A stretch of 57,323 bases of DNA from Candidatus Aenigmatarchaeota archaeon. GTDB lineage: Archaea; Aenigmatarchaeota; Aenigmatarchaeia; GW2011-AR5. Of this stretch, positions 1 through 57,323 are shown piece by piece. Where the stretch lies: positions 1 through 57,323 of the forward strand of contig JAZDNV010000030.1 in NCBI GenBank assembly GCA_043799385.1, in the 5' to 3' direction. A model generated the notes under the pieces. The model had not been told where the DNA came from, made no database searches, and saw only the letters and a program-made list of their open reading frames with translations. The translations under genes and the position numbers were made by a program. How positions within the stretch are numbered: position 1 is the first letter of the stretch; each line of letters begins with the position of its first letter.

Positions 1-179
1 AGAATCTATCTTTTCTTCGCTATACCTTATCGGAGTTTTCGCGGTAAAGTTCTTATCTATCGCTTCAACAAGTATTCGTCCGTCCATATTCTTAGGTATC
101 GCCTCGCCCATCAGGTAGAGAATCGTTGGCGCAACGTCCACGACTTTCGCGTTTTTAATCAAATAGTCGCTCTTGATGT
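1..179. repeat. Near-identical repeat of 8716-8894
   Basis: 179 nt, one mismatch by eye (cttagg vs cttcgg); 3' parts of the two phosphodiesterase paralogs. Confidence 0.9.
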
Positions 180-1668
180 CCGTGCCCTTCATGAGTATGA
201 TGCCGTTCATCTGATGGTTGCCAGGCTCATAATACTTAATAAAATCTTTTAACCAATAATCATAATTATTTATAATAATTTTATCTAATTTTTTATTGTT
301 ATATTTTATATACGCAACGTTGGTAAATTTTTGATTAAGAGCCCCCATCGTTTCAATGAAAACAAAATTCTCACTATTCTTCATGATTGGGTTGACATCA
401 AATAATATATCCACAGTTGAATTCGTTGTTTTCTGAATACCTACAAAAAGGTTTTCTCCGTTTTCAAGTCTGATATCTTTCATCTTTTCAATTATCTCAT
501 CGCGAAGCGCTTCGTAATCGTTCTGCTCGACGATGCCCTGCTGTTCACGACCTTTGAGATTTATGCAAACACCAGTTGCTGTGAAGTTGTTACAAAAGTA
601 TGCCTTTGTTTTCGAGAATACTATACTACTTGCTCTAAAAATTTTATTGTAATCCTCTAATGTAAGGAAACCTAGTTCTTGCAACAGTTTGTTAAATGAA
701 AGTGTGAAATGTTTATTTCTTCCAACAGATTCGTAATTACTCAATAGGATTGGACCGCTAATTTCTGCGTTCCATGCAAACCCATGGTCTGACACTACTA
801 GAACTGTGAGATTTTTATTCAATAATTCTCCGATAAACCGATCCATTAAACTATATGATGTTTCAATGACATTCCCGTATTTTTCAGCCTCTTCTCTGTT
901 GACATCGAAATATCTTGGCTCTTTGTAAGACCAATAAAAATGCTGGAATCCGTCAGTAGATTTATAAAACCCTGTGGCAGAAAAATCTGGTTTGTATTTA
1001 TCCATGAGATATAAGAATTCATTCATTCTATAATCTTCATCCGAAAGTGATGATTCAATAAAAGCTTCATCGTTGTTTATTTTAGCATATATTGAAATAT
1101 TGATTGGTTTTGGTATCTCTGATGAAATTTCTTTCTGAAGCGTTGACGGGTATGTATAATTGCTCAATTTTTCATACAGTTGATTGATGGTAGAGACCAT
1201 AAATCCATTTATTTTATCTGGCGGCCATGTATAAAGCCAATCGACTACACCTACTTTTATTCCGTGGTTGCTCATTATCCGCCATATGGGATCGGTTTTG
1301 ATTGCAGCACTCGTGTACGGCATCCATTTACTATTTCTTGTTATAGGCTCTATTTTTAAATATCCGAAATCTGTCAGTCCGTGCTTATCCGGCCACGTGC
1401 CAGTCGCGATGCTCGTCCAAGCACTTGCTGATAATGGTATTGACGTTGAGGTAAGATTCCCGTAACTACCTTCATTCATCAGCCGTGCAAAGTTCGGCAG
1501 TTCGCCCTTCTCTACCATCGGTAAAATGACGTTCCACGTCGCTCCGTCGATGACGACAAGGACAATTTTTTCGCCCCTGTATTGGTTGGCATAAATCAAA
1601 ATGCCGACTATAAGAATTGTAGCCATTGTTATTATGGAAACTTCAATAAAACGCTTTTTCATGAACAT
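1..1668 (-). CDS. Alkaline phosphatase superfamily (type I phosphodiesterase/nucleotide pyrophosphatase-like) protein, 3' end runs off window
   Basis: Not in ORF track. Manual translation MFMKKRFIEVSII...IVLVVIDGATWNV...GELPNFARLM...SAWTSIATGTWPDKHG...VSDHGF. Frame consistent down to base 1 (..RYSEEKIDS). Paralog of 8635-10368. Start 1668 or 1662. Confidence 0.85.
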   Translation of the reverse strand, partial: MFMKKRFIEVSIITMATILIVGILIYANQYRGEKIVLVVIDGATWNVILPMVEKGELPNFARLMNEGSYGNLTSTSIPLSASAWTSIATGTWPDKHGLTDFGYLKIEPITRNSKWMPYTSAAIKTDPIWRIMSNHGIKVGVVDWLYTWPPDKINGFMVSTINQLYEKLSNYTYPSTLQKEISSEIPKPINISIYAKINNDEAFIESSLSDEDYRMNEFLYLMDKYKPDFSATGFYKSTDGFQHFYWSYKEPRYFDVNREEAEKYGNVIETSYSLMDRFIGELLNKNLTVLVVSDHGFAWNAEISGPILLSNYESVGRNKHFTLSFNKLLQELGFLTLEDYNKIFRASSIVFSKTKAYFCNNFTATGVCINLKGREQQGIVEQNDYEALRDEIIEKMKDIRLENGENLFVGIQKTTNSTVDILFDVNPIMKNSENFVFIETMGALNQKFTNVAYIKYNNKKLDKIIINNYDYWLKDFIKYYEPGNHQMNGIILMKGTDIKSDYLIKNAKVVDVAPTILYLMGEAIPKNMDGRILVEAIDKNFTAKTPIRYSEEKIDS

Positions 1669-1855
1669 ATGTTGTTCTTACTGATATAAAAAATATTTAT
1701 ATGATTCGTAACCGGATTTAATCATACAGATACTATTAGTTATTAAATTTTTCAGAACATTTTGCATAAACAAATTATTAAGAATAATTTATGACTAGAG
1801 GTATGAAAAATGCAATTATCTGTAATTTTTAAAGAATTCTTCCATAAAATAACGT

Positions 1856-3259
1856 ATGCTAAAATTCCCGGATAATTTCCTGTGGGGCACATCGGTATCC
1901 GCGTTCCAGCACGATGGATCCCATGATAGCAACGTTGATTGGTATAAGTGGGTCACTGACAAAGGCAATATAGCAAAGGGCATAGTTAGCGGTGATCTTC
2001 CAGAGAATGGCCCTGATTACTGGCATTTGTTCAGAAGCGATCATACTCTCGCAAAAAGCCTTGGTATGAACGCATTCCGTTTCAACATAGAATGGAGCAG
2101 GATATTCCCTAAAAGCACGGAATCAGTAACGGTAAATGTGGAAAAAGAAGGCGACAGAATAATCAATATTGAAATCAACGACAAAGCATTGCAGGAAATG
2201 GATGTGTTGGCAGATAAACATGCAATAAACCACTATAGTGAGCTAATAAATGACCTGCAATCCAAGAATTTAACGATAATCGCGTGCATTAACCATTTCA
2301 CGCTGCCGATGTGGTTAAACGATCCTATAAGTGCAGAACGCGGTTGGCTGGACGAAAAAACAATCATAGAATTCGCGAAGTATGCGAAGTTTTTGGCTTG
2401 GAAATTCCCAGAAATCAGCAGATGGGCAACGATAAACGAGCCGAACGTTGCAGTGATGGGCTGGCTAAACATCGCTGGTTTTCCGCCGGCAATATATGAT
2501 TATAAAAAGCAAAGAAAGTGCATGGTCAATCTCGTTCATGCCCACGCACGCGCATACGACGCGATAAAATCCGTGAACGATGCAGACGTAGGTATAATCT
2601 ATGCGGTTGTTCCCGCGTATCCGTTAGCAGAAGGCGATGAAGACGCTGCAAAACTTTATGATTACCAGTCAAATGATTGGTTCCTGAACGCAGTCGTCAA
2701 TGGAGAATTCGATAGGGATTTTTCCGGAAACTCGGAGGATTGCAGCGACCTTAAAGGCAGAACAGACTGGATTGGCATAAACTACTACAGCAGAGCCGTC
2801 GTGCGCAGAGCAGACAACGATTATGAAATCATGAGCAATTACGGCCATAACTGCCAGAATAACATCGTGTCAGCAGCAGGCAACCCTGTATCAGACTTTG
2901 GTCAGGAAGTCTATCCAGAAGGTTTCAGAAAAGCAATAAGCATCGCCGCAAAGTATGGCAAACCGATATACATCACGGAAAACGGCATTGCAGACGCTGA
3001 AGACAGATTACGTTCATTCTACATAATATCGCATCTACAGCAGCTGCACAAAGCCATATATCGCGATAGGGCTGATGTGCGTGGATATTTTTACTGGTCG
3101 CTGACTGACAATTATGAATGGACAAAGGGCTTTGCCATGAAATTTGGATTATTTGCAGTCAATAAAAAAAAGGAAAGACTGTCAAGAAACTCTGCCTGCA
3201 TATTATCAGATATAGCAAAGAAAAACGGAATTCCATCTCATCTTCTTGAGATTCTCTGA
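1856..3259 (+). CDS. Glycoside hydrolase family 1 (archaeal-type beta-glycosidase)
   Basis: FPDNFLWG, acid/base INEP, nucleophile ITENG, DNYEW...KFGL. Confidence 0.92.
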   Translation: MLKFPDNFLWGTSVSAFQHDGSHDSNVDWYKWVTDKGNIAKGIVSGDLPENGPDYWHLFRSDHTLAKSLGMNAFRFNIEWSRIFPKSTESVTVNVEKEGDRIINIEINDKALQEMDVLADKHAINHYSELINDLQSKNLTIIACINHFTLPMWLNDPISAERGWLDEKTIIEFAKYAKFLAWKFPEISRWATINEPNVAVMGWLNIAGFPPAIYDYKKQRKCMVNLVHAHARAYDAIKSVNDADVGIIYAVVPAYPLAEGDEDAAKLYDYQSNDWFLNAVVNGEFDRDFSGNSEDCSDLKGRTDWIGINYYSRAVVRRADNDYEIMSNYGHNCQNNIVSAAGNPVSDFGQEVYPEGFRKAISIAAKYGKPIYITENGIADAEDRLRSFYIISHLQQLHKAIYRDRADVRGYFYWSLTDNYEWTKGFAMKFGLFAVNKKKERLSRNSACILSDIAKKNGIPSHLLEIL

Positions 3260-4398
3260 ATTCTTCCATTAGAGTTTCTTCCAGTCATAAAACTCGACTG
3301 ATGTGCCTCGTGCATTCTCTTTTCATTGTTTATGACTCCGGAGCATCTGATTCTTTTTCTAACATCATCTCTTAAAACATATTCATTGACATTATCTAAT
3401 TTTGATGCTACATCTGAATACCTCGGTATAAAATCCCTGAGCACGAGGAACTCTTTTTTCTCTGTTTTGAATGTCATGTCAGCAACCGTGAATATGACCT
3501 CACTGACGCCCAGATCAATCAATAGATCCACGGTTTCTTTCAGGAATTTATAATTCATACGGTTGATGATGACGTTAACAAAAACACGTTTGTCAAGTTC
3601 AGTGAGATTCCTTATGCCCTGCAAAGTCTGCTCGAAACTTCCAGGAACGCCGGTAATGCTATCGTGCGTCTCAGCAGTATGGCCGAACAGGTGAATTTGA
3701 AAGGCGTTGCAGAAATCTGACATCCTTTCTGCATAATCTTTGTAAGAAAGCATGCGGCCGTTGGTTTTCATGTAAATATTGCATAGACCAATCGACTGGG
3801 CGTAGCTTAGCAGTTCGAATATATCCTCGCGCAGCGTCGGCTCGCCGCCTGTTATATACAAAGAATCATACATGTTCTTAGCTATCTCTTCGAGCTCAGA
3901 AATCACTTCTCTCGTTGATTTGTTCCAGTCTCCTTTTCTCTCAAGATAGTTGCAGAATTTGCAGTTGTTGTTGCAGACGTTGCCTAATTTCAATGTCTTT
4001 ATATCATAGATAATATTGGCATTCGTGTAAAATGAACTTATCTCAAAATCAAGATGCTTTTTATAAAATATGCCGGTGCTGTATTTTGCTGCCTTCATTT
4101 TGGAATCGCTGCCAGCATATTCAGTGTCGTGGTACTGGTGGAAGCATACTGCATCCCTGCATAATTTGAATCTAAGACCGTTCCGTATTAATCTGTAGCC
4201 CCATTCGATATCCTCGAATCCCCATAGTATGAAATCAGGATCAAACGTAATGGCATTGCTCCTTATGATAGATATGTTGTTGGAGTGTGTTATCTGCCAA
4301 GCGTTTTGTAATTCATTCAAATCATCCCTGCAGCCGGAATATACTAACTCCCTAACATCGTCCATAGTCGGCACTCCGTCAAAATCATTTTTTTTCAA
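3238..4398 (-). CDS. C-terminal part of radical SAM/GT2 fusion (GT C-terminal subdomain plus radical SAM domain)
   Basis: WGFEDIEWGYRL, then CNNNCKFC, TGGEPTLR, KTNGRML. Lacks a good ATG start and continues the upstream ORF across an A8 tract. Confidence 0.75.
   Translation of the reverse strand: MKKNDFDGVPTMDDVRELVYSGCRDDLNELQNAWQITHSNNISIIRSNAITFDPDFILWGFEDIEWGYRLIRNGLRFKLCRDAVCFHQYHDTEYAGSDSKMKAAKYSTGIFYKKHLDFEISSFYTNANIIYDIKTLKLGNVCNNNCKFCNYLERKGDWNKSTREVISELEEIAKNMYDSLYITGGEPTLREDIFELLSYAQSIGLCNIYMKTNGRMLSYKDYAERMSDFCNAFQIHLFGHTAETHDSITGVPGSFEQTLQGIRNLTELDKRVFVNVIINRMNYKFLKETVDLLIDLGVSEVIFTVADMTFKTEKKEFLVLRDFIPRYSDVASKLDNVNEYVLRDDVRKRIRCSGVINNEKRMHEAHQSSFMTGRNSNGRIQRISRR
3533..3771. repeat. 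Intragenic duplication (partner 5088-5326) of radical SAM domain core
   Basis: About 239 nt, about 16 mismatches counted by eye. Confidence 0.9.
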
Positions 4399-6514
4399 CA
4401 GCTTTCGTTATCTCTCCAACATCTTCAAAGAGCTCTATTCTATAACCGATGGTAACGCAGTCATCGCATTCACGGTGAGTTCTCATGTGCTCTTCTATCA
4501 GGTTTGATGAAGCAATTATATCAGAGTCAATGAAGAGTATGACCTCGCCGCTCGCATTGCTTATGCCTATATTTCTCGCAGGGCCAGCTCGATTTCTTGG
4601 TGAATCCCTCTTGAAATCAACAGCACGCGGCCAATAGTAGTATTTCAGATTGCATGGAATATCAAGAGACTTTATCATCTCTTCGGTGCCATCATTAGAG
4701 CCGTCATCGACAACGATAATCTCATATTTATCCTTAGAATACATTTGATTGAATAACGAGATCAGGCAGTTCTTCAATAATTTCTTCCGATTGTGCGTTG
4801 GTATTATTACGCTAACATCCTTGCCGCCGGGCACTTTCAACTGATACCTCAATTCAGCGCTCTCAGGATCCAGGTCCAAATCTAGCGGCCTTCTTGAACT
4901 GAATGATTTTGTTCCAGAAGTAATCCTGATTCTATTCTGTCTGGCGAATATCATGGCGTCTTCTATGAATCGCGCTGCTCTAAGGGTATGCGGTATCATC
5001 CCGTAGAAGTTTTTATTCTCATATTCAAACGGCTCAGGATATGTAAAGATGACTTCATTTATACCCAGTCTCATCAGAAGTCCGATCGTTTCTTTCAGGA
5101 ATTTATAATTCATACGGTTGATGATGATGTTGACAAAAACACGTTTGTCAAGCTCAACAAGATTCCTTATACCCTGCAAAGTCTGCTCGAAACTTCCGTC
5201 AACGCCGGTAATGCAATCGTGCGTCTCAGCAGTATGGCCGAAAAGGTGGATTTGAAAGGCGTTGCAGAAATCTGACATCTTTTCTGCATAATCTTTGTAA
5301 GAAAGCATTCGTCCGTTGGTTTTCATATGGATTTCATACAACCCAAGATTCTGCGCATACTCAAGTATATCAAATATATCTTCTCTTATAGTAGGTTCGC
5401 CTCCTGTAAGAACTATGTTTGTATTCAAATCGTTTTTAGATGTGTCCTCCAGCTCTTCCATGATTTCTTTTGTCGATTTATTTATGATGCCCTTTCGCTC
5501 AATATACTTGCAGAATTTGCAGTTGTTGTTGCAGACGTTGCCTAATTTCAATGTTTTTGTATTCTCAGCCTGCATAGTATTTCTGTATATATAATTATAA
5601 CACGTTAGGACACATCCAGGACACCTGCCTTCTTTCGATAACTTTCTTACTTCATTGTGCTTTTCAGAATCCCATATATTCAGCAGGCTATCTTCCTTGA
5701 TGTTGCCTAGTTTATGCTCCTCTAGACTGAAACACGGGTAAATATTGCCGTCAGCTTCTATGACCATTGACTTATACAGAGCCGGACAGTCACAAACAGG
5801 CTCAACTTTCAAGCTGTTTTCAAAATATTCAGGAATCTTCATCATAAATTCCATAGGAGCTGTATACATTCTGTACTTTCTTATAAGATGAATGGTTTTG
5901 AAGAACTCTTTCCTGAATTTTGCAAAATCATTCGAATCAAGACTGAGCTTCTCGGTCATCGAATTGCTTACGCCCGGATACTGGCAATATGGCTGGAATA
6001 TCAATGACTCGACACCAAGCTCGTGTGCAAGCTCTACTATATCACACATATGCATGTAGTTTGGCTTCATTATGGTCATTGCCATTCCAGTCCTGACGCC
6101 ATACTTTCGCAGGTTCTTTATTCCGTTGACTGTACGATCATAAACACCCTTGCCACGAAAATAATCATGCACCTCCATAGGCCCGTCAAGAGAAACAGAA
6201 ACAGAATAAACGCCACTCTCGCGGAGTTTCTGCGCTACCTGCTCGGATATCAGAGTGCCGTTGGTGATGAGAACCATGTCGATGTTCAATTCATTGCCAT
6301 AAGCTATGATTTCATAGATATCCTTCCTCAGCAGTGGTTCGCCACCTGCCATAAAAATCGTTCCAAAGCCTAATCCGTGCAACTCATCGAGCATCTTCTT
6401 TACCTGCTCTGTTGTCATCTCTTCCCATTTGCGATTGGGTATGCCGCACATCCTGCAACGCAGGTTGCAGTTGGTGTTTATGTTGAATGACAATATCTTT
6501 TCTTTATTCATCAT
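4385..6514 (-). CDS. Radical SAM-SPASM + radical SAM + GT2 fusion, N-terminal part
   Basis: CNLRCRMC/GGEPLL; SPASM-like C..DGNIYPC..C..C; second CNNNCKFC; GT2 VSVIIPTHNR, VVDDGS, FIDSD. Confidence 0.85.
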   Translation of the reverse strand: MMNKEKILSFNINTNCNLRCRMCGIPNRKWEEMTTEQVKKMLDELHGLGFGTIFMAGGEPLLRKDIYEIIAYGNELNIDMVLITNGTLISEQVAQKLRESGVYSVSVSLDGPMEVHDYFRGKGVYDRTVNGIKNLRKYGVRTGMAMTIMKPNYMHMCDIVELAHELGVESLIFQPYCQYPGVSNSMTEKLSLDSNDFAKFRKEFFKTIHLIRKYRMYTAPMEFMMKIPEYFENSLKVEPVCDCPALYKSMVIEADGNIYPCFSLEEHKLGNIKEDSLLNIWDSEKHNEVRKLSKEGRCPGCVLTCYNYIYRNTMQAENTKTLKLGNVCNNNCKFCKYIERKGIINKSTKEIMEELEDTSKNDLNTNIVLTGGEPTIREDIFDILEYAQNLGLYEIHMKTNGRMLSYKDYAEKMSDFCNAFQIHLFGHTAETHDCITGVDGSFEQTLQGIRNLVELDKRVFVNIIINRMNYKFLKETIGLLMRLGINEVIFTYPEPFEYENKNFYGMIPHTLRAARFIEDAMIFARQNRIRITSGTKSFSSRRPLDLDLDPESAELRYQLKVPGGKDVSVIIPTHNRKKLLKNCLISLFNQMYSKDKYEIIVVDDGSNDGTEEMIKSLDIPCNLKYYYWPRAVDFKRDSPRNRAGPARNIGISNASGEVILFIDSDIIASSNLIEEHMRTHRECDDCVTIGYRIELFEDVGEITKAVEKK

Positions 6515-6523
6515 ATATCTCAA

Positions 6524-7252
6524 CTACCATCTGATGATGTTGCCGTTCTCGAAAAAGCGTCCTGTTGGGCCATTGTCAGGCAGTGTAGCCAGCCAAATTA
6601 TAGTCTCTACGCCTTCTTCGACTTTTCTAGTAGCATCGGGACCTCCCATATCAGTTTTTAACCAGCCAGGGCATACGGAATTTACAAGTATATTGCTGCC
6701 TTTGACTTCATGGGCAAGTATTCGCGTGAGCATGTTCAGGGCTGTTTTTGATATCCTATAGCCAGAAGATCTTGTGCCCTGAGGAAAGGGACTACGAAGT
6801 TCATAACTGTTCATCTGTCCCATCGTACTGGAGATATTTATAATCCTGCCGTAACCGTTTTTTCTCATCAAAGGTATGAACTTTTGGCTAAGTAGTAAAG
6901 GACCGTATAGGTTTGTTTCCATAGTTTTTCTTATTTTTTCGATATCAACACTAATAATATCGTTGTCTGTATCTATGGATATTCCAGCATTATTTATTAG
7001 TATATCTATTTTTTCAAATTCTTTCAAGGCATATTCATACATGTTTTCAACACTTTTATTATCAGTAACATCCAGCTGGTGAAAAATAACGTCCAGCCCC
7101 TCTTTTTTCAGTATATTGCAGGCATCTTTTCCTTTTTTTTCATCGCGCGCAGTCAGGATGACTTTGATTCCAAGCTTGGCAAGCTGCCTTGCTGTCTCAA
7201 AGCCGATACCACGGTTAGCGCCTGTTATTATGGCAACCTTTCTATCTGTCAT
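6524..7252 (-). CDS. SDR family NAD(P)-dependent oxidoreductase (carbonyl reductase-like)
   Basis: TGANRGIG, NNAG, YRISK, CPGWLKTDMGG. Confidence 0.93.
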   Translation of the reverse strand: MTDRKVAIITGANRGIGFETARQLAKLGIKVILTARDEKKGKDACNILKKEGLDVIFHQLDVTDNKSVENMYEYALKEFEKIDILINNAGISIDTDNDIISVDIEKIRKTMETNLYGPLLLSQKFIPLMRKNGYGRIINISSTMGQMNSYELRSPFPQGTRSSGYRISKTALNMLTRILAHEVKGSNILVNSVCPGWLKTDMGGPDATRKVEEGVETIIWLATLPDNGPTGRFFENGNIIRW

Positions 7253-7279
7253 ACCAGTATTAAAATTTAATTAAAATTT

Positions 7280-8554
7280 TTAATAATTATAAAACATTTT
7301 TCTTTCTAGTATAGGATCGATTTCTTTCAGCCAAAAATAAATATTCCTACTTGATGGGTAAATTTTAAGATTATCCATATTATTTTTAACTACGCATATC
7401 CCTTCATGAATCCTCTGATTAACCCTGAAATATACACAATTTCGCTGGCAACAGGATGTAGAGAAGTAATCATCATTCATTCCGATAATACATTTCTCCC
7501 TGAATTCCTGATATTTATCAGAATTCCATATCTCCTTAAATGATTTTTCATTAATATCTCCCATCACAAGATTGTTTGTGAATCCGCATGGTACAACTCT
7601 GCCATCAGCTAGTATCCTTGAATGCACCCAACCGTGATAGCATCTATAATTATTGTCATAGATATTGAAGTCAAATTTTCCATCAGAGGCTCCTTGACAA
7701 TTTAATGACTCTAGAAATCCGCAAATATTGTGGCGTAAACTTGAATCTTTTAGCTGAGAAATGCTATTTTTTACATTACATCTTAAAACATCCAATTCTT
7801 CTTTGTTCAACAGAAGTTCTCTTGTATTCTCGTTTGTATCGACTGGGTTTAGATACATACGATTAACTCGAGTTTCAATTGCAAATTTTATCATATTTTC
7901 TACATCATTATAATTCTTATTGAAAATAACATTAATCAGTAAAGCATCCGGTTTATTATTGTAAGAATGTTTTATGTCAGCAAGGTGATTAAGCCAATCT
8001 TTAATATGATAGAAAGTTTTTTCGCTCTGGTTTGGATGCGTCTCAACATACGCTTTTGCCGAGCCTGCCCAAAGACTCAGATCAATTCTATCCAATCCAA
8101 TTTGACAGAATTTATCAATCATCTCTCTGGTTATCAGAGTGCCGTTCGTGTTAATGGAGCAGAATATACCGTAACTTTTGACATATCTCACCATATCGAT
8201 AATATCCGGATTCTGCAATGGTTCGCCCATACCTGTTATTCTTATTATCTGCACATCCAAATCATGCAGGTCATCTACTGCTTTTTTAAATATATCAAAC
8301 TGCAACAACTTATTTCTTTTATTCGGATCGAAGTAGGTGGAATAGCCTTTTTTAATTAGTGGCGAATATTGCCAGCATGCAAGACAACTGTTATTGCATA
8401 AGTCGGAAACGCATATCTCTACCTGAATAGGGCCTGTATACGCCATTCTTCCGTCTAAAATACCGCGAGTGATCCTAATCCTTTTTTTCTGTTGCGAATT
8501 GACAACGTTTTCAATATCTTTTAGCTTAGTTTCTAGAAGTCTTTCTTCATTCAT
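7280..8554 (-). CDS. Radical SAM protein with SPASM/twitch domain
   Basis: CNNSCLAC, GMGEPL, NTNG; CYHGW..DGRVVPC..IWNS. Confidence 0.9.
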   Translation of the reverse strand: MNEERLLETKLKDIENVVNSQQKKRIRITRGILDGRMAYTGPIQVEICVSDLCNNSCLACWQYSPLIKKGYSTYFDPNKRNKLLQFDIFKKAVDDLHDLDVQIIRITGMGEPLQNPDIIDMVRYVKSYGIFCSINTNGTLITREMIDKFCQIGLDRIDLSLWAGSAKAYVETHPNQSEKTFYHIKDWLNHLADIKHSYNNKPDALLINVIFNKNYNDVENMIKFAIETRVNRMYLNPVDTNENTRELLLNKEELDVLRCNVKNSISQLKDSSLRHNICGFLESLNCQGASDGKFDFNIYDNNYRCYHGWVHSRILADGRVVPCGFTNNLVMGDINEKSFKEIWNSDKYQEFREKCIIGMNDDYFSTSCCQRNCVYFRVNQRIHEGICVVKNNMDNLKIYPSSRNIYFWLKEIDPILERKMFYNY

Positions 8555-8634
8555 CTAAATCGTCTCTAGATAATTAGAGCATCAATATTCTAAAGTCTAT
8601 CGTTTTTCTATCATTTGCAATAATCTAAAAATAA

Positions 8635-10368
8635 TTAAGGCAGATACCCTAACCTTCTCAGCATCTCTTTCATATCATCTACCTGCTGCTGATCAATTGT
8701 TGACGACTGTGATGAAGAATCTATCTTTTCTTCGCTATACCTTATCGGAGTTTTCGCGGTAAAGTTCTTATCTATCGCTTCAACAAGTATTCGTCCGTCC
8801 ATATTCTTCGGTATCGCCTCGCCCATCAGGTAGAGAATCGTTGGCGCAACGTCCACGACTTTCGCGTTTTTAATCAAATAGTCGCTCTTGATGTTCTTAC
8901 CCATCATCATAATTATGCCGTTCATCTGATGATTCCCAGGCTCATATACGCCAATAAAATCTGATAATTGATAAACAGAATTGTTTATTATGATTTTATT
9001 TAATTTTGTATTATTATTAATTAAATGTGTTATGATAACAAAATCATCATTGATATATGGCGGTAAATTTGTTTCTTTAAACAAATAATTATGTTTATTC
9101 TTCAGTATAGGGTTCATCTCAAATATTATATCAACATCAGAATTTTCTGTTTTGTTGATATAAACAAAAACTTTTTCACCGTTATCAAGCTTGACGTCTG
9201 ACAACCTTTCTATTATATAATTCCTTAAAGTATCGTAGTCTTTTTTCTCCACTATGCCCTGTTTTTCTCTTCCGATAAGGTTTATGCATACGCCTATCGC
9301 AGTGAAATTGTTGCAGAAATAGGCTTTGCTCTCGGAGAAATCTATCGAACTTGCATAGCCGTCCACATCCAATTTTATTAAACTGGATTTTTCAAGCAAC
9401 CTATTAAAATAGAAGACTATATGTTTTTTTCCACCGAATGGTAGATAATCCCTTAGTATAATTGGTCCACTCGTGTCCGCGTCCCAACTAAACCCATGAT
9501 CAGATACCAAAATAATTGTAACGTTTTTATTCAATAATTTACCAATGAATTTATCCATCATTCTGTAGCTATCTTCGATAACAGTTCCATATTTTTCTGC
9601 TTCATCCGTGGTTACGTCAAAGTATCTAGGCTCCTTATAAGACCAGTATAAATGCTGGAATGAATCAGCTATCTTTTCAAACCCGACTGCCGAGAATTCA
9701 GGATTATATTTGTCAACCAAATAAAATAACTTACCCATTCGATATTCTTCGTCCAAAATGGTTAATCTAATGAAATCTTCATCCTTGTTTTTTTTAACTC
9801 CAATCATGTCTGAAGGTTTGATTATATTTGATTCTATTTCTCTTTCAAGATTTTGTGGATAAGTATTATTCCTATAGTCGAAAAATTGCGTTAAAACAGA
9901 TACCATAAACCCATTTACTTTTTCCGGTGGATAAGAAAATATCCAATCGACTACTCCGACCGTTCTGCCATCGTTGCTTAATACACGCCATATTGGGTCA
10001 TCCTTTAAATCAAGACTCGTGTACGGTACCCATTTACTAGTTTTTGCTAAAGGCTCTATTTTTAAATATCCAAAATCTGTCAATCCGTGCTTATCCGGCC
10101 ACGTGCCAGTCGCGATGCTCGTCCATGCCGCTATAGAAATTGGAACTGGTGTAGTTGTAAGGTTGCCGTAGCTTCCTTCGCTCATCAATCGAGCAAAATT
10201 CGGGAGTTCGCCTTTCTCTAGCATGGGCGTAATAATGTTCCAAGTTGCACCATCAATAACAACCAAAATGACATTTTCGTCTTTGTACTGATTTGTATAG
10301 ATTATTGCACTGATTAGAATTATTGCTATGACTGTTATTATTGGAATATGAATAAAATGCTTTTTCAT
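8635..10368 (-). CDS. Alkaline phosphatase superfamily phosphodiesterase/nucleotide pyrophosphatase-like protein, N-terminal membrane anchor
   Basis: VIDGATW, AWTSIATG, SDHGF, GNH..G, DVAPTIL, C-terminal LRRLGYL. Confidence 0.88.
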   Translation of the reverse strand: MKKHFIHIPIITVIAIILISAIIYTNQYKDENVILVVIDGATWNIITPMLEKGELPNFARLMSEGSYGNLTTTPVPISIAAWTSIATGTWPDKHGLTDFGYLKIEPLAKTSKWVPYTSLDLKDDPIWRVLSNDGRTVGVVDWIFSYPPEKVNGFMVSVLTQFFDYRNNTYPQNLEREIESNIIKPSDMIGVKKNKDEDFIRLTILDEEYRMGKLFYLVDKYNPEFSAVGFEKIADSFQHLYWSYKEPRYFDVTTDEAEKYGTVIEDSYRMMDKFIGKLLNKNVTIILVSDHGFSWDADTSGPIILRDYLPFGGKKHIVFYFNRLLEKSSLIKLDVDGYASSIDFSESKAYFCNNFTAIGVCINLIGREKQGIVEKKDYDTLRNYIIERLSDVKLDNGEKVFVYINKTENSDVDIIFEMNPILKNKHNYLFKETNLPPYINDDFVIITHLINNNTKLNKIIINNSVYQLSDFIGVYEPGNHQMNGIIMMMGKNIKSDYLIKNAKVVDVAPTILYLMGEAIPKNMDGRILVEAIDKNFTAKTPIRYSEEKIDSSSQSSTIDQQQVDDMKEMLRRLGYLP

Positions 10369-10394
10369 CTGAATACCTTGTTATTCTTATTGAA

Positions 10395-12806
10395 TTATCT
10401 TATAAAAACTCTCTCCCTGTGAATTATGAAGCTCAGGCAACGCATATCGTTCCATAATCCTAATGTGGTGGGATTTTCACAACCGTCTTTCGAATATAGC
10501 ATCAGCGTGTTCTCACCTGCCTTTAACTTTATATCTTTTGTCAATACGGAATTTCCATACCATACCGAATTTATTGTATATGTTCCTATTAGATCGTTAT
10601 TAAGGTATAGCTCAAGTTCTCTTTTCTTGTTTAGCGAGCCGATTAGGAACTCGAATCTCGCTGTTCTTTCCATATCTGGATTATAGACAAGCATCGTTGC
10701 ATTATCGCCAACCCACCAAAAGCTGAAATTATTGTATGTTTCCTTTGGATACCATCCTTTTCCGTGAAATAGTTTACCATTGATATTTTTTTCTATCGTT
10801 ACATTGAAGAGTAGCAGGCTAAGGCAGCGTATATCCCGCTGCCAAAAGCCGGAAACCGCAGGCACTTCACATTTCGAGATGAATGATAATTTGTTTTCTC
10901 CGGGCTTCAGCTCGATTACTGGAGTAGATATATACATCCAATAGGGTGATATTTCATAGTTATCCAAGTAGCGGTCATTGAAGTATATATCTAGGCCCCT
11001 CGTCCTATTGAGCGAGCTTAGTATAAGGTTCATCCTTATGCTTTCGTCATTGCTGTTCGGATTATACACGGCCAACGTAACATTATCGCTCATCCACCTG
11101 AAGGTCATGTTATTGTACCTCTCTTCATGGTAAAAACCGCTGCTATAGGCAATTCCGGTTATGCCTATCAGTGAAAGGCCGAATATTAGCGGTACCAACA
11201 AAATTATCTGTCTGTGCGATTCACTGAAAGATTTTATATCGTTCCACCAAACGATTAAAAAAATAAATGACAACAAAAGGAAAGGCAGGAACCTAAAGTT
11301 TAGCACTAAAAAACCCAGTGGCGTAGAAAATAAAGTTTTGTCTGCAATAGGTGGCTGCAATTCCCTTATATCCATATTCCCGGAAATCACCCCTTCGATA
11401 AGCCTTGACCTTGGTCCGTAATCAAGGAATTTCTGTATGTGTAAATCAAATATCGGATTGTACAATACTTCAAAGGAGCTTAAATTCTCTTTGAAATCGG
11501 TCTTTATGTCTCCTACAGAATAATCGAGTAGGTCATTCCATTGTGTAAGGCAAAGGATGCTTAAGGTAATCGTTATCATCATCAGTAGCAACCATATGAT
11601 TTTAGGTATTTTCCTGAGCGAATAGCTAAGCGGTAGCATCAGGAATGGAATTACATAAATTAAATAATGCGGACCATATGTATAACCGCCGACCCAGTAA
11701 TGATACACTGACATGAAATAGAGAAGCGCGATGAATAAAAGCCCTATGGTGATTGTCTCCTTTTTGTATGATCTCCACATCCATATTAAACCTGTTATGG
11801 AAAGCACGAGTGCAGGATAAAAGAAGAATAATCCTTTCTCCGGGTATATCAACAGCCTTAATATAACATACGGGTTTGTGCCAAATAGCCATTCGTTTAT
11901 ATCTAATTTTTTCTGAATTTCCACATCAGGGTTCCAGAGAGTTTTGTCGGTAAACTGGATGGGAAGCCGTAATGGATCTTCAGTTATCGCATAATTATAA
12001 AGCAACAATAAGAACAGGCATGCTGAAAATCCAAGAAGGAAATACAGCATTGGTTCTTTTTTCCTGTAAGATATCAAAATATAGAAAATCAGCGCAAATG
12101 TCACCATAATGGCCGTGTAGGCTATCAATAGGGCAATACCAGAAGACAACCCTGCCAATATCATGTATTTGCTTTTTATCCTACTGTTTTTTACCTTGAA
12201 GATTATGAAGAACGACAGGAAAGCGAAAAATGCCGCAAAAATCTCTATCTGAAAAACCGTAGAATACGGCAGGATGAGCGTTCCTATGCCCGCCAGTATT
12301 GTTATAATCAGCCTATGGCTCTCGTTCTTTGTGAAATATCTCAGCATTTTGTATATAAGGATGACAAGCAAAGCTCCGAAGAATGCCGACATCATACATA
12401 AAAGCACCATCGACACACTCGTCAAAACATCAAGATTAATCGGTTCGGTTATTTTTTTATTCTCCGATCCAAAGGTTGTATTGAACTCTCCATGACAACC
12501 TCTCTGGATTCCAAAGAAGTTGTGGATATATTCCCAGACAGCGTATACGGGTACCGCCAAGAATGAAATTCCAGGATTCTTCTCCACATAATAATGCCCA
12601 TTGACGTATGCCCTATCAGACGTGTCGTTGTAGTATTCGTCTATGTTCAATGTTCGGTTATCGACTATCGATTTTGTCAGATCGAATGAAGAATTTTCCC
12701 TCCAGCCAGTCCAGTGAATGAAAAACAGGAAGAACAGGAAGAACGTTATAAATATTTTGAATTCCCTGCTATTCATTATTTTGAACGGCATAGTCAAACA
12801 CTTCAA
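10395..12806 (-). CDS. Polytopic membrane protein, GT-C (ArnT/PMT-like) glycosyltransferase candidate with two C-terminal beta-rich repeats
   Basis: Many TM helices, KNPGISFLAVP loop, GLFFFYP, two G(F/W)Y.E..F.W...GEN.L repeats. Start may be ATG 12791 or 12776. Confidence 0.6.
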   Translation of the reverse strand: MKCLTMPFKIMNSREFKIFITFFLFFLFFIHWTGWRENSSFDLTKSIVDNRTLNIDEYYNDTSDRAYVNGHYYVEKNPGISFLAVPVYAVWEYIHNFFGIQRGCHGEFNTTFGSENKKITEPINLDVLTSVSMVLLCMMSAFFGALLVILIYKMLRYFTKNESHRLIITILAGIGTLILPYSTVFQIEIFAAFFAFLSFFIIFKVKNSRIKSKYMILAGLSSGIALLIAYTAIMVTFALIFYILISYRKKEPMLYFLLGFSACLFLLLLYNYAITEDPLRLPIQFTDKTLWNPDVEIQKKLDINEWLFGTNPYVILRLLIYPEKGLFFFYPALVLSITGLIWMWRSYKKETITIGLLFIALLYFMSVYHYWVGGYTYGPHYLIYVIPFLMLPLSYSLRKIPKIIWLLLMMITITLSILCLTQWNDLLDYSVGDIKTDFKENLSSFEVLYNPIFDLHIQKFLDYGPRSRLIEGVISGNMDIRELQPPIADKTLFSTPLGFLVLNFRFLPFLLLSFIFLIVWWNDIKSFSESHRQIILLVPLIFGLSLIGITGIAYSSGFYHEERYNNMTFRWMSDNVTLAVYNPNSNDESIRMNLILSSLNRTRGLDIYFNDRYLDNYEISPYWMYISTPVIELKPGENKLSFISKCEVPAVSGFWQRDIRCLSLLLFNVTIEKNINGKLFHGKGWYPKETYNNFSFWWVGDNATMLVYNPDMERTARFEFLIGSLNKKRELELYLNNDLIGTYTINSVWYGNSVLTKDIKLKAGENTLMLYSKDGCENPTTLGLWNDMRCLSFIIHRERVFIR

Positions 12807-12851
12807 GATATTTTTGATATATTTATATATTAAGGAAATTCTTATACTATT

Positions 12852-13712
12852 ATGGACGACAGTCGAATAAGAGTGTGGATTAAAAAAAAATTAAGTGAAG
12901 GTTTTGATTCAGGATCTATAAAACGGACACTCGTAAGAAATGGTTATAATCCAAGTATCGTTGATGATATTTTATCTGGAAAAAAATCAATAGAAAAAAC
13001 TGGACCTAATATTAAAGCAAGCCCGCATCATAGGAATAAAGTTGTAATTGTAGTGTTCTTGATTATAATTGGCTTCATATCTATAACTTATATCCTTCTA
13101 AAACCTTTCGTATCTGAAAAAGATACTCTTGTTAATCAAACGATATCCTTTAATTCTGACATTATTTTTAATAAAGTTTGGAAATCAGAAAATATAATCA
13201 AACTTGAAAGAATTAATATATCATATGTGATGGTGAAAAGCAATTCAGATGAATATTATCCATGGAATGTTAGTGGCTTATATATATTTGGACTTAATCT
13301 TCCTGAAAAAAAAAGAGGGATAATACTTTTTTATGTGAATAATTTGACATTGAATAACAATCTGACCTTGAATGGTTATATTGAACAAATTATCATACTT
13401 CCGGGAGAAAGTCAATATAACTTGATTGCACAAATAGCTAATCCTGAAAAGTTGGGCATAGCTCAGTGCAGATTGGACGGTTGCTCGGATATTGGTATAA
13501 AAATAAAGATTTCTGACATTAAAACAAAGAATGAAGAAACTATCTATGATGGTGTTATTGATTTTAGTTACAGTTGGGTCAATCTTAGCTTAGATGTATC
13601 AAAATATTCCGGGAAATTGATTGTATTTAGGATGGAAGCATACTCGAAAAACTTGTGCCAATCGTGCAATAATTTTTTAGCAGTGGATAAATTCTATATA
13701 GAAAAAGAATAG
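12852..13712 (+). CDS. Membrane-anchored hypothetical protein
   Basis: N-terminal small helical domain (WIKKKLSEGF..IKRTLVRNGY), one TM, beta-rich C-terminal domain. Confidence 0.7.
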   Translation: MDDSRIRVWIKKKLSEGFDSGSIKRTLVRNGYNPSIVDDILSGKKSIEKTGPNIKASPHHRNKVVIVVFLIIIGFISITYILLKPFVSEKDTLVNQTISFNSDIIFNKVWKSENIIKLERINISYVMVKSNSDEYYPWNVSGLYIFGLNLPEKKRGIILFYVNNLTLNNNLTLNGYIEQIIILPGESQYNLIAQIANPEKLGIAQCRLDGCSDIGIKIKISDIKTKNEETIYDGVIDFSYSWVNLSLDVSKYSGKLIVFRMEAYSKNLCQSCNNFLAVDKFYIEKE

Positions 13713-13840
13713 CAAAACATACAGGAACGATTGTGGATGCAGGCGTATTGGAACATAAAAATATATCACGCTGAATATTCAGACATATCCGAAGTTTCAC
13801 CATCCTGTCTTTATTAACCATTAAAAACGCAGATATGAGC

Positions 13841-14629
13841 CTATGAAAATAAAAATATCATCAAAATAACCGCCCCAAAAATTATATTTACTGTCTTAAG
13901 CTTTGTTCTTATTATTCTAAAATCCTCTACTGACAATTTACTCGCATGTTTTTTTACAATATATATCTGAATTGTGGAAAAAAATAAAGTGGCAATGAAT
14001 AATAGATAAGAGTCTACAAATAAAGAAAGTATAAAAGACCATATTGTTAATAATAGTAAAGACATTTCAAAAAAATTCGATGATTTTTTGTAGTTATAAT
14101 TCCAAACGCCTTCTATTCTCCTATGTGATATGAGATGTATTATCTGCGCCGGAATCAATGCCAAAAAAATATATAATGATAGCAACCATAGTTCATTTGA
14201 CACTGCCTTATTCGACAAAAAACCTATTATAAACAGGATAGAAAACCCTAGTGAATTTAAAAAAAGATTTGCCATTAGGATTCTTTTTAACCTGAACGGT
14301 GGGGCAGCATACAAGAATCCTATGATGCTGCCAATGATAACTAAAAGAAGTAATTCTATGGAGTAAAAAAATGAGATGATGTAGTTGATTATGAGTACGG
14401 ATAAAGAAAAAAACAGCCCGTTTCTAAAGTCAGGTACTTTGGATTTTGATACATCAAAAAAATTGTTCATGCTATAACCATGGGCCAGATATAGAGACGA
14501 TATTAAGCATACCATTAAAAAATCAGATAAATTTAACTGTGATCTGTAGACGAAACCTAAAAGTGATAGTCCTATTACATATATCCAATCATTTACCCTG
14601 AAAAAATTGAAATAATTTTTTAAAGACAT
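13841..14629 (-). CDS. UbiA prenyltransferase family membrane protein (degenerate motifs)
   Basis: FFRV..W, MNNFFD, LYAAPPFRLKR; about 8 TMs. Confidence 0.65.
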   Translation of the reverse strand: MSLKNYFNFFRVNDWIYVIGLSLLGFVYRSQLNLSDFLMVCLISSLYLAHGYSMNNFFDVSKSKVPDFRNGLFFSLSVLIINYIISFFYSIELLLLVIIGSIIGFLYAAPPFRLKRILMANLFLNSLGFSILFIIGFLSNKAVSNELWLLSLYIFLALIPAQIIHLISHRRIEGVWNYNYKKSSNFFEMSLLLLTIWSFILSLFVDSYLLFIATLFFSTIQIYIVKKHASKLSVEDFRIIRTKLKTVNIIFGAVILMIFLFS

Positions 14630-14721
14630 TGTTATATTTAAGAAAGAAGCAAATATAAAAGATGTTCGCCTTTAGAAGATAAGCTATTTAAATTTAATCC
14701 GTAATCTATAGAGTGATATTC

Positions 14722-14916
14722 ATGATAATACCTGTTCGTTGCATATCGTGTGGAAAACCTGTGGGCGGCCTCTGGGAAAAATTCAAGGACCGCATAGCCA
14801 ACGGCGAAGAGCCAGCCAAAGTGCTGGACGAGCTTGGTATCAGCAAATACTGCTGCCGCTCCCTGTTTCTGACGCATGTAGACTTATTGGGCAAGGTCGC
14901 CAAGTTCAGGGCTTGA
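14722..14916 (+). CDS. rpoN: DNA-directed RNA polymerase subunit N (Rpo10)
   Basis: MIIPVRCISCGK...LDELGISKYCCR. Confidence 0.97.
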   Translation: MIIPVRCISCGKPVGGLWEKFKDRIANGEEPAKVLDELGISKYCCRSLFLTHVDLLGKVAKFRA

Positions 14917-15020
14917 TGCTGGTCGGATTCTATAGCAATAATCGTGAAATTCTGTAAAAGTTAGATTTAAACTTATGGCTTATGTTGAGCTTTATATATC
15001 GAAAACAGCATAAAAGAAAT

Positions 15021-15893
15021 ATGCTGGCTGCAAAGAGCGAAACCGACCTTGCAGAACTTGAAAACAAGAGCATATTCATCCTGAGGGAGGTCAAATCGCG
15101 GTTCAAAAAACCTGCGGTATTGTGGAGCACTGGAAAGGACTCCACAACCATGCTCTGGCTCATAAAAAGAGCATTTTTCGGCGAGATTCCGTTTCCTGTG
15201 ATTCATATCGACACCGGCTATAAGCCGCCAGAAATCTACCAGTTCAGGGATAAGCTGGCAAAGGAGTGGGGATTCAATCTGCTTGTGGCAAAGAACGATG
15301 CTGAAATAGAAAAGGGCACGTCGCCGTTCACGACCAGCAAGTTCGATTGCTGCACCAGATTAAAGACGATGGCCTTGAAGCAACTGATTGAGAAAGAGCG
15401 CTTCGATGCAATCATTGTGTCGATAAGGCGAGACGAACATGGAATCAGGTCATACGAAAGGTACATGAGCCCGAGGGATAAGGAATTCAGGTGGAAAATC
15501 TTCCAGAAAGAGGCAGCAAGGACAGGCGATTCCGGCTTCAAGTCGTTGCAGGACACGGAGTTGAGCGGCTGGATGCTCTTTGAAACTGATTTTGGCCCTG
15601 AATGCAACCATGTGCGAGTCCATCCGATACTCCACTGGTGCGAGATAGACGTATGGCGATATATAAGGCAGGAAAAAATGCCAATCAATCCCTTGTATTA
15701 TTCAAGGAACGGCGAGCGGTATCGAAGTCTAGGCTGCAAGCCCTGCACGAATCCTATAAAATCTGACGCATCGAGCATAGACGAGATCATAACTGAACTG
15801 GAGACGACAAGTGAAGAAGAACGTGCAGGAAGAGCACAAGACAAGGAAGACGAGTACACGATGCAAAAACTAAGAGCATTGGGTTACATGTGA
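15021..15893 (+). CDS. cysD: Sulfate adenylyltransferase subunit 2 (PAPS reductase superfamily)
   Basis: LENKSIFILRE, WSTGKDS PP-loop, HIDTG, RRDE, RYRSLGC..CT, ERAGRAQD. Confidence 0.85.
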   Translation: MLAAKSETDLAELENKSIFILREVKSRFKKPAVLWSTGKDSTTMLWLIKRAFFGEIPFPVIHIDTGYKPPEIYQFRDKLAKEWGFNLLVAKNDAEIEKGTSPFTTSKFDCCTRLKTMALKQLIEKERFDAIIVSIRRDEHGIRSYERYMSPRDKEFRWKIFQKEAARTGDSGFKSLQDTELSGWMLFETDFGPECNHVRVHPILHWCEIDVWRYIRQEKMPINPLYYSRNGERYRSLGCKPCTNPIKSDASSIDEIITELETTSEEERAGRAQDKEDEYTMQKLRALGYM

Positions 15894-15897
15894 TGCA

Positions 15898-16671
15898 ATG
15901 ATTGAACTTTTTATAATACTGGCAGCGCTGGCACTAATCATGGAGATTGTCGATTCTTCGCTAGGCATGATGTACGGCACGATACTAAGCCATGTGCTCA
16001 TCGGATTCGGCTTCGATCCGCTCATTGTCGTACCTTCTATACTAATATCGCAGGCGATCGGCGGCATAGCTGGCACCATATTCCATAATAAATTAAAAAA
16101 TGCAGATTTTAACGGACTTACACGCGATACAAAAATAGTTTTAGCCGTAGTGGCGCCAGGACTAGTCGGAGTTTTAATAGGAACTTTGGTTGCAATCTCT
16201 CTGCCCAAGCTTTTCATGCAAACATATATAGGAATCCTTGTCGTGCTGATGGGCATTCTATGCATATTTCCTGTCAGATACGCATTTAGGTGGTGGAAGA
16301 TGTACGCCATAGGATTACTTTCTTCTTTCAACAAGTTTGTAACCGGCGGCGGATTCGGACCCATAACCAGCACAGGAAAGATAGTAGGCGGGTTGAAGTC
16401 AAAAGTATCTGTTGCAACGACTACTTATGCGGAAGTGCCAATATGCATTGTTTCTTTCATTATTTACATGATTTCCAAAGGCTTGTCGGACCCGTTCTTT
16501 ACCATATCGCTATGCGCAGGTGCCTTTATAGGCGGGATTATGGGGCCGTTCGTAACTAGCCGATTCAATCAGAATAAGCTAAGGAAAGCAGTCGGTATTC
16601 TGGCGATAATCGCTGGTGTGTGGGTTTTGTTGAAAATCGTGCTGAACCTGAACATAAGCGGCGGTATCTAG
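15898..16671 (+). CDS. TauE/SafE family sulfite exporter
   Basis: DSSLGMMYG and GGGFGP repeats, about 8 TMs. Confidence 0.85.
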   Translation: MIELFIILAALALIMEIVDSSLGMMYGTILSHVLIGFGFDPLIVVPSILISQAIGGIAGTIFHNKLKNADFNGLTRDTKIVLAVVAPGLVGVLIGTLVAISLPKLFMQTYIGILVVLMGILCIFPVRYAFRWWKMYAIGLLSSFNKFVTGGGFGPITSTGKIVGGLKSKVSVATTTYAEVPICIVSFIIYMISKGLSDPFFTISLCAGAFIGGIMGPFVTSRFNQNKLRKAVGILAIIAGVWVLLKIVLNLNISGGI

Positions 16672-16703
16672 CATTATAAATTTATTTATTATCAATAACT
16701 CTT

Positions 16704-17147
16704 ATGGCAACAGATTGCATATTCTGTAAAATTATCAGCGGGGATATTGCCGCTGAACGTATTTATGAAGATGATTATTTTCTGGCTTTCCTAGATGTAA
16801 ACCCAGTTGTCGAAGGGCACATCCTATTGATACCAAAGAAGCATTGTGAAACCATATACGATTTAGGAGAAGGCGAAGTTGAAAAAATTGGAGAAGCGAT
16901 TCAAACGGTTTCAAACAAATTGAAATCCATATTTGGTCCGAACATAAATATCGTAAACACTAGCGGCAAATACGCAAGCCAGTCAATTCTGCATTTCCAT
17001 TTTCATCTGATTCCAAGAAGAAGCGGGGACAGGTTGTGGGATGGGGAAAAATCAAGAATTATTCTTGACAGGAGTTCTGGTTTTGAAAGGATTAAACCAA
17101 CCAAAGAGCAGTTGAAAAAACTGGCAGAAGAGATTAAATCGAATTAA
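16704..17147 (+). CDS. HIT family hydrolase
   Basis: DCIFCKI, GHILLIPKKH, HFHFH triad. Confidence 0.95.
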   Translation: MATDCIFCKIISGDIAAERIYEDDYFLAFLDVNPVVEGHILLIPKKHCETIYDLGEGEVEKIGEAIQTVSNKLKSIFGPNINIVNTSGKYASQSILHFHFHLIPRRSGDRLWDGEKSRIILDRSSGFERIKPTKEQLKKLAEEIKSN

Positions 17148-19182
17148 CAAGGCTCTTGCCGTCCATCTCTTTTGGTATTGTTAGATTAAGTATTGTCAGT
17201 ACAGTCGGCGCTATGTCAATGATTTCAGGGTTTTCTTTCTTGAGCTTAAAATTAGTAAATATAACGCCAGGCACGTGGCTCCTGTCAATCAGGTGATCGC
17301 CTGTCCACTCCTCGCCATTATCCATTAGAACGCTGTCCGCAGTTCCGCCCATTGCTGTTTGCCACGACATCCTGTAGCCTGGCTCGAAACCGATAACTAT
17401 ATCCGGCGCATCTTTTACGAATTCGCCGCTGTAAATTTCTTCTCCCTTGTACAAGCTGGTGATAACCTTTTTGCTGTTTTTGTCGTCTTTCAGCTTGCTT
17501 AATTTCTCTATAATCTCGTCGAGAAGCGATTCGTAATTGCTTTGCTCAACGATGCCCTGCGCTTCGCGGCCTTTGAGGTTGACATAGATGCTGCTGAATC
17601 CGAGCGCGTATGCCTCAGTCCTGCTCCAGTCAACGTGACTGAATAACTCGCCTGCATCATTATCCGGTTTGTTCGCCAATGTCATGTAGCCATTCTCGAC
17701 TAACCAATTGTTTATACTTACTGCACGCTCAAAACTGCTGAAGCCATGGTCAGAGAATACTATAAGCGAAGTATTGCCATCTATCTTCTGAAGAACCTCA
17801 CCGATAAACTTATCTTTATCCGCGTAATATTCTTCTATCTCCTTTGGTATCTTGATTCTGCTTGAATTTGACAAAACCTTGTTTTCCCAGAAGATATGCT
17901 GAAGCCTGTCATTAGCGTCAAAAGCAAAAGCGTAGACGCCGCTATTGAAGTTATCGAACTCGTGCCAGAACATCTTTGTTCTTTCATCTTCAATCTGTCT
18001 GACTTGTTCGAGAAATATATTCTTGCCTATCATGTTTTCCGTCACGGCCTTTGTGTCTTCAGGCATGCCAAGCGTGTAGTAAAATCCTATCGCAGCCGTC
18101 AGTTCTTTTCCGTAACTCTTCGGATAAGTGATATCCGTGATTTGATTTTTCGGGTCTATCTGTACGGATGTAACGTACATGCTGAACTCTGGTGTTGTAT
18201 TTAACAGATAGACTTTGAATATGCCATAAATATTCGTGAAGAAATCAACGCTGAATTTAACTTCAATCCAGTCGCTCCAGCCACCGACGCTGACCGTATG
18301 TTCGGAACCGTCGATTGAAATAATTGCGGCGTTTCCTTCTAATTTTATTCTCATCGGCTTTTCAATCTCTGCTCCGTTTTTTATCCTTGGGCCAAATAGC
18401 TTAGTTTCAAAAGTGTTTCCTTTTTCGACCTCGATTACTCTTTTTGCTCCTTCTGACTCTTTATCGTATCCACCAGACGTATAAAAACTGTAGCTGTTCA
18501 GAAAGCCCTTTATGTCAACGACTCCGAGCCCTGAGAGCATTTTTCCCTTTATTTTCTCAGGCGGGAACGTAACCGGCCATCTTATGACCGTTGTTGCAAT
18601 GCCTGCATTACTGGTTATTCGCCAGAACGGAACGCCCTTCATCGTTGATTCATATTGGGTCCATCTCAAACCTGGCGTTTCATCAGCCAGATTCAGTTTT
18701 AGCAGATAGTTTTTTGGGTCTCTTTTTATGAAATCAAATATCCCGTATTTTCCAGGGTTAGAGCCAGTCGCAGCTGCGCTCCATGCAACAGGCGTCTCCG
18801 GTGGTATTGTGCTCTCCAGCCTTGAATAACTACCGATCTCTTTCAGCTTTTTGAAATTTGGCAGCTTTCCCTCGCTGATTAGTTCGTCTATAACGTTTGG
18901 GTCAAGCGCATCTATGCCTATCAGAAGAATCTTTTTTGTCGTCGTGTTTTCACCCGCGTGCATGATAAGAATAAAATAGCTGACAAAGATTATAAGTATT
19001 ATAACCAAAGCTGCTGCAAATGTTTTGTTGCTGAATAACCTTGATATCAACCCCTTGATTTTTTTGGATATGGCCATAATGAAGCCAAGCGCTATGCCAA
19101 AAATCAAAAGTATAACTTGCCAGAAACTTGTCACTAGAAACCCGCCTGTTCCAGGGTCTATATATTCGACTTTCCTGAACAT
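17134..19182 (-). CDS. Alkaline phosphatase superfamily phosphodiesterase-like protein with N-terminal YIDPGTG membrane segment
   Basis: IGIDALD, PPETPVAWS..TG, SDHGF, GDH, DIAPT. Confidence 0.88.
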   Translation of the reverse strand: MFRKVEYIDPGTGGFLVTSFWQVILLIFGIALGFIMAISKKIKGLISRLFSNKTFAAALVIILIIFVSYFILIMHAGENTTTKKILLIGIDALDPNVIDELISEGKLPNFKKLKEIGSYSRLESTIPPETPVAWSAAATGSNPGKYGIFDFIKRDPKNYLLKLNLADETPGLRWTQYESTMKGVPFWRITSNAGIATTVIRWPVTFPPEKIKGKMLSGLGVVDIKGFLNSYSFYTSGGYDKESEGAKRVIEVEKGNTFETKLFGPRIKNGAEIEKPMRIKLEGNAAIISIDGSEHTVSVGGWSDWIEVKFSVDFFTNIYGIFKVYLLNTTPEFSMYVTSVQIDPKNQITDITYPKSYGKELTAAIGFYYTLGMPEDTKAVTENMIGKNIFLEQVRQIEDERTKMFWHEFDNFNSGVYAFAFDANDRLQHIFWENKVLSNSSRIKIPKEIEEYYADKDKFIGEVLQKIDGNTSLIVFSDHGFSSFERAVSINNWLVENGYMTLANKPDNDAGELFSHVDWSRTEAYALGFSSIYVNLKGREAQGIVEQSNYESLLDEIIEKLSKLKDDKNSKKVITSLYKGEEIYSGEFVKDAPDIVIGFEPGYRMSWQTAMGGTADSVLMDNGEEWTGDHLIDRSHVPGVIFTNFKLKKENPEIIDIAPTVLTILNLTIPKEMDGKSLVNSI

Positions 19183-19231
19183 ATGTAATAATAGTCATCC
19201 TTGGTTATAAATTTCTCTGATGCGTATAGAA

Positions 19232-19435
19232 CTAGGTTATTATAATCCTGTTTTTACCCTTGAATTCGCTGCCTATCTTCGTCTGGTGAGGAATATGGCC
19301 CTCCTTCAGCAAACGGAATTCATCCATCGTCTCCTTCTCCAGATGCTTCTTGCTGTGCCTTTTCAGCGTTTCCCAGCTTGAGAACTCGGCTTTGCAGCGA
19401 ACGCAAACGAGCTTTATCTTCTTCGTTTTCTTCAT
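19232..19435 (-). CDS. Small C2H2 zinc-finger protein
   Basis: CVRC..EF.....LKRHSKKH; start reassigned to ATG 19435. Confidence 0.7.
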   Translation of the reverse strand: MKKTKKIKLVCVRCKAEFSSWETLKRHSKKHLEKETMDEFRLLKEGHIPHQTKIGSEFKGKNRIIIT

Positions 19436-19475
19436 GATATGATTAACCAAGAAAAATATTAAAACAGAATGGAAG

Positions 19476-19567
19476 TAGCTTTGCACAAAAAGTGATGGAC
19501 ATCATACAGATGTTCATCGACGATAGGCTATCGTCGCAAAGACGATTGCCTGTTTTTGTGCAAAGCT
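19476..19567. repeat. Y-shaped palindromic element, copy 1 (MITE/REP-like or ncRNA)
   Basis: 15-bp terminal IR AGCTTTGCACAAAAA/TTTTTGTGCAAAGCT enclosing two hairpins; homologous to 34233-34332. Confidence 0.75.
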
Positions 19568-19605
19568 AAAGGAAGGGTTAAAAGCTTTGTTCCTTTCTAT
19601 ATATT

Positions 19606-20622
19606 ATGCTTCTTGATAAGTACGAGCCAAAAACGAGCAGGGAGATTGTTGGCAACGAATCTAAGATGAACGAGATCCGCGACTGGATGAAAATCGGTAA
19701 AGGCTCGTTGCTTGTCTATGGCCCTCCTGGATGCGGAAAAACGGTTGCTATCCGTCTTTTGGCAAAAGAGCTCGGCTACGAGATTATTGAAACGAACGCA
19801 AGCGATAACCGCGGCCTGAACGCGATGCGTAAGCTTATTGAATCGTCCAAGCAGAGCAACTTGTTTTTAAGGAAACGGTTGGTTATGATAGACGAGGCTG
19901 AATTGCTCGACTCGACGAAAGGCATAAACGAATTGATGAAAAGCGTTCCGACAATACTAATCGCATCTGACTACGATAGGCGCTTCACCTGCAGAAAGAT
20001 AAGGTTCGACAAGATACCTGCAAATAAGATAGCTCATTTCTTGCGAATCGTTTGCATGAAGGAAAACGTCGAGATGAGCGATTCGTCGCTCTACCAACTG
20101 GCGAGAATGAGCAACGGCGATTTGCGGGCGGCGCTGATTGACATGGAGTTCGGTTTCGGCTACCGCGAACGCGAGGAGAATATATTCGAAAAGCTTCGTA
20201 TGATTTTCAAGACTGATATGAAAAACGCCAGAGAATCGATTCGCGGCAGCGACCCAAAAGAATTATTTCCGTGGATAGAAGAGAGCATACCAGAAGAGTA
20301 CAGCAATATCGAGAACGTTGCTCTGGCATACGATCGCTTATCAAAAGCAGATTTGTTCCGCTCCAGGATAATGAAAAGGCAGGCATGGAACCTTGAGAAA
20401 TACATGTTCGATTTTATCTCTGGTATGCCAAAGTCTCGCGGCTTTGTATTGTATAAGTTGTCAAGCATAAGGAAAATCGACACCAATCCGCTGAGAGAGC
20501 GCATAGCCAAGGAATTGCACATTTCAAAAAAAGAGTCAATCCGATATTTCTATCTCATAAGAATGCTTGCAAAAAAGTGTGATTTAGGGCTCGATGATGT
20601 TACTGAATTATTAAATAGTTAG
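19606..20622 (+). CDS. rfcL: Replication factor C large subunit (short form)
   Basis: DKYEPK, GPPGCGKT, IETNASD.R, IDEAE, GDLRAAL, WIEE, LSKADLF. Confidence 0.85.
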   Translation: MLLDKYEPKTSREIVGNESKMNEIRDWMKIGKGSLLVYGPPGCGKTVAIRLLAKELGYEIIETNASDNRGLNAMRKLIESSKQSNLFLRKRLVMIDEAELLDSTKGINELMKSVPTILIASDYDRRFTCRKIRFDKIPANKIAHFLRIVCMKENVEMSDSSLYQLARMSNGDLRAALIDMEFGFGYREREENIFEKLRMIFKTDMKNARESIRGSDPKELFPWIEESIPEEYSNIENVALAYDRLSKADLFRSRIMKRQAWNLEKYMFDFISGMPKSRGFVLYKLSSIRKIDTNPLRERIAKELHISKKESIRYFYLIRMLAKKCDLGLDDVTELLNS

Positions 20623-21390
20623 ATTTGTGACATTTTTCGGGTCAACGTTCTCATACACTGTCGCCCGGTCGCTTGCAAGGAGTATGCCAAAAACTGCGGA
20701 CGGATAGTTTATTGTAACGTTGTCGACGTTGACGTGCCTGTTCGCGGCCTGAAGCTTTGCGCGGAACCTCAGCAAAAATCCGTTGGTAGTGTTAAGCGAA
20801 ATCGTTTCATTCAGCCAAACGTTCTCTGTCGTGTCGCCGACAAGGCATTTGTATTCGCTCCACGACCCGCTGTAGAAATCTAGGCAGAGGTAGTCGCTTG
20901 ATGTCAGCGTGTCCTCTATGAACCAAGAAAATTTCAGCGTTGCGTTTTTTATGTTAATTGGATTTGCCATGGTCAGCGACGAGTCAGTTATTGGCCCTTC
21001 TGCCTCGGCTGAATAGGAGCCGTGTATCGCCCGCCTTGACGAGTATGACCATCTAGAGCCAAAGTTCCATAATGAATTGACGACTTCAAAGCTATCGTAG
21101 AATGATGTCACGCAGCTAACGGTCCTATTAACGAACAGATAATAGCCGATGCCAGCCAACCGCTGTTTGCTGAAATGTATAAAACCGTCTAAATTCTTGC
21201 TGGCGTCATCGCAGCTTGATTCTTCCAGTAATCTGTTCAGGTTATTTTTTATGTTGGAGAAATAGTAATCCTCGTTCACCATCGCTATTTCTGACGTATC
21301 GACTTCATAATAACCACGCAGCAGAACAGATATGGCCAGCAGAAACCCTGAAATTATCACTGCTGAAATAAGAAACCACTGACCCTTCAT
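20611..21390 (-). CDS. Pilin-like surface protein with class III signal peptide
   Basis: MKG/QWFLISAV plus hydrophobic helix; beta-sandwich-like insert. Confidence 0.55.
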   Translation of the reverse strand: MKGQWFLISAVIISGFLLAISVLLRGYYEVDTSEIAMVNEDYYFSNIKNNLNRLLEESSCDDASKNLDGFIHFSKQRLAGIGYYLFVNRTVSCVTSFYDSFEVVNSLWNFGSRWSYSSRRAIHGSYSAEAEGPITDSSLTMANPINIKNATLKFSWFIEDTLTSSDYLCLDFYSGSWSEYKCLVGDTTENVWLNETISLNTTNGFLLRFRAKLQAANRHVNVDNVTINYPSAVFGILLASDRATVYENVDPKNVTNLTI

Positions 21391-21686
21391 ACAATCACTA
21401 CCTGGGCGTGCGGCGTCTTTGATACATATAATATGTTATCCTCCTCGACGAATTTTTTCTTCAGCATCATTCCGATGATCTCTTTTCCAACCGCGTTCAC
21501 TATTGTCGCGGATTTTATCAGCTGCGTTGCTTCGTCCTCATCGCAGAGTTTTTCAGAATAAAAGTTTTCATCTATTATCAGTTGCAGGCCGTTGTCATTA
21601 AATTTTTTGCCCACGATGGAAGAGTCTGATATTGCTAGGAGTAGTTCTCCGCCCTGCTTGAACAATCTGTAGGAGAATTTTTTCAT
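21387..21686 (-). CDS. DUF424 family protein
   Basis: LLAISD..IVGKKF, FY, ATIVNAVG, PHAQ. Confidence 0.85.
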   Translation of the reverse strand: MKKFSYRLFKQGGELLLAISDSSIVGKKFNDNGLQLIIDENFYSEKLCDEDEATQLIKSATIVNAVGKEIIGMMLKKKFVEEDNILYVSKTPHAQVVIV

Positions 21687-21867
21687 TTTCAAAACCTCAG
21701 ATGAATTTCATTCCCTTGGGTTTTGAAAAGTCATTGTCAGATGACATTTTCAAAACACCTTATAAACTTCATTTATGGTGGCTTTGAAAAGAAGTCCGTA
21801 AGACTTCATTTTCAAAACACCATATGCCGTATAACTGTTTTGAATTGATATGCCACAATGGCATCTC
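21684..21867. repeat. Tandem array of three ~61-nt double-hairpin units
   Basis: CATTTTCAAAAC at 21684, 21745 and 21807, each paired with a downstream (G)TTTTGAA and followed by a short variable hairpin. Confidence 0.8.
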
Positions 21868-21876
21868 ATATATAAT

Positions 21877-22278
21877 CTATATCGTTTTGAGGTATCTTTT
21901 CGCGCCGCATGCCTCGCACTTCAGCTGCAACAATCGGTCATCTTTCTGCATTATCGTGTCCGGTTTGCCGCACTCTTCGCATAAAACGAATTCCTTTACG
22001 TATTCGGCTATCCTCTGGTTTATTAAATTCGTTGAGACTTTGCCCTGCAGTATCAGCTCTTCGCCGCGTGTGCTGCCAGGCACGGCTAGTTCTTTAAATA
22101 AAAATTTTGCCAGATGCTTTGGCTCTCTTCTCAACGTCTTTGCAATCTCGGAGAAATTCCTTATGAAAGTCTGGCGGCCGGTGAAAACGTCTGCTAGCGG
22201 AATCTCGAATCTTTCCTTTTTCGTCAGGTCCGGCAGGTTCTGCTTCGCTCGCTCCAGCAATTTTTTGTATTCTTCCAT
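21877..22278 (-). CDS. eif2b: Translation initiation factor aIF2 beta subunit
   Basis: ERFEIP, TFIRNF, LRREPKHL, CEECGKPDT, CEACGA. Confidence 0.96.
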   Translation of the reverse strand: MEEYKKLLERAKQNLPDLTKKERFEIPLADVFTGRQTFIRNFSEIAKTLRREPKHLAKFLFKELAVPGSTRGEELILQGKVSTNLINQRIAEYVKEFVLCEECGKPDTIMQKDDRLLQLKCEACGAKRYLKTI

Positions 22279-22290
22279 TAACTCACCATA

Positions 22291-22674
22291 TTATTCACCG
22301 AATTTATAAAGCCCTACTCCGGATTTTTCCATATACTTCATCTTCGCGGATTTTATCGTGCCAGTCACGCCAAGTATCTTTATTATGACCTTCTTTTCGC
22401 TTATGATTTGTATTAGCGAAAGCGCCGCACGAACTTGCTCGACATAATCGTTGCCGCATTTTATAACGCCGCGCTGGTTCTCCTCGTCGTAAAGGCTCTT
22501 TATCAGCCAAGGCTTTGCCAGCGACACGTTCAATTCACCTAGGAAACTGAGCATGCTGTCCCAGTTTGCGTCCATGATGTCATCATAATTTATCTTTCCA
22601 TCCGATATCACTTCAAAGACTATGTATCTCTTTCCCGACCGCAGGACCGGTGGCAGCATCTTCGGTTCAGACAT
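22291..22674 (-). CDS. rnp2: RNase P protein Pop5/Rpp14
   Basis: LPPVLR..KRYIVFEV, LGVTGTIK. Confidence 0.92.
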   Translation of the reverse strand: MSEPKMLPPVLRSGKRYIVFEVISDGKINYDDIMDANWDSMLSFLGELNVSLAKPWLIKSLYDEENQRGVIKCGNDYVEQVRAALSLIQIISEKKVIIKILGVTGTIKSAKMKYMEKSGVGLYKFGE

Positions 22675-22686
22675 TTTATCACTTCG

Positions 22687-23379
22687 CTACTCAACTACGC
22701 TCACGCCCTCAAACCTTTTGCCGGCTAATTTCTCTCTATTCGCCTTAATCATCTCTTCTGGTATCGTTGACGTGGTTGTTATTGCATCGCCCAGCTCCAG
22801 ACCGAGTAAATGTGCAATCGACGCGAGTTCGCGACCAGTGCGCATTCCCCATTTACTGACTGCAGCGGAAGTCGTCACTAATTTCGCGCCGTAACCCTTA
22901 GCCAATTTAACGTTTCTCTGCATCGCTGAAAGTATATGCACTCGTCTCTTCTTGTAGGATTCAAGTATCTCGCGGAAGTTTATCTCTATCGCAACGTTAT
23001 TCTCCTTTGCAGCCTTCGTGCATATATGGTCAAGACCTGAATCTTTGCGCCCGAGCTCTGGATGGCATAGGATATCGATCAGCGGATTCTCGCACGCTGC
23101 GCGGTTTATGTCATAATCGCCTCCATGGACCATCAATATTTCCGCTTTATTTCTTGACTTCTTCGCGGTTCGCTCGAGCTCTTCAACGCTGTTCGGCTTC
23201 AATATGATGCACGATACTATGTCTATTCCGTCTATTTTCGTTAATTCTTCTGTCCTGTCATAATACCTAGCTATTCCTATTCCTGCAAGATTCAGTCGCT
23301 TCGCAAACTCTGCTACTTCTTCCACCGTATTCTCGCCTATAGAAAGGCTCGTGTGCACGTGCATGTCGTAGAATGGCAT
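22687..23379 (-). CDS. rnp3: RNase P protein Rpp30
   Basis: PHP-like DMHVH, NRAACEN..IDIL.HPE, AIEINF; adjacent to Pop5 and eL15. Confidence 0.92.
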   Translation of the reverse strand: MPFYDMHVHTSLSIGENTVEEVAEFAKRLNLAGIGIARYYDRTEELTKIDGIDIVSCIILKPNSVEELERTAKKSRNKAEILMVHGGDYDINRAACENPLIDILCHPELGRKDSGLDHICTKAAKENNVAIEINFREILESYKKRRVHILSAMQRNVKLAKGYGAKLVTTSAAVSKWGMRTGRELASIAHLLGLELGDAITTTSTIPEEMIKANREKLAGKRFEGVSVVE

Positions 23380-23460
23380 TGTATCACCAAATCTGCTATT
23401 AATAATATTATATAGAATTTAATCAGGAATCTTTAAAAATCAGGACTAACGCAAATGATT

Positions 23461-23916
23461 TTACCGTTCTCGTGATTTCTTTCCTGCAGACGTCAGGCCG
23501 CGATAAACGCGCCTTCTCTGACCGCATATCCAGTTTATCTTTTTGTCATTTGCGATGACCGGATGCGTAGGGTCGACAAGTATCACTTCAAAGAACTTGT
23601 TTTTGCCGTCCTCGCCGATGTAATAACTGTTCAAAACCTCGAGATTCGGGAATTTTCTCGATGCTCTTTTCTCTGCTATCGATTGCAGCGACTGCATTGG
23701 CGTGAAAAACCGGCCGGACTTGCTAGGCTTGCGCGCCTTTCTTATCATAGGCCTCTTGCGGCCACCCTTGCCTATCCTTGTCCTAACCATCACATAACCC
23801 TGTTTTGCCTTGTAGCCTAGACTCCTTGCTCTAGTGAGTCGACTGGGCTTGTCTACTTTTATGACTACAGGTTCTTTTCTCCATTTCTTTGCTTTTTCCT
23901 TGTAGAAGTCTTTCAT
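23461..23916 (-). CDS. rpl15e: 50S ribosomal protein L15e
   Basis: [34 protein letters not shown]; start reassigned to ATG 23916. Confidence 0.96.
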
Positions 23917-24066
23917 AGAATTCCTCTTAATTTCATGTAAGTTTAAATATTTTAAAATCACCCCATAATGTGATTTTAATATCAAAATACCGCTGTATTT
24001 TAATACGTTAATCAACTCGATGGTTTAAATATTTAAGGAATGATATAAAAAAATAAAGGTGATGAA

Positions 24067-24300
24067 ATGAATTCAGCTGTCAAGATGATAATCGGATTGC
24101 TGATCTTCGTCGCAGGAATAGTGTGGTACGCGGCAGGACCGCTGAACCTAAAGGGACTTGAAACGCTTGGCAACGCCTTGTCCGCTTTGTGGACAGTTTT
24201 CCTCGGCGTGTTCGGCCTGTTCCTGATATTCCTCGGTCTGATAGTAGCATGGATCGAGTATGAAGATCTTAAGTGGGAAAAAAAAGAGAGGAAGAAGTGA
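24067..24300 (+). CDS. Small two-TM membrane protein
   Basis: GGTGA SD, two hydrophobic helices, T-rich tract after stop. Confidence 0.75.
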   Translation: MNSAVKMIIGLLIFVAGIVWYAAGPLNLKGLETLGNALSALWTVFLGVFGLFLIFLGLIVAWIEYEDLKWEKKERKK

Positions 24301-24351
24301 TTTTTTTCTTTTTACATCAATCTTAATATTTTTTGATGTCTTATTTCTAAT

Positions 24352-25500
24352 ATGTTCATAAGTACCAGAAAGAAGGCCGCATTTCCGAGCTTGAACATAA
24401 AAACGAAGATAGACCTCATAGGCGAAAGCTTCTTCGGACCGTCTTCTTCCATATTTGTCGGGCATTTCGGCTATCCTGACGTATTCGTAGGTCCGATGGC
24501 TTCCATAGAATACTCGTCTGAGCAAGATGATCCGAGCAAGTGGTTCGGAAAAAGTTATGATGAAATAATCCAATTGCGCTCATTGCTGCTGCGTTCGAAA
24601 TACAAGCAGAACATAAAATCCACAGAACGTTTCATCGGAGAAAATAGGGAAATCGTGCTGGCAAAAAAACCTACGGACGTGGAACTAACGTTTGTGAAAA
24701 AACCTTCTTACTCGATGACATTCTCGAATTTTGTAAACCCGGTCGGTCCTTCGGCGGCATTGAAAGAAATGAGGCTGGCTGAAAATCCTAAAATACCGAA
24801 TGCGGTAGAGAAAATAGTGAATGATGATATAAAGGCAGGAAATGCGGCGTGCCTGCTGTATAAGAAAGGCGAAGACGTCTACAGAATCACAAACATACTC
24901 TCATCCGGAGCGGTCGGCATGAATAAAAACAAGAAACTAGTGCCGACTCGCTGGTCAATCACAGCAGTAGACGACATGATAGCAAAGAATCTGATGGGCA
25001 GCATAAGATGTCATAAGTCCGTTAATGATTTTCTAGTTTTTTCAAGCGATTACATGGACAACCACTTCACAATACTTTTCACGCCAGGCTCTTGGCAGTT
25101 CGAGAACTTTGAAGCGTGGGCGCCAGGCAGCAACTGGTGCTTTTCATCGTCTGTAGAAATCTCTGAAGAATACGAACCTTTCTCAGGCCGCAGCGATTAT
25201 GCAGAAAGCCAGGTAGGCGGCTACTATGCGTCACGACTGGCAATTTGTGAAGCGCTAAACGCAATGAAGAGACAGGCAAGCGTTATCGCGATTCGCGAGA
25301 TAGGCGAAGATTATTCCATGCCTTTAGGCGTTTGGCAGGTTCGCGAGAACGTAAGAAACGCATTTAGAAAAAGACCAGAGAGCTTTTCAAGAAAGGATGA
25401 CGCGCTAAAATACGTGTCCAGCAGGCTCAGATTGCCATTCAGGGAATACATAAAAAGAAGCAAAATACTACAGCAAAAGAGATTGGGCGATTTCTTTTAA
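24352..25500 (+). CDS. nreA: Nre family DNA repair protein
   Basis: SIFVG..GYP.V.VGP, LVPTRWSITAVD, GGYYASRL, PLGVWQVRE, C-terminal PIP box QKRLGDFF. Confidence 0.92.
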   Translation: MFISTRKKAAFPSLNIKTKIDLIGESFFGPSSSIFVGHFGYPDVFVGPMASIEYSSEQDDPSKWFGKSYDEIIQLRSLLLRSKYKQNIKSTERFIGENREIVLAKKPTDVELTFVKKPSYSMTFSNFVNPVGPSAALKEMRLAENPKIPNAVEKIVNDDIKAGNAACLLYKKGEDVYRITNILSSGAVGMNKNKKLVPTRWSITAVDDMIAKNLMGSIRCHKSVNDFLVFSSDYMDNHFTILFTPGSWQFENFEAWAPGSNWCFSSSVEISEEYEPFSGRSDYAESQVGGYYASRLAICEALNAMKRQASVIAIREIGEDYSMPLGVWQVRENVRNAFRKRPESFSRKDDALKYVSSRLRLPFREYIKRSKILQQKRLGDFF

Positions 25501-25533
25501 AATGTTCTGCCTAATTAATTAAAAGGTGATGAA

Positions 25534-25794
25534 ATGGCATTCGATAGGACAAGAAGCGGGGATGTAAAATTCGAGACAATAAAAAGCGAGGAGATAAAAT
25601 TCAAGGAAAATAACTTCATCGAGATAGCCAGGAAAAAGGCTACCGGTCCGAACGGCGAGACTATATTCATATCCATCAGCCGCGGGTTCGTGACGTTCAA
25701 CGGCGAAAAGAAATACAAAACATCCGTCACAATACCTGTAGACGCTGTAGAAGTAGTAGACTTCATCACGGCCAAGCTCAAGGATATGCTATGA
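25534..25794 (+). CDS. Conserved archaeal hypothetical protein, possible PC4/PUR-like ssDNA-binding fold
   Basis: SD GGTGA; beta-strand run followed by C-terminal helix. Confidence 0.6.
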   Translation: MAFDRTRSGDVKFETIKSEEIKFKENNFIEIARKKATGPNGETIFISISRGFVTFNGEKKYKTSVTIPVDAVEVVDFITAKLKDML

Positions 25795-26213
25795 AGCTGC
25801 ACGATGCAATCGCACTTGCTGATGATAAGGTCAGCAAGAAAGCAGATGGCTATTTCTTGGTTTCGTGCTTTGCGGCCGTCAGGAACGACAAAATAAACGA
25901 ATGGGTCCTGCATTTCTTCAACCCGAAAACGAATAAAACGGTCGATTGCTTTGTCGGCAAAGATGCGGAAATCGGTGAAGTGTCCGATGCGATAAAGGAG
26001 ATGAAAAAGCTTGAAATCGCAAATGTGAAGATATCGGCCGAGCAGGCGCTTAGCAGAGTAGATAAGACCGGCCAGATTTTTATGATTCTGCACAATTGTG
26101 TATGGACAATAAACGTGATAGAAACGGACATGTCTGTGACCAACTACGAGATAGACGCAAATAGCGGAAAGGTAATCAAGAAAGATTCATCAAATCTTGT
26201 AAAGATTTTATAG
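25791..26213 (+). CDS. Hypothetical protein (PepSY-like C-terminus)
   Basis: ISAEQAL...YEIDANSGKVI. Confidence 0.6.
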   Translation: MKLHDAIALADDKVSKKADGYFLVSCFAAVRNDKINEWVLHFFNPKTNKTVDCFVGKDAEIGEVSDAIKEMKKLEIANVKISAEQALSRVDKTGQIFMILHNCVWTINVIETDMSVTNYEIDANSGKVIKKDSSNLVKIL

Positions 26214-26222
26214 GGCGGTTTC

Positions 26223-26672
26223 ATGTTCTTTCCGAAGGTATACAAATCCTGGAACAACATACAAAAGAAAAAATACAGCGAGATTTTCAAAAAAATCGTG
26301 CTGTCAGGTCTGGTTCTAGACCTCGGTTGCGGGCCGTCGCGTCTGGAAAAGTTCATCAGCGGAAAAATGATAAGGTTGGATGTAGACAAAGCCTGCAAAC
26401 CTGATATTATCGCGAGCGGAGATGAATTGCCGTTCAAGAACGATTCATTCGATGCAGTCATATCAATAGACACCATGCACCTTGTAAAGGGAAGCGATTT
26501 TAAGAGAGTACTGAAACCGCGCGGCCTGGCATTATTTTCGTTATTCTTCAACAAGCAGAATTATGACGATAGGAAAGCAATGCTAATCAAGAAGCTCGAA
26601 AGCTTTGATATAGCAAATGAATTCACAATAGAAGGCAAAGAAAACGAGTACGTCGTTCTTGCAAAGAAATGA
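26223..26672 (+). CDS. Class I SAM-dependent methyltransferase
   Basis: VLDLGCG, LPFKNDSFDAV, RVLKP. Confidence 0.88.
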   Translation: MFFPKVYKSWNNIQKKKYSEIFKKIVLSGLVLDLGCGPSRLEKFISGKMIRLDVDKACKPDIIASGDELPFKNDSFDAVISIDTMHLVKGSDFKRVLKPRGLALFSLFFNKQNYDDRKAMLIKKLESFDIANEFTIEGKENEYVVLAKK

Positions 26673-28328
26673 TCACATCTTCTCCAGCGCCCTGATACCG
26701 AGAAGATTCAAACCGTTCTTGAGGATTATCGATACCGCATCGACCAGAGCCAGTAATTCTTCCTCCCTATCAGAACCTATAACCTTACGGTGCTGATAGA
26801 ATTCGTTGAATGCTGTAGCCAGCTCGAACAGATAGTTTGCAAGGTAGTTCGGCTTCATATCCTCTGCGGATTTTTTTATGACATCCGAGAACATGGAAAG
26901 TTTTTTTACTATCGCCATCTCTTTGTCATATGCGCCTACACGGTACTTTTTTCTGCTCTTCCTCAGAATCGACCGCGCACGAGCATAAGTATATTGCAGA
27001 TAAGGGCCTGAATCGCCTTCGAAGTTGAGCACGTCAGACCAGTCGAAAAGAATCGTTTTGTTGTTGTCCCTGCTAAGCATGGAGTATTTTATCGCAGATA
27101 GCGCAATGTCCTTTGCTACATTTGCTTTGCCAACTTTTCTCTTCCTTATCTCCTTCTCTGCTTTTGCTGTGCCATCATCCCTAAGGTCGTCGTATAAGAC
27201 GACAGAGCCTTCGCGCGAGGACATTTTTCCGCTCTTAAGCATCACGAGTTCGTAGGCAAGGTGATGGCTCTTTTCCGCCCAGTTCTTGTTAATCATTTCA
27301 AATGTTTTGAATAATTGCTGAAAATAAAGTTTTTGCTCTGAGCCTACGACGTGTACGCATCTATCAGGCTTTTCCTTGAACTCCAATTCTGCTAAGCCTA
27401 AATCCTTCGTCGAGTAGAGCGGGTCCTCGTTGCTCTTTAGTATTATGAACACGCCAAGATCGTAGCCGCGCAAATCCACAATCATCGCTCCCTCGCTCAT
27501 CATCGCTATCTTCTTCCTGAGCAGGCTTTTTGCAATTTTCATCCCGCGCTCGAAGACCTTGCTCTCGAAGTATAGTTTATCGAATTTCACGCCGAAATCT
27601 TTGTACACGTTACCGAAGTAATCCAAACTCCACTGCCTTGTTTTTTTCCACAGTTTCATCAGTTTTTTGCTGCTCTTGTAGAGGTCGCTGCTAATTTTAT
27701 TGACCTCTTCCTCCAGTTTTTTGCTGCCTTCTATCCTCTTATTGGCTTTTGCATAAACGATGCCAAGCCAGACGCCGTTACTCATATTTTTCGGCTTTTT
27801 TAATTTCAGGTTCTGCAGACCCCATAAGCATTTTGCCACATGCATTCCGATATCGCCCTGATAATTCGCTCGGATGACCGTATAGCCGTTGTGCTCCATT
27901 ATTCTTGACAGCGATTCGCCAATGCATATGTTTCTAACATGGCCAACGTGAAACGCTTTGTGCGTGTTCGCATGGCAGAATTCGATCATGACCTTTCCTT
28001 TCTTATCGCCTTTGCAGTAACGTTCTTTATCGTTAAGTATCTGCTTTATGACGAATCTTCCCAGTTTATTCCAGTCAGCGTAGAAATTTATGTAAGGTCC
28101 GGACGCCTCGACGCGTTTTATCAGCTCGCTGAACATTATCTCGCCGGTTATCGGCTTCACGATTTCTTTTGCTATCTCCACAGGATTTTTCTGCATTTTC
28201 TTTGCCAGGGAAAAACACGGAAAAGCAAGATCGGCGCCAATCTCTTTTGGCGGTATCTCCAATACGCTTTCGCCAACTGCATTTTTTACTGTCTTCTCAC
28301 ACTCTTCCCGGAATTTCTGGAAACTCAT
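26673..28328 (-). CDS. argS: Arginine--tRNA ligase
   Basis: GPYINF, HVGH, KMSSREG, GDSGPYLQY. Confidence 0.97.
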   Translation of the reverse strand: MSFQKFREECEKTVKNAVGESVLEIPPKEIGADLAFPCFSLAKKMQKNPVEIAKEIVKPITGEIMFSELIKRVEASGPYINFYADWNKLGRFVIKQILNDKERYCKGDKKGKVMIEFCHANTHKAFHVGHVRNICIGESLSRIMEHNGYTVIRANYQGDIGMHVAKCLWGLQNLKLKKPKNMSNGVWLGIVYAKANKRIEGSKKLEEEVNKISSDLYKSSKKLMKLWKKTRQWSLDYFGNVYKDFGVKFDKLYFESKVFERGMKIAKSLLRKKIAMMSEGAMIVDLRGYDLGVFIILKSNEDPLYSTKDLGLAELEFKEKPDRCVHVVGSEQKLYFQQLFKTFEMINKNWAEKSHHLAYELVMLKSGKMSSREGSVVLYDDLRDDGTAKAEKEIRKRKVGKANVAKDIALSAIKYSMLSRDNNKTILFDWSDVLNFEGDSGPYLQYTYARARSILRKSRKKYRVGAYDKEMAIVKKLSMFSDVIKKSAEDMKPNYLANYLFELATAFNEFYQHRKVIGSDREEELLALVDAVSIILKNGLNLLGIRALEKM

Positions 28329-28369
28329 AATTACCGATTATCACCTTTTGTTTTTCAAGGATATAAAAA

Positions 28370-28894
28370 CTAGTTTTTCGTTTTGAGTAATTTATAGACA
28401 GGAATATACCCGGCACCTATGTCATAGAGCAGCAATACAAGCCATATCTCCCATTCACCCGTACAAACGCTCACCAAAAGGGCTGTTATCTCCAGAAACG
28501 GTCGGTGGCTCAGAATTTCATAAAATAGTTTCTTCTTTTTTTCGAACCTGTCGCTCACTATCTCATCGGCAATGCCAGCAAGGACAAATGATAGGAACAA
28601 GATAACGTCAATTGAGCCGAAACTAAAGAAATATGTTGCTATAAAAAATGTAATTATGCCCAGCATATGCCCGTAATAATCTATCTTTCTGCAGATTACC
28701 AGACCTACTATCACGGCAAGAGCCAAAGACATTGTTACTGGTATCTCTTTTGCTATGAATGCTATCAGAAATCCATAAACAATTGCGGATGATACGACAA
28801 CGGGTTTCGGTATTCTGGTTTTTCTGTCATAATAATCGTCGACGATTCTTGTAAAAAAACCTACAATAATCGAAAGAAAAATTACAGGATTCAT
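28370..28894 (-). CDS. Hypothetical membrane protein
   Basis: Multi-TM, KID..GH and DE motifs; overlaps upstream stop. Confidence 0.7.
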   Translation of the reverse strand: MNPVIFLSIIVGFFTRIVDDYYDRKTRIPKPVVVSSAIVYGFLIAFIAKEIPVTMSLALAVIVGLVICRKIDYYGHMLGIITFFIATYFFSFGSIDVILFLSFVLAGIADEIVSDRFEKKKKLFYEILSHRPFLEITALLVSVCTGEWEIWLVLLLYDIGAGYIPVYKLLKTKN

Positions 28895-30195
28895 ACCAAC
28901 GCCGCAACTATTAACGGGAATATTATGGTTGCATCGCCTTCAACGAACACATGATTCGCGTCTTTGTTTATCTTGCTCCAGGAAACTGCTTCTTTGGGCC
29001 TTGCGCCTGACAAAGAACCGTCATATTCGCTGCCCGTCGACACGTAAACGGCATAATCCAGACCGCCGCGAACGATGTTCACTCCGATTAGATGGTGCTT
29101 TGCAACGCCGCCACCTAGGATTATACCGCCTGTCTTCTCTGAATTATAGACCATGTCCGCCAGCTTATTCATATCAGCCGTGACGTCAATGCCAAACTCG
29201 CTGTTTTCTTTTTCGAAGTTCTTGAAAAAATATAAATCGAGACCGAGCGCACCGTCTGTTATGGCTGGGCAAAATATTGGTATGTTATTTTTAGTTGCCC
29301 AATACATTATCGAATTCTCATCGTCTATCCTCTTTCCGAGCTCAAAAATCAATTCTGACGGCGAGATCATCTTGCCGCTGCTCTTCTGTCTGCAAAGCAT
29401 TTCGGCAAAGAATGTGTGCAATTCCTTTTCCAGAATGCTGTAGCGGTCGTTCGGCACAAATATGTTTCCGATTCTGTTGACGCCGTTTCTGTGCAAATCC
29501 GCATCGTCTGCGTTGAAATCACCCAAAAGAAATGGTAATTTGGATTTTATCAAATCCTCTTCTATTGAACCCACGGACGTTATCACTACATCTACCAACT
29601 TGTTTTTTACTAAATAGGCAAAGGTTTCCCTTAATCCCGAGGAAACCATGTTTGAAGTAAAAGAGATGAATATCGTAGCATTATTCTTTTTCATCTTCTT
29701 GATTATATCGACTGCTCGTGACAGGTTTGTTGCCTGGAAACCAACATTCTTCATGCTCCCTACAAATTCTGCAATATTCTTTTTGCTGTAATCCACACCA
29801 CCTATTTTTTCATATTCCAGGGGTTCGCAACCCCTTCTCAGTAAATTCCTTCTCATCTCCTTCATTCCTAGACTTGATTTCAGGAAAGACTCAACGCTTT
29901 CGATATCGAATTCCTTGCATGAAAATATATCAACTGTTATATAGCCCTTTTCAGGATAGGTGTGGATAGTTATATTGCTCTCTGTAATTGCAACAAATGC
30001 GGTTATCCCGCGCTCATCATCACCGGGTTCATGCCTGACAACAAGTACTTCGCTTATCATTTTCATTTCTAGCATCTTGACAAGCTCTTCTATCGTTTCC
30101 TTTATTTTTCGTTCATTGTCAAGGCTATCCGAATCGCAGCCGAAGCCGTCTATTATAAAATGGTTCCCTAAACCGTGTGATGAATTAATCTTCAT
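28891..30195 (-). CDS. Fusion of pyruvoyl-dependent SpeD-like decarboxylase and deoxyhypusine synthase
   Basis: N-term G.HFIIDGFGC..ITESNITIHTYPE..VDIFSC; C-term GFQA, TSNMVSSGLRE, NRIGN, GGGVAKHH, DGSLSGARPKEAVSWSK. Confidence 0.9.
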   Translation of the reverse strand: MKINSSHGLGNHFIIDGFGCDSDSLDNERKIKETIEELVKMLEMKMISEVLVVRHEPGDDERGITAFVAITESNITIHTYPEKGYITVDIFSCKEFDIESVESFLKSSLGMKEMRRNLLRRGCEPLEYEKIGGVDYSKKNIAEFVGSMKNVGFQATNLSRAVDIIKKMKKNNATIFISFTSNMVSSGLRETFAYLVKNKLVDVVITSVGSIEEDLIKSKLPFLLGDFNADDADLHRNGVNRIGNIFVPNDRYSILEKELHTFFAEMLCRQKSSGKMISPSELIFELGKRIDDENSIMYWATKNNIPIFCPAITDGALGLDLYFFKNFEKENSEFGIDVTADMNKLADMVYNSEKTGGIILGGGVAKHHLIGVNIVRGGLDYAVYVSTGSEYDGSLSGARPKEAVSWSKINKDANHVFVEGDATIIFPLIVAALV

Positions 30196-30304
30196 TGAAT
30201 CACCTTATGATACCTAATCGTATGTAAGAAGTCGTTTATGGTTGCGTCATTGCCTTGAACGTCTTGAAAACCATGTTATAAATATGAACAGAATGCTTAA
30301 AACT

Positions 30305-31459
30305 CTATCTTCCGCTCTTTATCGAAATTATGTCCCCGTCCTTTAGTTTATAGTCAGCGGAAACGTTCTTTCCTGTCCTCGCATCTACGGCTGCTATAAA
30401 TTTTTTTCCTATGTCCTGGTGGACCTCGTAGGCAAGATCCAGCGCCGTCGCCCCTCTCTTCAACAAGAGGGCGTCCGGAAGGACATTGTTGTATTTGTCA
30501 GTGAACTTATGCTGGTCGGCAACAGGATAAACGACAATCATCCCCAGCAAGTCGAATACCGTTCTATTCAGCGTTTCCTGCACGCCGGTATTCCTTCGCT
30601 CAATGAATTTCTTTATGAAGTCTAATGCATTTTTCTGCTTATCGCTCAATTCGCCTGTTATCTCAAATGCATTAGCGCCTGGAATATATTTTATCAGATT
30701 CTCCTTCGCCGCTTCTCGCAACGCCAGCTCGATTTCTGTGGATGTTGGGATGATGTTGTATTCTTGAAATTCGCTTTTCATCTTTTCTATATTCTTCTCA
30801 GAACTAAGGACATCAACTTTATTCGCAGCTATGAGCATCGGCTTGGATATGAGCCGCAAGTTATTTATGAACCGCAATTCATCGCTCTCTCTCCAGTTCC
30901 TTGTGTTCTCGTCCAGCGAAGATTCTGACAACGCTTTTTTAATATCATTTTCATCGATGCCAAGCCCTGAAAAGCGCTTTGCCAGAATTTCAAAGAAATT
31001 CTTGTCGCTGAGTATTTTCCAGTCCTTTTCCATTATGTTCAATAGCCAGTAATCCAGTTCTCGTTCGAGCATTCGCACGTTCTGAGACGGGTCGAAACCA
31101 TCAGCAGCGTTTCCTTCGCTGTCCGTTTTTCCTGATGCGTCAAGAACATGAATGAATGCTTTCGTTTGCATTATGTCATCGAGGAAAGCGTTGCCGCGAC
31201 CGCGACCGAGATGCGCATCGGGCACGAGTCCTGCAACATCCCACAGCTTCATGGGAACAAAACGCACGCCGTCAACGCATTTCTTGCATTGCAGTTTTAG
31301 TTCGGTGCAGGGGCATTTCACGGTTACATGCGCCAATCCTTCGTTCGGTTCCAGCGTCGTGAAGGGGTACGGCGCGATCTTTACGTCTTTCAACGTTGCG
31401 GCTTTGAAGAACGTCGATTTTCCGGAATTCGGGCATCCAACCAATCCGATTTCAATCAT
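30305..31459 (-). CDS. ychF: OBG/YchF family GTPase/ATPase with TGS domain
   Basis: GCPNSGKST, YPFTT, DVAGLV, ANKVD, LPDA..TGS. Confidence 0.9.
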   Translation of the reverse strand: MIEIGLVGCPNSGKSTFFKAATLKDVKIAPYPFTTLEPNEGLAHVTVKCPCTELKLQCKKCVDGVRFVPMKLWDVAGLVPDAHLGRGRGNAFLDDIMQTKAFIHVLDASGKTDSEGNAADGFDPSQNVRMLERELDYWLLNIMEKDWKILSDKNFFEILAKRFSGLGIDENDIKKALSESSLDENTRNWRESDELRFINNLRLISKPMLIAANKVDVLSSEKNIEKMKSEFQEYNIIPTSTEIELALREAAKENLIKYIPGANAFEITGELSDKQKNALDFIKKFIERRNTGVQETLNRTVFDLLGMIVVYPVADQHKFTDKYNNVLPDALLLKRGATALDLAYEVHQDIGKKFIAAVDARTGKNVSADYKLKDGDIISIKSGR

Positions 31460-31534
31460 AAAGAAAATTTATCGAGAATGTTTAAAAACCCTCAGTTTTA
31501 AGAGCATTTCCATCATACCTTATTCGTGATAAAA

Positions 31535-32236
31535 ATGAAAATCTTGGCAATAACGGTAATGGCATTATTTCTATTTTCAGTTGCCTTAGCAATTCCAGCA
31601 GAAAACAAAGCAGATGCAAAGAACTTGGAAAAAATAGAATTCATACACTACAAGAAAGATTTTGCAAAGGCGCCAGCTAAAGCACCGAAGCCACCGACAT
31701 GCTACAAGTTTCTGACGCCAACAAAGGTAAAGTGGCAGAATACAGTAAATTATGTAATCAATCCGACAAACCCACAAGGCCTTGATGAGAACTTTGTAAC
31801 AAGTACAGTCTATAACTCAGCGGAAACATGGGATGCAGCAACATCTAAAGAATTGATGAATGGCTACACAATTGATTCTACAGCAACTTACGGAGTTCAG
31901 AACTATGTGAATGCAATAACATTCGGTAATTACCCAACACCAGGGGTGATAGCAGTAACAACAGTATGGTACAACCCAACAACAAAAACAATAGTCGAAT
32001 TCGACATGATGTTCGACACAGACTGGACATGGGGAGATGCAGCAATTGATGCAAAGAAAATGGACTTGCAGAATATAGCAACGCATGAACTTGGACATGT
32101 AGTTGGTTTGGGCGATGTCTATGACTCAGCTTGCTCAGCAGCAACAATGTACGGATACAGTTGGTATGGAGATGTTGGAAAAAGAGACTTGGCACAACCA
32201 GACATAACAGGATTGCAGAAACTGTATGGAGTCTAA
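31535..32236 (+). CDS. Secreted matrixin-like zinc metalloprotease
   Basis: Signal peptide; HELGHVVGLGD; Met-turn ATMYG. Confidence 0.85.
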   Translation: MKILAITVMALFLFSVALAIPAENKADAKNLEKIEFIHYKKDFAKAPAKAPKPPTCYKFLTPTKVKWQNTVNYVINPTNPQGLDENFVTSTVYNSAETWDAATSKELMNGYTIDSTATYGVQNYVNAITFGNYPTPGVIAVTTVWYNPTTKTIVEFDMMFDTDWTWGDAAIDAKKMDLQNIATHELGHVVGLGDVYDSACSAATMYGYSWYGDVGKRDLAQPDITGLQKLYGV

Positions 32237-32253
32237 GTTTTCTTTTTTTATTT
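32237..32253 (+). terminator. Oligo-T archaeal terminator candidate
   Basis: gttttcttttttta directly after the stop codon. Confidence 0.4.
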
Positions 32254-32264
32254 ATAATTATAAA

Positions 32265-32669
32265 TTAGTATCTTCTCGGCAGGCGCATCTCCATGTTTTT
32301 CAACCGCTCGTTTATCGTTTCCGTTTGGCTGCGTATCGCCTGAAGTTGCGCCTCGATAACGCCCAATCTTTCAGCTATATCATAATCCTTCTCGCGACTG
32401 TAATCTTTTCCATAGTCATCGCCTAGCGAAATTGGCCCCCTCTCCTTGAATCTGCTCGAACCTAATGAGGGTTCTTCAAATCTTGATTGTTCTCTAAAAT
32501 TAGTATTATCGAAACTGTTTTCAGTAGGCTCCTGAAACTCTGCCATGTCGTTCTTTGTATTGAATTTGTCTTCTTTCATATCAGGGCCCAGAACGTGGGA
32601 CCTTATATCCTCTATGTCGTCATCGCTCCTGCCAAGAATCCTGTTCTTTATCGAACTGAATATACTCAT
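32265..32669 (-). CDS. Hypothetical protein, acidic disordered region plus C-terminal coiled coil
   Basis: ERLGVIEAQLQAIRSQTETINERLKNME heptads. Confidence 0.75.
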   Translation of the reverse strand: MSIFSSIKNRILGRSDDDIEDIRSHVLGPDMKEDKFNTKNDMAEFQEPTENSFDNTNFREQSRFEEPSLGSSRFKERGPISLGDDYGKDYSREKDYDIAERLGVIEAQLQAIRSQTETINERLKNMEMRLPRRY

Positions 32670-33157
32670 CAGTCTTCCCTCGCTGTGCCAAGCGTCCTCA
32701 ATATATTTTCCTTCAGTTTGTTTATAAGGTCCTTTTCGTACTCTAAATACATTCTCCTCTGCTTATAATAAAACATGTAGTTGTAAAACCACCAGAAGCT
32801 CTTCTGTATGAAATTAGTGTACTCATATTTTGTCTCAACCCAACCGTCTATCACAATGTTCAGCCATCCTGTTCTATCCTTGCTGGACTGCGCCCCCTGC
32901 GCGCGGACCTTTGCCTTGCTGAACGTCCAGTTATCGTATTCTTTCTTGACGCGCCAGTAGCCGTAGAACGTTCTTGGGTCGTTCGTTATGTCCCATCTTA
33001 TATCCAGTTCGTATACGTCTATGCCTGTGACCTTCCACACAGCTTTCAACCAATCGGTTACTTTCGTGCAAACGGCATAGGGTTCTTTTCCCTGATAGTT
33101 TATGCTGATGAAATCCTGCGGCGCGAGCGAATCGTCAACAATCCTGATTTCTGCCAT
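32669..33157 (-). CDS. Conserved hypothetical protein, paralog of 33241-33744
   Basis: Start reassigned to ATG 33157 (MAEIRIVDD); shared aromatic pattern with neighbour. Confidence 0.75.
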   Translation of the reverse strand: MAEIRIVDDSLAPQDFISINYQGKEPYAVCTKVTDWLKAVWKVTGIDVYELDIRWDITNDPRTFYGYWRVKKEYDNWTFSKAKVRAQGAQSSKDRTGWLNIVIDGWVETKYEYTNFIQKSFWWFYNYMFYYKQRRMYLEYEKDLINKLKENILRTLGTARED

Positions 33158-33240
33158 GTAATCAACTTTTTTGGTTAAACTTCGCTGCATAAAGACGTAA
33201 ACACACAGACGCACTTTGTGCGTCATTTTGCTCACGAAGT

Positions 33241-33744
33241 TTATTTCAGCGTCTCTGCGTACTCCTTTATCGCCCTTTCGAAATTTATCAGCATGTCCCT
33301 GCCCATCGCGAGATACTCCATCCTTCGATGGTGATAGTATGCCTTGTGCCAAAACCTGCGGAGCATCTCGTATATTATATTCTGCTGCCAGATGGTGTCC
33401 TGCGGATATTCGGTTATCATCCTCGGCTTGATCCTTATCGTTACCTTTCCTTCGCCGTTTGTTGAAAACCCGCGTAGGTCGAGCTCGACAGCAATGTAGC
33501 TGAACGTATCAAGCAGCTTGTTTATCTCCCAGGCTATTTCGAAGCGCTGCGTGTCCTTCAGGTTTTCCCAGTTGTAATCCTTTTCCTGTATGTAGCCCTC
33601 GGGAACGTTGAAAATAATGCGGATTAGCTCGTTCAGTTTTTTGTAGAATTTTTCAGGGTTCTTCCCCGAAAAGTTTATCTTTATCTCCTTGGCCGGCTCG
33701 AATATGTAATCCCATATCATCAGCTTCGTCTTTGCCCATACCAT
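33241..33744 (-). CDS. Conserved hypothetical protein
   Basis: Clean 167-aa ORF; E..Y.W, Y..RRM.YL shared with neighbour. Confidence 0.75.
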   Translation of the reverse strand: MVWAKTKLMIWDYIFEPAKEIKINFSGKNPEKFYKKLNELIRIIFNVPEGYIQEKDYNWENLKDTQRFEIAWEINKLLDTFSYIAVELDLRGFSTNGEGKVTIRIKPRMITEYPQDTIWQQNIIYEMLRRFWHKAYYHHRRMEYLAMGRDMLINFERAIKEYAETLK

Positions 33745-33843
33745 AGTCTCACTAGACTATATTTATCCACCGCTTTATAAATAAATTTTTACGTGCATGC
33801 TAATCAAAATAAACATTTTTATATCAGCGGATGAAATAATAAT

Positions 33844-34176
33844 ATGCTTGAAATACTCCTAGCCGCGATACTGATTGCTTTTGGTATTCTTACAATCTTC
33901 TTTTCTGTTGAGGCAGGCGTCAGCGACCCGAAGCTCATGTTAATCCTATTCCTGGGTGTTGTATCGATTCTTGCCGGCTCGTGGATAGTTGTGCAGAAGC
34001 TGACGATATGGCTGATACTGCAGAAGCTGGCAGGCTTGGCGCTGACCGGCATCGGACTGCTACTGGTCATCGGCTTTCCAGAGTCGCGTGATTACCAGAG
34101 CAAAGAAACAGGCATAACAGGCGTTCTCATCGGGCTCATAATCCTGATTTTCGGGCTGTATCTGCTGATGTTCTAG
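33844..34176 (+). CDS. Four-TM membrane protein
   Basis: Four hydrophobic helices. Confidence 0.75.
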   Translation: MLEILLAAILIAFGILTIFFSVEAGVSDPKLMLILFLGVVSILAGSWIVVQKLTIWLILQKLAGLALTGIGLLLVIGFPESRDYQSKETGITGVLIGLIILIFGLYLLMF

Positions 34177-34232
34177 AGGCATTGCGCTTGCGATCATCAA
34201 TGGCCATCATACGAATATGCAATACAATCAGG

Positions 34233-34332
34233 TAGCTTTGTTGAAAAACTAGGCTATCATCCTGCTTCTAGCGAGGATAGCCTATTCGTCAATGGGCATC
34301 ATAAAGATGCCCATTACTTTTTCAACAAAGCT
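34233..34332. repeat. Y-shaped palindromic element, copy 2
   Basis: 15-bp IR AGCTTTGTTGAAAAA/TTTTTCAACAAAGCT, two inner hairpins, flanked by CAATCAGG direct repeat. Confidence 0.75.
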
Positions 34333-34377
34333 CAATCAGGGATAATCTTAAAATAGAAGGAAAGAGAAAAATAGATT

Positions 34378-36063
34378 ATGATTCTTTACTTGATACTCGC
34401 GGCGCTGATAGTCGCTGTCTTCGTATACATTGTAGTGACAAAGAAGCCTAAGACTGAGGAAAAGTGGGCCGCAGATTATATTCTTGACGACGCAAATTTT
34501 GAAAGGGATTCTATCTGGGGAACTGTCCGCGACCCGAGAGTAGAAAAATGGCAATACAGCGACAGAGCCGGATGGAGCCTTGTTGCTTTTCCAAGGGAGA
34601 TGCAGATAATGCTAAATCCGACAATGCCGCCTGGTGGCACTGCTGCGCTTGAATACGCACTTGTATTTCAACTAGGAAAGTGGGAGTGGAAGGTCGCAAA
34701 GGCAGATGAATGGGTTCAAGTTTCGCCTGCTCATAAAGCATATTACGACATAACGCTCAGGCAGAAAGAGGAACTGGAAGGAAAAGTAAAGACCGGCCTT
34801 GCATCAGCTGCGCAAGCGGTTGCAGACTTGGAATTATTGAAGCATGACCAGAGAAAGTACAGGGAATTCTTGGAATACTTCGGTTTGGAGTATGATAGTA
34901 ATAAAAAAGATTTTGTTGAAGCCAAGGACAAAAAGAACGAGCACGCTATGCGCGCCTTATTCATAGACATGGTTGACGTGCATACAGGAGAAGGGATATC
35001 CATGAGAAGCATTGTTAGTCGCTGGCCAACGCTGATAGTCGATTTCCAGAAATTGGGTGATGACGATACGGACGTGGACAAGATAAAGGAGAAACAAGAT
35101 GTTTCGCGAGCCGAAGCAGTCGTTCTTGTGACAAAAAACAAGCTGTACACCCAGTGGAAAAGAATGTTCGAGCCAGAGGTCAGGACAAGATACAAACGGA
35201 TTGATGAGCTTGTCAAGAGCCGTGAGAAATCACTAGTAGAGTATAGGGAATGGCTGAAGCCTTACATAGCAAGGCACAAGATGCTGGAAGACGCCCTGTC
35301 GCGCTCTGATTTAAGGGGATTCTTCAAAACATTTCACATCGCTCCTGCCGGCCAGGCCATGTCTGTGGCAAGAACAGTTCTCTGGTGCTGGCGCGACATG
35401 AAGGTTGTTGAATTCAAGAAAGGCGGCACCGAACGATTGGCAATACAGATAGGCGAGAAGACCATCGACCCGTACGATGAATGGACGAAAAAGAACCTGA
35501 TATTCCACAAAGGTCACGGGCTGATTACAAAATATCCGTGGATAACAGACGAATGGGTTAAGACCCAGAAGAAAAGGATAATTGACAGGGGCGGCTGGAT
35601 TGTCTACCCTGAGCGACTGTATTACTCTTTCATCATAATAACGATAACAAGAATGAACATAAGGCTGGCAGACGGCGGCGAGTTCGAAGATGCCATTTTC
35701 CACGTAAATGCATGCCTGATGAGCGAAAACGTGATGCTCACTAAGTTACTTGAACTTAAGGCAAAGCAGGAGGAGCTGAATCGCTACGTCGATGGTCTGA
35801 TAGGAATCGGGCCCGGCGACCTGTCAGTAGAGCAGATAGAAGGCCAGAAAAAATGGCAGAAAGAAGGCAAGCTGGATAAATACCTGGAATACGGCGCAGA
35901 CTTCTTCAGTTATTTATCAATGCCGCTTCAGTTCATGAAGCACGGGCCGTACGAGAGGGACATGAGAGACCGCATAACCAAGTATTGGCTGGCGAGCATG
36001 GCAAAGTACCGGTACGGTCCTGTAGTCAATTTCATAAAGACTAAGATGGGCGTCGGTACGTAG
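34378..36063 (+). CDS. Membrane-anchored hypothetical protein with coiled coils
   Basis: N-terminal TM, long charged helical segments. Confidence 0.8.
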   Translation: MILYLILAALIVAVFVYIVVTKKPKTEEKWAADYILDDANFERDSIWGTVRDPRVEKWQYSDRAGWSLVAFPREMQIMLNPTMPPGGTAALEYALVFQLGKWEWKVAKADEWVQVSPAHKAYYDITLRQKEELEGKVKTGLASAAQAVADLELLKHDQRKYREFLEYFGLEYDSNKKDFVEAKDKKNEHAMRALFIDMVDVHTGEGISMRSIVSRWPTLIVDFQKLGDDDTDVDKIKEKQDVSRAEAVVLVTKNKLYTQWKRMFEPEVRTRYKRIDELVKSREKSLVEYREWLKPYIARHKMLEDALSRSDLRGFFKTFHIAPAGQAMSVARTVLWCWRDMKVVEFKKGGTERLAIQIGEKTIDPYDEWTKKNLIFHKGHGLITKYPWITDEWVKTQKKRIIDRGGWIVYPERLYYSFIIITITRMNIRLADGGEFEDAIFHVNACLMSENVMLTKLLELKAKQEELNRYVDGLIGIGPGDLSVEQIEGQKKWQKEGKLDKYLEYGADFFSYLSMPLQFMKHGPYERDMRDRITKYWLASMAKYRYGPVVNFIKTKMGVGT

Positions 36064-36092
36064 TCGTTCATATTCGTAATTAGCGTGATAAG

Positions 36093-37778
36093 ATGTCTTA
36101 CAAAATCGGCGTTTCCAGCGGATGGTGGAAAATCGACAGGCCAGCGGATTTGCTCGGCCTCGCGACAAAGGTCGGCTCGTTTGGCGGCACAGCAGGCGTT
36201 AGTTTCATTCAGGCAGACCTCGATACGACTAGCGAGTTCTTCGAACCGAGATTAGTAGAGCACATGAAGAGGATAAAGAAGAAGATGGGAATGGACCTCG
36301 GCCTTCATGCAGAAGTAGGTGAATTGATGGCTCTGGAGAGCTCGGAACGTCGCATCTGGGACCAGTCGCATCTGCGGTTGGTCGAGACAGTGCGGCACGC
36401 TGCTGACCTTGACGTGAAATACATCAATGTGCATCTGTCCAACAAGCCTCAGCTGCTCTTCTTGGAAGCGCAATACCGAGTCACGGGCTACTTTTATCCA
36501 GTCGTCGGCTTTGACGGAAGGCCTCTGTACAGCATCTGCGACCAGTCAAAGGAAGCGAGAAAGATTGCAGAAAAGCACCTGATGGGCATCAACCGCCTGA
36601 TTGCCGATGACGCGCGAGAAAAATATGAAGAAATCGTCCAGGATTACTACAGGAGAGAGGAGGACAGGCTAGCAACAAAAAGAGTGCCAGAAGCACTTAA
36701 TGAGCTCAGGCAAAGCCATGACTGGAATGCAGCAAGAACCGACATGGAGCGTCAGGCTATGGAGCGTGCAGTCGAAGACAACACAAGGAGGAGAATACAT
36801 GATGAAGTTAACAGGACGATGGAGCTTGAGGCGCCAAAACTCTTGTATGAGGTCTGGAGATACGCCCAGAACGCGAAATACAACATAGAGACAGCTGAGA
36901 TAGCTGCCTACAACATAGTCGGAGCGTACATGAAGGAAAAGGCAGACCCAATCTGGAGTTCTCTTTGCGGCAGTGACGACCCTGAAAAAGCTTACGTGGA
37001 AAAGCATCCTGCGTTCAACGCAGCTGTTGCTGCCAGATATATTAGGGGGCATCTTGAAGTGAAATGGCCTGACGTGAACAAACGATTGCTCGACGGCATG
37101 AGCGTGCTAGAATGGCTGGAGAAAAAGAAAATCGTGCTTGCGTTCGAAATTCCAGAAGCGCAGGAGGGCCATGAAGGCCTGTTGCGGTTGTTCAACCCGC
37201 TGGACGGCGATTTGATGATAAGGACTATAGGCTCGCCGATGCTTAAACTATGTATCGATTTCGAGCACATGCTTGCGCACAAGCTCAAGGTCGAGGACTT
37301 CATAAAAAAGGCGCCTGCTGACATCGGAAAAGATATATTGCTATTTCATATCGGCAAACCGATTCCATATTTCGGCATGGCGCACGCACCGATTCCGATA
37401 GGCTCGCGCAGTCAGGAGATAATCTACGGCTGGCTCTACCAATTCAGAAAGAAAGGCTTCAGAGACGGCTATCTTATTTACGAGCGCGGCGGCGGAAAAT
37501 CAGCATTCGAGATTATGCAGAATTCAGTCTGGGTCATGCGGCAGCTAGTGAAATATCTTGAGCTGGACACAGACCCTGATAAATTGCCGGCTGACTTCTA
37601 CGGCGTTGCCGAGCAGACAAAAGAGATATACGCAAGGCAGTTCGTGACGATGCGCGAGCACGCCTGGGACCCACTTGAGGGATTATTGACCGTGCCTGAA
37701 GAGAAGCACACGTTCTTCAGCAAGGCCGCAGTCGACAAGCAGAAGGGCGAACTCTGGGAAAAACGGAAGTATAGGTAA
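36093..37778 (+). CDS. Xylose isomerase/AP endonuclease 2-like TIM-barrel protein with large helical insertion
   Basis: LGLHAE, INVH, LAFE, CIDFEH, LFH, AH, LIYER metal-ligand pattern. Confidence 0.65.
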   Translation: MSYKIGVSSGWWKIDRPADLLGLATKVGSFGGTAGVSFIQADLDTTSEFFEPRLVEHMKRIKKKMGMDLGLHAEVGELMALESSERRIWDQSHLRLVETVRHAADLDVKYINVHLSNKPQLLFLEAQYRVTGYFYPVVGFDGRPLYSICDQSKEARKIAEKHLMGINRLIADDAREKYEEIVQDYYRREEDRLATKRVPEALNELRQSHDWNAARTDMERQAMERAVEDNTRRRIHDEVNRTMELEAPKLLYEVWRYAQNAKYNIETAEIAAYNIVGAYMKEKADPIWSSLCGSDDPEKAYVEKHPAFNAAVAARYIRGHLEVKWPDVNKRLLDGMSVLEWLEKKKIVLAFEIPEAQEGHEGLLRLFNPLDGDLMIRTIGSPMLKLCIDFEHMLAHKLKVEDFIKKAPADIGKDILLFHIGKPIPYFGMAHAPIPIGSRSQEIIYGWLYQFRKKGFRDGYLIYERGGGKSAFEIMQNSVWVMRQLVKYLELDTDPDKLPADFYGVAEQTKEIYARQFVTMREHAWDPLEGLLTVPEEKHTFFSKAAVDKQKGELWEKRKYR

Positions 37779-37827
37779 AGAAAATAATTTTAACTACGTT
37801 TGTTTATATTCTGTAGTATTTTACTCT

Positions 37828-38013
37828 TTAAACAAAATAAGTAAAGTAAATCACAACAATAAAAACCATGATAAAATCTATAATTAAAGCATATCCAAAC
37901 CATTTCTTTATTTGTTTATGTTTTTCTAAAACTCCGATATAATCTAATCCATGTGCTAACAGCCATAATGACAAACCGAGTAAAGTAATTGATAATTCCG
38001 GTCCAAATGACAT
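37828..38013 (-). CDS. Small two-TM membrane protein
   Basis: 61-aa ATG ORF in an AT-rich stretch. Confidence 0.55.
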   Translation of the reverse strand: MSFGPELSITLLGLSLWLLAHGLDYIGVLEKHKQIKKWFGYALIIDFIMVFIVVIYFTYFV

Positions 38014-38067
38014 ATTCTTTATTTATTTTGAATAATTAAATATTTTTATTTAATTTAAAATATATTT

Positions 38068-39276
38068 TCATATTTCATGATTTATTCTACCGTGATGTTT
38101 CTTTTTGTGTTCTTCACGCGTTAATTCCTCTAAATTATTAATATCATTGTTATACTTTTTGCCATCTTTGTGATGAATTTCATATCCTTGCCGTGGATAT
38201 CTACCATGACGTTTTTTCCAAACATGCCAATGCACCGAATCATATATAGAATAATCTTTCAAACCACGACCTTTCTTATAAAAACATAGATATCCACCAA
38301 GATGAGGGTTTGGAATTACCAGTCTATTTTCTGCATTTTTATCAGGAAATGGTTTAAGTTCAGCCCATTTTTTAGCAGCTTCTTTCTTAATTTCATTTAT
38401 AGCTTCTTCGTCTTGCTTTAGTTCCTTTAATTTATTTTCTAATTTAACTTCCTCCCGCTTCTTATGTCTTTTTATTTCATCAATTTCAGCCTTAACTTTT
38501 TCTAATTCTTTTATCTTTTTTTCAAGTTCATTACTAATTAACTCTAATTCTTTTCTGATTTTTTTCTGTTGTAATATACCATATGTTATTCTAGAAAACC
38601 AAAATATGACAATACAAATAATAACCAGAGTTATTAGTATAATAATAAAATCCTGCGTATTTTTTTCTTTAGTTGCCTGTTCTTCTCGCATCTCTTTTTC
38701 TTTTATTGCCTCTGTCTTTTCTTTGGCTGTCTCTGAATTATAGCAATAACCTTCTATGCAGAAACCTCCACCGCATTCGGATGCTATGCTGCATGGGTCA
38801 CCATCATCTTTTCCTTTGCAGATTTCCGTGTAGTTGTAAATAGTGCCAAGTTTTACTATAACGTCAGCCGTATCAATATAAGTTATTTGGTAATTTTGCC
38901 CGAACTTATAACTGTTACAGGTGGTTCCAGTTCCTCTTGAAGGGGGCAAATCGTAACTAGACAATTTAGTTACATTTACGTTAAGTTTTTGGATATTGTT
39001 TTGATTATAATAACCGCAAACCCATCCTCCTTCACCCTGTATATTTACGTCAATAAACAGGGAGATATCAGCAGGATTCGGGTTGATAATTTTTAATGGT
39101 GCGTTCCATACGTCTTGAATTTCTACTATAACTTCTTGGAGCTGCTTGTCGTCAATCGTGTACGGCAACATCTTTGTTTCTTGACTTATGGTAACGTTTT
39201 CTTTGTATTGGCACGCAAATACAGGAAATGACAATAGTATTAAGAATAAGACTGCTGCTAGAATTCTTTCTTTCAT
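38068..39276 (-). CDS. Signal peptide/TM protein with coiled coil and C-terminal HNH endonuclease domain
   Basis: Signal peptide; CSIASECGGGFCIEGYC; TM; VHWHVW..GYEIHHKDGKKYNNDINNLEELT..EH. Confidence 0.8.
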   Translation of the reverse strand: MKERILAAVLFLILLSFPVFACQYKENVTISQETKMLPYTIDDKQLQEVIVEIQDVWNAPLKIINPNPADISLFIDVNIQGEGGWVCGYYNQNNIQKLNVNVTKLSSYDLPPSRGTGTTCNSYKFGQNYQITYIDTADVIVKLGTIYNYTEICKGKDDGDPCSIASECGGGFCIEGYCYNSETAKEKTEAIKEKEMREEQATKEKNTQDFIIILITLVIICIVIFWFSRITYGILQQKKIRKELELISNELEKKIKELEKVKAEIDEIKRHKKREEVKLENKLKELKQDEEAINEIKKEAAKKWAELKPFPDKNAENRLVIPNPHLGGYLCFYKKGRGLKDYSIYDSVHWHVWKKRHGRYPRQGYEIHHKDGKKYNNDINNLEELTREEHKKKHHGRINHEI

Positions 39277-39280
39277 AAAT

Positions 39281-39646
39281 TCACTTCTTCATCGCAACGT
39301 TTATCGCTTCCTTTATCATTCCTTTCGGGATATGGTTGTAGCGTTTCCCTTTGTAATTGAAAGTCCTGCAATTCACCGTATGCTTCGCCATCCTGCAGCA
39401 GTCCGAGCAGACGTTCGACTTTAACCGCGAATCCTTATTCACTATCTTCTCGATGTCTTTTCCGTTAATCCTAATTGACGGCGACAACGACGTCATTGAC
39501 TCAGGCAATTTCTTTTCTTTGAAATTGACTTTGATATTCTTAATCGCCTTTTTCAATTCCTTTAGCGTAGACGTAACCGATTCATTCGTAGAAGCGCATC
39601 TTTTACAGGTAGTTTTATCATAATACAGAAATTCTATTTTCAGCAT
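39281..39646 (-). CDS. DUF2703-like thioredoxin-fold protein
   Basis: TCKRC..T, SPSIRING.DIE, CSDC, CR. Confidence 0.75.
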   Translation of the reverse strand: MLKIEFLYYDKTTCKRCASTNESVTSTLKELKKAIKNIKVNFKEKKLPESMTSLSPSIRINGKDIEKIVNKDSRLKSNVCSDCCRMAKHTVNCRTFNYKGKRYNHIPKGMIKEAINVAMKK

Positions 39647-39657
39647 ATGCTATAATC

Positions 39658-40128
39658 TCATTTCCTTTTCTTCTTCAGCGCTTTCTCAACGTTCTCAGGC
39701 ACCAAATCCTTCAGGCATCCGCCGAAACGGGCGATTTCCCTGACTATCGATGAATTCAAGTAGAAGTAACGTTTGTCGGTCATTATGAAGACGCTTTCCA
39801 TGTCCGGGTAGAGCTTGTTATTGGCGATTGCCATCTGGAACTCGTGCTCGAAATCGCTCATCGCCCGTAAACCGCGGACAACGATATTCAGTTTCTTCTT
39901 TTTTAAGTAATCAGTGAGCAGCGAATCGAAGCTCTCCACTGTAACGTTTTTTATCTTCAGCTCTTCTATCAATTTTACTCTTTCTGTTGCGCTGAACAAT
40001 GTTTTTTTGTTAGGGTTAGCAACCACTGCCACGATTACAGAATCGAAGATTTTCAGCGCGCGCTTTATAACGTCGATATGCCCGTTCGTTATCGGGTCGA
40101 ACGTTCCCGGGTATACGGCAGTTTTCAT
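39658..40128 (-). CDS. coaD: Pantetheine-phosphate adenylyltransferase (bacterial type)
   Basis: AVYPGTFDPITNGHIDV, VRGLRAMSDFEHE, SSIVREIA. Confidence 0.95.
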   Translation of the reverse strand: MKTAVYPGTFDPITNGHIDVIKRALKIFDSVIVAVVANPNKKTLFSATERVKLIEELKIKNVTVESFDSLLTDYLKKKKLNIVVRGLRAMSDFEHEFQMAIANNKLYPDMESVFIMTDKRYFYLNSSIVREIARFGGCLKDLVPENVEKALKKKRK

Positions 40129-40133
40129 TTTTA

Positions 40134-40361
40134 TCACTCAGGATGTTTCGTCAATAATTTAGTTAAAATGGCCACTAATCCTGTCCACAGCGCAACCGAA
40201 GCTGGAACCGAACCTCCCAGAGGGACGTTGAGGTAGTTCATAATAAAATAAAAAATGAACGTAATTATTGTTGCTATAAGCATGCTTTTTATTAAAGCGC
40301 CCCTTTCTCTTACGTGCGGTGGTTTATGACCAGGCGGATGCGGTGGAGGTGGCAGAGGCAT
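40134..40361 (-). CDS. Small membrane protein with Pro/His-rich N-terminus
   Basis: MPLPPPPHPPGH plus two TMs; overlaps both neighbours' boundaries closely. Confidence 0.65.
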   Translation of the reverse strand: MPLPPPPHPPGHKPPHVRERGALIKSMLIATIITFIFYFIMNYLNVPLGGSVPASVALWTGLVAILTKLLTKHPE

Positions 40362-40366
40362 TTATA

Positions 40367-40918
40367 TCACATCATATCTTTCTTTATTTCTTCAAAAATC
40401 TTCTTTACCTGCTCTTCCGTGTTTTTCAGAGAGCTGTTGTTATCAATAACATAATCAGCTAATCTTAACTTCTTTTCGATTGGCATTTGCATTGCAATGC
40501 GCTTCGCCGCATCTGCAAACCTTGAACGTTTGATTATTTTTTCCTTGCTGCACTTAACAACGATTACTTTGTCTGCAAGGCCGTGCATTCCTGTTTCGAA
40601 CAGCAAAGGAACATCGAGAATGATGAGCTTTTTATTGCTCTTCTTAATCCTTTTCTTTACTTCTTCTGCAACCGCGGGATGAATGATGCGATTCAACTTT
40701 GCTAATTCACTGCTGTCGCTGAAAACAATTGCAGCCAGACGTTTTCTGTCGCTTGTGCCGAACGCCCTGGCGACTTCATGCTTCTTTTTCGTCAATACTT
40801 CTTTTGCGACTTTATCAGCGTCAATTACGCTGCAATCACAAAGCCTTTTAAATAATTTCGTCACCGTAGTTTTTCCAGAGCCGAAAGCGCCGGTTATGCC
40901 GACGATGCGCGGTTTCAT
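40367..40918 (-). CDS. coaE: Dephospho-CoA kinase
   Basis: GITGAFGSGKTT, IDAD, LN.IIHP, DVPLLFE, ADYVIDN. Confidence 0.92.
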   Translation of the reverse strand: MKPRIVGITGAFGSGKTTVTKLFKRLCDCSVIDADKVAKEVLTKKKHEVARAFGTSDRKRLAAIVFSDSSELAKLNRIIHPAVAEEVKKRIKKSNKKLIILDVPLLFETGMHGLADKVIVVKCSKEKIIKRSRFADAAKRIAMQMPIEKKLRLADYVIDNNSSLKNTEEQVKKIFEEIKKDMM

Positions 40919-40989
40919 GAGAATTATTTTCCGTTAACGGATAAAACATTAACGATAGGTTTAAATACTACTCTAAAGTAATACCATAT

Positions 40990-42150
40990 GTGAGCGAAAT
41001 GCACGAAAAACCCGACCCAAAACTGGAAAAGGCGAGGAAGAAGCATCTCGACATCGCTAACAAGTTCAAGGACGAGGTTCTGGGCAAGTACAAGGATTTT
41101 GTTAAAGCCGTGGTTATATTCGGCTCTATCGTCCGCGGCGATTTTCACGACAAGAGCGACATCGACCTGCTCGTGGTCATAGACGACACGATTGCACGAT
41201 TCACTCCGGAGATGAAGGAGCGGTTTGACGAGGATATTTATAACATCGGAAAAAAGCTGTCAGACGTGATAATCGTCCAGCCCGCATGGACGCTGACAGA
41301 ATTCTGGGAGATGGCAAGAATCGGCCACCCGCTATTATATACGATTGTCCGCGACGGATGGGCGCTCTACGACACTGGTTTCTTCATACCGATAAGAAAA
41401 CTTTTGGAGCTCGGTCGAATTCCAACGACTCTCGAAGCCGTGGAGAAATTCATGGAAGCAGCTCCGCAGAAGATAAACCGCGTCGAGACAGCGAAACTAT
41501 ACATGGTCGCAGAAGACCTCTATTATGCTATTCTGAACTCTGCTCAAGCTGTTTTGATGTACATTGGCCAGAACCCGCCTTCGCCAAAGCAGACGGCAAT
41601 GGAAGTTAAAGAGCATCTTGTCAATCAAAATATGCTTGAAGATGTTTATCTCAACGACTTGGAGGCGATAATAGAATTCAGGAAGAAGGTCGAGCATAAG
41701 GAGATAAAGGACATTACTGGCCCTGAGCTCGACGAGTACATAAGAAAGGCAAAGCAGTTCGTTTCTCGCATGGAACAGCTACTATTGCAGCTGCAGAAGA
41801 AGAAGAAAGAGACGATAGTCGAAAAGAATTACGAAGTCATGATTAAAGCAGCGGTTGCGACATTAAAAAAACTGGACAAATTGCCGGAAGACCCTAAGGA
41901 CTTGCCAAGAGCGATAAAGGAATACCTCATAGAGAAGGGCAGAATCGATCCATACTACGACGAGGTGTTCAAAAAAGTGGTGACTATGCGTAAAATGCTC
42001 GACGAGGACAAGGTAGGAGGAATGCCGCAGAAAGATATTGAGCTGACACGGGAATACGTCCGACGTTTTGTCCGTGACCTGGCGCCGATACTTGAGGCAA
42101 AGGAAAAGCCAAAAACAGCAAAGAAGGCGAAAAAGACCAGAAAGAAATAA
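40990..42150 (+). CDS. Minimal nucleotidyltransferase-HEPN fusion protein
   Basis: FGSIVRG..SDIDLLVVIDD; DLYYA, FRKKVEH (Rx4H). Confidence 0.8.
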   Translation: MSEMHEKPDPKLEKARKKHLDIANKFKDEVLGKYKDFVKAVVIFGSIVRGDFHDKSDIDLLVVIDDTIARFTPEMKERFDEDIYNIGKKLSDVIIVQPAWTLTEFWEMARIGHPLLYTIVRDGWALYDTGFFIPIRKLLELGRIPTTLEAVEKFMEAAPQKINRVETAKLYMVAEDLYYAILNSAQAVLMYIGQNPPSPKQTAMEVKEHLVNQNMLEDVYLNDLEAIIEFRKKVEHKEIKDITGPELDEYIRKAKQFVSRMEQLLLQLQKKKKETIVEKNYEVMIKAAVATLKKLDKLPEDPKDLPRAIKEYLIEKGRIDPYYDEVFKKVVTMRKMLDEDKVGGMPQKDIELTREYVRRFVRDLAPILEAKEKPKTAKKAKKTRKK

Positions 42151-42179
42151 TTTTAAATAAACTATAGAAAAGGGTTATT

Positions 42180-42389
42180 ATGCCATTCGACTTTCACGTT
42201 CATGGTTTGTGGATTTTAGGTTCGATTTTCTTATTCATAGGTTGCCTTATAGCAAGCAATATCGAGTGGGTCGTTGGAACAACGGATTTCAGCTTCTGGT
42301 TCTCAGTGATTCTGGCTTTTGTCATGTTGCTTGTCGCAGGAATGCTATGGATATCAGCATCAGTCAATGCTCGCCACGAATTGCGATAG
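42180..42389 (+). CDS. Small two-TM membrane protein
   Basis: ATG ORF, two hydrophobic helices. Confidence 0.65.
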   Translation: MPFDFHVHGLWILGSIFLFIGCLIASNIEWVVGTTDFSFWFSVILAFVMLLVAGMLWISASVNARHELR

Positions 42390-42465
42390 TTCTTTAGTCA
42401 TTTCTTTGGCCCAGGATGTGTAATTTATTTGTAATTGACCGCCATTAAAGAATATAGAAACAAAA

Positions 42466-43032
42466 TCACTCGTTTGCTGCTTTTTTCTTCTCCTTTAGGA
42501 CCTCGGTCTTCCTTATCTCGACGTTGCCCACAGGATAAATCTTGCTGCAATCCTTCTTTATCATCATCTGCAATTCTCCGGAAATTATCATCTTGACGAA
42601 CTCGTCTAATGTCTTCTCTTTCACGACTTTCTCTACTATCTCTTTTGCCTTTTTTCTTGACTTGTCCTTAAGCGACGTTCCTACACGACTCGCCAGGACG
42701 AAAATCGTCTTTATCCTGACCTTCACGCCGTCCTTTGTATTCACGTCCTGTATGCAGTCAACGCGGCGTACATGCCTTTGCACCATCCTGTAAACGCGTT
42801 CGCGCATGCATTCGTGACCGACGAACTTCGTGAATATCTTGCTGCCTTCTATCTTCTCAGCCTGAAACTTTATCTTGAAGTAGAATTTAGAGTAATCACC
42901 AAGAAGATCGATAACATTAACCTCAATCGTTCTGCCTATTAACTGCTTGGGGTCGTTTGCGAGCGTTTCGCCTACAACCTTTTCCTCAAAGGCTTTAGGC
43001 GCCACTATCTCATACCATTGCTTCTTCAACAT
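42466..43032 (-). CDS. rps3ae: 30S ribosomal protein S3Ae (eS1)
   Basis: KQWYEIVAP, IGRTIE, KIYPV..VEIRKTE. Confidence 0.94.
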   Translation of the reverse strand: MLKKQWYEIVAPKAFEEKVVGETLANDPKQLIGRTIEVNVIDLLGDYSKFYFKIKFQAEKIEGSKIFTKFVGHECMRERVYRMVQRHVRRVDCIQDVNTKDGVKVRIKTIFVLASRVGTSLKDKSRKKAKEIVEKVVKEKTLDEFVKMIISGELQMMIKKDCSKIYPVGNVEIRKTEVLKEKKKAANE

Positions 43033-43111
43033 TCAATCACTCTTTTGTTCCTTTACTTAATGAGTGTTAACTTTTAAAAAGATTTAATATTCTTCTAACG
43101 CTATCTTTATT

Positions 43112-44746
43112 ATGCGCTATTCAAGGCTTGCTGATTACTACGAACGGCTCGAGGCTACGACGAAAAAACTGGAAAAGCGCGATATACTAAGCGAATTATA
43201 CGGCTCATCAGGAGACGACCTCTCCAGAGTCGTGCTTCTGTCAATGGGCATCGTCTTTCCGGCCGGCGACCTTGAGCTAGGCGTCGCAAAGGAGATGATA
43301 AAACGAACCATTACAAAGACGTACGGAATAAGCGAAAAAGAACTGGACAAGAAATTCAAGGAAACGGGCGACCTCGGACTTACGGCTGAATTTTTTTCCA
43401 AAAACAAGCGGCAGAGCGTCCTGTCGAGGAAGGATTTGGATGTAGAAAAGGTCTTTGATAATCTCAGAAAATTGCCAGAAATAAGTGGAGCCGGCAGCCA
43501 GGAGAAAAAAGTTTCGTTGATAGCTGAATTACTTTCATTCGCATCAGGCAAGGAAGCAAAATATATCGTCCGCACGGTTCTCGGCGAGATGCGTGTCGGT
43601 GTTGCAGCAGGAATCGTCCGCGACGCGATAGCAAAAGCCTTTGGTAAAGAGCCGAAAGAGATAGAGCACGTATACAACATCATAGCTGATTACGGCAAAG
43701 TCGCAGAATTAGCGAAGAAAGACCGTCTCGACGTTGAGATAGTTATTGGCTCTCCGCTTCGCGTCATGCTTGCTGAAAGAGCGCCTGACCTCAAAAGTGC
43801 TTTAGAAGCATATTTCGCGCCGACAACCGAATATAAATACGATGGGTTCAGGGTTCAAATTCATAAACAGGACGGAAAGATAAAACTATTCTCACGACGT
43901 TTGGAAGACGTGACCAATCAATTTCCTGATATTGTCTCGTTAAGCAAAGAATCAATAAAGGCCAAGAATTGCATTATCGAGGGAGAAGTCTTGGCGATTG
44001 ACAGGAATGGAAAGCCCAAACCGTTCCAGGATCTATCCCGTCGAATCCAGAGAAAATACGACATAGAAAAAATGGTTAAGGAAATCCCCATTCAGGTGAA
44101 CCTCTTCGATTTGATTTATTATGATAATGAATCATGGATGGAAAAACCGCTGAGGGAACGGTGGAAAAAACTGTGCGAAATCGTTGATGAGAAAAAAGAC
44201 TTTAAGCTCGCTGAGAACCTAGAAACAAAGGACATCAAAAAAGCAGAGGAATTCTACAAGCGTTCATTGGCATTGGGTCAGGAAGGCGTGATAGTGAAAA
44301 ATCTCGATGCTGCGTACAAGCCCGGCAAGCGCGTTGGTTATTGGCTGAAGGTAAAACCGATAATGGAGCCACTCGACCTTGTAATCGTCGGCGCAGAGTG
44401 GGGTGAGGGCAAGCGCGCGAAATGGCTAGGCACGCTCGTCCTTGCAGCGAAGAGCGGTAATGAATTCTTGCCAACAGGCATGATGGGTTCTGGATTGACA
44501 GATGAGCAGTTGGAAGAAGTAACGAAACGTCTGAAGCACTTAATAATTGAAGAGAAAGGGAAGGGGGTAAAGATAAAGCCAAATCTCGTTATTGAGGTCG
44601 GCTACGAAGAAATCCAGAAATCAACAAAATACCCAACGGGATATGCGTTGCGCTTTCCACGCCTTCTTCGTATACGCGAAGACAGGAGCAAGGACGACAT
44701 AAACACGACCAAGGATATAGAAAAATTGTTCAAGCTGCAGAAATAA
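43112..44746 (+). CDS. lig: ATP-dependent DNA ligase
   Basis: EYKYDG, IEGE, FD, EGVIVK, WLKVK, LRFPR. Confidence 0.97.
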   Translation: MRYSRLADYYERLEATTKKLEKRDILSELYGSSGDDLSRVVLLSMGIVFPAGDLELGVAKEMIKRTITKTYGISEKELDKKFKETGDLGLTAEFFSKNKRQSVLSRKDLDVEKVFDNLRKLPEISGAGSQEKKVSLIAELLSFASGKEAKYIVRTVLGEMRVGVAAGIVRDAIAKAFGKEPKEIEHVYNIIADYGKVAELAKKDRLDVEIVIGSPLRVMLAERAPDLKSALEAYFAPTTEYKYDGFRVQIHKQDGKIKLFSRRLEDVTNQFPDIVSLSKESIKAKNCIIEGEVLAIDRNGKPKPFQDLSRRIQRKYDIEKMVKEIPIQVNLFDLIYYDNESWMEKPLRERWKKLCEIVDEKKDFKLAENLETKDIKKAEEFYKRSLALGQEGVIVKNLDAAYKPGKRVGYWLKVKPIMEPLDLVIVGAEWGEGKRAKWLGTLVLAAKSGNEFLPTGMMGSGLTDEQLEEVTKRLKHLIIEEKGKGVKIKPNLVIEVGYEEIQKSTKYPTGYALRFPRLLRIREDRSKDDINTTKDIEKLFKLQK

Positions 44747-44757
44747 AAATTACTTTA

Positions 44758-46059
44758 TTATTTCTTGTATCTCAGCAACCGCTCCATTAACTCCCTCCTG
44801 TCTTTTGTTTCTATCGGGTTTTCTTTTAAAGAATAGCTTTTCTTGTCGACGAGTATCATCTTGTTCGGCTCCAGGTCTTCTGTCAGGCATACGTTCGGAC
44901 CGATAATGCTGTTCGGGCCTATCTTAACGCCTGGCATTGTGCTGGAATTGATGCCAGTCCTGCAACCGTCGGCAACGATCGCTCCGAATTTGTTTAACCC
45001 TGAATCAATTTCTTTTCCTTCTATTCTGACATTTATCGTTTTTTCATCGAAACGCAGATTAGCAGTAACCGTACCTGCTCCGAACGAGCAGTTGTCGGAT
45101 ATTATCGAATCGCCGATATAATTTTGGTGGAACCAGCACCTCTCGCCGATTATCGAATTTTTTATTTCAGTTGAGAAACCAATGACAGAGTTATCGCCTA
45201 TTGACGAGTCAAGAATCAACGCATTGTTGCCGATGACAACGTTCTTTCCTATGTACGAATTCCTTATGCACGCGTTCTCCATTATACGCACTCCGGAATC
45301 AATGATGCAATTACCGTCTACGACCGCACTGCTAGGGATTTTGCTGTTTATCGCTGATTTTCCTTTCATCAAGAATTTATCTATCGTGAACAGGTCCCAC
45401 GGATATTTGTAAGCAGAGAAGAATCCGTCATAGCTAACTGCGCGCACGATTCCGCCGTCATCAATGAAAGCCTGTACTGCGTCCTCGTACTGTTTGTCAG
45501 AAACGGGTATTTTCTTGTAGTAATCAAAAATCTTTTTTGTCAGTATGTAAACACCGATAACCGCAAGATTGCTCGGCTCTTCGCCTTTTGCGGGCTTCTC
45601 GACAAACTTCGTCACCCTGTAATCTTCAGTTTTTATTATCCCGAACTTCCACGTTTCCTCTACTGGCTTGCATGAAAGTGTTATCTCTCCTTGTCGATGT
45701 TCTTTCATCATCTCTTTTATCAGCATTGACTCGAAGACATCATCGGCATTCACGACAAAGAAATCATCGTTTATCATGTCTTCTGCTGATTGCAAGGCGT
45801 TGGCCATACCTAATGCCTCTTTCTGATATGCGTATCTGATACGCACAGAAAATTTTTTGCCGTCGCCAAAATAGTCCTTTATCTGCTCTGCGTTGTGGCC
45901 GACCACGATTATGAAATCAGTCAGTGACGATTCTTTCAGCGTCTCAATAACATGCTCTAACAACGGTTTGCCAACTATCTTGAACATCGGCTTCGGTTTA
46001 TTAACCGCAAGCGGGAATACGCGCTTGCCTGTGCCAGCGGCCAATACGACTGTCTGCAT
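44758..46059 (-). CDS. glmU: Bifunctional sugar-1-phosphate nucleotidyltransferase/acetyltransferase (archaeal GlmU-like)
   Basis: LAAGTGKR..PKPM, hexapeptide repeats, YIGDS, GTVTANLRFD. Confidence 0.88.
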   Translation of the reverse strand: MQTVVLAAGTGKRVFPLAVNKPKPMFKIVGKPLLEHVIETLKESSLTDFIIVVGHNAEQIKDYFGDGKKFSVRIRYAYQKEALGMANALQSAEDMINDDFFVVNADDVFESMLIKEMMKEHRQGEITLSCKPVEETWKFGIIKTEDYRVTKFVEKPAKGEEPSNLAVIGVYILTKKIFDYYKKIPVSDKQYEDAVQAFIDDGGIVRAVSYDGFFSAYKYPWDLFTIDKFLMKGKSAINSKIPSSAVVDGNCIIDSGVRIMENACIRNSYIGKNVVIGNNALILDSSIGDNSVIGFSTEIKNSIIGERCWFHQNYIGDSIISDNCSFGAGTVTANLRFDEKTINVRIEGKEIDSGLNKFGAIVADGCRTGINSSTMPGVKIGPNSIIGPNVCLTEDLEPNKMILVDKKSYSLKENPIETKDRRELMERLLRYKK

Positions 46060-47418
46060 CTAATCACCCATCGCCGACGTTATCTCCTTCTTTACAAAGT
46101 CCTGCAATTCGCTGAATCGCTCTTTTGTCTTTGCCTCTATGAAGCCTGTTATAACCGGCCTTGTGTTCGATGCACGCCATACGACCCAGCCGTCGTCGAA
46201 GAATATCTTTACGCCATCCATCTCAGAAGTCTTATACTTGCCTTTCATCTTTTCCTTTAATCTGTCTATGACTGCAAATTTCTTTTCATCCGAGCACGGA
46301 AATTCCCAGTCAGACTTGTAGAAATATTTCGGCACCGAATCTACCATGCGAGAAAATTTCTCTGCTGTTTTCGATAATATCTCAGCCATCCTCAGGCTTC
46401 CGAACACTGCATCATCATAACCGGGTATCTCCGGGAAATAAAGATGATTACTATATTCGCCGGCGAATATCGCATTCTCCGTCTGCATGCGGTGGATTAT
46501 GAACGAATGGCCGACCCGCTCCACTAACGGAACTCCGCCATGCTTTCGTATGTATTCCTCAACTGCCATGGAGCAGCAGCAGTCAAAGACTATTTTTCCA
46601 TTTTTATGCTTCTGCAAGATGTCTTTGGCAAGAATCATTATGATTATGCTGCCAGAACTTATCTCGCGGCCGAAATCATCAACGAATACAACGCGGTCAC
46701 CGTCTCCGTCATAGGCGACGCCCAAATCCGCCTTTTCCTTTTTTACAAGATCTTTTAGCTCGCTCAGGACATTCTCTTTTGTCGGGTCAGGACCGCGACC
46801 TGGAAAATTTTCGTCAGTTTCTTCGTTTATTACAACCACGTCATGCCCGAGTTTTCTGAATAACGAAGGAGCGACAGATGAGGTCGTCCCGTTGCCAATG
46901 TCCACAACTATCTTCAATTTTTTTCCCTTGCTTATTTTTTTTATTACAAAATCGCTGTAGTCCTCTATGATTGTTTCATATCTCCTGTTTTTTGATGGGG
47001 TTTCTGATTTTTTGAATTTGCCATCTTTAATCATTTTCAGTGTATTTTGCAAGAAGTCTCCGTGATATATCAATCCGTTGCCATCGCATAATTTGAATCC
47101 GTTCCACTCCTTTGGATTGTGCGAAGCAGTTATCATTGCTCCGGCGTCTGCATTCAGCGTTGGCACGGAAAAATAGAGTATTGGCGTTGTGACGATTCCT
47201 ATCTCAATAACATTACAACCCGTAGAATTCAGTCCTTTTGTGAACGACTTTCCTAATGTTTCACCACTTGACCGCACATCACGGCCAATAACAACTGTTT
47301 TTCCTTCGCCAAGAAATGTGCCAAATGCCTTGCCAAGCTTCTCGGCCAGGTCATCCGTCAAATCCTTTTCGTATATCCCTCTTATGTCATACGCCCGAAA
47401 AATATTTTCTGCTATCAT
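46060..47418 (-). CDS. Phosphomannomutase/phosphoglucomutase (possible GlmM role)
   Basis: FRAYDIRG, TASHNP, DGDGDR, RASNT. Confidence 0.93.
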   Translation of the reverse strand: MIAENIFRAYDIRGIYEKDLTDDLAEKLGKAFGTFLGEGKTVVIGRDVRSSGETLGKSFTKGLNSTGCNVIEIGIVTTPILYFSVPTLNADAGAMITASHNPKEWNGFKLCDGNGLIYHGDFLQNTLKMIKDGKFKKSETPSKNRRYETIIEDYSDFVIKKISKGKKLKIVVDIGNGTTSSVAPSLFRKLGHDVVVINEETDENFPGRGPDPTKENVLSELKDLVKKEKADLGVAYDGDGDRVVFVDDFGREISSGSIIIMILAKDILQKHKNGKIVFDCCCSMAVEEYIRKHGGVPLVERVGHSFIIHRMQTENAIFAGEYSNHLYFPEIPGYDDAVFGSLRMAEILSKTAEKFSRMVDSVPKYFYKSDWEFPCSDEKKFAVIDRLKEKMKGKYKTSEMDGVKIFFDDGWVVWRASNTRPVITGFIEAKTKERFSELQDFVKKEITSAMGD

Positions 47419-47449
47419 CTCATCGCCATTTAATTAATTTTGTTTAGAG

Positions 47450-49216
47450 TTATTTAACCGTGACGCTCTTCGCAAGATTTCTCGGCCTGTCTGGATCGCA
47501 GCCGCGCAGCAATGCGAGCTTGTATGCGAGTATCTGCATCGGAATTATCTGGCATATGGTATTTAATTCACCTGCTTCACGAACCTTGATGAAAAAATCG
47601 AATACATCATTATTCTTTGGACCAACGCCAACAATGTATGCTCCACGGGACTTTAATTCCATGGCATTGCTTATCGTCTCCTTTTCGTTCTCATCAGAAG
47701 TGAATACGATGCAAGGCGTTCCGTGCTCGATTAGCGCAATGCTGCCATGCTTCAATTCGCCACCGGCGTATGCCTCGGCGTGAATGTACGAGACTTCTTT
47801 TATCTTTAACGCCGCCTCTAGTGCAGTCGGATACTGCAAACCGCGCCCGATGAGATAGATGTGCTCAGTGTATCTTAATTTCTCTGCCAGCTGCTTGATG
47901 TAGTTCCTCATGTTCAGCGACGTAAGGTAATAAATATATCTGTTCAATTCTTTCAGCTTTTCTTTTCCCTCATCAAATTTTTCGGCCAGCTCGTACGCCA
48001 GCAGAGCAAGTATTGCCAACTGCGAAGTATAGGCTTTCGTCGAGACGACAGATATCTCCGGTCCTGCCCTTTGCATTATTGATTTGTGCGACTCTCTCAT
48101 CAACGTAGAACCCATTGCATTTGTTATTGAAACTACCTTTGCGCCTACAGCCTTCGCCGCGCGAATCGCAGCAAGCGTATCAGCCGTTTCGCCACTTTGA
48201 GAAACAGCGATTATCAGGCTTTCTGGTGTCAGGAAATGCTGAAAATTCGGAAACTCGGAAGCAACGCAGAAGTTTATATGCCTCTTCGCAATCTTGGAAA
48301 ATAAATACACACCGTGCATGCATGCATACGCCGCCGTACCGCATGCGACGATATACGTACCGTTCGCTTTTCTTATCTCTTCCGCCAAGTCTTTTATTAT
48401 CTCGTCATTCAGCATTGATGCGCGCGATATGACGTCTGCCTGTTCGACAATCTCCTTAATGAAGAAGTGGTCGAATTCTCCCTTTTTCGCCTGCTCGGCA
48501 TCCCAGTCTATTGTCGTTATCGGCCGTTCAACAAACGAATCCTGGACAAGATTAAAAATTTTCAACGCATCATCGGCTATGACCATATCGCGCTCCTCAA
48601 GGAACACAACGTTTTTCGTATAGTCAAGGAAAGCTGGTATGTCTGAAGCGATGAAGAACTCGTCCTTGCCGACGCCGACTACAAGCGGCGCTTCTTTTCG
48701 CACGGCAACAAGCTTATTTTCATCCCTATGGAAAGCGACAATCGCATATTGCCCCTCCAAATGCTTGAACGAACGCTTAACGGATTCAACAAAATCATAG
48801 CCTTTTCTCATGTGATACTCTATCGTATTAGGAATCGTTTCCGTGTCCGTTTCAGAATAAAAAACAAATCCCTGCTCTTTCAAGAATTTTTGCTGGTCCT
48901 GGAAATTTTCTATTATGCCATTATGAACGACCACGATCTTTCCGTTGTTCGATACATGCGGGTGCGCATTGCTTTCCGTCACGCCTCCGTGCGTTGCCCA
49001 TCTAGTGTGCGCTATTCCTATTCTTCCGCTTATTTCTTTATCAATTTTTCCTTCAAGATTAGCCACTTCGCCTGTGGATTTGAAAGAATGCAAATCGTCG
49101 CTAAGTATTGTTATTCCAGCTGAATCATAACCACGATATTCCAGTTTCTTTAGCGAATCGATGAGATTTGTTATAGGAAACCCTTTCTTCGAGATTATGC
49201 CTATTATGCCGCACAT
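47450..49216 (-). CDS. glmS: Glutamine--fructose-6-phosphate transaminase
   Basis: MCGI, LEYRGYDSAG, HTRWATHG, SQSGET, PRNLAKSVT. Confidence 0.98.
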   Translation of the reverse strand: MCGIIGIISKKGFPITNLIDSLKKLEYRGYDSAGITILSDDLHSFKSTGEVANLEGKIDKEISGRIGIAHTRWATHGGVTESNAHPHVSNNGKIVVVHNGIIENFQDQQKFLKEQGFVFYSETDTETIPNTIEYHMRKGYDFVESVKRSFKHLEGQYAIVAFHRDENKLVAVRKEAPLVVGVGKDEFFIASDIPAFLDYTKNVVFLEERDMVIADDALKIFNLVQDSFVERPITTIDWDAEQAKKGEFDHFFIKEIVEQADVISRASMLNDEIIKDLAEEIRKANGTYIVACGTAAYACMHGVYLFSKIAKRHINFCVASEFPNFQHFLTPESLIIAVSQSGETADTLAAIRAAKAVGAKVVSITNAMGSTLMRESHKSIMQRAGPEISVVSTKAYTSQLAILALLAYELAEKFDEGKEKLKELNRYIYYLTSLNMRNYIKQLAEKLRYTEHIYLIGRGLQYPTALEAALKIKEVSYIHAEAYAGGELKHGSIALIEHGTPCIVFTSDENEKETISNAMELKSRGAYIVGVGPKNNDVFDFFIKVREAGELNTICQIIPMQILAYKLALLRGCDPDRPRNLAKSVTVK

Positions 49217-49304
49217 ATCTTATCCCTTGTTCGATACGCTTAAATAGTTTTATTAAAAAAATTGTATAACTACTAAAAAAATATTTTTAATATGTGGTGC
49301 CGTT

Positions 49305-50207
49305 ATGCATGTAGTGAAAGAAGAGAATGGCAAAATTTGCCTGCTTGATTCGAAGGAACTAACCGCTTTAAATTTTTCACGTTCAGCGTTGGCGATGAAG
49401 ATCCTAACTCTACTCGCAAAGAAGCAAAGCTATCCTAAAGAGATTGCGAAACGATTGAACGTGCATGAGCAAAAAGTTTATTATCACATGCGGAACATGG
49501 AAAAATCCGGGATAATAAAAATTGCCCGCAAGGAGGAGCATGGCGGCGCGATGGCAAAAATCTATGCACTTACAAAACCGTCATTCTTTATCCGCTTCAA
49601 GGATTTCGAATTAGCTAATCGCATACCAAGGTCGGGCAATTGTTTTTTGGAGCCGTTCATCGCTAATGGCAGTTTAGATGCAAAGATAGTCGTTGGCAGC
49701 CCTGATCCGCACGGACCGGAAAAAGCGCGGGCGCGTGACATAAGCTATGCGATCGAGCTTGCATTATTCCTGGGCACGTTCATCAATAACTTCAACAAAT
49801 CTTCAACCGTATTCGACACTGACATGCATGAGGATGATTTGAAAAACAATCTAATACTGATAGGCGGTCCTGTAACAAACAAGATAACCAGAAAAATAAA
49901 CGAGCGATTGCCGGTAAGATTCGATGACAAGAAAAATATAATATCAACATTATCAAAAAGAAAATACATAACAGATGAATCAGGGATTATCGTCAAAATA
50001 AAAAATCCGTACGACGAATCAAAAAAGATTCTTGTAATAGCAGGAAAGCGATATTCAGGCACGAAGGCAGCGATACTCGCGCTGTTGAAAAATCTAGACG
50101 AAATCGGCAAAGGCAACAAGCACAACAAAAAGATAGATGCAAAAGTCGTTGAAGGTTTGGACAGCGATTATGACGGTATCACTGACGACGTAAGGATTCT
50201 GGAATGA
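49305..50207 (+). CDS. ArsR-like wHTH regulator with C-terminal alpha/beta (S-layer C-like) domain
   Basis: YPKEIAKRL..HEQKVYYH; NLILIGGPVTN. Confidence 0.75.
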   Translation: MHVVKEENGKICLLDSKELTALNFSRSALAMKILTLLAKKQSYPKEIAKRLNVHEQKVYYHMRNMEKSGIIKIARKEEHGGAMAKIYALTKPSFFIRFKDFELANRIPRSGNCFLEPFIANGSLDAKIVVGSPDPHGPEKARARDISYAIELALFLGTFINNFNKSSTVFDTDMHEDDLKNNLILIGGPVTNKITRKINERLPVRFDDKKNIISTLSKRKYITDESGIIVKIKNPYDESKKILVIAGKRYSGTKAAILALLKNLDEIGKGNKHNKKIDAKVVEGLDSDYDGITDDVRILE

Positions 50208-50214
50208 TTAATTA

Positions 50215-50553
50215 TCAAGCACTGCATATTTTGCTTTTTCTGTACGCAAAGAATGCCATTGTCTTTGCTCTGTCCACGGCTTCCATAAAGGCGTGCTTGT
50301 TTTCGCCTGAAGGTAAATGCGGCAGTGCATCCCTGATTTCCCTTAAAGTTTCGATAGGGTTCGCCAGTCCCCTGAAATAATTAGCAACACCCGTGATAAC
50401 ATTAACCCTCGTCGCTATTGCATAGTTGCTTTGCGGTTGTTCCTTGGAAAACTCCTCTAGCAACATCCTTGCGGCATCCTGTATAGTTCCCACAGTAGGT
50501 ATAACACGACTATATGCAGGAGTTTTAACATCATAGGGTTCTGTTGTTGTCAT
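50215..50553 (-). CDS. Hypothetical protein
   Basis: ORF with ATG 50553 after GTGA. Confidence 0.55.
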   Translation of the reverse strand: MTTTEPYDVKTPAYSRVIPTVGTIQDAARMLLEEFSKEQPQSNYAIATRVNVITGVANYFRGLANPIETLREIRDALPHLPSGENKHAFMEAVDRAKTMAFFAYRKSKICSA

Positions 50554-50558
50554 AAATA

Positions 50559-50873
50559 TCACACAAATTCGCATGCATATTCTGCCAGGATCCTGCTTCT
50601 TGACGGATGCCTTAATTTTCTCAGCGCCTTTTCTTCTCTAGCGCGTGCTGCAGGGGTTATTTCCTCAGGATTTTTTGGGGAACAGCCGATACCGTAATTC
50701 TCGCATAAAACTCTTCGCTCTTTTAGCGTCAGGGTTCCCATAACCCTCTGGAGGTCTATGCGTAATTCGGTCAGTTCTATGGCTTTATCTGCCGGCATTA
50801 TTATATTGCAGACGCCATTCTGGACCAAACAATAATCATTTATTCCTCCATTATCTCCAACACAATATGCCAT
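50559..50873 (-). CDS. Sigma70 region 4-like protein
   Basis: LTLKERRVL..YG...KALRKLRHPSRS; GGTGA SD. Confidence 0.7.
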   Translation of the reverse strand: MAYCVGDNGGINDYCLVQNGVCNIIMPADKAIELTELRIDLQRVMGTLTLKERRVLCENYGIGCSPKNPEEITPAARAREEKALRKLRHPSRSRILAEYACEFV

Positions 50874-50892
50874 AAAAATCACCAAAAAATAA

Positions 50893-51822
50893 CTAGGAAG
50901 TTTCCTCTTCCTCCTTCGCCTTTTTCTCTACTTCCTCTTCTATATTGAGCGCCTCGGCCATCTCCTTGTAGCGGTTCCTGATTGTTACTTCTGTTACGCC
51001 GACTACGTCTGCGACTTCGCGCTGAGTTTTTCTTTCTCCTTCCAATACTGAGGCGATGTATATAGCCGCAGCTGCGCAACCGCACGGTCCCTTGCCGCTT
51101 ATAACATCTTTTTCTTTTGCGCTCTTCAGTATCTTTATCGCATGCATCTGCGTTTTGTCAGATAGCTTCAGCATAGACGAGAATCTTGGAATATAAGCTT
51201 CAGCACGAGCAGGCAATATCCTCATATCCAGTTTTCTTGATATGTAACGATACGTCCTTCCTAGTTCTCTTTTTCCGATACCTGAAGCCTGAGATATTTC
51301 TGTTAGCGTTCTCGGCGTTTCGTATTCACGTGACAATGAGTATACCAGAGCGGCAATTATGCTCTCTATGCTTCTGCCGCGAACCAGGCCTTTCTGCAAT
51401 GCTTTTTCGTACAGCTTCGCGACTTCTTCGTGCAAAGTTTTTGGAAGACCGAGGAATGAAACCAGTCTCTGCAATTCGCTCATTGCAAAGCTCATGTTCC
51501 TATCCTTGCTCGTAAGAAGGCGCTTTTGCCATTTCCTTATCCTGAAATACTGGCTTCTTTTTTTCGCCGGAACTTTGAATAATTCAGTAGCTCCTTTTCC
51601 TATCTCAGTCGTCAGTCCTTTATCATGCCTCTTGTACGTCAGCGGAGCGCCTGTTCTGGCTCTCTTTACGCGTTGATCATGATCGAAAGCGCGCCATTCC
51701 TGACCTACGTCAACCATACCCTCTTCCATCACTAGACCGCACTTGGCGCATACCAATTCTGCGCGTTCAGGGTCCTTGTAAAATTGCTTTGAGCCGCATT
51801 CGGGACATTTTAAGTTTGACAT
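50893..51822 (-). CDS. tfb: Transcription initiation factor IIB
   Basis: CPECG zinc ribbon, EWRAF, RGRS, VTEVTIRNRYKE. Confidence 0.98.
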   Translation of the reverse strand: MSNLKCPECGSKQFYKDPERAELVCAKCGLVMEEGMVDVGQEWRAFDHDQRVKRARTGAPLTYKRHDKGLTTEIGKGATELFKVPAKKRSQYFRIRKWQKRLLTSKDRNMSFAMSELQRLVSFLGLPKTLHEEVAKLYEKALQKGLVRGRSIESIIAALVYSLSREYETPRTLTEISQASGIGKRELGRTYRYISRKLDMRILPARAEAYIPRFSSMLKLSDKTQMHAIKILKSAKEKDVISGKGPCGCAAAAIYIASVLEGERKTQREVADVVGVTEVTIRNRYKEMAEALNIEEEVEKKAKEEEETS

Positions 51823-51901
51823 ATTATCACCATATCACCAGAACCCATACACCTAGTAATTAATCACTGTTTTGCAGTAACAAGTGTAAGCGTTCATAAA
51901 C

Positions 51902-51990
51902 TTATCCTTTATGGGATAAAGTATTTAAAGATTTCCCTCTTTAAATACCACCCAGTATTTAAAGATATGTTTTGGCGGTTTTAAACATAT
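51902..51990. promoter_or_regulatory. Divergent TFB/histone promoter region with inverted repeats
   Basis: GTATTTAAAG-N8-CTTTAAATAC, repeated GTATTTAAAGAT, TTTAAA boxes. Confidence 0.5.
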
Positions 51991-52008
51991 TTCCGTACAA
52001 TAACTAAT

Positions 52009-52212
52009 ATGCTTCCGCTGCTTCCGTTCGAGAGAATAGCGAAAAAGGTCGGCGTCAAGCGCGTATCGAAAGACGCGCTGGAAGAACTGCGCGACATTGT
52101 CGAAGAGTATTCGATGGATATTGCTGAAAAAGCCGTGCGCCTCTCGCGCCACGCGGACAGGAGAACAGTAAAAGAAGACGATGTCGAGTTCGTTGTCAAG
52201 AAAGGCATTTAG
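52009..52212 (+). CDS. Archaeal histone (HMf-like)
   Basis: LP..PFERI.K..G..RVS.DA, A.HADRRTVK.DD. Confidence 0.93.
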   Translation: MLPLLPFERIAKKVGVKRVSKDALEELRDIVEEYSMDIAEKAVRLSRHADRRTVKEDDVEFVVKKGI

Positions 52213-52217
52213 CTATT

Positions 52218-52433
52218 GTGGTTCATATGGGATTCTTTAATAGATTCATAGCAGGGATTGCTTCAGAATCAATGATTTATGATATGATGAACAGAGAGCC
52301 AGAAAAGCTGGGAAGAATAACGGAGTACATTGATAGACATGATTACCCGTGGTCGAACGACCGGGAGGGTAATAGGATTTTCTGGCAAACTTACAGAAAG
52401 ATGGTTATTGAACCTGCTGTTGTGAGGAATTAA
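52218..52433 (+). CDS. Hypothetical protein
   Basis: Short ORF filling the intergenic gap. Confidence 0.5.
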   Translation: MVHMGFFNRFIAGIASESMIYDMMNREPEKLGRITEYIDRHDYPWSNDREGNRIFWQTYRKMVIEPAVVRN

Positions 52434-52434
52434 G

Positions 52435-52959
52435 TTACGCGCACTCCTCGTATGCTTTTCTTATTGCAAGGATGTTCTTTTCTGCCAGATCTTTAGGAAA
52501 CCGTTCCTTTATCGCTTCCTCCAGATTCTTCATCGATACGAGATTAGTCGCTTTGGCGAAAGCGCCCAGCATCGCTGTGTTGACAATCGCCTTGCCAAGA
52601 ACATCGATAGCAATTTTTGTCGCATTGACGTTGAAGACCTTGAAATCCTTTATCTTAATCTTATTTTCAGAGTTGATGACAATCATTCCGTTCTTCTTCA
52701 ACCCCTTTGTTATATCTATTGAATATAGCAACGACGAATCTAGCACGAGAAGATAATCCGGTTCATATATATGCGTTCGTATGTTGATGAATTTGTTGTC
52801 AATTCTGCAATACGCCTCAACGGGCGCTCCGCTTCGCTCTGGCCCGAAAGAAGGGAAGGCCTGCGAATATTTCCCGGCCTTGAATACGGCTATAGCGAGT
52901 ACTTCAGAAGCAGTGACCGCTCCCTGACCGCCGCGGCCATGTATCCGTATTTCAATCAT
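52435..52959 (-). CDS. porG: Pyruvate/2-oxoacid:ferredoxin oxidoreductase gamma subunit
   Basis: MIEIRIHGRGGQGAVT, FGPERSGAPV, NTAMLGA; start reassigned to 52959. Confidence 0.93.
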   Translation of the reverse strand: MIEIRIHGRGGQGAVTASEVLAIAVFKAGKYSQAFPSFGPERSGAPVEAYCRIDNKFINIRTHIYEPDYLLVLDSSLLYSIDITKGLKKNGMIVINSENKIKIKDFKVFNVNATKIAIDVLGKAIVNTAMLGAFAKATNLVSMKNLEEAIKERFPKDLAEKNILAIRKAYEECA

Positions 52960-53022
52960 AATAATCTCTTGTCTTAATGATTGCTCGAAACAATTTAAAT
53001 TCTTTCTCCAAATAAAGCGATT

Positions 53023-53718
53023 ATGATTGTCGCAGTAATGCCTGCTTATAATGAAGAAAAATCGATAGCAGACGTAATCAAGGAAACAAAAAAATACGTT
53101 GACAGAGTGATGGTAATTGATGATTGCTCTGCTGACAATACTGCAACTGTTGCAAAAAAGTCCGGAGCATTGGTGATAAGACATAAAATGAATTCCGGCC
53201 TTGGCTCCTCGCTGCGAACTGGATTCAAGGAAGCGCTGAAGATGCGCGCAGACGTGATAATAACGATAGACGCGGATGGACAGCACGACCCGAACGACAT
53301 ACCAAAATTCATAGAAAAAATAAAATCTGGTTATGATTTTGTTCTTGGCGAACGCAATTTGCGACGCTATCCGTTCCTTAAAAAATTCGGCAACTTCTTT
53401 CTGTGCATGGCTACGAATTTCATATCTGGAACGAATCTCAACGATACGGAAAGCGGTTTCCGCGCATTTAAAAGAAATGCTCTGGAAAAATTCTACCTGA
53501 AGTCAGAACGCTACCAGATAGCAGTGGAAATAATATTCGAAGTAGGCAGAAATAACCTGAAAACAATAAATGTTCCGATATCCTCGCCAAAATACGTACG
53601 AGGCGTCGGCGTTATGGATGGTTTCAGGAATTTCTTGTTTTTAATGCATCGTAGAGAGCGAAACTGGATAAGCTATCTGGAAGACATAAGATATGTTCTG
53701 AGAAAATGGCTGTATTAA
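53023..53718 (+). CDS. GT2 glycosyltransferase (DPM synthase-like)
   Basis: MPAYNEE, DDCS.D, DADGQH, DTESGFRAF. Confidence 0.92.
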   Translation: MIVAVMPAYNEEKSIADVIKETKKYVDRVMVIDDCSADNTATVAKKSGALVIRHKMNSGLGSSLRTGFKEALKMRADVIITIDADGQHDPNDIPKFIEKIKSGYDFVLGERNLRRYPFLKKFGNFFLCMATNFISGTNLNDTESGFRAFKRNALEKFYLKSERYQIAVEIIFEVGRNNLKTINVPISSPKYVRGVGVMDGFRNFLFLMHRRERNWISYLEDIRYVLRKWLY

Positions 53719-54572
53719 TGGTCTAACTTCACGCCTGATTCTTCCAATGTCATTCGTATTCCGTCTACAATGCTCACCTTTGGCTCCCAGCCAAGGCCCT
53801 TTATCTTTGTTATATCTGCTCTGCTTCGGCTTATCTCGTTCTCGTGAGGCATAGTGAATTTCGCTAGCGGCTTTGCATTCGCTATCTCCTTGACTATGTC
53901 CATCAGCTGCAATACGGATGTCTCTTTTCCACTACCAACATTGTATATTCCAGAGTTCTCAACACCGAGCAGCAACGCATCAACGATATCAGAAACGTGA
54001 ATAAAGTCTCGCGTCTGCAAACCATTACCGTAGACGTTGAATTCATCGTAATTCGGTATTTTTTTGCACAGCTTGTTCACGAAGCTGTTGCCGCCCTTTC
54101 CGTATGTATTGAAAAGCCGTGCAACGAATGCGTTCTTCAGTATCTTTTCTGATTTCAATTTGCTTTTTCCATACTGCGACAGCGGCTTGCATTCGCCTTC
54201 TTCGTTATTCGGTATTTTTCCGTTTCCGTAGACAGCAGCTGAAGAAGTGTATATCAGCTTTACGCCGAACTCTTCTGCGATATCGGCAATGCTTTTCGTT
54301 GCCAGAAAATTTGTCTGGTATACCAAATCGTCATTAGCATCGCGTAGCTCAGTTATCGCAGCCAGATGAAAGCATGCTTCGCAATCCTTCATCGCCTTGC
54401 CAACATCGTCTGGGATGCGCACATCGCCGACGATTAGCTTTGCCCTCTTGTTCAGATTCTCCTTTTTTCCAGTAGAAATGTTATCAAGAACAACTACTTC
54501 ATTACCAAGCTCGATTAATCTGTTTACAAGATGTGTTCCTATAAATCCGCAGCCGCCTGTAACGAGAATCAT
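53715..54572 (-). CDS. NAD-dependent epimerase/dehydratase
   Basis: TGGCGFIG, SSAAVYG, YGKSK, RDFIHV. Confidence 0.93.
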   Translation of the reverse strand: MILVTGGCGFIGTHLVNRLIELGNEVVVLDNISTGKKENLNKRAKLIVGDVRIPDDVGKAMKDCEACFHLAAITELRDANDDLVYQTNFLATKSIADIAEEFGVKLIYTSSAAVYGNGKIPNNEEGECKPLSQYGKSKLKSEKILKNAFVARLFNTYGKGGNSFVNKLCKKIPNYDEFNVYGNGLQTRDFIHVSDIVDALLLGVENSGIYNVGSGKETSVLQLMDIVKEIANAKPLAKFTMPHENEISRSRADITKIKGLGWEPKVSIVDGIRMTLEESGVKLDH

Positions 54573-54676
54573 TTTATCACTCTTATTATATTCTGTTAAT
54601 TGCTTATATTCTTATATCCTGCAAAAATTATTTATTTAAAACGGTTATAATTAGATTAATTTTTGTGTGGTTGCTT

Positions 54677-55906
54677 CTAGAATTCAAATCCTTTTCCTAC
54701 TATTGCTATATAGTCAGGTTTTTCATCTCCAACGTCGAATCCCCTCCTCAAATCTTCCCTGTAGTCATGCCCTATTATTGTGCCTGGTGGAATCCTTACG
54801 TCCTTGTCTATTATAGCTCGCCTTATATCGCAACCAGGGCCTACCTGAACTCGTTCGCCTAAAATAGAATCCGATATTCTGGCATCCTGCATGATTACCA
54901 TAGGTGAGATTATAGATTTTGAAACCACGGTATTGCCGCCAAGAATACATCCTGGTGAAACAAGCGAGCCGTCGCTGAGTTTTGCAGGCGGCAGATTTCC
55001 GCTATATACGGACCAGAAAGGCCACCTCTTTCCATATAAATTGAATTTAGGAGTTGCTCCAACCAGATCCATGCTTGCTTTATAGTATGAATGTACCTTA
55101 CCAACATCCATCCAGTATCCTGAATCAGGGCTTTCGGCAACAACGACATTTCTCATGCCGTCCCTCATCTCATATAATTCTTCTATTATCTTGTTCTCTT
55201 TTGTATAATTATACGCAGAGATTTTGTGAAGACCGAGCATATTCGGTACGATATTCCTTCCTATGTCTATACCTCCGTCACTGAAAACATCCATCAAAAC
55301 CTTCGCGTCAAAGATGTATATTCCCATTGATGCAAGAACGCTTTCTTCCTTCGGCATTTCCCGTGGCTTCTCCCTGAATCCTGTAACCATTGGACCATCG
55401 ACATCAATAATTCCGAAATCTTTTGCCCTCTCTTTTGGAACCTCGATTGTCGATATTGTTAGTGCTGTTCCGTTTCTTTTATGATTTTCAATATGATATC
55501 GTATGAATGGTCTGTAATCCATTTTGTAGACATGGTCGCCTGAAAGTATCACGACGTAATCAGGTTTTTCGTTCCTCACTATATCCATGTTTAATCTTAT
55601 AGCATCTGCCGAGCCCTTGTACCATTCCATTTCGGTCTGCCCGGGAGCGATTGAATGTATGTGAAAATGACGTTGAATCTTCCATTCATCAAAGTGGTCG
55701 TTCAGTGATTTCGCCTTTGCCTGTACTAGAAAATAGTTATGGTCCTTCAGACCAGAATTGTATAAGTTGTTTAGAGCGAAATCTATTATTCTGTATATTC
55801 CGCCGAAAGGTACTGACGGTTTTAACCTATCAGTTGTAAGGGCCTTAATCCTCGTACCCGCGCCTCCTGCCGGCGTCAATGAAATACATTCTGGCATAAC
55901 AATCAT
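54677..55906 (-). CDS. glgC: Glucose-1-phosphate adenylyltransferase family protein
   Basis: AGGAGTR, KPSVPFGGIYRIIDF, YKGSADA, LSGDHVYKMDY, ASMGIYIF; start ATG 55906 or 55897. Confidence 0.85.
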   Translation of the reverse strand: MIVMPECISLTPAGGAGTRIKALTTDRLKPSVPFGGIYRIIDFALNNLYNSGLKDHNYFLVQAKAKSLNDHFDEWKIQRHFHIHSIAPGQTEMEWYKGSADAIRLNMDIVRNEKPDYVVILSGDHVYKMDYRPFIRYHIENHKRNGTALTISTIEVPKERAKDFGIIDVDGPMVTGFREKPREMPKEESVLASMGIYIFDAKVLMDVFSDGGIDIGRNIVPNMLGLHKISAYNYTKENKIIEELYEMRDGMRNVVVAESPDSGYWMDVGKVHSYYKASMDLVGATPKFNLYGKRWPFWSVYSGNLPPAKLSDGSLVSPGCILGGNTVVSKSIISPMVIMQDARISDSILGERVQVGPGCDIRRAIIDKDVRIPPGTIIGHDYREDLRRGFDVGDEKPDYIAIVGKGFEF

Positions 55907-55940
55907 GGAATAGGATGACTGAAAAGTTCTTATACCTTTA

Positions 55941-56744
55941 TCAGAATTTGTAACCCAGCTTCTCAAAAATCTTTTTCATCTTCAACGAGTCTTTCCACGT
56001 TATTGGCGATTCGCTGATTATCGTCGCGTTGATTTTTCTCTTCAGCAATTCTCTTGCAAACGGCTCGAACTCTGGTTTTGAGAGATTTAGATGATTCAAT
56101 TCCCCTTTCGATGAATAGTTTATTCCGGAGAAATGAAAGTTGAGATGATCTCTTTTCAGCGCATTGACCTTATCAAGAACTTCCGCATAATCTATCTTGC
56201 CATTATTTCGCGCGTATAGGTGCGCCAAATCGATGCATAAACCGCACTTCAGCTCTTTTGCAATTGCTATCGTTTCATCCAACGAGCCGAAAGCGCTGTG
56301 CTTTCCTGTTGTCTCCGGCGCAAGACGCACGTTCCATTTCTTTTCCTTTATCACGCTCATAATATCCCGCATCTCCTCCTTCACGCGTTGATATGTCTGC
56401 TCTTTGCTTAGCTTGCCGAAGTATGCTGGATGGAAGACGATGTTCGTTGCTCGATTCCATGCGAATAAGTGGCCGCGCTCGCACGAGTCCAAAATTCGCT
56501 TCTTGCTTTCATCAATCTTTCTCTTTTCTTCTGATACCAAGTTTATGAAATACGGCGCGTGCACGCTAAGTTCGATTTGCTCTTTCTTTGCTGTTTCGCC
56601 TACTTGTTTAGCAAGCAACAATGACATCTTGACGCCATGGCTGAATTGCACTTCCATCGCCTGCAGTCCAAGTTTCTTAACAGCAACGATGCCTTCCATC
56701 GTGCTTTTCGCTGGCGAACCGGCAGGACCAAGTAAAATTTGCAT
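55941..56744 (-). CDS. nfo: Endonuclease IV (AP endonuclease 2)
   Basis: SVHAPYFINL, VFHP, PETTGK, CIDLAH, HFSG, ISES. Confidence 0.88.
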   Translation of the reverse strand: MQILLGPAGSPAKSTMEGIVAVKKLGLQAMEVQFSHGVKMSLLLAKQVGETAKKEQIELSVHAPYFINLVSEEKRKIDESKKRILDSCERGHLFAWNRATNIVFHPAYFGKLSKEQTYQRVKEEMRDIMSVIKEKKWNVRLAPETTGKHSAFGSLDETIAIAKELKCGLCIDLAHLYARNNGKIDYAEVLDKVNALKRDHLNFHFSGINYSSKGELNHLNLSKPEFEPFARELLKRKINATIISESPITWKDSLKMKKIFEKLGYKF

Positions 56745-56769
56745 GAATAAAATATAGAATAAGTTTTAT

Positions 56770-57075
56770 TTAAATCGGGGTAACATCGTATCCAAGTCCT
56801 TTTATGGCAGGCAACAATAAGTTATTCACGGCCGATTTGTCTCCTTTAACTTTGACCGTCATCTTTGCCTTGATATACCCTCTTGGCATCTTGCCATCTT
56901 CAATTACAGGTGTCAAACCAGAGCACGATATACCGCAGCCGTTATTTCCATGGTTGTATTCGTTCAAGAAATTGTAGAGCCTCTCTGACATTTTGCCAAG
57001 TTTATGTTTTACTTCTTTGCTAGTTCCAGTAACCGCATGGCCTTGAAGTGAATAGTGAAACCTTTCCATACTCAT
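56770..57075 (-). CDS. Hypothetical protein
   Basis: 101-aa ATG ORF filling the gap. Confidence 0.55.
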   Translation of the reverse strand: MSMERFHYSLQGHAVTGTSKEVKHKLGKMSERLYNFLNEYNHGNNGCGISCSGLTPVIEDGKMPRGYIKAKMTVKVKGDKSAVNNLLLPAIKGLGYDVTPI

Positions 57076-57136
57076 TCAAATTTGTTCAAGGATTTAAAAT
57101 TATTGCAATGAAAGCGCTTGGAAATATTAATATAGG

Positions 57137-57292
57137 CTATGCTACCAGCTTCATTACGATGACGATGGCTGTGAAGAAAACGCTTATCATAATTATGTGC
57201 TCAGGCTTGAGCTTTATTGCCGTATCCTCGTCATAGTAGCGTATAAGTCCTGCCGTGCTCTGTGGCATGTAGCCCTTTTCCTTTTCTGACAT
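57137..57292 (-). CDS. Preprotein translocase subunit Sec61-beta/SecG
   Basis: Not in ORF track; MSEKEKGYMPQSTAGLIRYYDEDTAIKLKPEH plus one TM. Confidence 0.9.
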   Translation of the reverse strand: MSEKEKGYMPQSTAGLIRYYDEDTAIKLKPEHIIMISVFFTAIVIVMKLVA

Positions 57293-57323
57293 AACTATCG
57301 TTTCTATTTTAATTATTTAAAAC

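Follow-up and report, generated by a model that had tools for sequence, protein, structure and literature searches.

A short two-hairpin repeat with IS903-type ends in the genome of an Aenigmatarchaeota archaeon is very probably a MITE

A stretch of about 90 nucleotides that can close on itself as a stem carrying two inner hairpins, and that recurs on the same contig with other letters in its stems, raises the question of what kind of element it is; a structured non-coding RNA, a REP-like DNA element and a MITE had all been offered as options when the locus was first read. The locus lies in a contig of 57,323 nucleotides (JAZDNV010000030.1 of assembly GCA_043799385.1, here contig C29), referred to below as the window, which is part of the 786-kb, 31-contig genome (91% complete) of a Candidatus Aenigmatarchaeota archaeon. 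The analysis described here indicates that the element is very probably a non-coding MITE of about 90 bases with IS903-type ends, moved in trans and residing between the genes of this DPANN archaeon.

The first copy in the window (copy 1) is composed, in order, of AGCTTTGCACAAAAA, GT, GATGGACATC-ATACA-GATGTTCATC, GACGAT, AGGCTATCGTC-GCAAA-GACGATTGCCT, G and TTTTTGTGCAAAGCT. The inverted repeat at its left end (left TIR, AGCTTTGCACAAAAA, 19477..19491, + strand), which is common to the 28 copies in the genome, pairs perfectly with the right TIR (TTTTTGTGCAAAGCT, 19553..19567, +) and encloses hairpin A (19494..19518, +), with a 10-bp stem containing one G-T pair and a 5-nt loop, and hairpin B (19525..19551, +), with an 11-bp stem containing one mismatch and a 5-nt loop. 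The linker GACGAT between the hairpins (19519..19524, +) is unpaired, and its family consensus is GAYGG-like. The original prediction described this outer stem and the two hairpins correctly, with a start at 19476 in place of 19477 and a linker of five nucleotides in place of six. It also reported a flanking direct repeat, AATGGAAG/AAAGGAAG, which is real and has an actual length of 9 bp: the left target-site duplication (AATGGAAGT, 19468..19476, +) agrees with the right one (AAAGGAAGG, 19568..19576, +) at 7/9 positions at offset 0. The alternative pairing of ATCGTC with a second GACGAT is present in copy 1 and is not a feature of the family; the linker copies at least 6 nt of the hairpin-B arm in 2/28 copies.

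The second copy (copy 2, 99 bp, 34234..34332, − strand), which belongs to the subfamily with the TIR AGCTTTGTTGAAAAA and scores 95.6 bits against the covariance model described below, has the layout of copy 1 with other letters in its stems, as had been claimed. Its TIRs are located at 34318-34332 and 34234-34248, hairpin A at 34291-34315, the linker at 34284-34290 and hairpin B, the inner loop of which is longer, at 34251-34283, all on the − strand. The duplication on the downstream side in element orientation (34225..34233, ACCTGATTG on the − strand) matches that on the upstream side (34333..34341, CCCTGATTG on the − strand) at 8/9 positions. The compensatory change between the TIRs of the two window copies, CAC/GTG vs TTG/CAA, is likewise real. 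Folding energies of −51.0 and −49.7 kcal/mol were obtained for copy 1 and copy 2, respectively (z = −10.4 and −8.7), and none of the shuffled sequences folded as well (0/200). The neighbors of copy 1 are those originally named, an RFC-like AAA+ ATPase gene and, divergent from it, a small ORF whose resemblance to a C2H2 zinc finger is weak and falls below the Pfam cut-off; a tRNA search of the window found none.

A search of the whole genome, first with the end motif and then with a profile, identified 28 full copies of 83–99 bp, located in both orientations on 15 contigs, as well as two decayed remnants (C10:11604-11625 and C21:20380 onward). The TIRs follow a 15-bp consensus, AGCTTTG-NNN-AAAAA, and their cells are paired at 96.9% in the 28 copies and at 97.6% in an alignment extended to 50 copies. 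Pairwise identity among the 28 copies lies between 43% and 99% (median, 67%), and two subfamilies can be distinguished: the first, which includes copy 1, is marked by GCAC in its ends and by a short hairpin-B loop, and the second, which includes copy 2, by GTTT or GTTG in its ends and by a hairpin-B loop that is mostly longer. Some copies show features of both. Contig C24 begins with a half copy, which has the flank of the copy at C26:16651-16733, near the end of contig C26, and is for that reason regarded as the same copy. C24:1-64 and C26:16631-16733 hold this one copy with its flank, such that the two contigs overlap and can be merged; the break in the assembly at this point was probably caused by the repeat.

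The flanks of the copies carry the evidence for the class of the element. When all 28 copies were oriented and the nine bases on each side were compared at offset 0, a 9-bp duplication was perfect in 6/28 copies and agreed at 8 or more positions in 15/28 and at 7 or more in 21/28, with 6 or fewer matches in the remaining 7/28. In a control in which the left flank of one copy was compared with the right flank of another (n = 756), 1.3% of the pairs reached 7 matches and none reached 8. DDE transposases characteristically leave a target duplication of constant length directly outside the inverted repeats of the element that they insert; therefore, a 9-bp duplication at the tips of the TIRs places the family among the MITEs. 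Two of the copies are 99% identical and have a perfect duplication each, a sign of recent activity. Of the options offered at the outset, the MITE is the one that agrees with the TIRs, the 9-bp duplications, the 28 dispersed copies, and the patchy spread and the empty site found in relatives, which are described below.

ORFs of at least 80 aa were called using a crude script of our own, by which the coding share of the genome is 91%. According to these calls, 17/28 copies overlap no ORF and the other 11 touch only the ends of ORFs, mostly through over-extended starts, which are an artefact of the script, or through doubtful ORFs of 86–98 aa. No long ORF is split by any of the 28 copies. The sole copy lying wholly inside a short ORF is that at C21:42083-42180; its removal restores no longer frame, and disruption of a gene by this copy was rejected on that ground. 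The flanking genes run in the same direction at 17 copies, are divergent at 9 and convergent at 1, and one copy lies at a contig end; among the 17 copies between genes of the same direction, 10 are in the sense and 7 in the antisense orientation. Copies are usually located 0–20 bp past a stop codon and 27–56 bp ahead of a start codon by the same crude calls, and they appear to sit just beyond the space needed by a core archaeal promoter. The C21:42083-42180 copy and a second one at C21:42617-42704, in opposite orientations and 436 bp apart, bracket a 100-aa ORF that looks membrane-like by eye; the duplication is perfect at the former and absent (3/9) at the latter, and a composite arrangement is possible.

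In the phylum as a whole, an exact two-ended pattern was found in 8/371 genomes, including the present one, with no match for a reversed-pattern control. The covariance model built from the 28 copies detected the family in 13/69 other genomes of the order, namely in 12/43 genomes of the same taxonomic family, in 1/1 genome of a second family and in 0/25 genomes of six other families; in an even class-wide sample, it was found in 4/13 genomes of the home family and in 0/137 others. A scan with such a model had been suggested at the outset; many more copies than the two in the window were obtained, in the own genome by the motif and profile searches and in the order by the model. The distribution is patchy even within genera (3/11 genomes in genus g17 and 1/5 in g10). 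In a BLASTN comparison with 40 relatives, copy 1 had a single weak match, and it was the pattern and the covariance model that were needed to find the family. The two-ended pattern had 0 matches in viral contigs; a looser end pattern picked up 118 chance stretches there, and no covariance-model match was obtained at the 80 loci checked.

From the 13 relatives, 22 distinct copies were collected, in which the duplication agrees at 8 or more of nine positions in 18/22 and is perfect in 10/22, and the closing stem and two hairpins are present in 22/22 folds. One of them, in genome G219, lies 35 bp upstream of an RFC gene, with a perfect duplication (TAAAAACAC) and in the orientation opposite to that of copy 1 in the window. 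The congeneric genome G220 aligns straight over the insertion point with an uninterrupted site, which constitutes a filled/empty pair for this relative's copy and supplies the empty site that the original prediction had proposed to look for. Contigs from four metagenome runs, compared with positions 15500-35400 of the window, were short and mostly diverged pieces and contained no joint at either window copy. Insertions located 35–38 bp upstream of an RFC-like gene are found in two genera (window 19477-19567 and L296:28-155); they differ in orientation and duplication and are therefore regarded as independent events, and their coincidence could be due either to chance or to a preferred landing zone upstream of promoters.

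Some copies in relatives depart from the common form. The G219 copy (L296:28-155, on contig C50 of that genome) contains an extra 33-nt GC-rich hairpin inside the hairpin A loop, representing either an insertion or a grown loop, and other longer matches to the covariance model, of 124–153 nt, occur in G206, G013, G219 and G004. In genome G010, two copies (L072:1501-1589 and L081:1501-1589) retain the two-hairpin layout and have duplications of 8-9/9 with very different, GACACCGTCTAAATAA-type ends, which gives the impression that the transposase sites were exchanged around a retained inner module. A 202-bp stretch with inverted GGCTTTGCCCAAAAA ends in genome G005 (L002:1274-1475, contig C9) is a longer relative outside the coverage of the covariance model.

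The ends of the element point to a known group of insertion sequences. IRL and IRR of IS903B (IS5 family, IS903 group) begin with GGCTTTGTTGAATAAATC and the direct repeat is 9 bp (PMC10569121), and an IS903B copy on a plasmid record (locus L083) has the same ends. Compared with this repeat, the end of copy 2 is identical at 13/15 positions, that of another copy in the genome (GGCTTTGTTGAAAAA) at 14/15 and that of copy 1 at 10/15; in the GTTG subfamily, TIR positions 2-12 are identical to the IS903B repeat, and the subfamily of copy 1 differs from it in the middle, with GCAC for GTTG. A match to a known IS end had been named in advance as speaking against an undescribed element, and the resemblance of the ends to the IS903B repeat, at 13/15 for copy 2, is such a match. 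IS903B and the present family accordingly have similar ends and a 9-bp target repeat in common, and differ in that the latter is a MITE of 83–99 bp without a transposase gene, with a DPANN archaeon as host where IS903B has an enterobacterium. ISL3, the first guess made from the ends, was rejected as the source; the genome has no PF01610 match, and both the ends and the 9-bp duplication agree better with IS903.

A search for the transposase itself gave related elements without identical ends. The own genome, at 91% completeness, contains no match to PF01609, PF01610, NF033579 (transpos_IS5_2) or PF13737, and NF033579 has no match in five MITE-rich relatives. An autonomous IS with ends identical to those of the MITE, for which a search had originally been proposed as a check, was found neither in the own genome nor in the 69 order genomes, 5 genome-contig loci or 80 metagenome loci; the ends seen there are related and non-identical. 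Transposases with PF01609 matches in genome G218 (335–467 aa) have no matching ends nearby and were set aside. PF13737 is carried by 5/70 genomes of the order, and IS5-family elements of about 1.3 kb were recognized at the three order loci examined (L053-L055). Two of the transposases, of 307 and 325 aa, were scored against transpos_IS5_2 and reached 170 and 153 bits, respectively, against a cut-off of 140. These nearest transposases are 22.7% identical to that of IS903B; their best identity, 30%, is with an IS5-family gene on a Sulfolobus plasmid, and their elements have TGCTCTGTTGCA-type ends.

These elements, together with relatives in groundwater and sediment metagenomes, form a set of IS5-family elements of 1.0–1.3 kb (L053, L055, L124, L127, L136) that includes members of the same archaeal order. 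The ends of those in the order read TGCTCTGTTGCAYAAWT, with a 9-bp word, TCATTGTAA, repeated at one of them; the 80 metagenome relatives of the transposase have ends of the form TGCNNTGTTGMATAAWT, with perfect 9-bp duplications at L124 and L127. The duplications are of 9 bp, possibly 8–9 bp (for example, TCATTGTAA, ACATTTTCA and GTTTTAATT), as in the MITE. The likeness of the ends extends further at two places: metagenome element L136 begins with TGCTTTGTTGAATAAATCG and has an 11-base core, GCTTTGTTGAA, in common with the MITE ends, and in genome G005 the IS end equals the MITE end of that genome at 13/16 positions. However, the ends of the IS clade differ from the MITE ends at 3 or more of 16 positions, and the covariance model found no MITE-like hairpins at 93 IS loci. 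The clade is present in 1/13 MITE-bearing and 4/56 MITE-free genomes of the order, which indicates no co-travel. On the basis of sequence, then, the family of the ends is clear, namely the IS903 type. The 1.3-kb elements also differ from the MITE in possessing a second small ORF without a known family. At L053:1942-2247 (+), this divergent ORF of about 90–100 aa lies beside the transposase gene and has no Pfam or NCBIfam match; positions ~1965-2225 of L055, read as DNA and below the 100-aa ORF cut-off, match the same stretch. IS903-type elements do not usually carry an accessory gene.

The inner hairpins were analyzed using the 28 own copies and a MAFFT alignment of 50 copies (28 own and 22 from relatives). 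In the former, 93.7% of cells are standard pairs and double changes occur in 21/37 pairs; none of 500 shuffles reached any of the five measures, and sliding the structure by 1–3 columns reduced pairing to 32–42%. In the latter, 94.7% of cells are paired and double changes occur in 31/36 pairs, including 10/10 in hairpin A and 9/11 in hairpin B, with 0/500 shuffles reaching the observed values, these counts overstating the number of independent events because kin share changes. Between genera, the stems are largely rewritten, with no change in their lengths or in the arrangement of the parts. Under DNA energy parameters, 27/28 copies form at least two hairpins, and the outer stem was scored as closed by the script in 26 of these. 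Hairpin A is shortened in 8/28 copies, and each short form occurs at two or three sites; this recurrence suggests that the element can move without a complete hairpin A.

The outer stem is no more than the pair of transposase sites, and its covariation (CAC/GTG, TTT/AAA and TTG/CAA) would be expected of subfamilies with matched ends. The hairpins are kept more strictly than plain filler needs, so that some function, possibly as RNA, is conceivable. The structure forms on both strands, and mismatches in the stems are balanced between G-T (22) and A-C (19); this balance, together with the random orientation, favors a property at the DNA level over a strand-specific RNA.

It is conceivable, and on the present evidence rather unlikely, that the Y fold of the MITE is kept for RNA or transcription, with the copies serving as two-way terminators, insulators or 3′-end stabilizers, such that only harmless or useful copies persist. 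Either strand would yield a stable hairpin with five U in a row after it, terminator scoring rated hairpin B of copy 1, together with its T-run, as terminator-like, and, by the crude ORF calls, many copies lie in the intervals past stop codons and before the next start codons given above. The inner ends of the TIRs, A5/T5, are invariant in the 28 own copies and nearly so in the 50-copy alignment, in which two of the five A-T pairs are without variation and each of the remaining three is kept in 47-49/50 copies; this conservation needs no RNA role, because the tracts belong to the transposase-binding ends. Against this reading, copies are not enriched between convergent genes (1/27 placeable copies, against 9 between divergent genes), orientation is random (10 vs 7), and G-T mismatches show no excess over A-C (22 vs 19). 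A precedent is the bcr1 repeat of the Bacillus cereus group, which, as described in PMC3184786, is a short mobile intergenic repeat with direct repeats, is transcribed, and has a closing stem and two stem-loops kept by compensatory changes. It differs from the present family in being bacterial and about 155 bp long, with 5-bp direct repeats (PMC3184786); no sequence relation between the two was seen, and the mismatches of the present family are without strand bias.

That the repeats are instead a family of small structured ncRNA genes, present as gene copies and not as insertions, is highly improbable. Strong covariation in all three helices, matched by 0/500 shuffles, and the very stable folds are what such genes would show. 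However, copies are flanked by 9-bp duplications, a congeneric genome has an empty site, the supposed outer stem is an IS903-type inverted repeat, and the spread over 13/69 genomes of the order ignores relatedness. No match at gathering scores was found for the whole window in Rfam 15, the best value around copy 1 being E = 1.9, and neither a fixed orientation (10 vs 7) nor a preference for G-U over A-C was observed; the structured-RNA option of the original prediction was abandoned on these grounds.

A REP- or REPIN-like element, moved by a Y1 transposase (RAYT, IS200/IS605-type) acting on single-stranded hairpins, would likewise be short, hairpin-rich, intergenic and present in many copies, but this second option is scarcely credible, being contradicted by the lack of any Y1_Tnp (PF01797) match at E ≤ 0.1 in the genome, by ends that are long, perfect IS903-type inverted repeats, and by a 9-bp duplication that is the rule here. 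REP/REPIN insertion is not known to leave a duplication of fixed length. Integron attC sites were rejected, as the copies are single, dispersed and flanked by duplications, with no arrays beside an integrase, and a C/D-box or K-turn in GTGATG...CATCGA was rejected, since these letters make up an ordinary hairpin with Watson-Crick pairing.

As an IS903-type MITE, the family joins a class already known from archaea. MITEs are reported in 20% of archaeal genomes, with DPANN members (Altiarchaeum and a Woesearchaeon) among the densest (PMC11602168); the portion of this census considered here makes no mention of Aenigmatarchaeota, this family or inner hairpins, and its supplementary tables may list the family. 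In the literature on MITEs, DPANN, IS903 and archaea that was searched, no title or abstract opening names it.

For such a MITE, to judge by the anatomy of the copies, the 15-bp ends would be the binding and cleavage sites of an IS5-family, IS903-type DDE transposase supplied in trans, which would cut the target with a stagger of 9 bp, and repair of the gaps would leave a 9-bp direct repeat on each side. The transposase itself is postulated: an unassembled or lost IS may mobilize the family, or the family may now be at rest. The inner hairpins would matter to the element as DNA, for example, through cruciform extrusion that joins ends lying about 60 bp apart; alternatively, self-correction of palindromes during replication, or template switching, may keep the hairpins perfect. 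A strand-specific RNA function for the host is a less likely reason for their retention. Copies persist only between genes, typically a few bases past a stop codon or about 30–55 bp ahead of a start codon.

A more specific proposal, put forward tentatively and as the less probable outcome, is that selection acts on the three-way-junction shape as a functional part of the transposon. Cruciforms would fold the short element such that its ends meet in one transposase complex, and RNA of either strand would act as a harmless two-way terminator. The element is shorter than the stiffness length of DNA, and its archaeal host is not known to have the IHF-type bending proteins used by bacterial MITEs. 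If true, this proposal would explain how the shape has outlived a near-complete turnover of hairpin sequence in at least 11 genera, and how the family thrives in genomes without a visible transposase gene.

The kind of element is known and ordinary, and its one unusual trait is the degree to which the two inner hairpins are preserved. For annotation, the covariance model from this analysis finds the family cleanly, and its 28 loci here, like the similar ones in at least 13 related genomes, are better labeled as a MITE family than as candidate RNA genes. For the organism, the copies indicate that a transposon was recently active in an archaeal genome of symbiont type that is very small and densely packed with genes, with insertions just outside promoters and stop codons. 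For the family, the 50 copies with their 31 covarying pairs constitute a natural data set for asking why some MITEs retain an inner fold.

Follow-up and report, generated by a model that had tools for sequence, protein, structure and literature searches.

The DNA analysed here, a contig of 57,323 nt from a Candidatus Aenigmatarchaeota archaeon (the window), carries the genes for aIF2-beta and DUF424 one behind the other on the minus strand. Their junction is occupied, on the same strand, by three units of about 62 nt (21684-21869), each consisting of a variable hairpin and a conserved TTCAAAAC/GTTTTGAA stem. The features are listed below in gene direction, where bit scores are those of the covariance model (CM) and energies those of the double hairpin that each unit forms when folded singly.

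21877..22278, minus strand: aIF2-beta gene, the upstream neighbour, from the list of open reading frames; stop codon TAG at 21879-21877
21870..21876, minus strand: 7-nt spacer ATTATAT, from the aIF2-beta stop to the first ATG of the array
21867..21869, minus strand: ATG of the 5' border, reading ATGA with the next base
21807..21869, minus strand: unit 3, the 5'-most, of the 'T type' (CM 47.3 bits; -17.6 kcal/mol)
21745..21809, minus strand: unit 2, the middle unit (CM 37.0 bits; -20.0 kcal/mol)
21684..21747, minus strand: unit 1, which adjoins the gene (CM 44.7 bits; -19.0 kcal/mol)
21750..21869, minus strand: short frame 1, 39 codons (MRCHCG...KVF), opening at the border ATG
21697..21747, minus strand: short frame 2, 16 codons (MSSDNDFSKPKGMKFI)
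21387..21686, minus strand: the host gene, DUF424, which follows the array (Pfam PF04242, E 1.6e-21, over residues 11-97)

The functional strand of the array is the minus strand, that of the genes. The conserved 'CAT' of each repeat reads as ATG in this direction, and the array is bounded by an ATG at 21869-21867 and by that of DUF424 at 21686-21684. On the plus strand, copies of CATTTTCAAAAC begin at 21684, 21745 and 21807, with spacings of 61 and 62 nt, and are the only exact copies in the window; four of the window's six exact TTTTSAAAA sites also fall within 21686-21817. In unit 3, hairpin A (ATGAGAT...ATATCA, arms 21846-55 and 21859-68) is accompanied by hairpin B, the inverted repeat TTCAAAACA/TGTTTTGAA (arms 21836-44 and 21811-19), an SD motif GGTG at 21818-21 and an ATG at 21809-21807. 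Unit 2 forms hairpin A from GAAGTC/GACTTC (21791-96 and 21802-07) and hairpin B from TTTCAAAG../..TTTTGAAA (21783-90 and 21747-54, the inverted repeat TTTTCAAA/TTTGAAAA), whose loop holds an inner hairpin and the SD motif GGTG (21756-59), followed by an ATG at 21747-21745. In unit 1, hairpin A is GTCAT/ATGAC (21730-34 and 21741-45) and hairpin B an 11-bp stem (21719-29 and 21686-96, the inverted repeat TTTTCAAAACC/GGTTTTGAAAA); its SD motif is GAGG (21695-98) and its ATG, at 21686-21684, is the DUF424 start codon. The third short hairpin of the array is TGATATGCCA/TGGCATCTCA.

The three double-hairpin units described in the initial annotation, with their period of 61-62 nt, conserved stem and short hairpins, are thus present in the sequence. 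Its reading of the stretch as non-coding and structured also holds, and its suggestions of a leader and of a DNA structural site come close, the array lying in the leader of DUF424. Both strands fold much better than shuffles (z of -6.3 on the minus strand and -6.9 on the plus strand; 0 of 200 shuffles as good). An alternative long hairpin is also predicted, in which GTTTTGAAAA, a bulged U and a short hairpin are followed by TTTTCAAAAC. The array is missing from the output of Tandem Repeats Finder because its units are only about 70-80% alike. Among public runs, none of RNA is listed for the stretch, and four of groundwater DNA are, two of which contain small shares of it. Contigs from such runs yielded one related strain, but no joint, empty allele or transcript end; this strain, in run X1, has the same array, and six of its differences fall in hairpin A of unit 3, including a double change from G:C to A:T.

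The border ATG is presumed to be the original start codon of DUF424, whose N-terminus, MKKFSY, agrees with the MKFSY/MKFSF of relatives. For aIF2-beta, tblastn finds 207 relatives, the best matches being Candidatus Aenigmatarchaeota MAGs. From the aIF2-beta stop, the chain in the window runs through 7 nt, the 39-codon frame, 2 nt, the 16-codon frame and 10 nt to DUF424; the first frame ends at a UGA ahead of the next ATG, and the second at a UGA overlapping the SD motif. As genes, these mini-ORFs were rejected, with peptides unconserved among copies and frames that differ from copy to copy. The copy of short frame 2 on contig C25 reads MSSVNDFSKLKIMKFS, with all changes being replacements, and the copy on C21 lies in a different frame. 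Short frame 1, unconserved as a peptide, is therefore read as a relay frame and not as a gene.

The units are members of a dispersed, modular, non-coding repeat family that is so far undescribed; the literature searched holds no description of it and Rfam no match. A unit measures about 53-75 nt and consists, on the gene strand, of hairpin A, hairpin B and AA-ATG. Hairpin A has a sub-family-specific sequence, and hairpin B a conserved TTCAAAAC/GTTTTGAA stem around a variable loop ending in the SD motif (GAGG/GGTG), which leads via TTTTGAAA to the ATG at the 3' end. Homology among copies spans 5' ATG to 3' ATG, and neither of the unit ends (ATGAGATGC... and ...GTTTTGAAAATG) is an inverted copy of the other. 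The spacing of the half-sites ranges from 3 to more than 30 nt. Pairing is conserved in both hairpins: in hairpin B, 92.7% of cells are paired and four of nine pairs show changes in both partners (none of 500 shuffles reaches this level), while a best stem of at least 7 occurs in hairpin A of 84/138 units vs 21/138 when shuffled. Wobble asymmetry gave no signal for strand or for RNA over DNA in hairpin B (GT/TG 33 vs AC/CA 26) and no strand or RNA signal in hairpin A (11 vs 14). Two of the three frames are closed inside the unit, one by the UGA in GUUUUGAAAAUG and one by a UGA or UAA in the loop. In its copies, modules, pairing and variable copy number, the family conforms to the generic class of dispersed modular palindromic repeats.

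A covariance-model search in relatives, as proposed in the initial annotation, finds the family (E<=1e-4) in 17 of 70 genomes from the order (copy numbers 49, 20, 8, 7, 4, 4, 3 and so on) and 0 copies in the remaining 53; the 786-kb genome to which the window belongs has 7 strong copies. In a sample of the phylum, matches occur in 3/151 genomes, all three in the same order, and none occurs in the 131 genomes from the phylum's other orders. Within this sampling, the family is restricted to a single order of Candidatus Aenigmatarchaeota, tiny symbiotic archaea of the DPANN group. A search for exact matches to TTCAAAAC-N8-30-GTTTTGAAAATG finds them in 8 of 41 related genomes (reversed control pattern, 0), and genome G001 holds 57 copies of ATGAGATGC vs 1 for the control pattern. 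The family comprises hundreds of copies; copies from related strains are not independent, so that the counts given here are overstatements. A metagenome scan returned 119 loci, most of them apparently chance matches, from which about 12 true members were chosen by eye (L131, L133, L144, L186, L218, L227, L228, L236, L239, L240, L241 and L246); at L246, only the repeat and not the flanks matched in G001. A tRNA scan of two degenerate loci on C21 found none. Several copies are found at contig ends (e.g., G001:C114:1-41 and G005:C7:19-59), which would fit assemblies breaking at the repeat.

The family consists largely of single units joined to a start codon (71/105 arrays), and orthologous loci vary in unit number, with two units at L290 vs three at L186 and one at L295 vs two at L144. 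The three units in the window are three sub-types, whose closest relatives lie at other loci and in other genomes and not in each other; the type of unit 1 recurs at G000:C25:145839-145888 in the same genome and in G015.

At a gene, the units lie precisely after the original start codon and before the second codon. The triplet at the unit end is a start codon in 96 of 105 distinct arrays (93 ATG, 2 GTG, 1 TTG) and no start codon in nine. Among 63 downstream ORFs scanned with Pfam, those matching a family are unrelated housekeeping genes, including EF-1alpha, S2, S8e, S27e, L13, L7Ae and Pop5, RNA polymerase subunits, TruD, ArgG, OTCase and others. Their domains start at residues 1-20, and the ATG at the array end is therefore the true start. 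A few proximal units may be read as N-terminal extensions, as for S8e in L009. The 3' ATG is followed by A in 54/63 arrays, vs 46% of long ORFs in the genome under study.

The 5' border likewise looks like a start codon in its native context and frequently forms an ATGA in which the stop of the gene upstream and the start overlap. Among 43 T-type arrays, the border codon is ATG in 41, GTG in one and TTG in one. A co-oriented upstream ORF ends within -40..+6 of the border in 25 of the 43, and its TGA overlaps the border ATG in 12. An SD-like 4-mer lies at -17..-4 of the border in 13/43 (6.1 +/- 2.1 in shuffles), and either such a 4-mer or a correctly placed TATA box in 18/43, vs 13% of control ATGs. 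Both borders carry the identical 4-mer in 30 of 42 T-type arrays (29 ATGA/ATGA, 1 GTGA/GTGA); this shared ATG(A) may stem from duplication of the target, from a recombination core, simply from shared sequence or from an ATG borne by the element. An origin of hairpin A from the target gene's own 5' end was rejected, as only 3/78 arrays have at least 10/15 identities vs 1% in the control.

The initial annotation would have taken absence from relatives and a lack of other copies as signs of neutral duplication. Many copies exist at other genes, in the same genome and in some relatives, and the orthologous junction of relatives lacks the element. Synteny of aIF2-beta and DUF424 was found in 27 of 80 fetched loci, and the element is absent from all 27, in relatives with at most 65% aIF2-beta identity. 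Several of these junctions are tight, with 7 nt from stop to DUF424 ATG in L031, the same distance as from the aIF2-beta stop to the border ATG here, and ~1 nt in L035, L036, L038 and L039. A clean pair of filled and empty alleles at high nucleotide identity was not found, nor was a second empty site, since 40 relatives held no orthologue of the C25 oxidoreductase at E<=1e-30.

The explanation that is likely to cover the whole is that the array consists of units of an insertion-element family that lie on ATG(A) and bring their own SD motif and ATG. The element is miniature and probably selfish. It would insert at ATG(A), or be duplicated there, and new units would land on the ATG(A) ending an older unit, giving rise to tandem arrays. 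It would persist only where it is harmless, with its 3' end supplying a fresh ribosome site and ATG from which the following gene could still be read; the closing of short upstream frames by the element would add to this harmlessness.

Ribosomes starting at the old start codon would terminate near the new ATG, given that two of three frames are closed in the unit, and may restart there. Experiments in an archaeon have demonstrated termination-reinitiation at ATGA overlaps (PMC6728339). Of the frames that begin at the border codon of T-type arrays, 38/43 end no further than the gene ATG; four overrun this ATG by 41-89 nt and one more by 4 nt. The commonest single unit, of 65 nt, offers 20 codons followed by UGA, AA and AUG. 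Single units show only a weak bias in phase, which therefore does not demonstrate selection for a relay. The genome is mostly leaderless: TATA-like hexamers peak at -31..-27 relative to the ATG, and ~22% of genes have an SD motif; 16S rRNA (anti-SD) is not in the assembly.

Several candidate mobilising enzymes were considered, and Y1 TnpA, TnpB and GIY-YIG proteins show no association with the element. Y1 TnpA (PF01797) and TnpB are absent from the genome under study (G000, 91% complete). Of five element-bearing relatives, G015 alone has a TnpA match above the cut-off and G005 alone such a match for TnpB, G027 having a weak TnpB match below it; the TnpA loci of relatives contain no element ends or motifs. 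GIY-YIG genes occur in 7/17 element-bearing vs 23/53 element-free genomes, and the single GIY-YIG gene of G000, of 80 residues, has no unit nearby. The element itself lacks terminal inverted repeats, and long coding copies of it were not seen. That it represents a site-specific mobile element of a new DPANN class, targeting ATGA at the starts of genes and where stop and start overlap, translationally transparent through its SD motif, its ATG and its closed short frames, and moved by an enzyme outside the Y1, TnpB and GIY-YIG groups, is a tentative extension, somewhat less probable than not.

A different role would be that of a host cis-regulatory 5' leader, acting as a translational operator, an RNA thermometer or a site for an RNA-binding protein. 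Hairpin B would hide the spacer from SD to AUG, and tandem alternative pairings would switch translation of a regulon. In the predicted fold, the loop of hairpin B contains or adjoins the SD motif, the spacer and the first base of the AUG are paired, and arrays contain mutually exclusive predicted pairings. The hairpin B stem is kept with compensatory changes across four families, which could reflect a host function, and translation and transcription account for many of the host genes. However, host genes vary by genome and belong to unrelated pathways, copies range from 0 to 49 within one order, with 53/70 genomes having none at E<=1e-4, and the orthologous DUF424 junction of relatives lacks the element. 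Identical tandem copies and strain differences in unit number resemble repeat dynamics, internal units keep SD and ATG although no gene follows them, and the gene strand shows no excess of G-U. A regulatory leader is therefore considered unlikely.

Much less likely is a portable promoter cassette, in which TTCAAAAC and the AT-rich loop (AGAAGTTTATAAGG) would serve as BRE and TATA and each unit would fire transcription. Many loops do have TTTATA/TTTATG after a purine-rich AGAAG, and the 7 nt between aIF2-beta and the array leave no room for a promoter. In the alignment, however, the TTTATA of the unit begins at -19, about 10 nt too close relative to the genome's TATA-like peak at -31..-27. Several loop types have no TATA-like run (unit 1 and the 3- to 6-nt loops of L309, L311 and L346), and the variable half-site spacing, from 3 to more than 30 nt, is unsuited to a fixed protein footprint.

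The constant/variable layout, strong predicted folds and conserved pairing speak for a small-RNA array, guide-like or processed into RNAs of about 60 nt, as suggested in the initial annotation, but this reading is very improbable. The variable interiors have no targets in the genome, matching it only in chance 13-15-mers, and are sub-family modules shared with other genomes. Rfam gives no meaningful match here (searched to E<=10) or in seven other loci (to E<=0.1), units do not keep C/D or H/ACA boxes in common, and in 71/105 arrays one unit alone is joined to a start codon. Viral contigs, against which the initial annotation had suggested searching the interiors, gave 22 pattern matches that look like chance, none with the family's hairpin A or SD loop. 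Least credible of all is that the 5' end of DUF424 was duplicated in tandem, locally and neutrally, without wider meaning: by eye, unit 2 looks like the opening 30 nt of DUF424 once a single 6-nt gap is allowed, and the last unit copies the gene's first ~20 nt in 2-3 of 78 arrays (e.g., L339 and L343), but the three units are different sub-types with closer relatives elsewhere, and hundreds of family copies across genomes contradict it.

The insertion-element reading invites comparison with known repeats. BOX elements of Streptococcus pneumoniae and REP/BIME clusters of Enterobacteria are mosaic palindromic repeats, and REPs associate with a RAYT (Y1) transposase. Like the present family, they consist of short non-coding hairpin modules of varying order and number, dispersed in tens to hundreds of copies between co-oriented genes, where they can be co-transcribed. 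However, BOX and REP are intergenic or 3', are not known to sit on start codons or to bring an SD motif and ATG, and have no sequence relation to the family, and a RAYT transposase was not found in this genome. MITEs, such as Correia/NEMIS of Neisseria, ERIC and RUP, share with the family a small size, a non-autonomous, multi-copy and structured nature, a patchy distribution and the ability to alter the expression of neighbours. Unlike them, the present family lacks terminal inverted repeats and a matching insertion sequence, is confined to ATG(A) at gene starts and carries its own ribosome site and start codon.

Rickettsia palindromic elements are inserted in frame inside coding regions and translated; like the present family, which is probably selfish too, they are palindromic repeats of a reduced genome that persist because their insertion leaves the host gene working, but the present units precede the coding region and would restart translation. 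The double-hairpin elements of Allomyces mitochondria and repetitive hairpin-forming elements are similar in having two adjacent hairpins, a mobile appearance and compact host genomes; they are, in contrast, organellar, GC-rich or unrelated in sequence, and are not known to be specific for start codons. Ssn (GIY-YIG) single-strand nucleases act with SRM/NTS hairpin repeats, which resemble the family in their oriented conserved flanks, many copies and clustering around genes, although the NTS repeats are not bound to start codons (Chenal et al., 2025, PMC11893778). In the present genome, the GIY-YIG gene is not flanked by the element, and, as given above, such genes occur in 7/17 genomes with the element vs 23/53 without it.

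Other classes were tried and rejected. The initial annotation had already judged the array not to be CRISPR-like, and rightly so: in place of near-identical 23-47-nt repeats with unique spacers, the conserved parts are two half stems of 8-11 nt and the 'spacers' are sub-family modules common to loci and genomes, unmatched elsewhere in the genome as interiors. For C/D or H/ACA RNAs, the best Rfam hits have E-values of 0.87-7.1 and lie far under the gathering scores, with 0 hits in seven other loci. A classical MITE defined by terminal inverted repeats does not fit unit ends that are not inverted copies, and an IS200/IS605 derivative (PATE, REP/RAYT) does not fit with PF01797 missing from G000 and present in one of five element-bearing relatives, and TnpB missing from G000. 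As for integron attC sites, the arms TTCAAAAC/GTTTTGAA were compared by motif only, GTTTTGA misfitting GTTRRRY, and the units are scattered singly ahead of housekeeping genes. An archaeal BHB intron is at odds with the two separate local hairpins predicted, in which the 5' end of a unit does not pair with its 3' end.

For annotation, the family means that up to ~57 gene starts in a 0.9-Mb genome bear the element, at which gene callers may choose the wrong start, invent mini-ORFs or lengthen N-termini. The arrays, patchy and variable between strains, are ready-made strain markers for uncultured Aenigmatarchaeota. In a compact genome where intergenic space is scarce, putative selfish DNA of this kind would occupy the start codon itself and repair its own damage. 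The element thereby offers a natural test bed for termination-reinitiation and for the use of SD motifs in a mostly leaderless archaeon and, if it moves, its ATGA specificity points to an unrecognised recombinase or nuclease.

The array (21684-21869, minus strand) is a tandem cluster of a new double-hairpin repeat family that is restricted to one order, sits on start codons and carries its own ribosome site and ATG. The features at this junction are as follows.

21877..22278, minus strand: aIF2-beta gene, stop codon 21879-21877
21869..21750, minus strand: short frame 1, 39 codons
21747..21697, minus strand: short frame 2, 16 codons
21387..21686, minus strand: DUF424 gene, start ATG 21686-21684

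On the plus strand, copies of CATTTTCAAAAC start at 21684, 21745, and 21807, with no further exact copy in the whole 57-kb window, and four of the window's six TTTTSAAAA sites fall inside the array region. The gene-strand reading of each repeat is GTTTTGAAAATG. Because the repeat's ATG at 21686-21684 is the DUF424 start codon and GAGG or GGTG precedes every unit ATG at Shine-Dalgarno (SD) distance, a unit is laid out as hairpin A, hairpin B (TTCAAAAC, a loop ending in the SD, GTTTTGAA), AA, and ATG. The resulting DUF424 product, MKKFSY..., aligns with the N-termini of relatives. Tandem Repeats Finder does not report the array, since its units are merely 72-82% alike. The inverted repeats and short hairpins named in the initial annotation are all found in the sequence, and that observation is real. 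Elsewhere in the window, a 12-nt tandem (TTGCAGACGTTG twice) at 3959-3982 recurs 1558 nt away at 5517-5540, a hint of either paralogous genes or the duplication of a segment.

The array's own genome (G000; 786 kb, 31 contigs, 43% G+C, completeness 91%) has its closest aIF2-beta relatives among MAGs of Candidatus Aenigmatarchaeota, and public sequencing runs in which small parts of the stretch occur carry the label groundwater metagenome. Further copies in this genome, by contig, are listed here.

C25:145839-145939: two units
C11:25995: one copy
C26:7009: one copy
C21, C25, and C10: weaker copies

The exact pattern TTCAAAAC-N8-30-GTTTTGAAAATG is found in 8 of 41 related genomes, with zero occurrences of its reversed control in the same 41, and the 5' motif ATGAGATGC has 57 copies in the related genome G001 vs 1 for its control. 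A covariance-model search of related genomes, the check proposed in the initial annotation, was run with hairpin B plus ATG (33 copies as input). At E<=1e-4 it matches 17 of the 70 genomes of the order, with 49 (G001), 20 (G040), 8, 7 (own), 4, 4, 3, 3, 3, and then fewer copies per genome, and finds nothing in the other 53. In an even sample of the phylum, 3 of 151 genomes match at E<=1e-5, all from the same order; the 131 genomes from other orders give no match. A scan of metagenome contigs adds about a dozen members; most of its matches, like all 22 viral matches on inspection, are without family features and look like chance. Literature searches found no paper on the element family.

Each strand of the array is far more stably folded than its shuffled versions (z -6.3 and -6.9), and the isolated units each fold as a double hairpin (-17.6, -20.0, and -19.0 kcal/mol). 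Hairpin B is maintained through compensatory change: 92.7% of its cells are paired, with two-sided change in 4 of 9 pairs (18 cells), a pairing level reached by none of 500 shuffles and higher than in every slid control. Hairpin A is variable in sequence but kept as a hairpin, its best stem being at least 7 in 84 of 138 units vs 21 of 138 shuffled, and in most clear-stem units 0-4 nt separate the foot of this stem from hairpin B. Hairpin A types and hairpin B loop types are sub-family modules, common to several genomes and recombined. Wobble counts (33 vs 26; 11 vs 14) give no strand or RNA signal. In G001, hairpin A is enlarged to about 100-200 nt by nested imperfect palindromes in some units of sub-type T (L356, L362, L368-L370), a further hairpin B variant (TTTCAAACACC...GGTGTTTAAAATG) stands ahead of other genes, and the ribosomal protein S9 gene (L359) also has a unit.

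The surroundings of the matches were fetched and re-scored, giving 105 distinct arrays (71 single, 29 double, 5 triple) in which the 3' triplet is ATG in 93, GTG in 2, TTG in 1, and another triplet in 9. Of the ORFs starting with this triplet, 63 with a length of 50 codons or more went through a Pfam scan. The matched host genes belong to unrelated housekeeping families of translation (EF-1alpha and ribosomal proteins S2, S8e (two genomes), S27e, L13, and L7Ae), RNA processing (Pop5, TruD, Rrp41, and the FttA KH domain), transcription and DNA (RNA polymerase subunits and topoisomerase VI A), and metabolism (argininosuccinate synthase, ornithine carbamoyltransferase, dCTP deaminase, epimerases, glycosyltransferases, and transporters); they form no functional set. 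Their domains start at residues 1-20, and the 3' ATG is therefore a real start codon. It is followed by A in 54 of the 63 arrays vs 46% of long ORFs in G000. At three loci (L009 on G027:C18, L236, and L017) a degenerate extra unit, AACTTGCTTGC..GCAAGCGCGTTCTTTCAAACA, lies behind the unit ATG in frame with S8e, whose Pfam domain begins only at residue 28; it may be an N-terminal extension of S8e, or the true start may lie further down. A two-unit array at G000:C21:26905-26975 (L259) has ATC rather than ATG as its terminal triplet, and its start codon may have moved into the element, because the ORF that follows, of 253 codons, starts with an ATG within the last unit's loop.

The 5' border was analyzed in 43 arrays with a T-type first unit (ATGAGATGC...GCATCTCAA), where the border codon is ATG in 41, GTG in 1, and TTG in 1; these counts, like all array counts, include related strains' copies and are not independent. 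In 25 of the 43, an upstream ORF of the same orientation has its end within -40..+6 of this codon; in 12, the TGA of the upstream ORF and the border codon share bases in an ATGA, the classical stop/start overlap. SD-like 4-mers stand at -17..-4 of the border in 13 of 43 vs 6.1 +/- 2.1 when shuffled (13 being attained in 3 of 1000 shuffles), and an SD or a correctly placed TATA box accompanies 18 of 43 vs 13% of 3880 control ATGs. The same 4-mer occurs at both borders of 30 of 42 arrays (29 ATGA/ATGA, 1 GTGA/GTGA), and inter-copy homology spans the 5' ATG to the 3' ATG. The 5' border thus looks like a former start codon of the gene. In the window, 7 nt separate the aIF2-beta stop from the border ATG (21869-21867). 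The aIF2-beta/DUF424 pairing is retained in 27 of 80 fetched loci, and none of the 27 has the element at the junction; several are tightly spaced, with exactly 7 nt at L031 and about 1 nt at four others, and further spacers, some 50, 170, and 275 nt long, consist of unrelated sequence. These empty-site relatives share at most 65% aIF2-beta identity, and no filled/empty allele pair was found at high nucleotide identity. The most parsimonious account is insertion of a 183-nt block directly after the DUF424 ATG, ahead of the second codon.

The window's three units are of three different types, unit 1 having its closest counterparts in the final C25 unit and a unit of the related genome G015, and the unit 2 loop in G015 units; the array thus did not arise by simple triplication in place. 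One 298-nt contig of the public run X1 comes from a related strain that shares this array; of its 8 differences, 6 lie within hairpin A of unit 3, one restoring GAGAT and one a G:C to A:T double change. Unit number differs at orthologous loci (2 at L290 vs 3 at L186; 1 at L295 vs 2 at L144), and some arrays contain identical 63-nt copies. At L339 (G026:C48:7230-7332; Rrp41-like host gene, identical prefix 17 nt) and L343 (G005:C3), hairpin A opens with a copy of the host gene's first about 20 nt, so that either some array growth duplicates the gene's 5' end or a unit was the source from which the gene start was rebuilt.

Candidate mobilizing enzymes were sought among transposases and nucleases. 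Neither Y1 TnpA nor TnpB is found in the own genome (91% complete). Among five element-bearing relatives, TnpA is above cut-off solely in G015 and TnpB solely in G005, with a weak match below cut-off in G027, and both were rejected as mobilizer because these loci are unlinked to units. The two G015 genes (C10:17136-17495 and C34:2452-2814) are IS200/IS605-type Y1 transposases with 85% identity over 661 nt, the sole ones among the five relatives and unrelated to the hairpin units. A lone 80-residue GIY-YIG (Ssn/YhbQ-like) gene at G000:C13:3606-3846 (L372:1477-1719, minus) lies directly behind two tRNA-like genes with inserts and has no units around it. Small single GIY-YIG genes occur in 30 of the 70 genomes of the order, 7 of 17 element-bearing vs 23 of 53 element-free, and this nuclease was rejected for lack of association. 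The arrangement differs from Ssn/SRM as described in PMC11893778, the nuclease gene here having no units nearby and no co-occurrence with them. Three near-identical gene starts (GTTTAAAAAATGATGGACATCT...) at G000 C9:7100, C14:10056, and C21:11664, each with a strong TATA-like run upstream, may belong to a multi-copy gene, perhaps a mobile element.

The main rival to an inserting repeat is a regulatory leader, for which speak the pairing of the SD spacer and start codon in the predicted fold and the alternative folds possible in arrays. Yet close relatives carry anything from 0 to 49 copies, the host genes are unrelated, the orthologous site in relatives lacks the element, and unit number changes at strain level, all of which is more in keeping with repeat dynamics. 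A promoter cassette is rejected because the geometry does not suit one. The processed small-RNA or guide-like array proposed in the initial annotation finds no support, with no Rfam match for the array or seven typical loci. A private, neutral tandem duplication, the counter-case raised there, is contradicted by the family dispersed through the own and related genomes. The repeat belongs to no tested family; it works similarly to the mosaic palindromic repeats and MITE-like elements of bacteria.

A host gene would most likely tolerate such a repeat in the following way. Across 664 long ORFs of the whole genome G000, TATA-like hexamers have a sharp maximum at -31..-27 relative to the first ATG, and only about 22% carry an SD-like motif in the interval -17..-4 (peak -9..-12), a pattern that points to mostly leaderless transcripts. 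An insertion behind the start codon would normally kill the gene, and the unit would mend this damage by ending in SD-N8-ATG. Stop codons close two of three frames within a unit, namely the UGA of GUUUUGAAAAUG and, in the loop, UGA or UAA, and in 38 of the 43 arrays the frame from the old start codon extends no further than the new ATG; the commonest unit, of 65 nt, reads 20 codons, then UGA, AA, AUG. The window's chain runs from the aIF2-beta stop through 7 nt, the 39-codon frame, 2 nt, the 16-codon frame, and 10 nt to DUF424. For Haloferax, termination-reinitiation is reported at similarly close junctions, with the SD more important for restart than for de novo initiation (PMC6728339). Since the phase bias among single units is weak, we regard a translational relay through the short frames as plausible and go no further. 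Each unit closes with the ATG(A) that is also its target, and arrays would lengthen for that reason.
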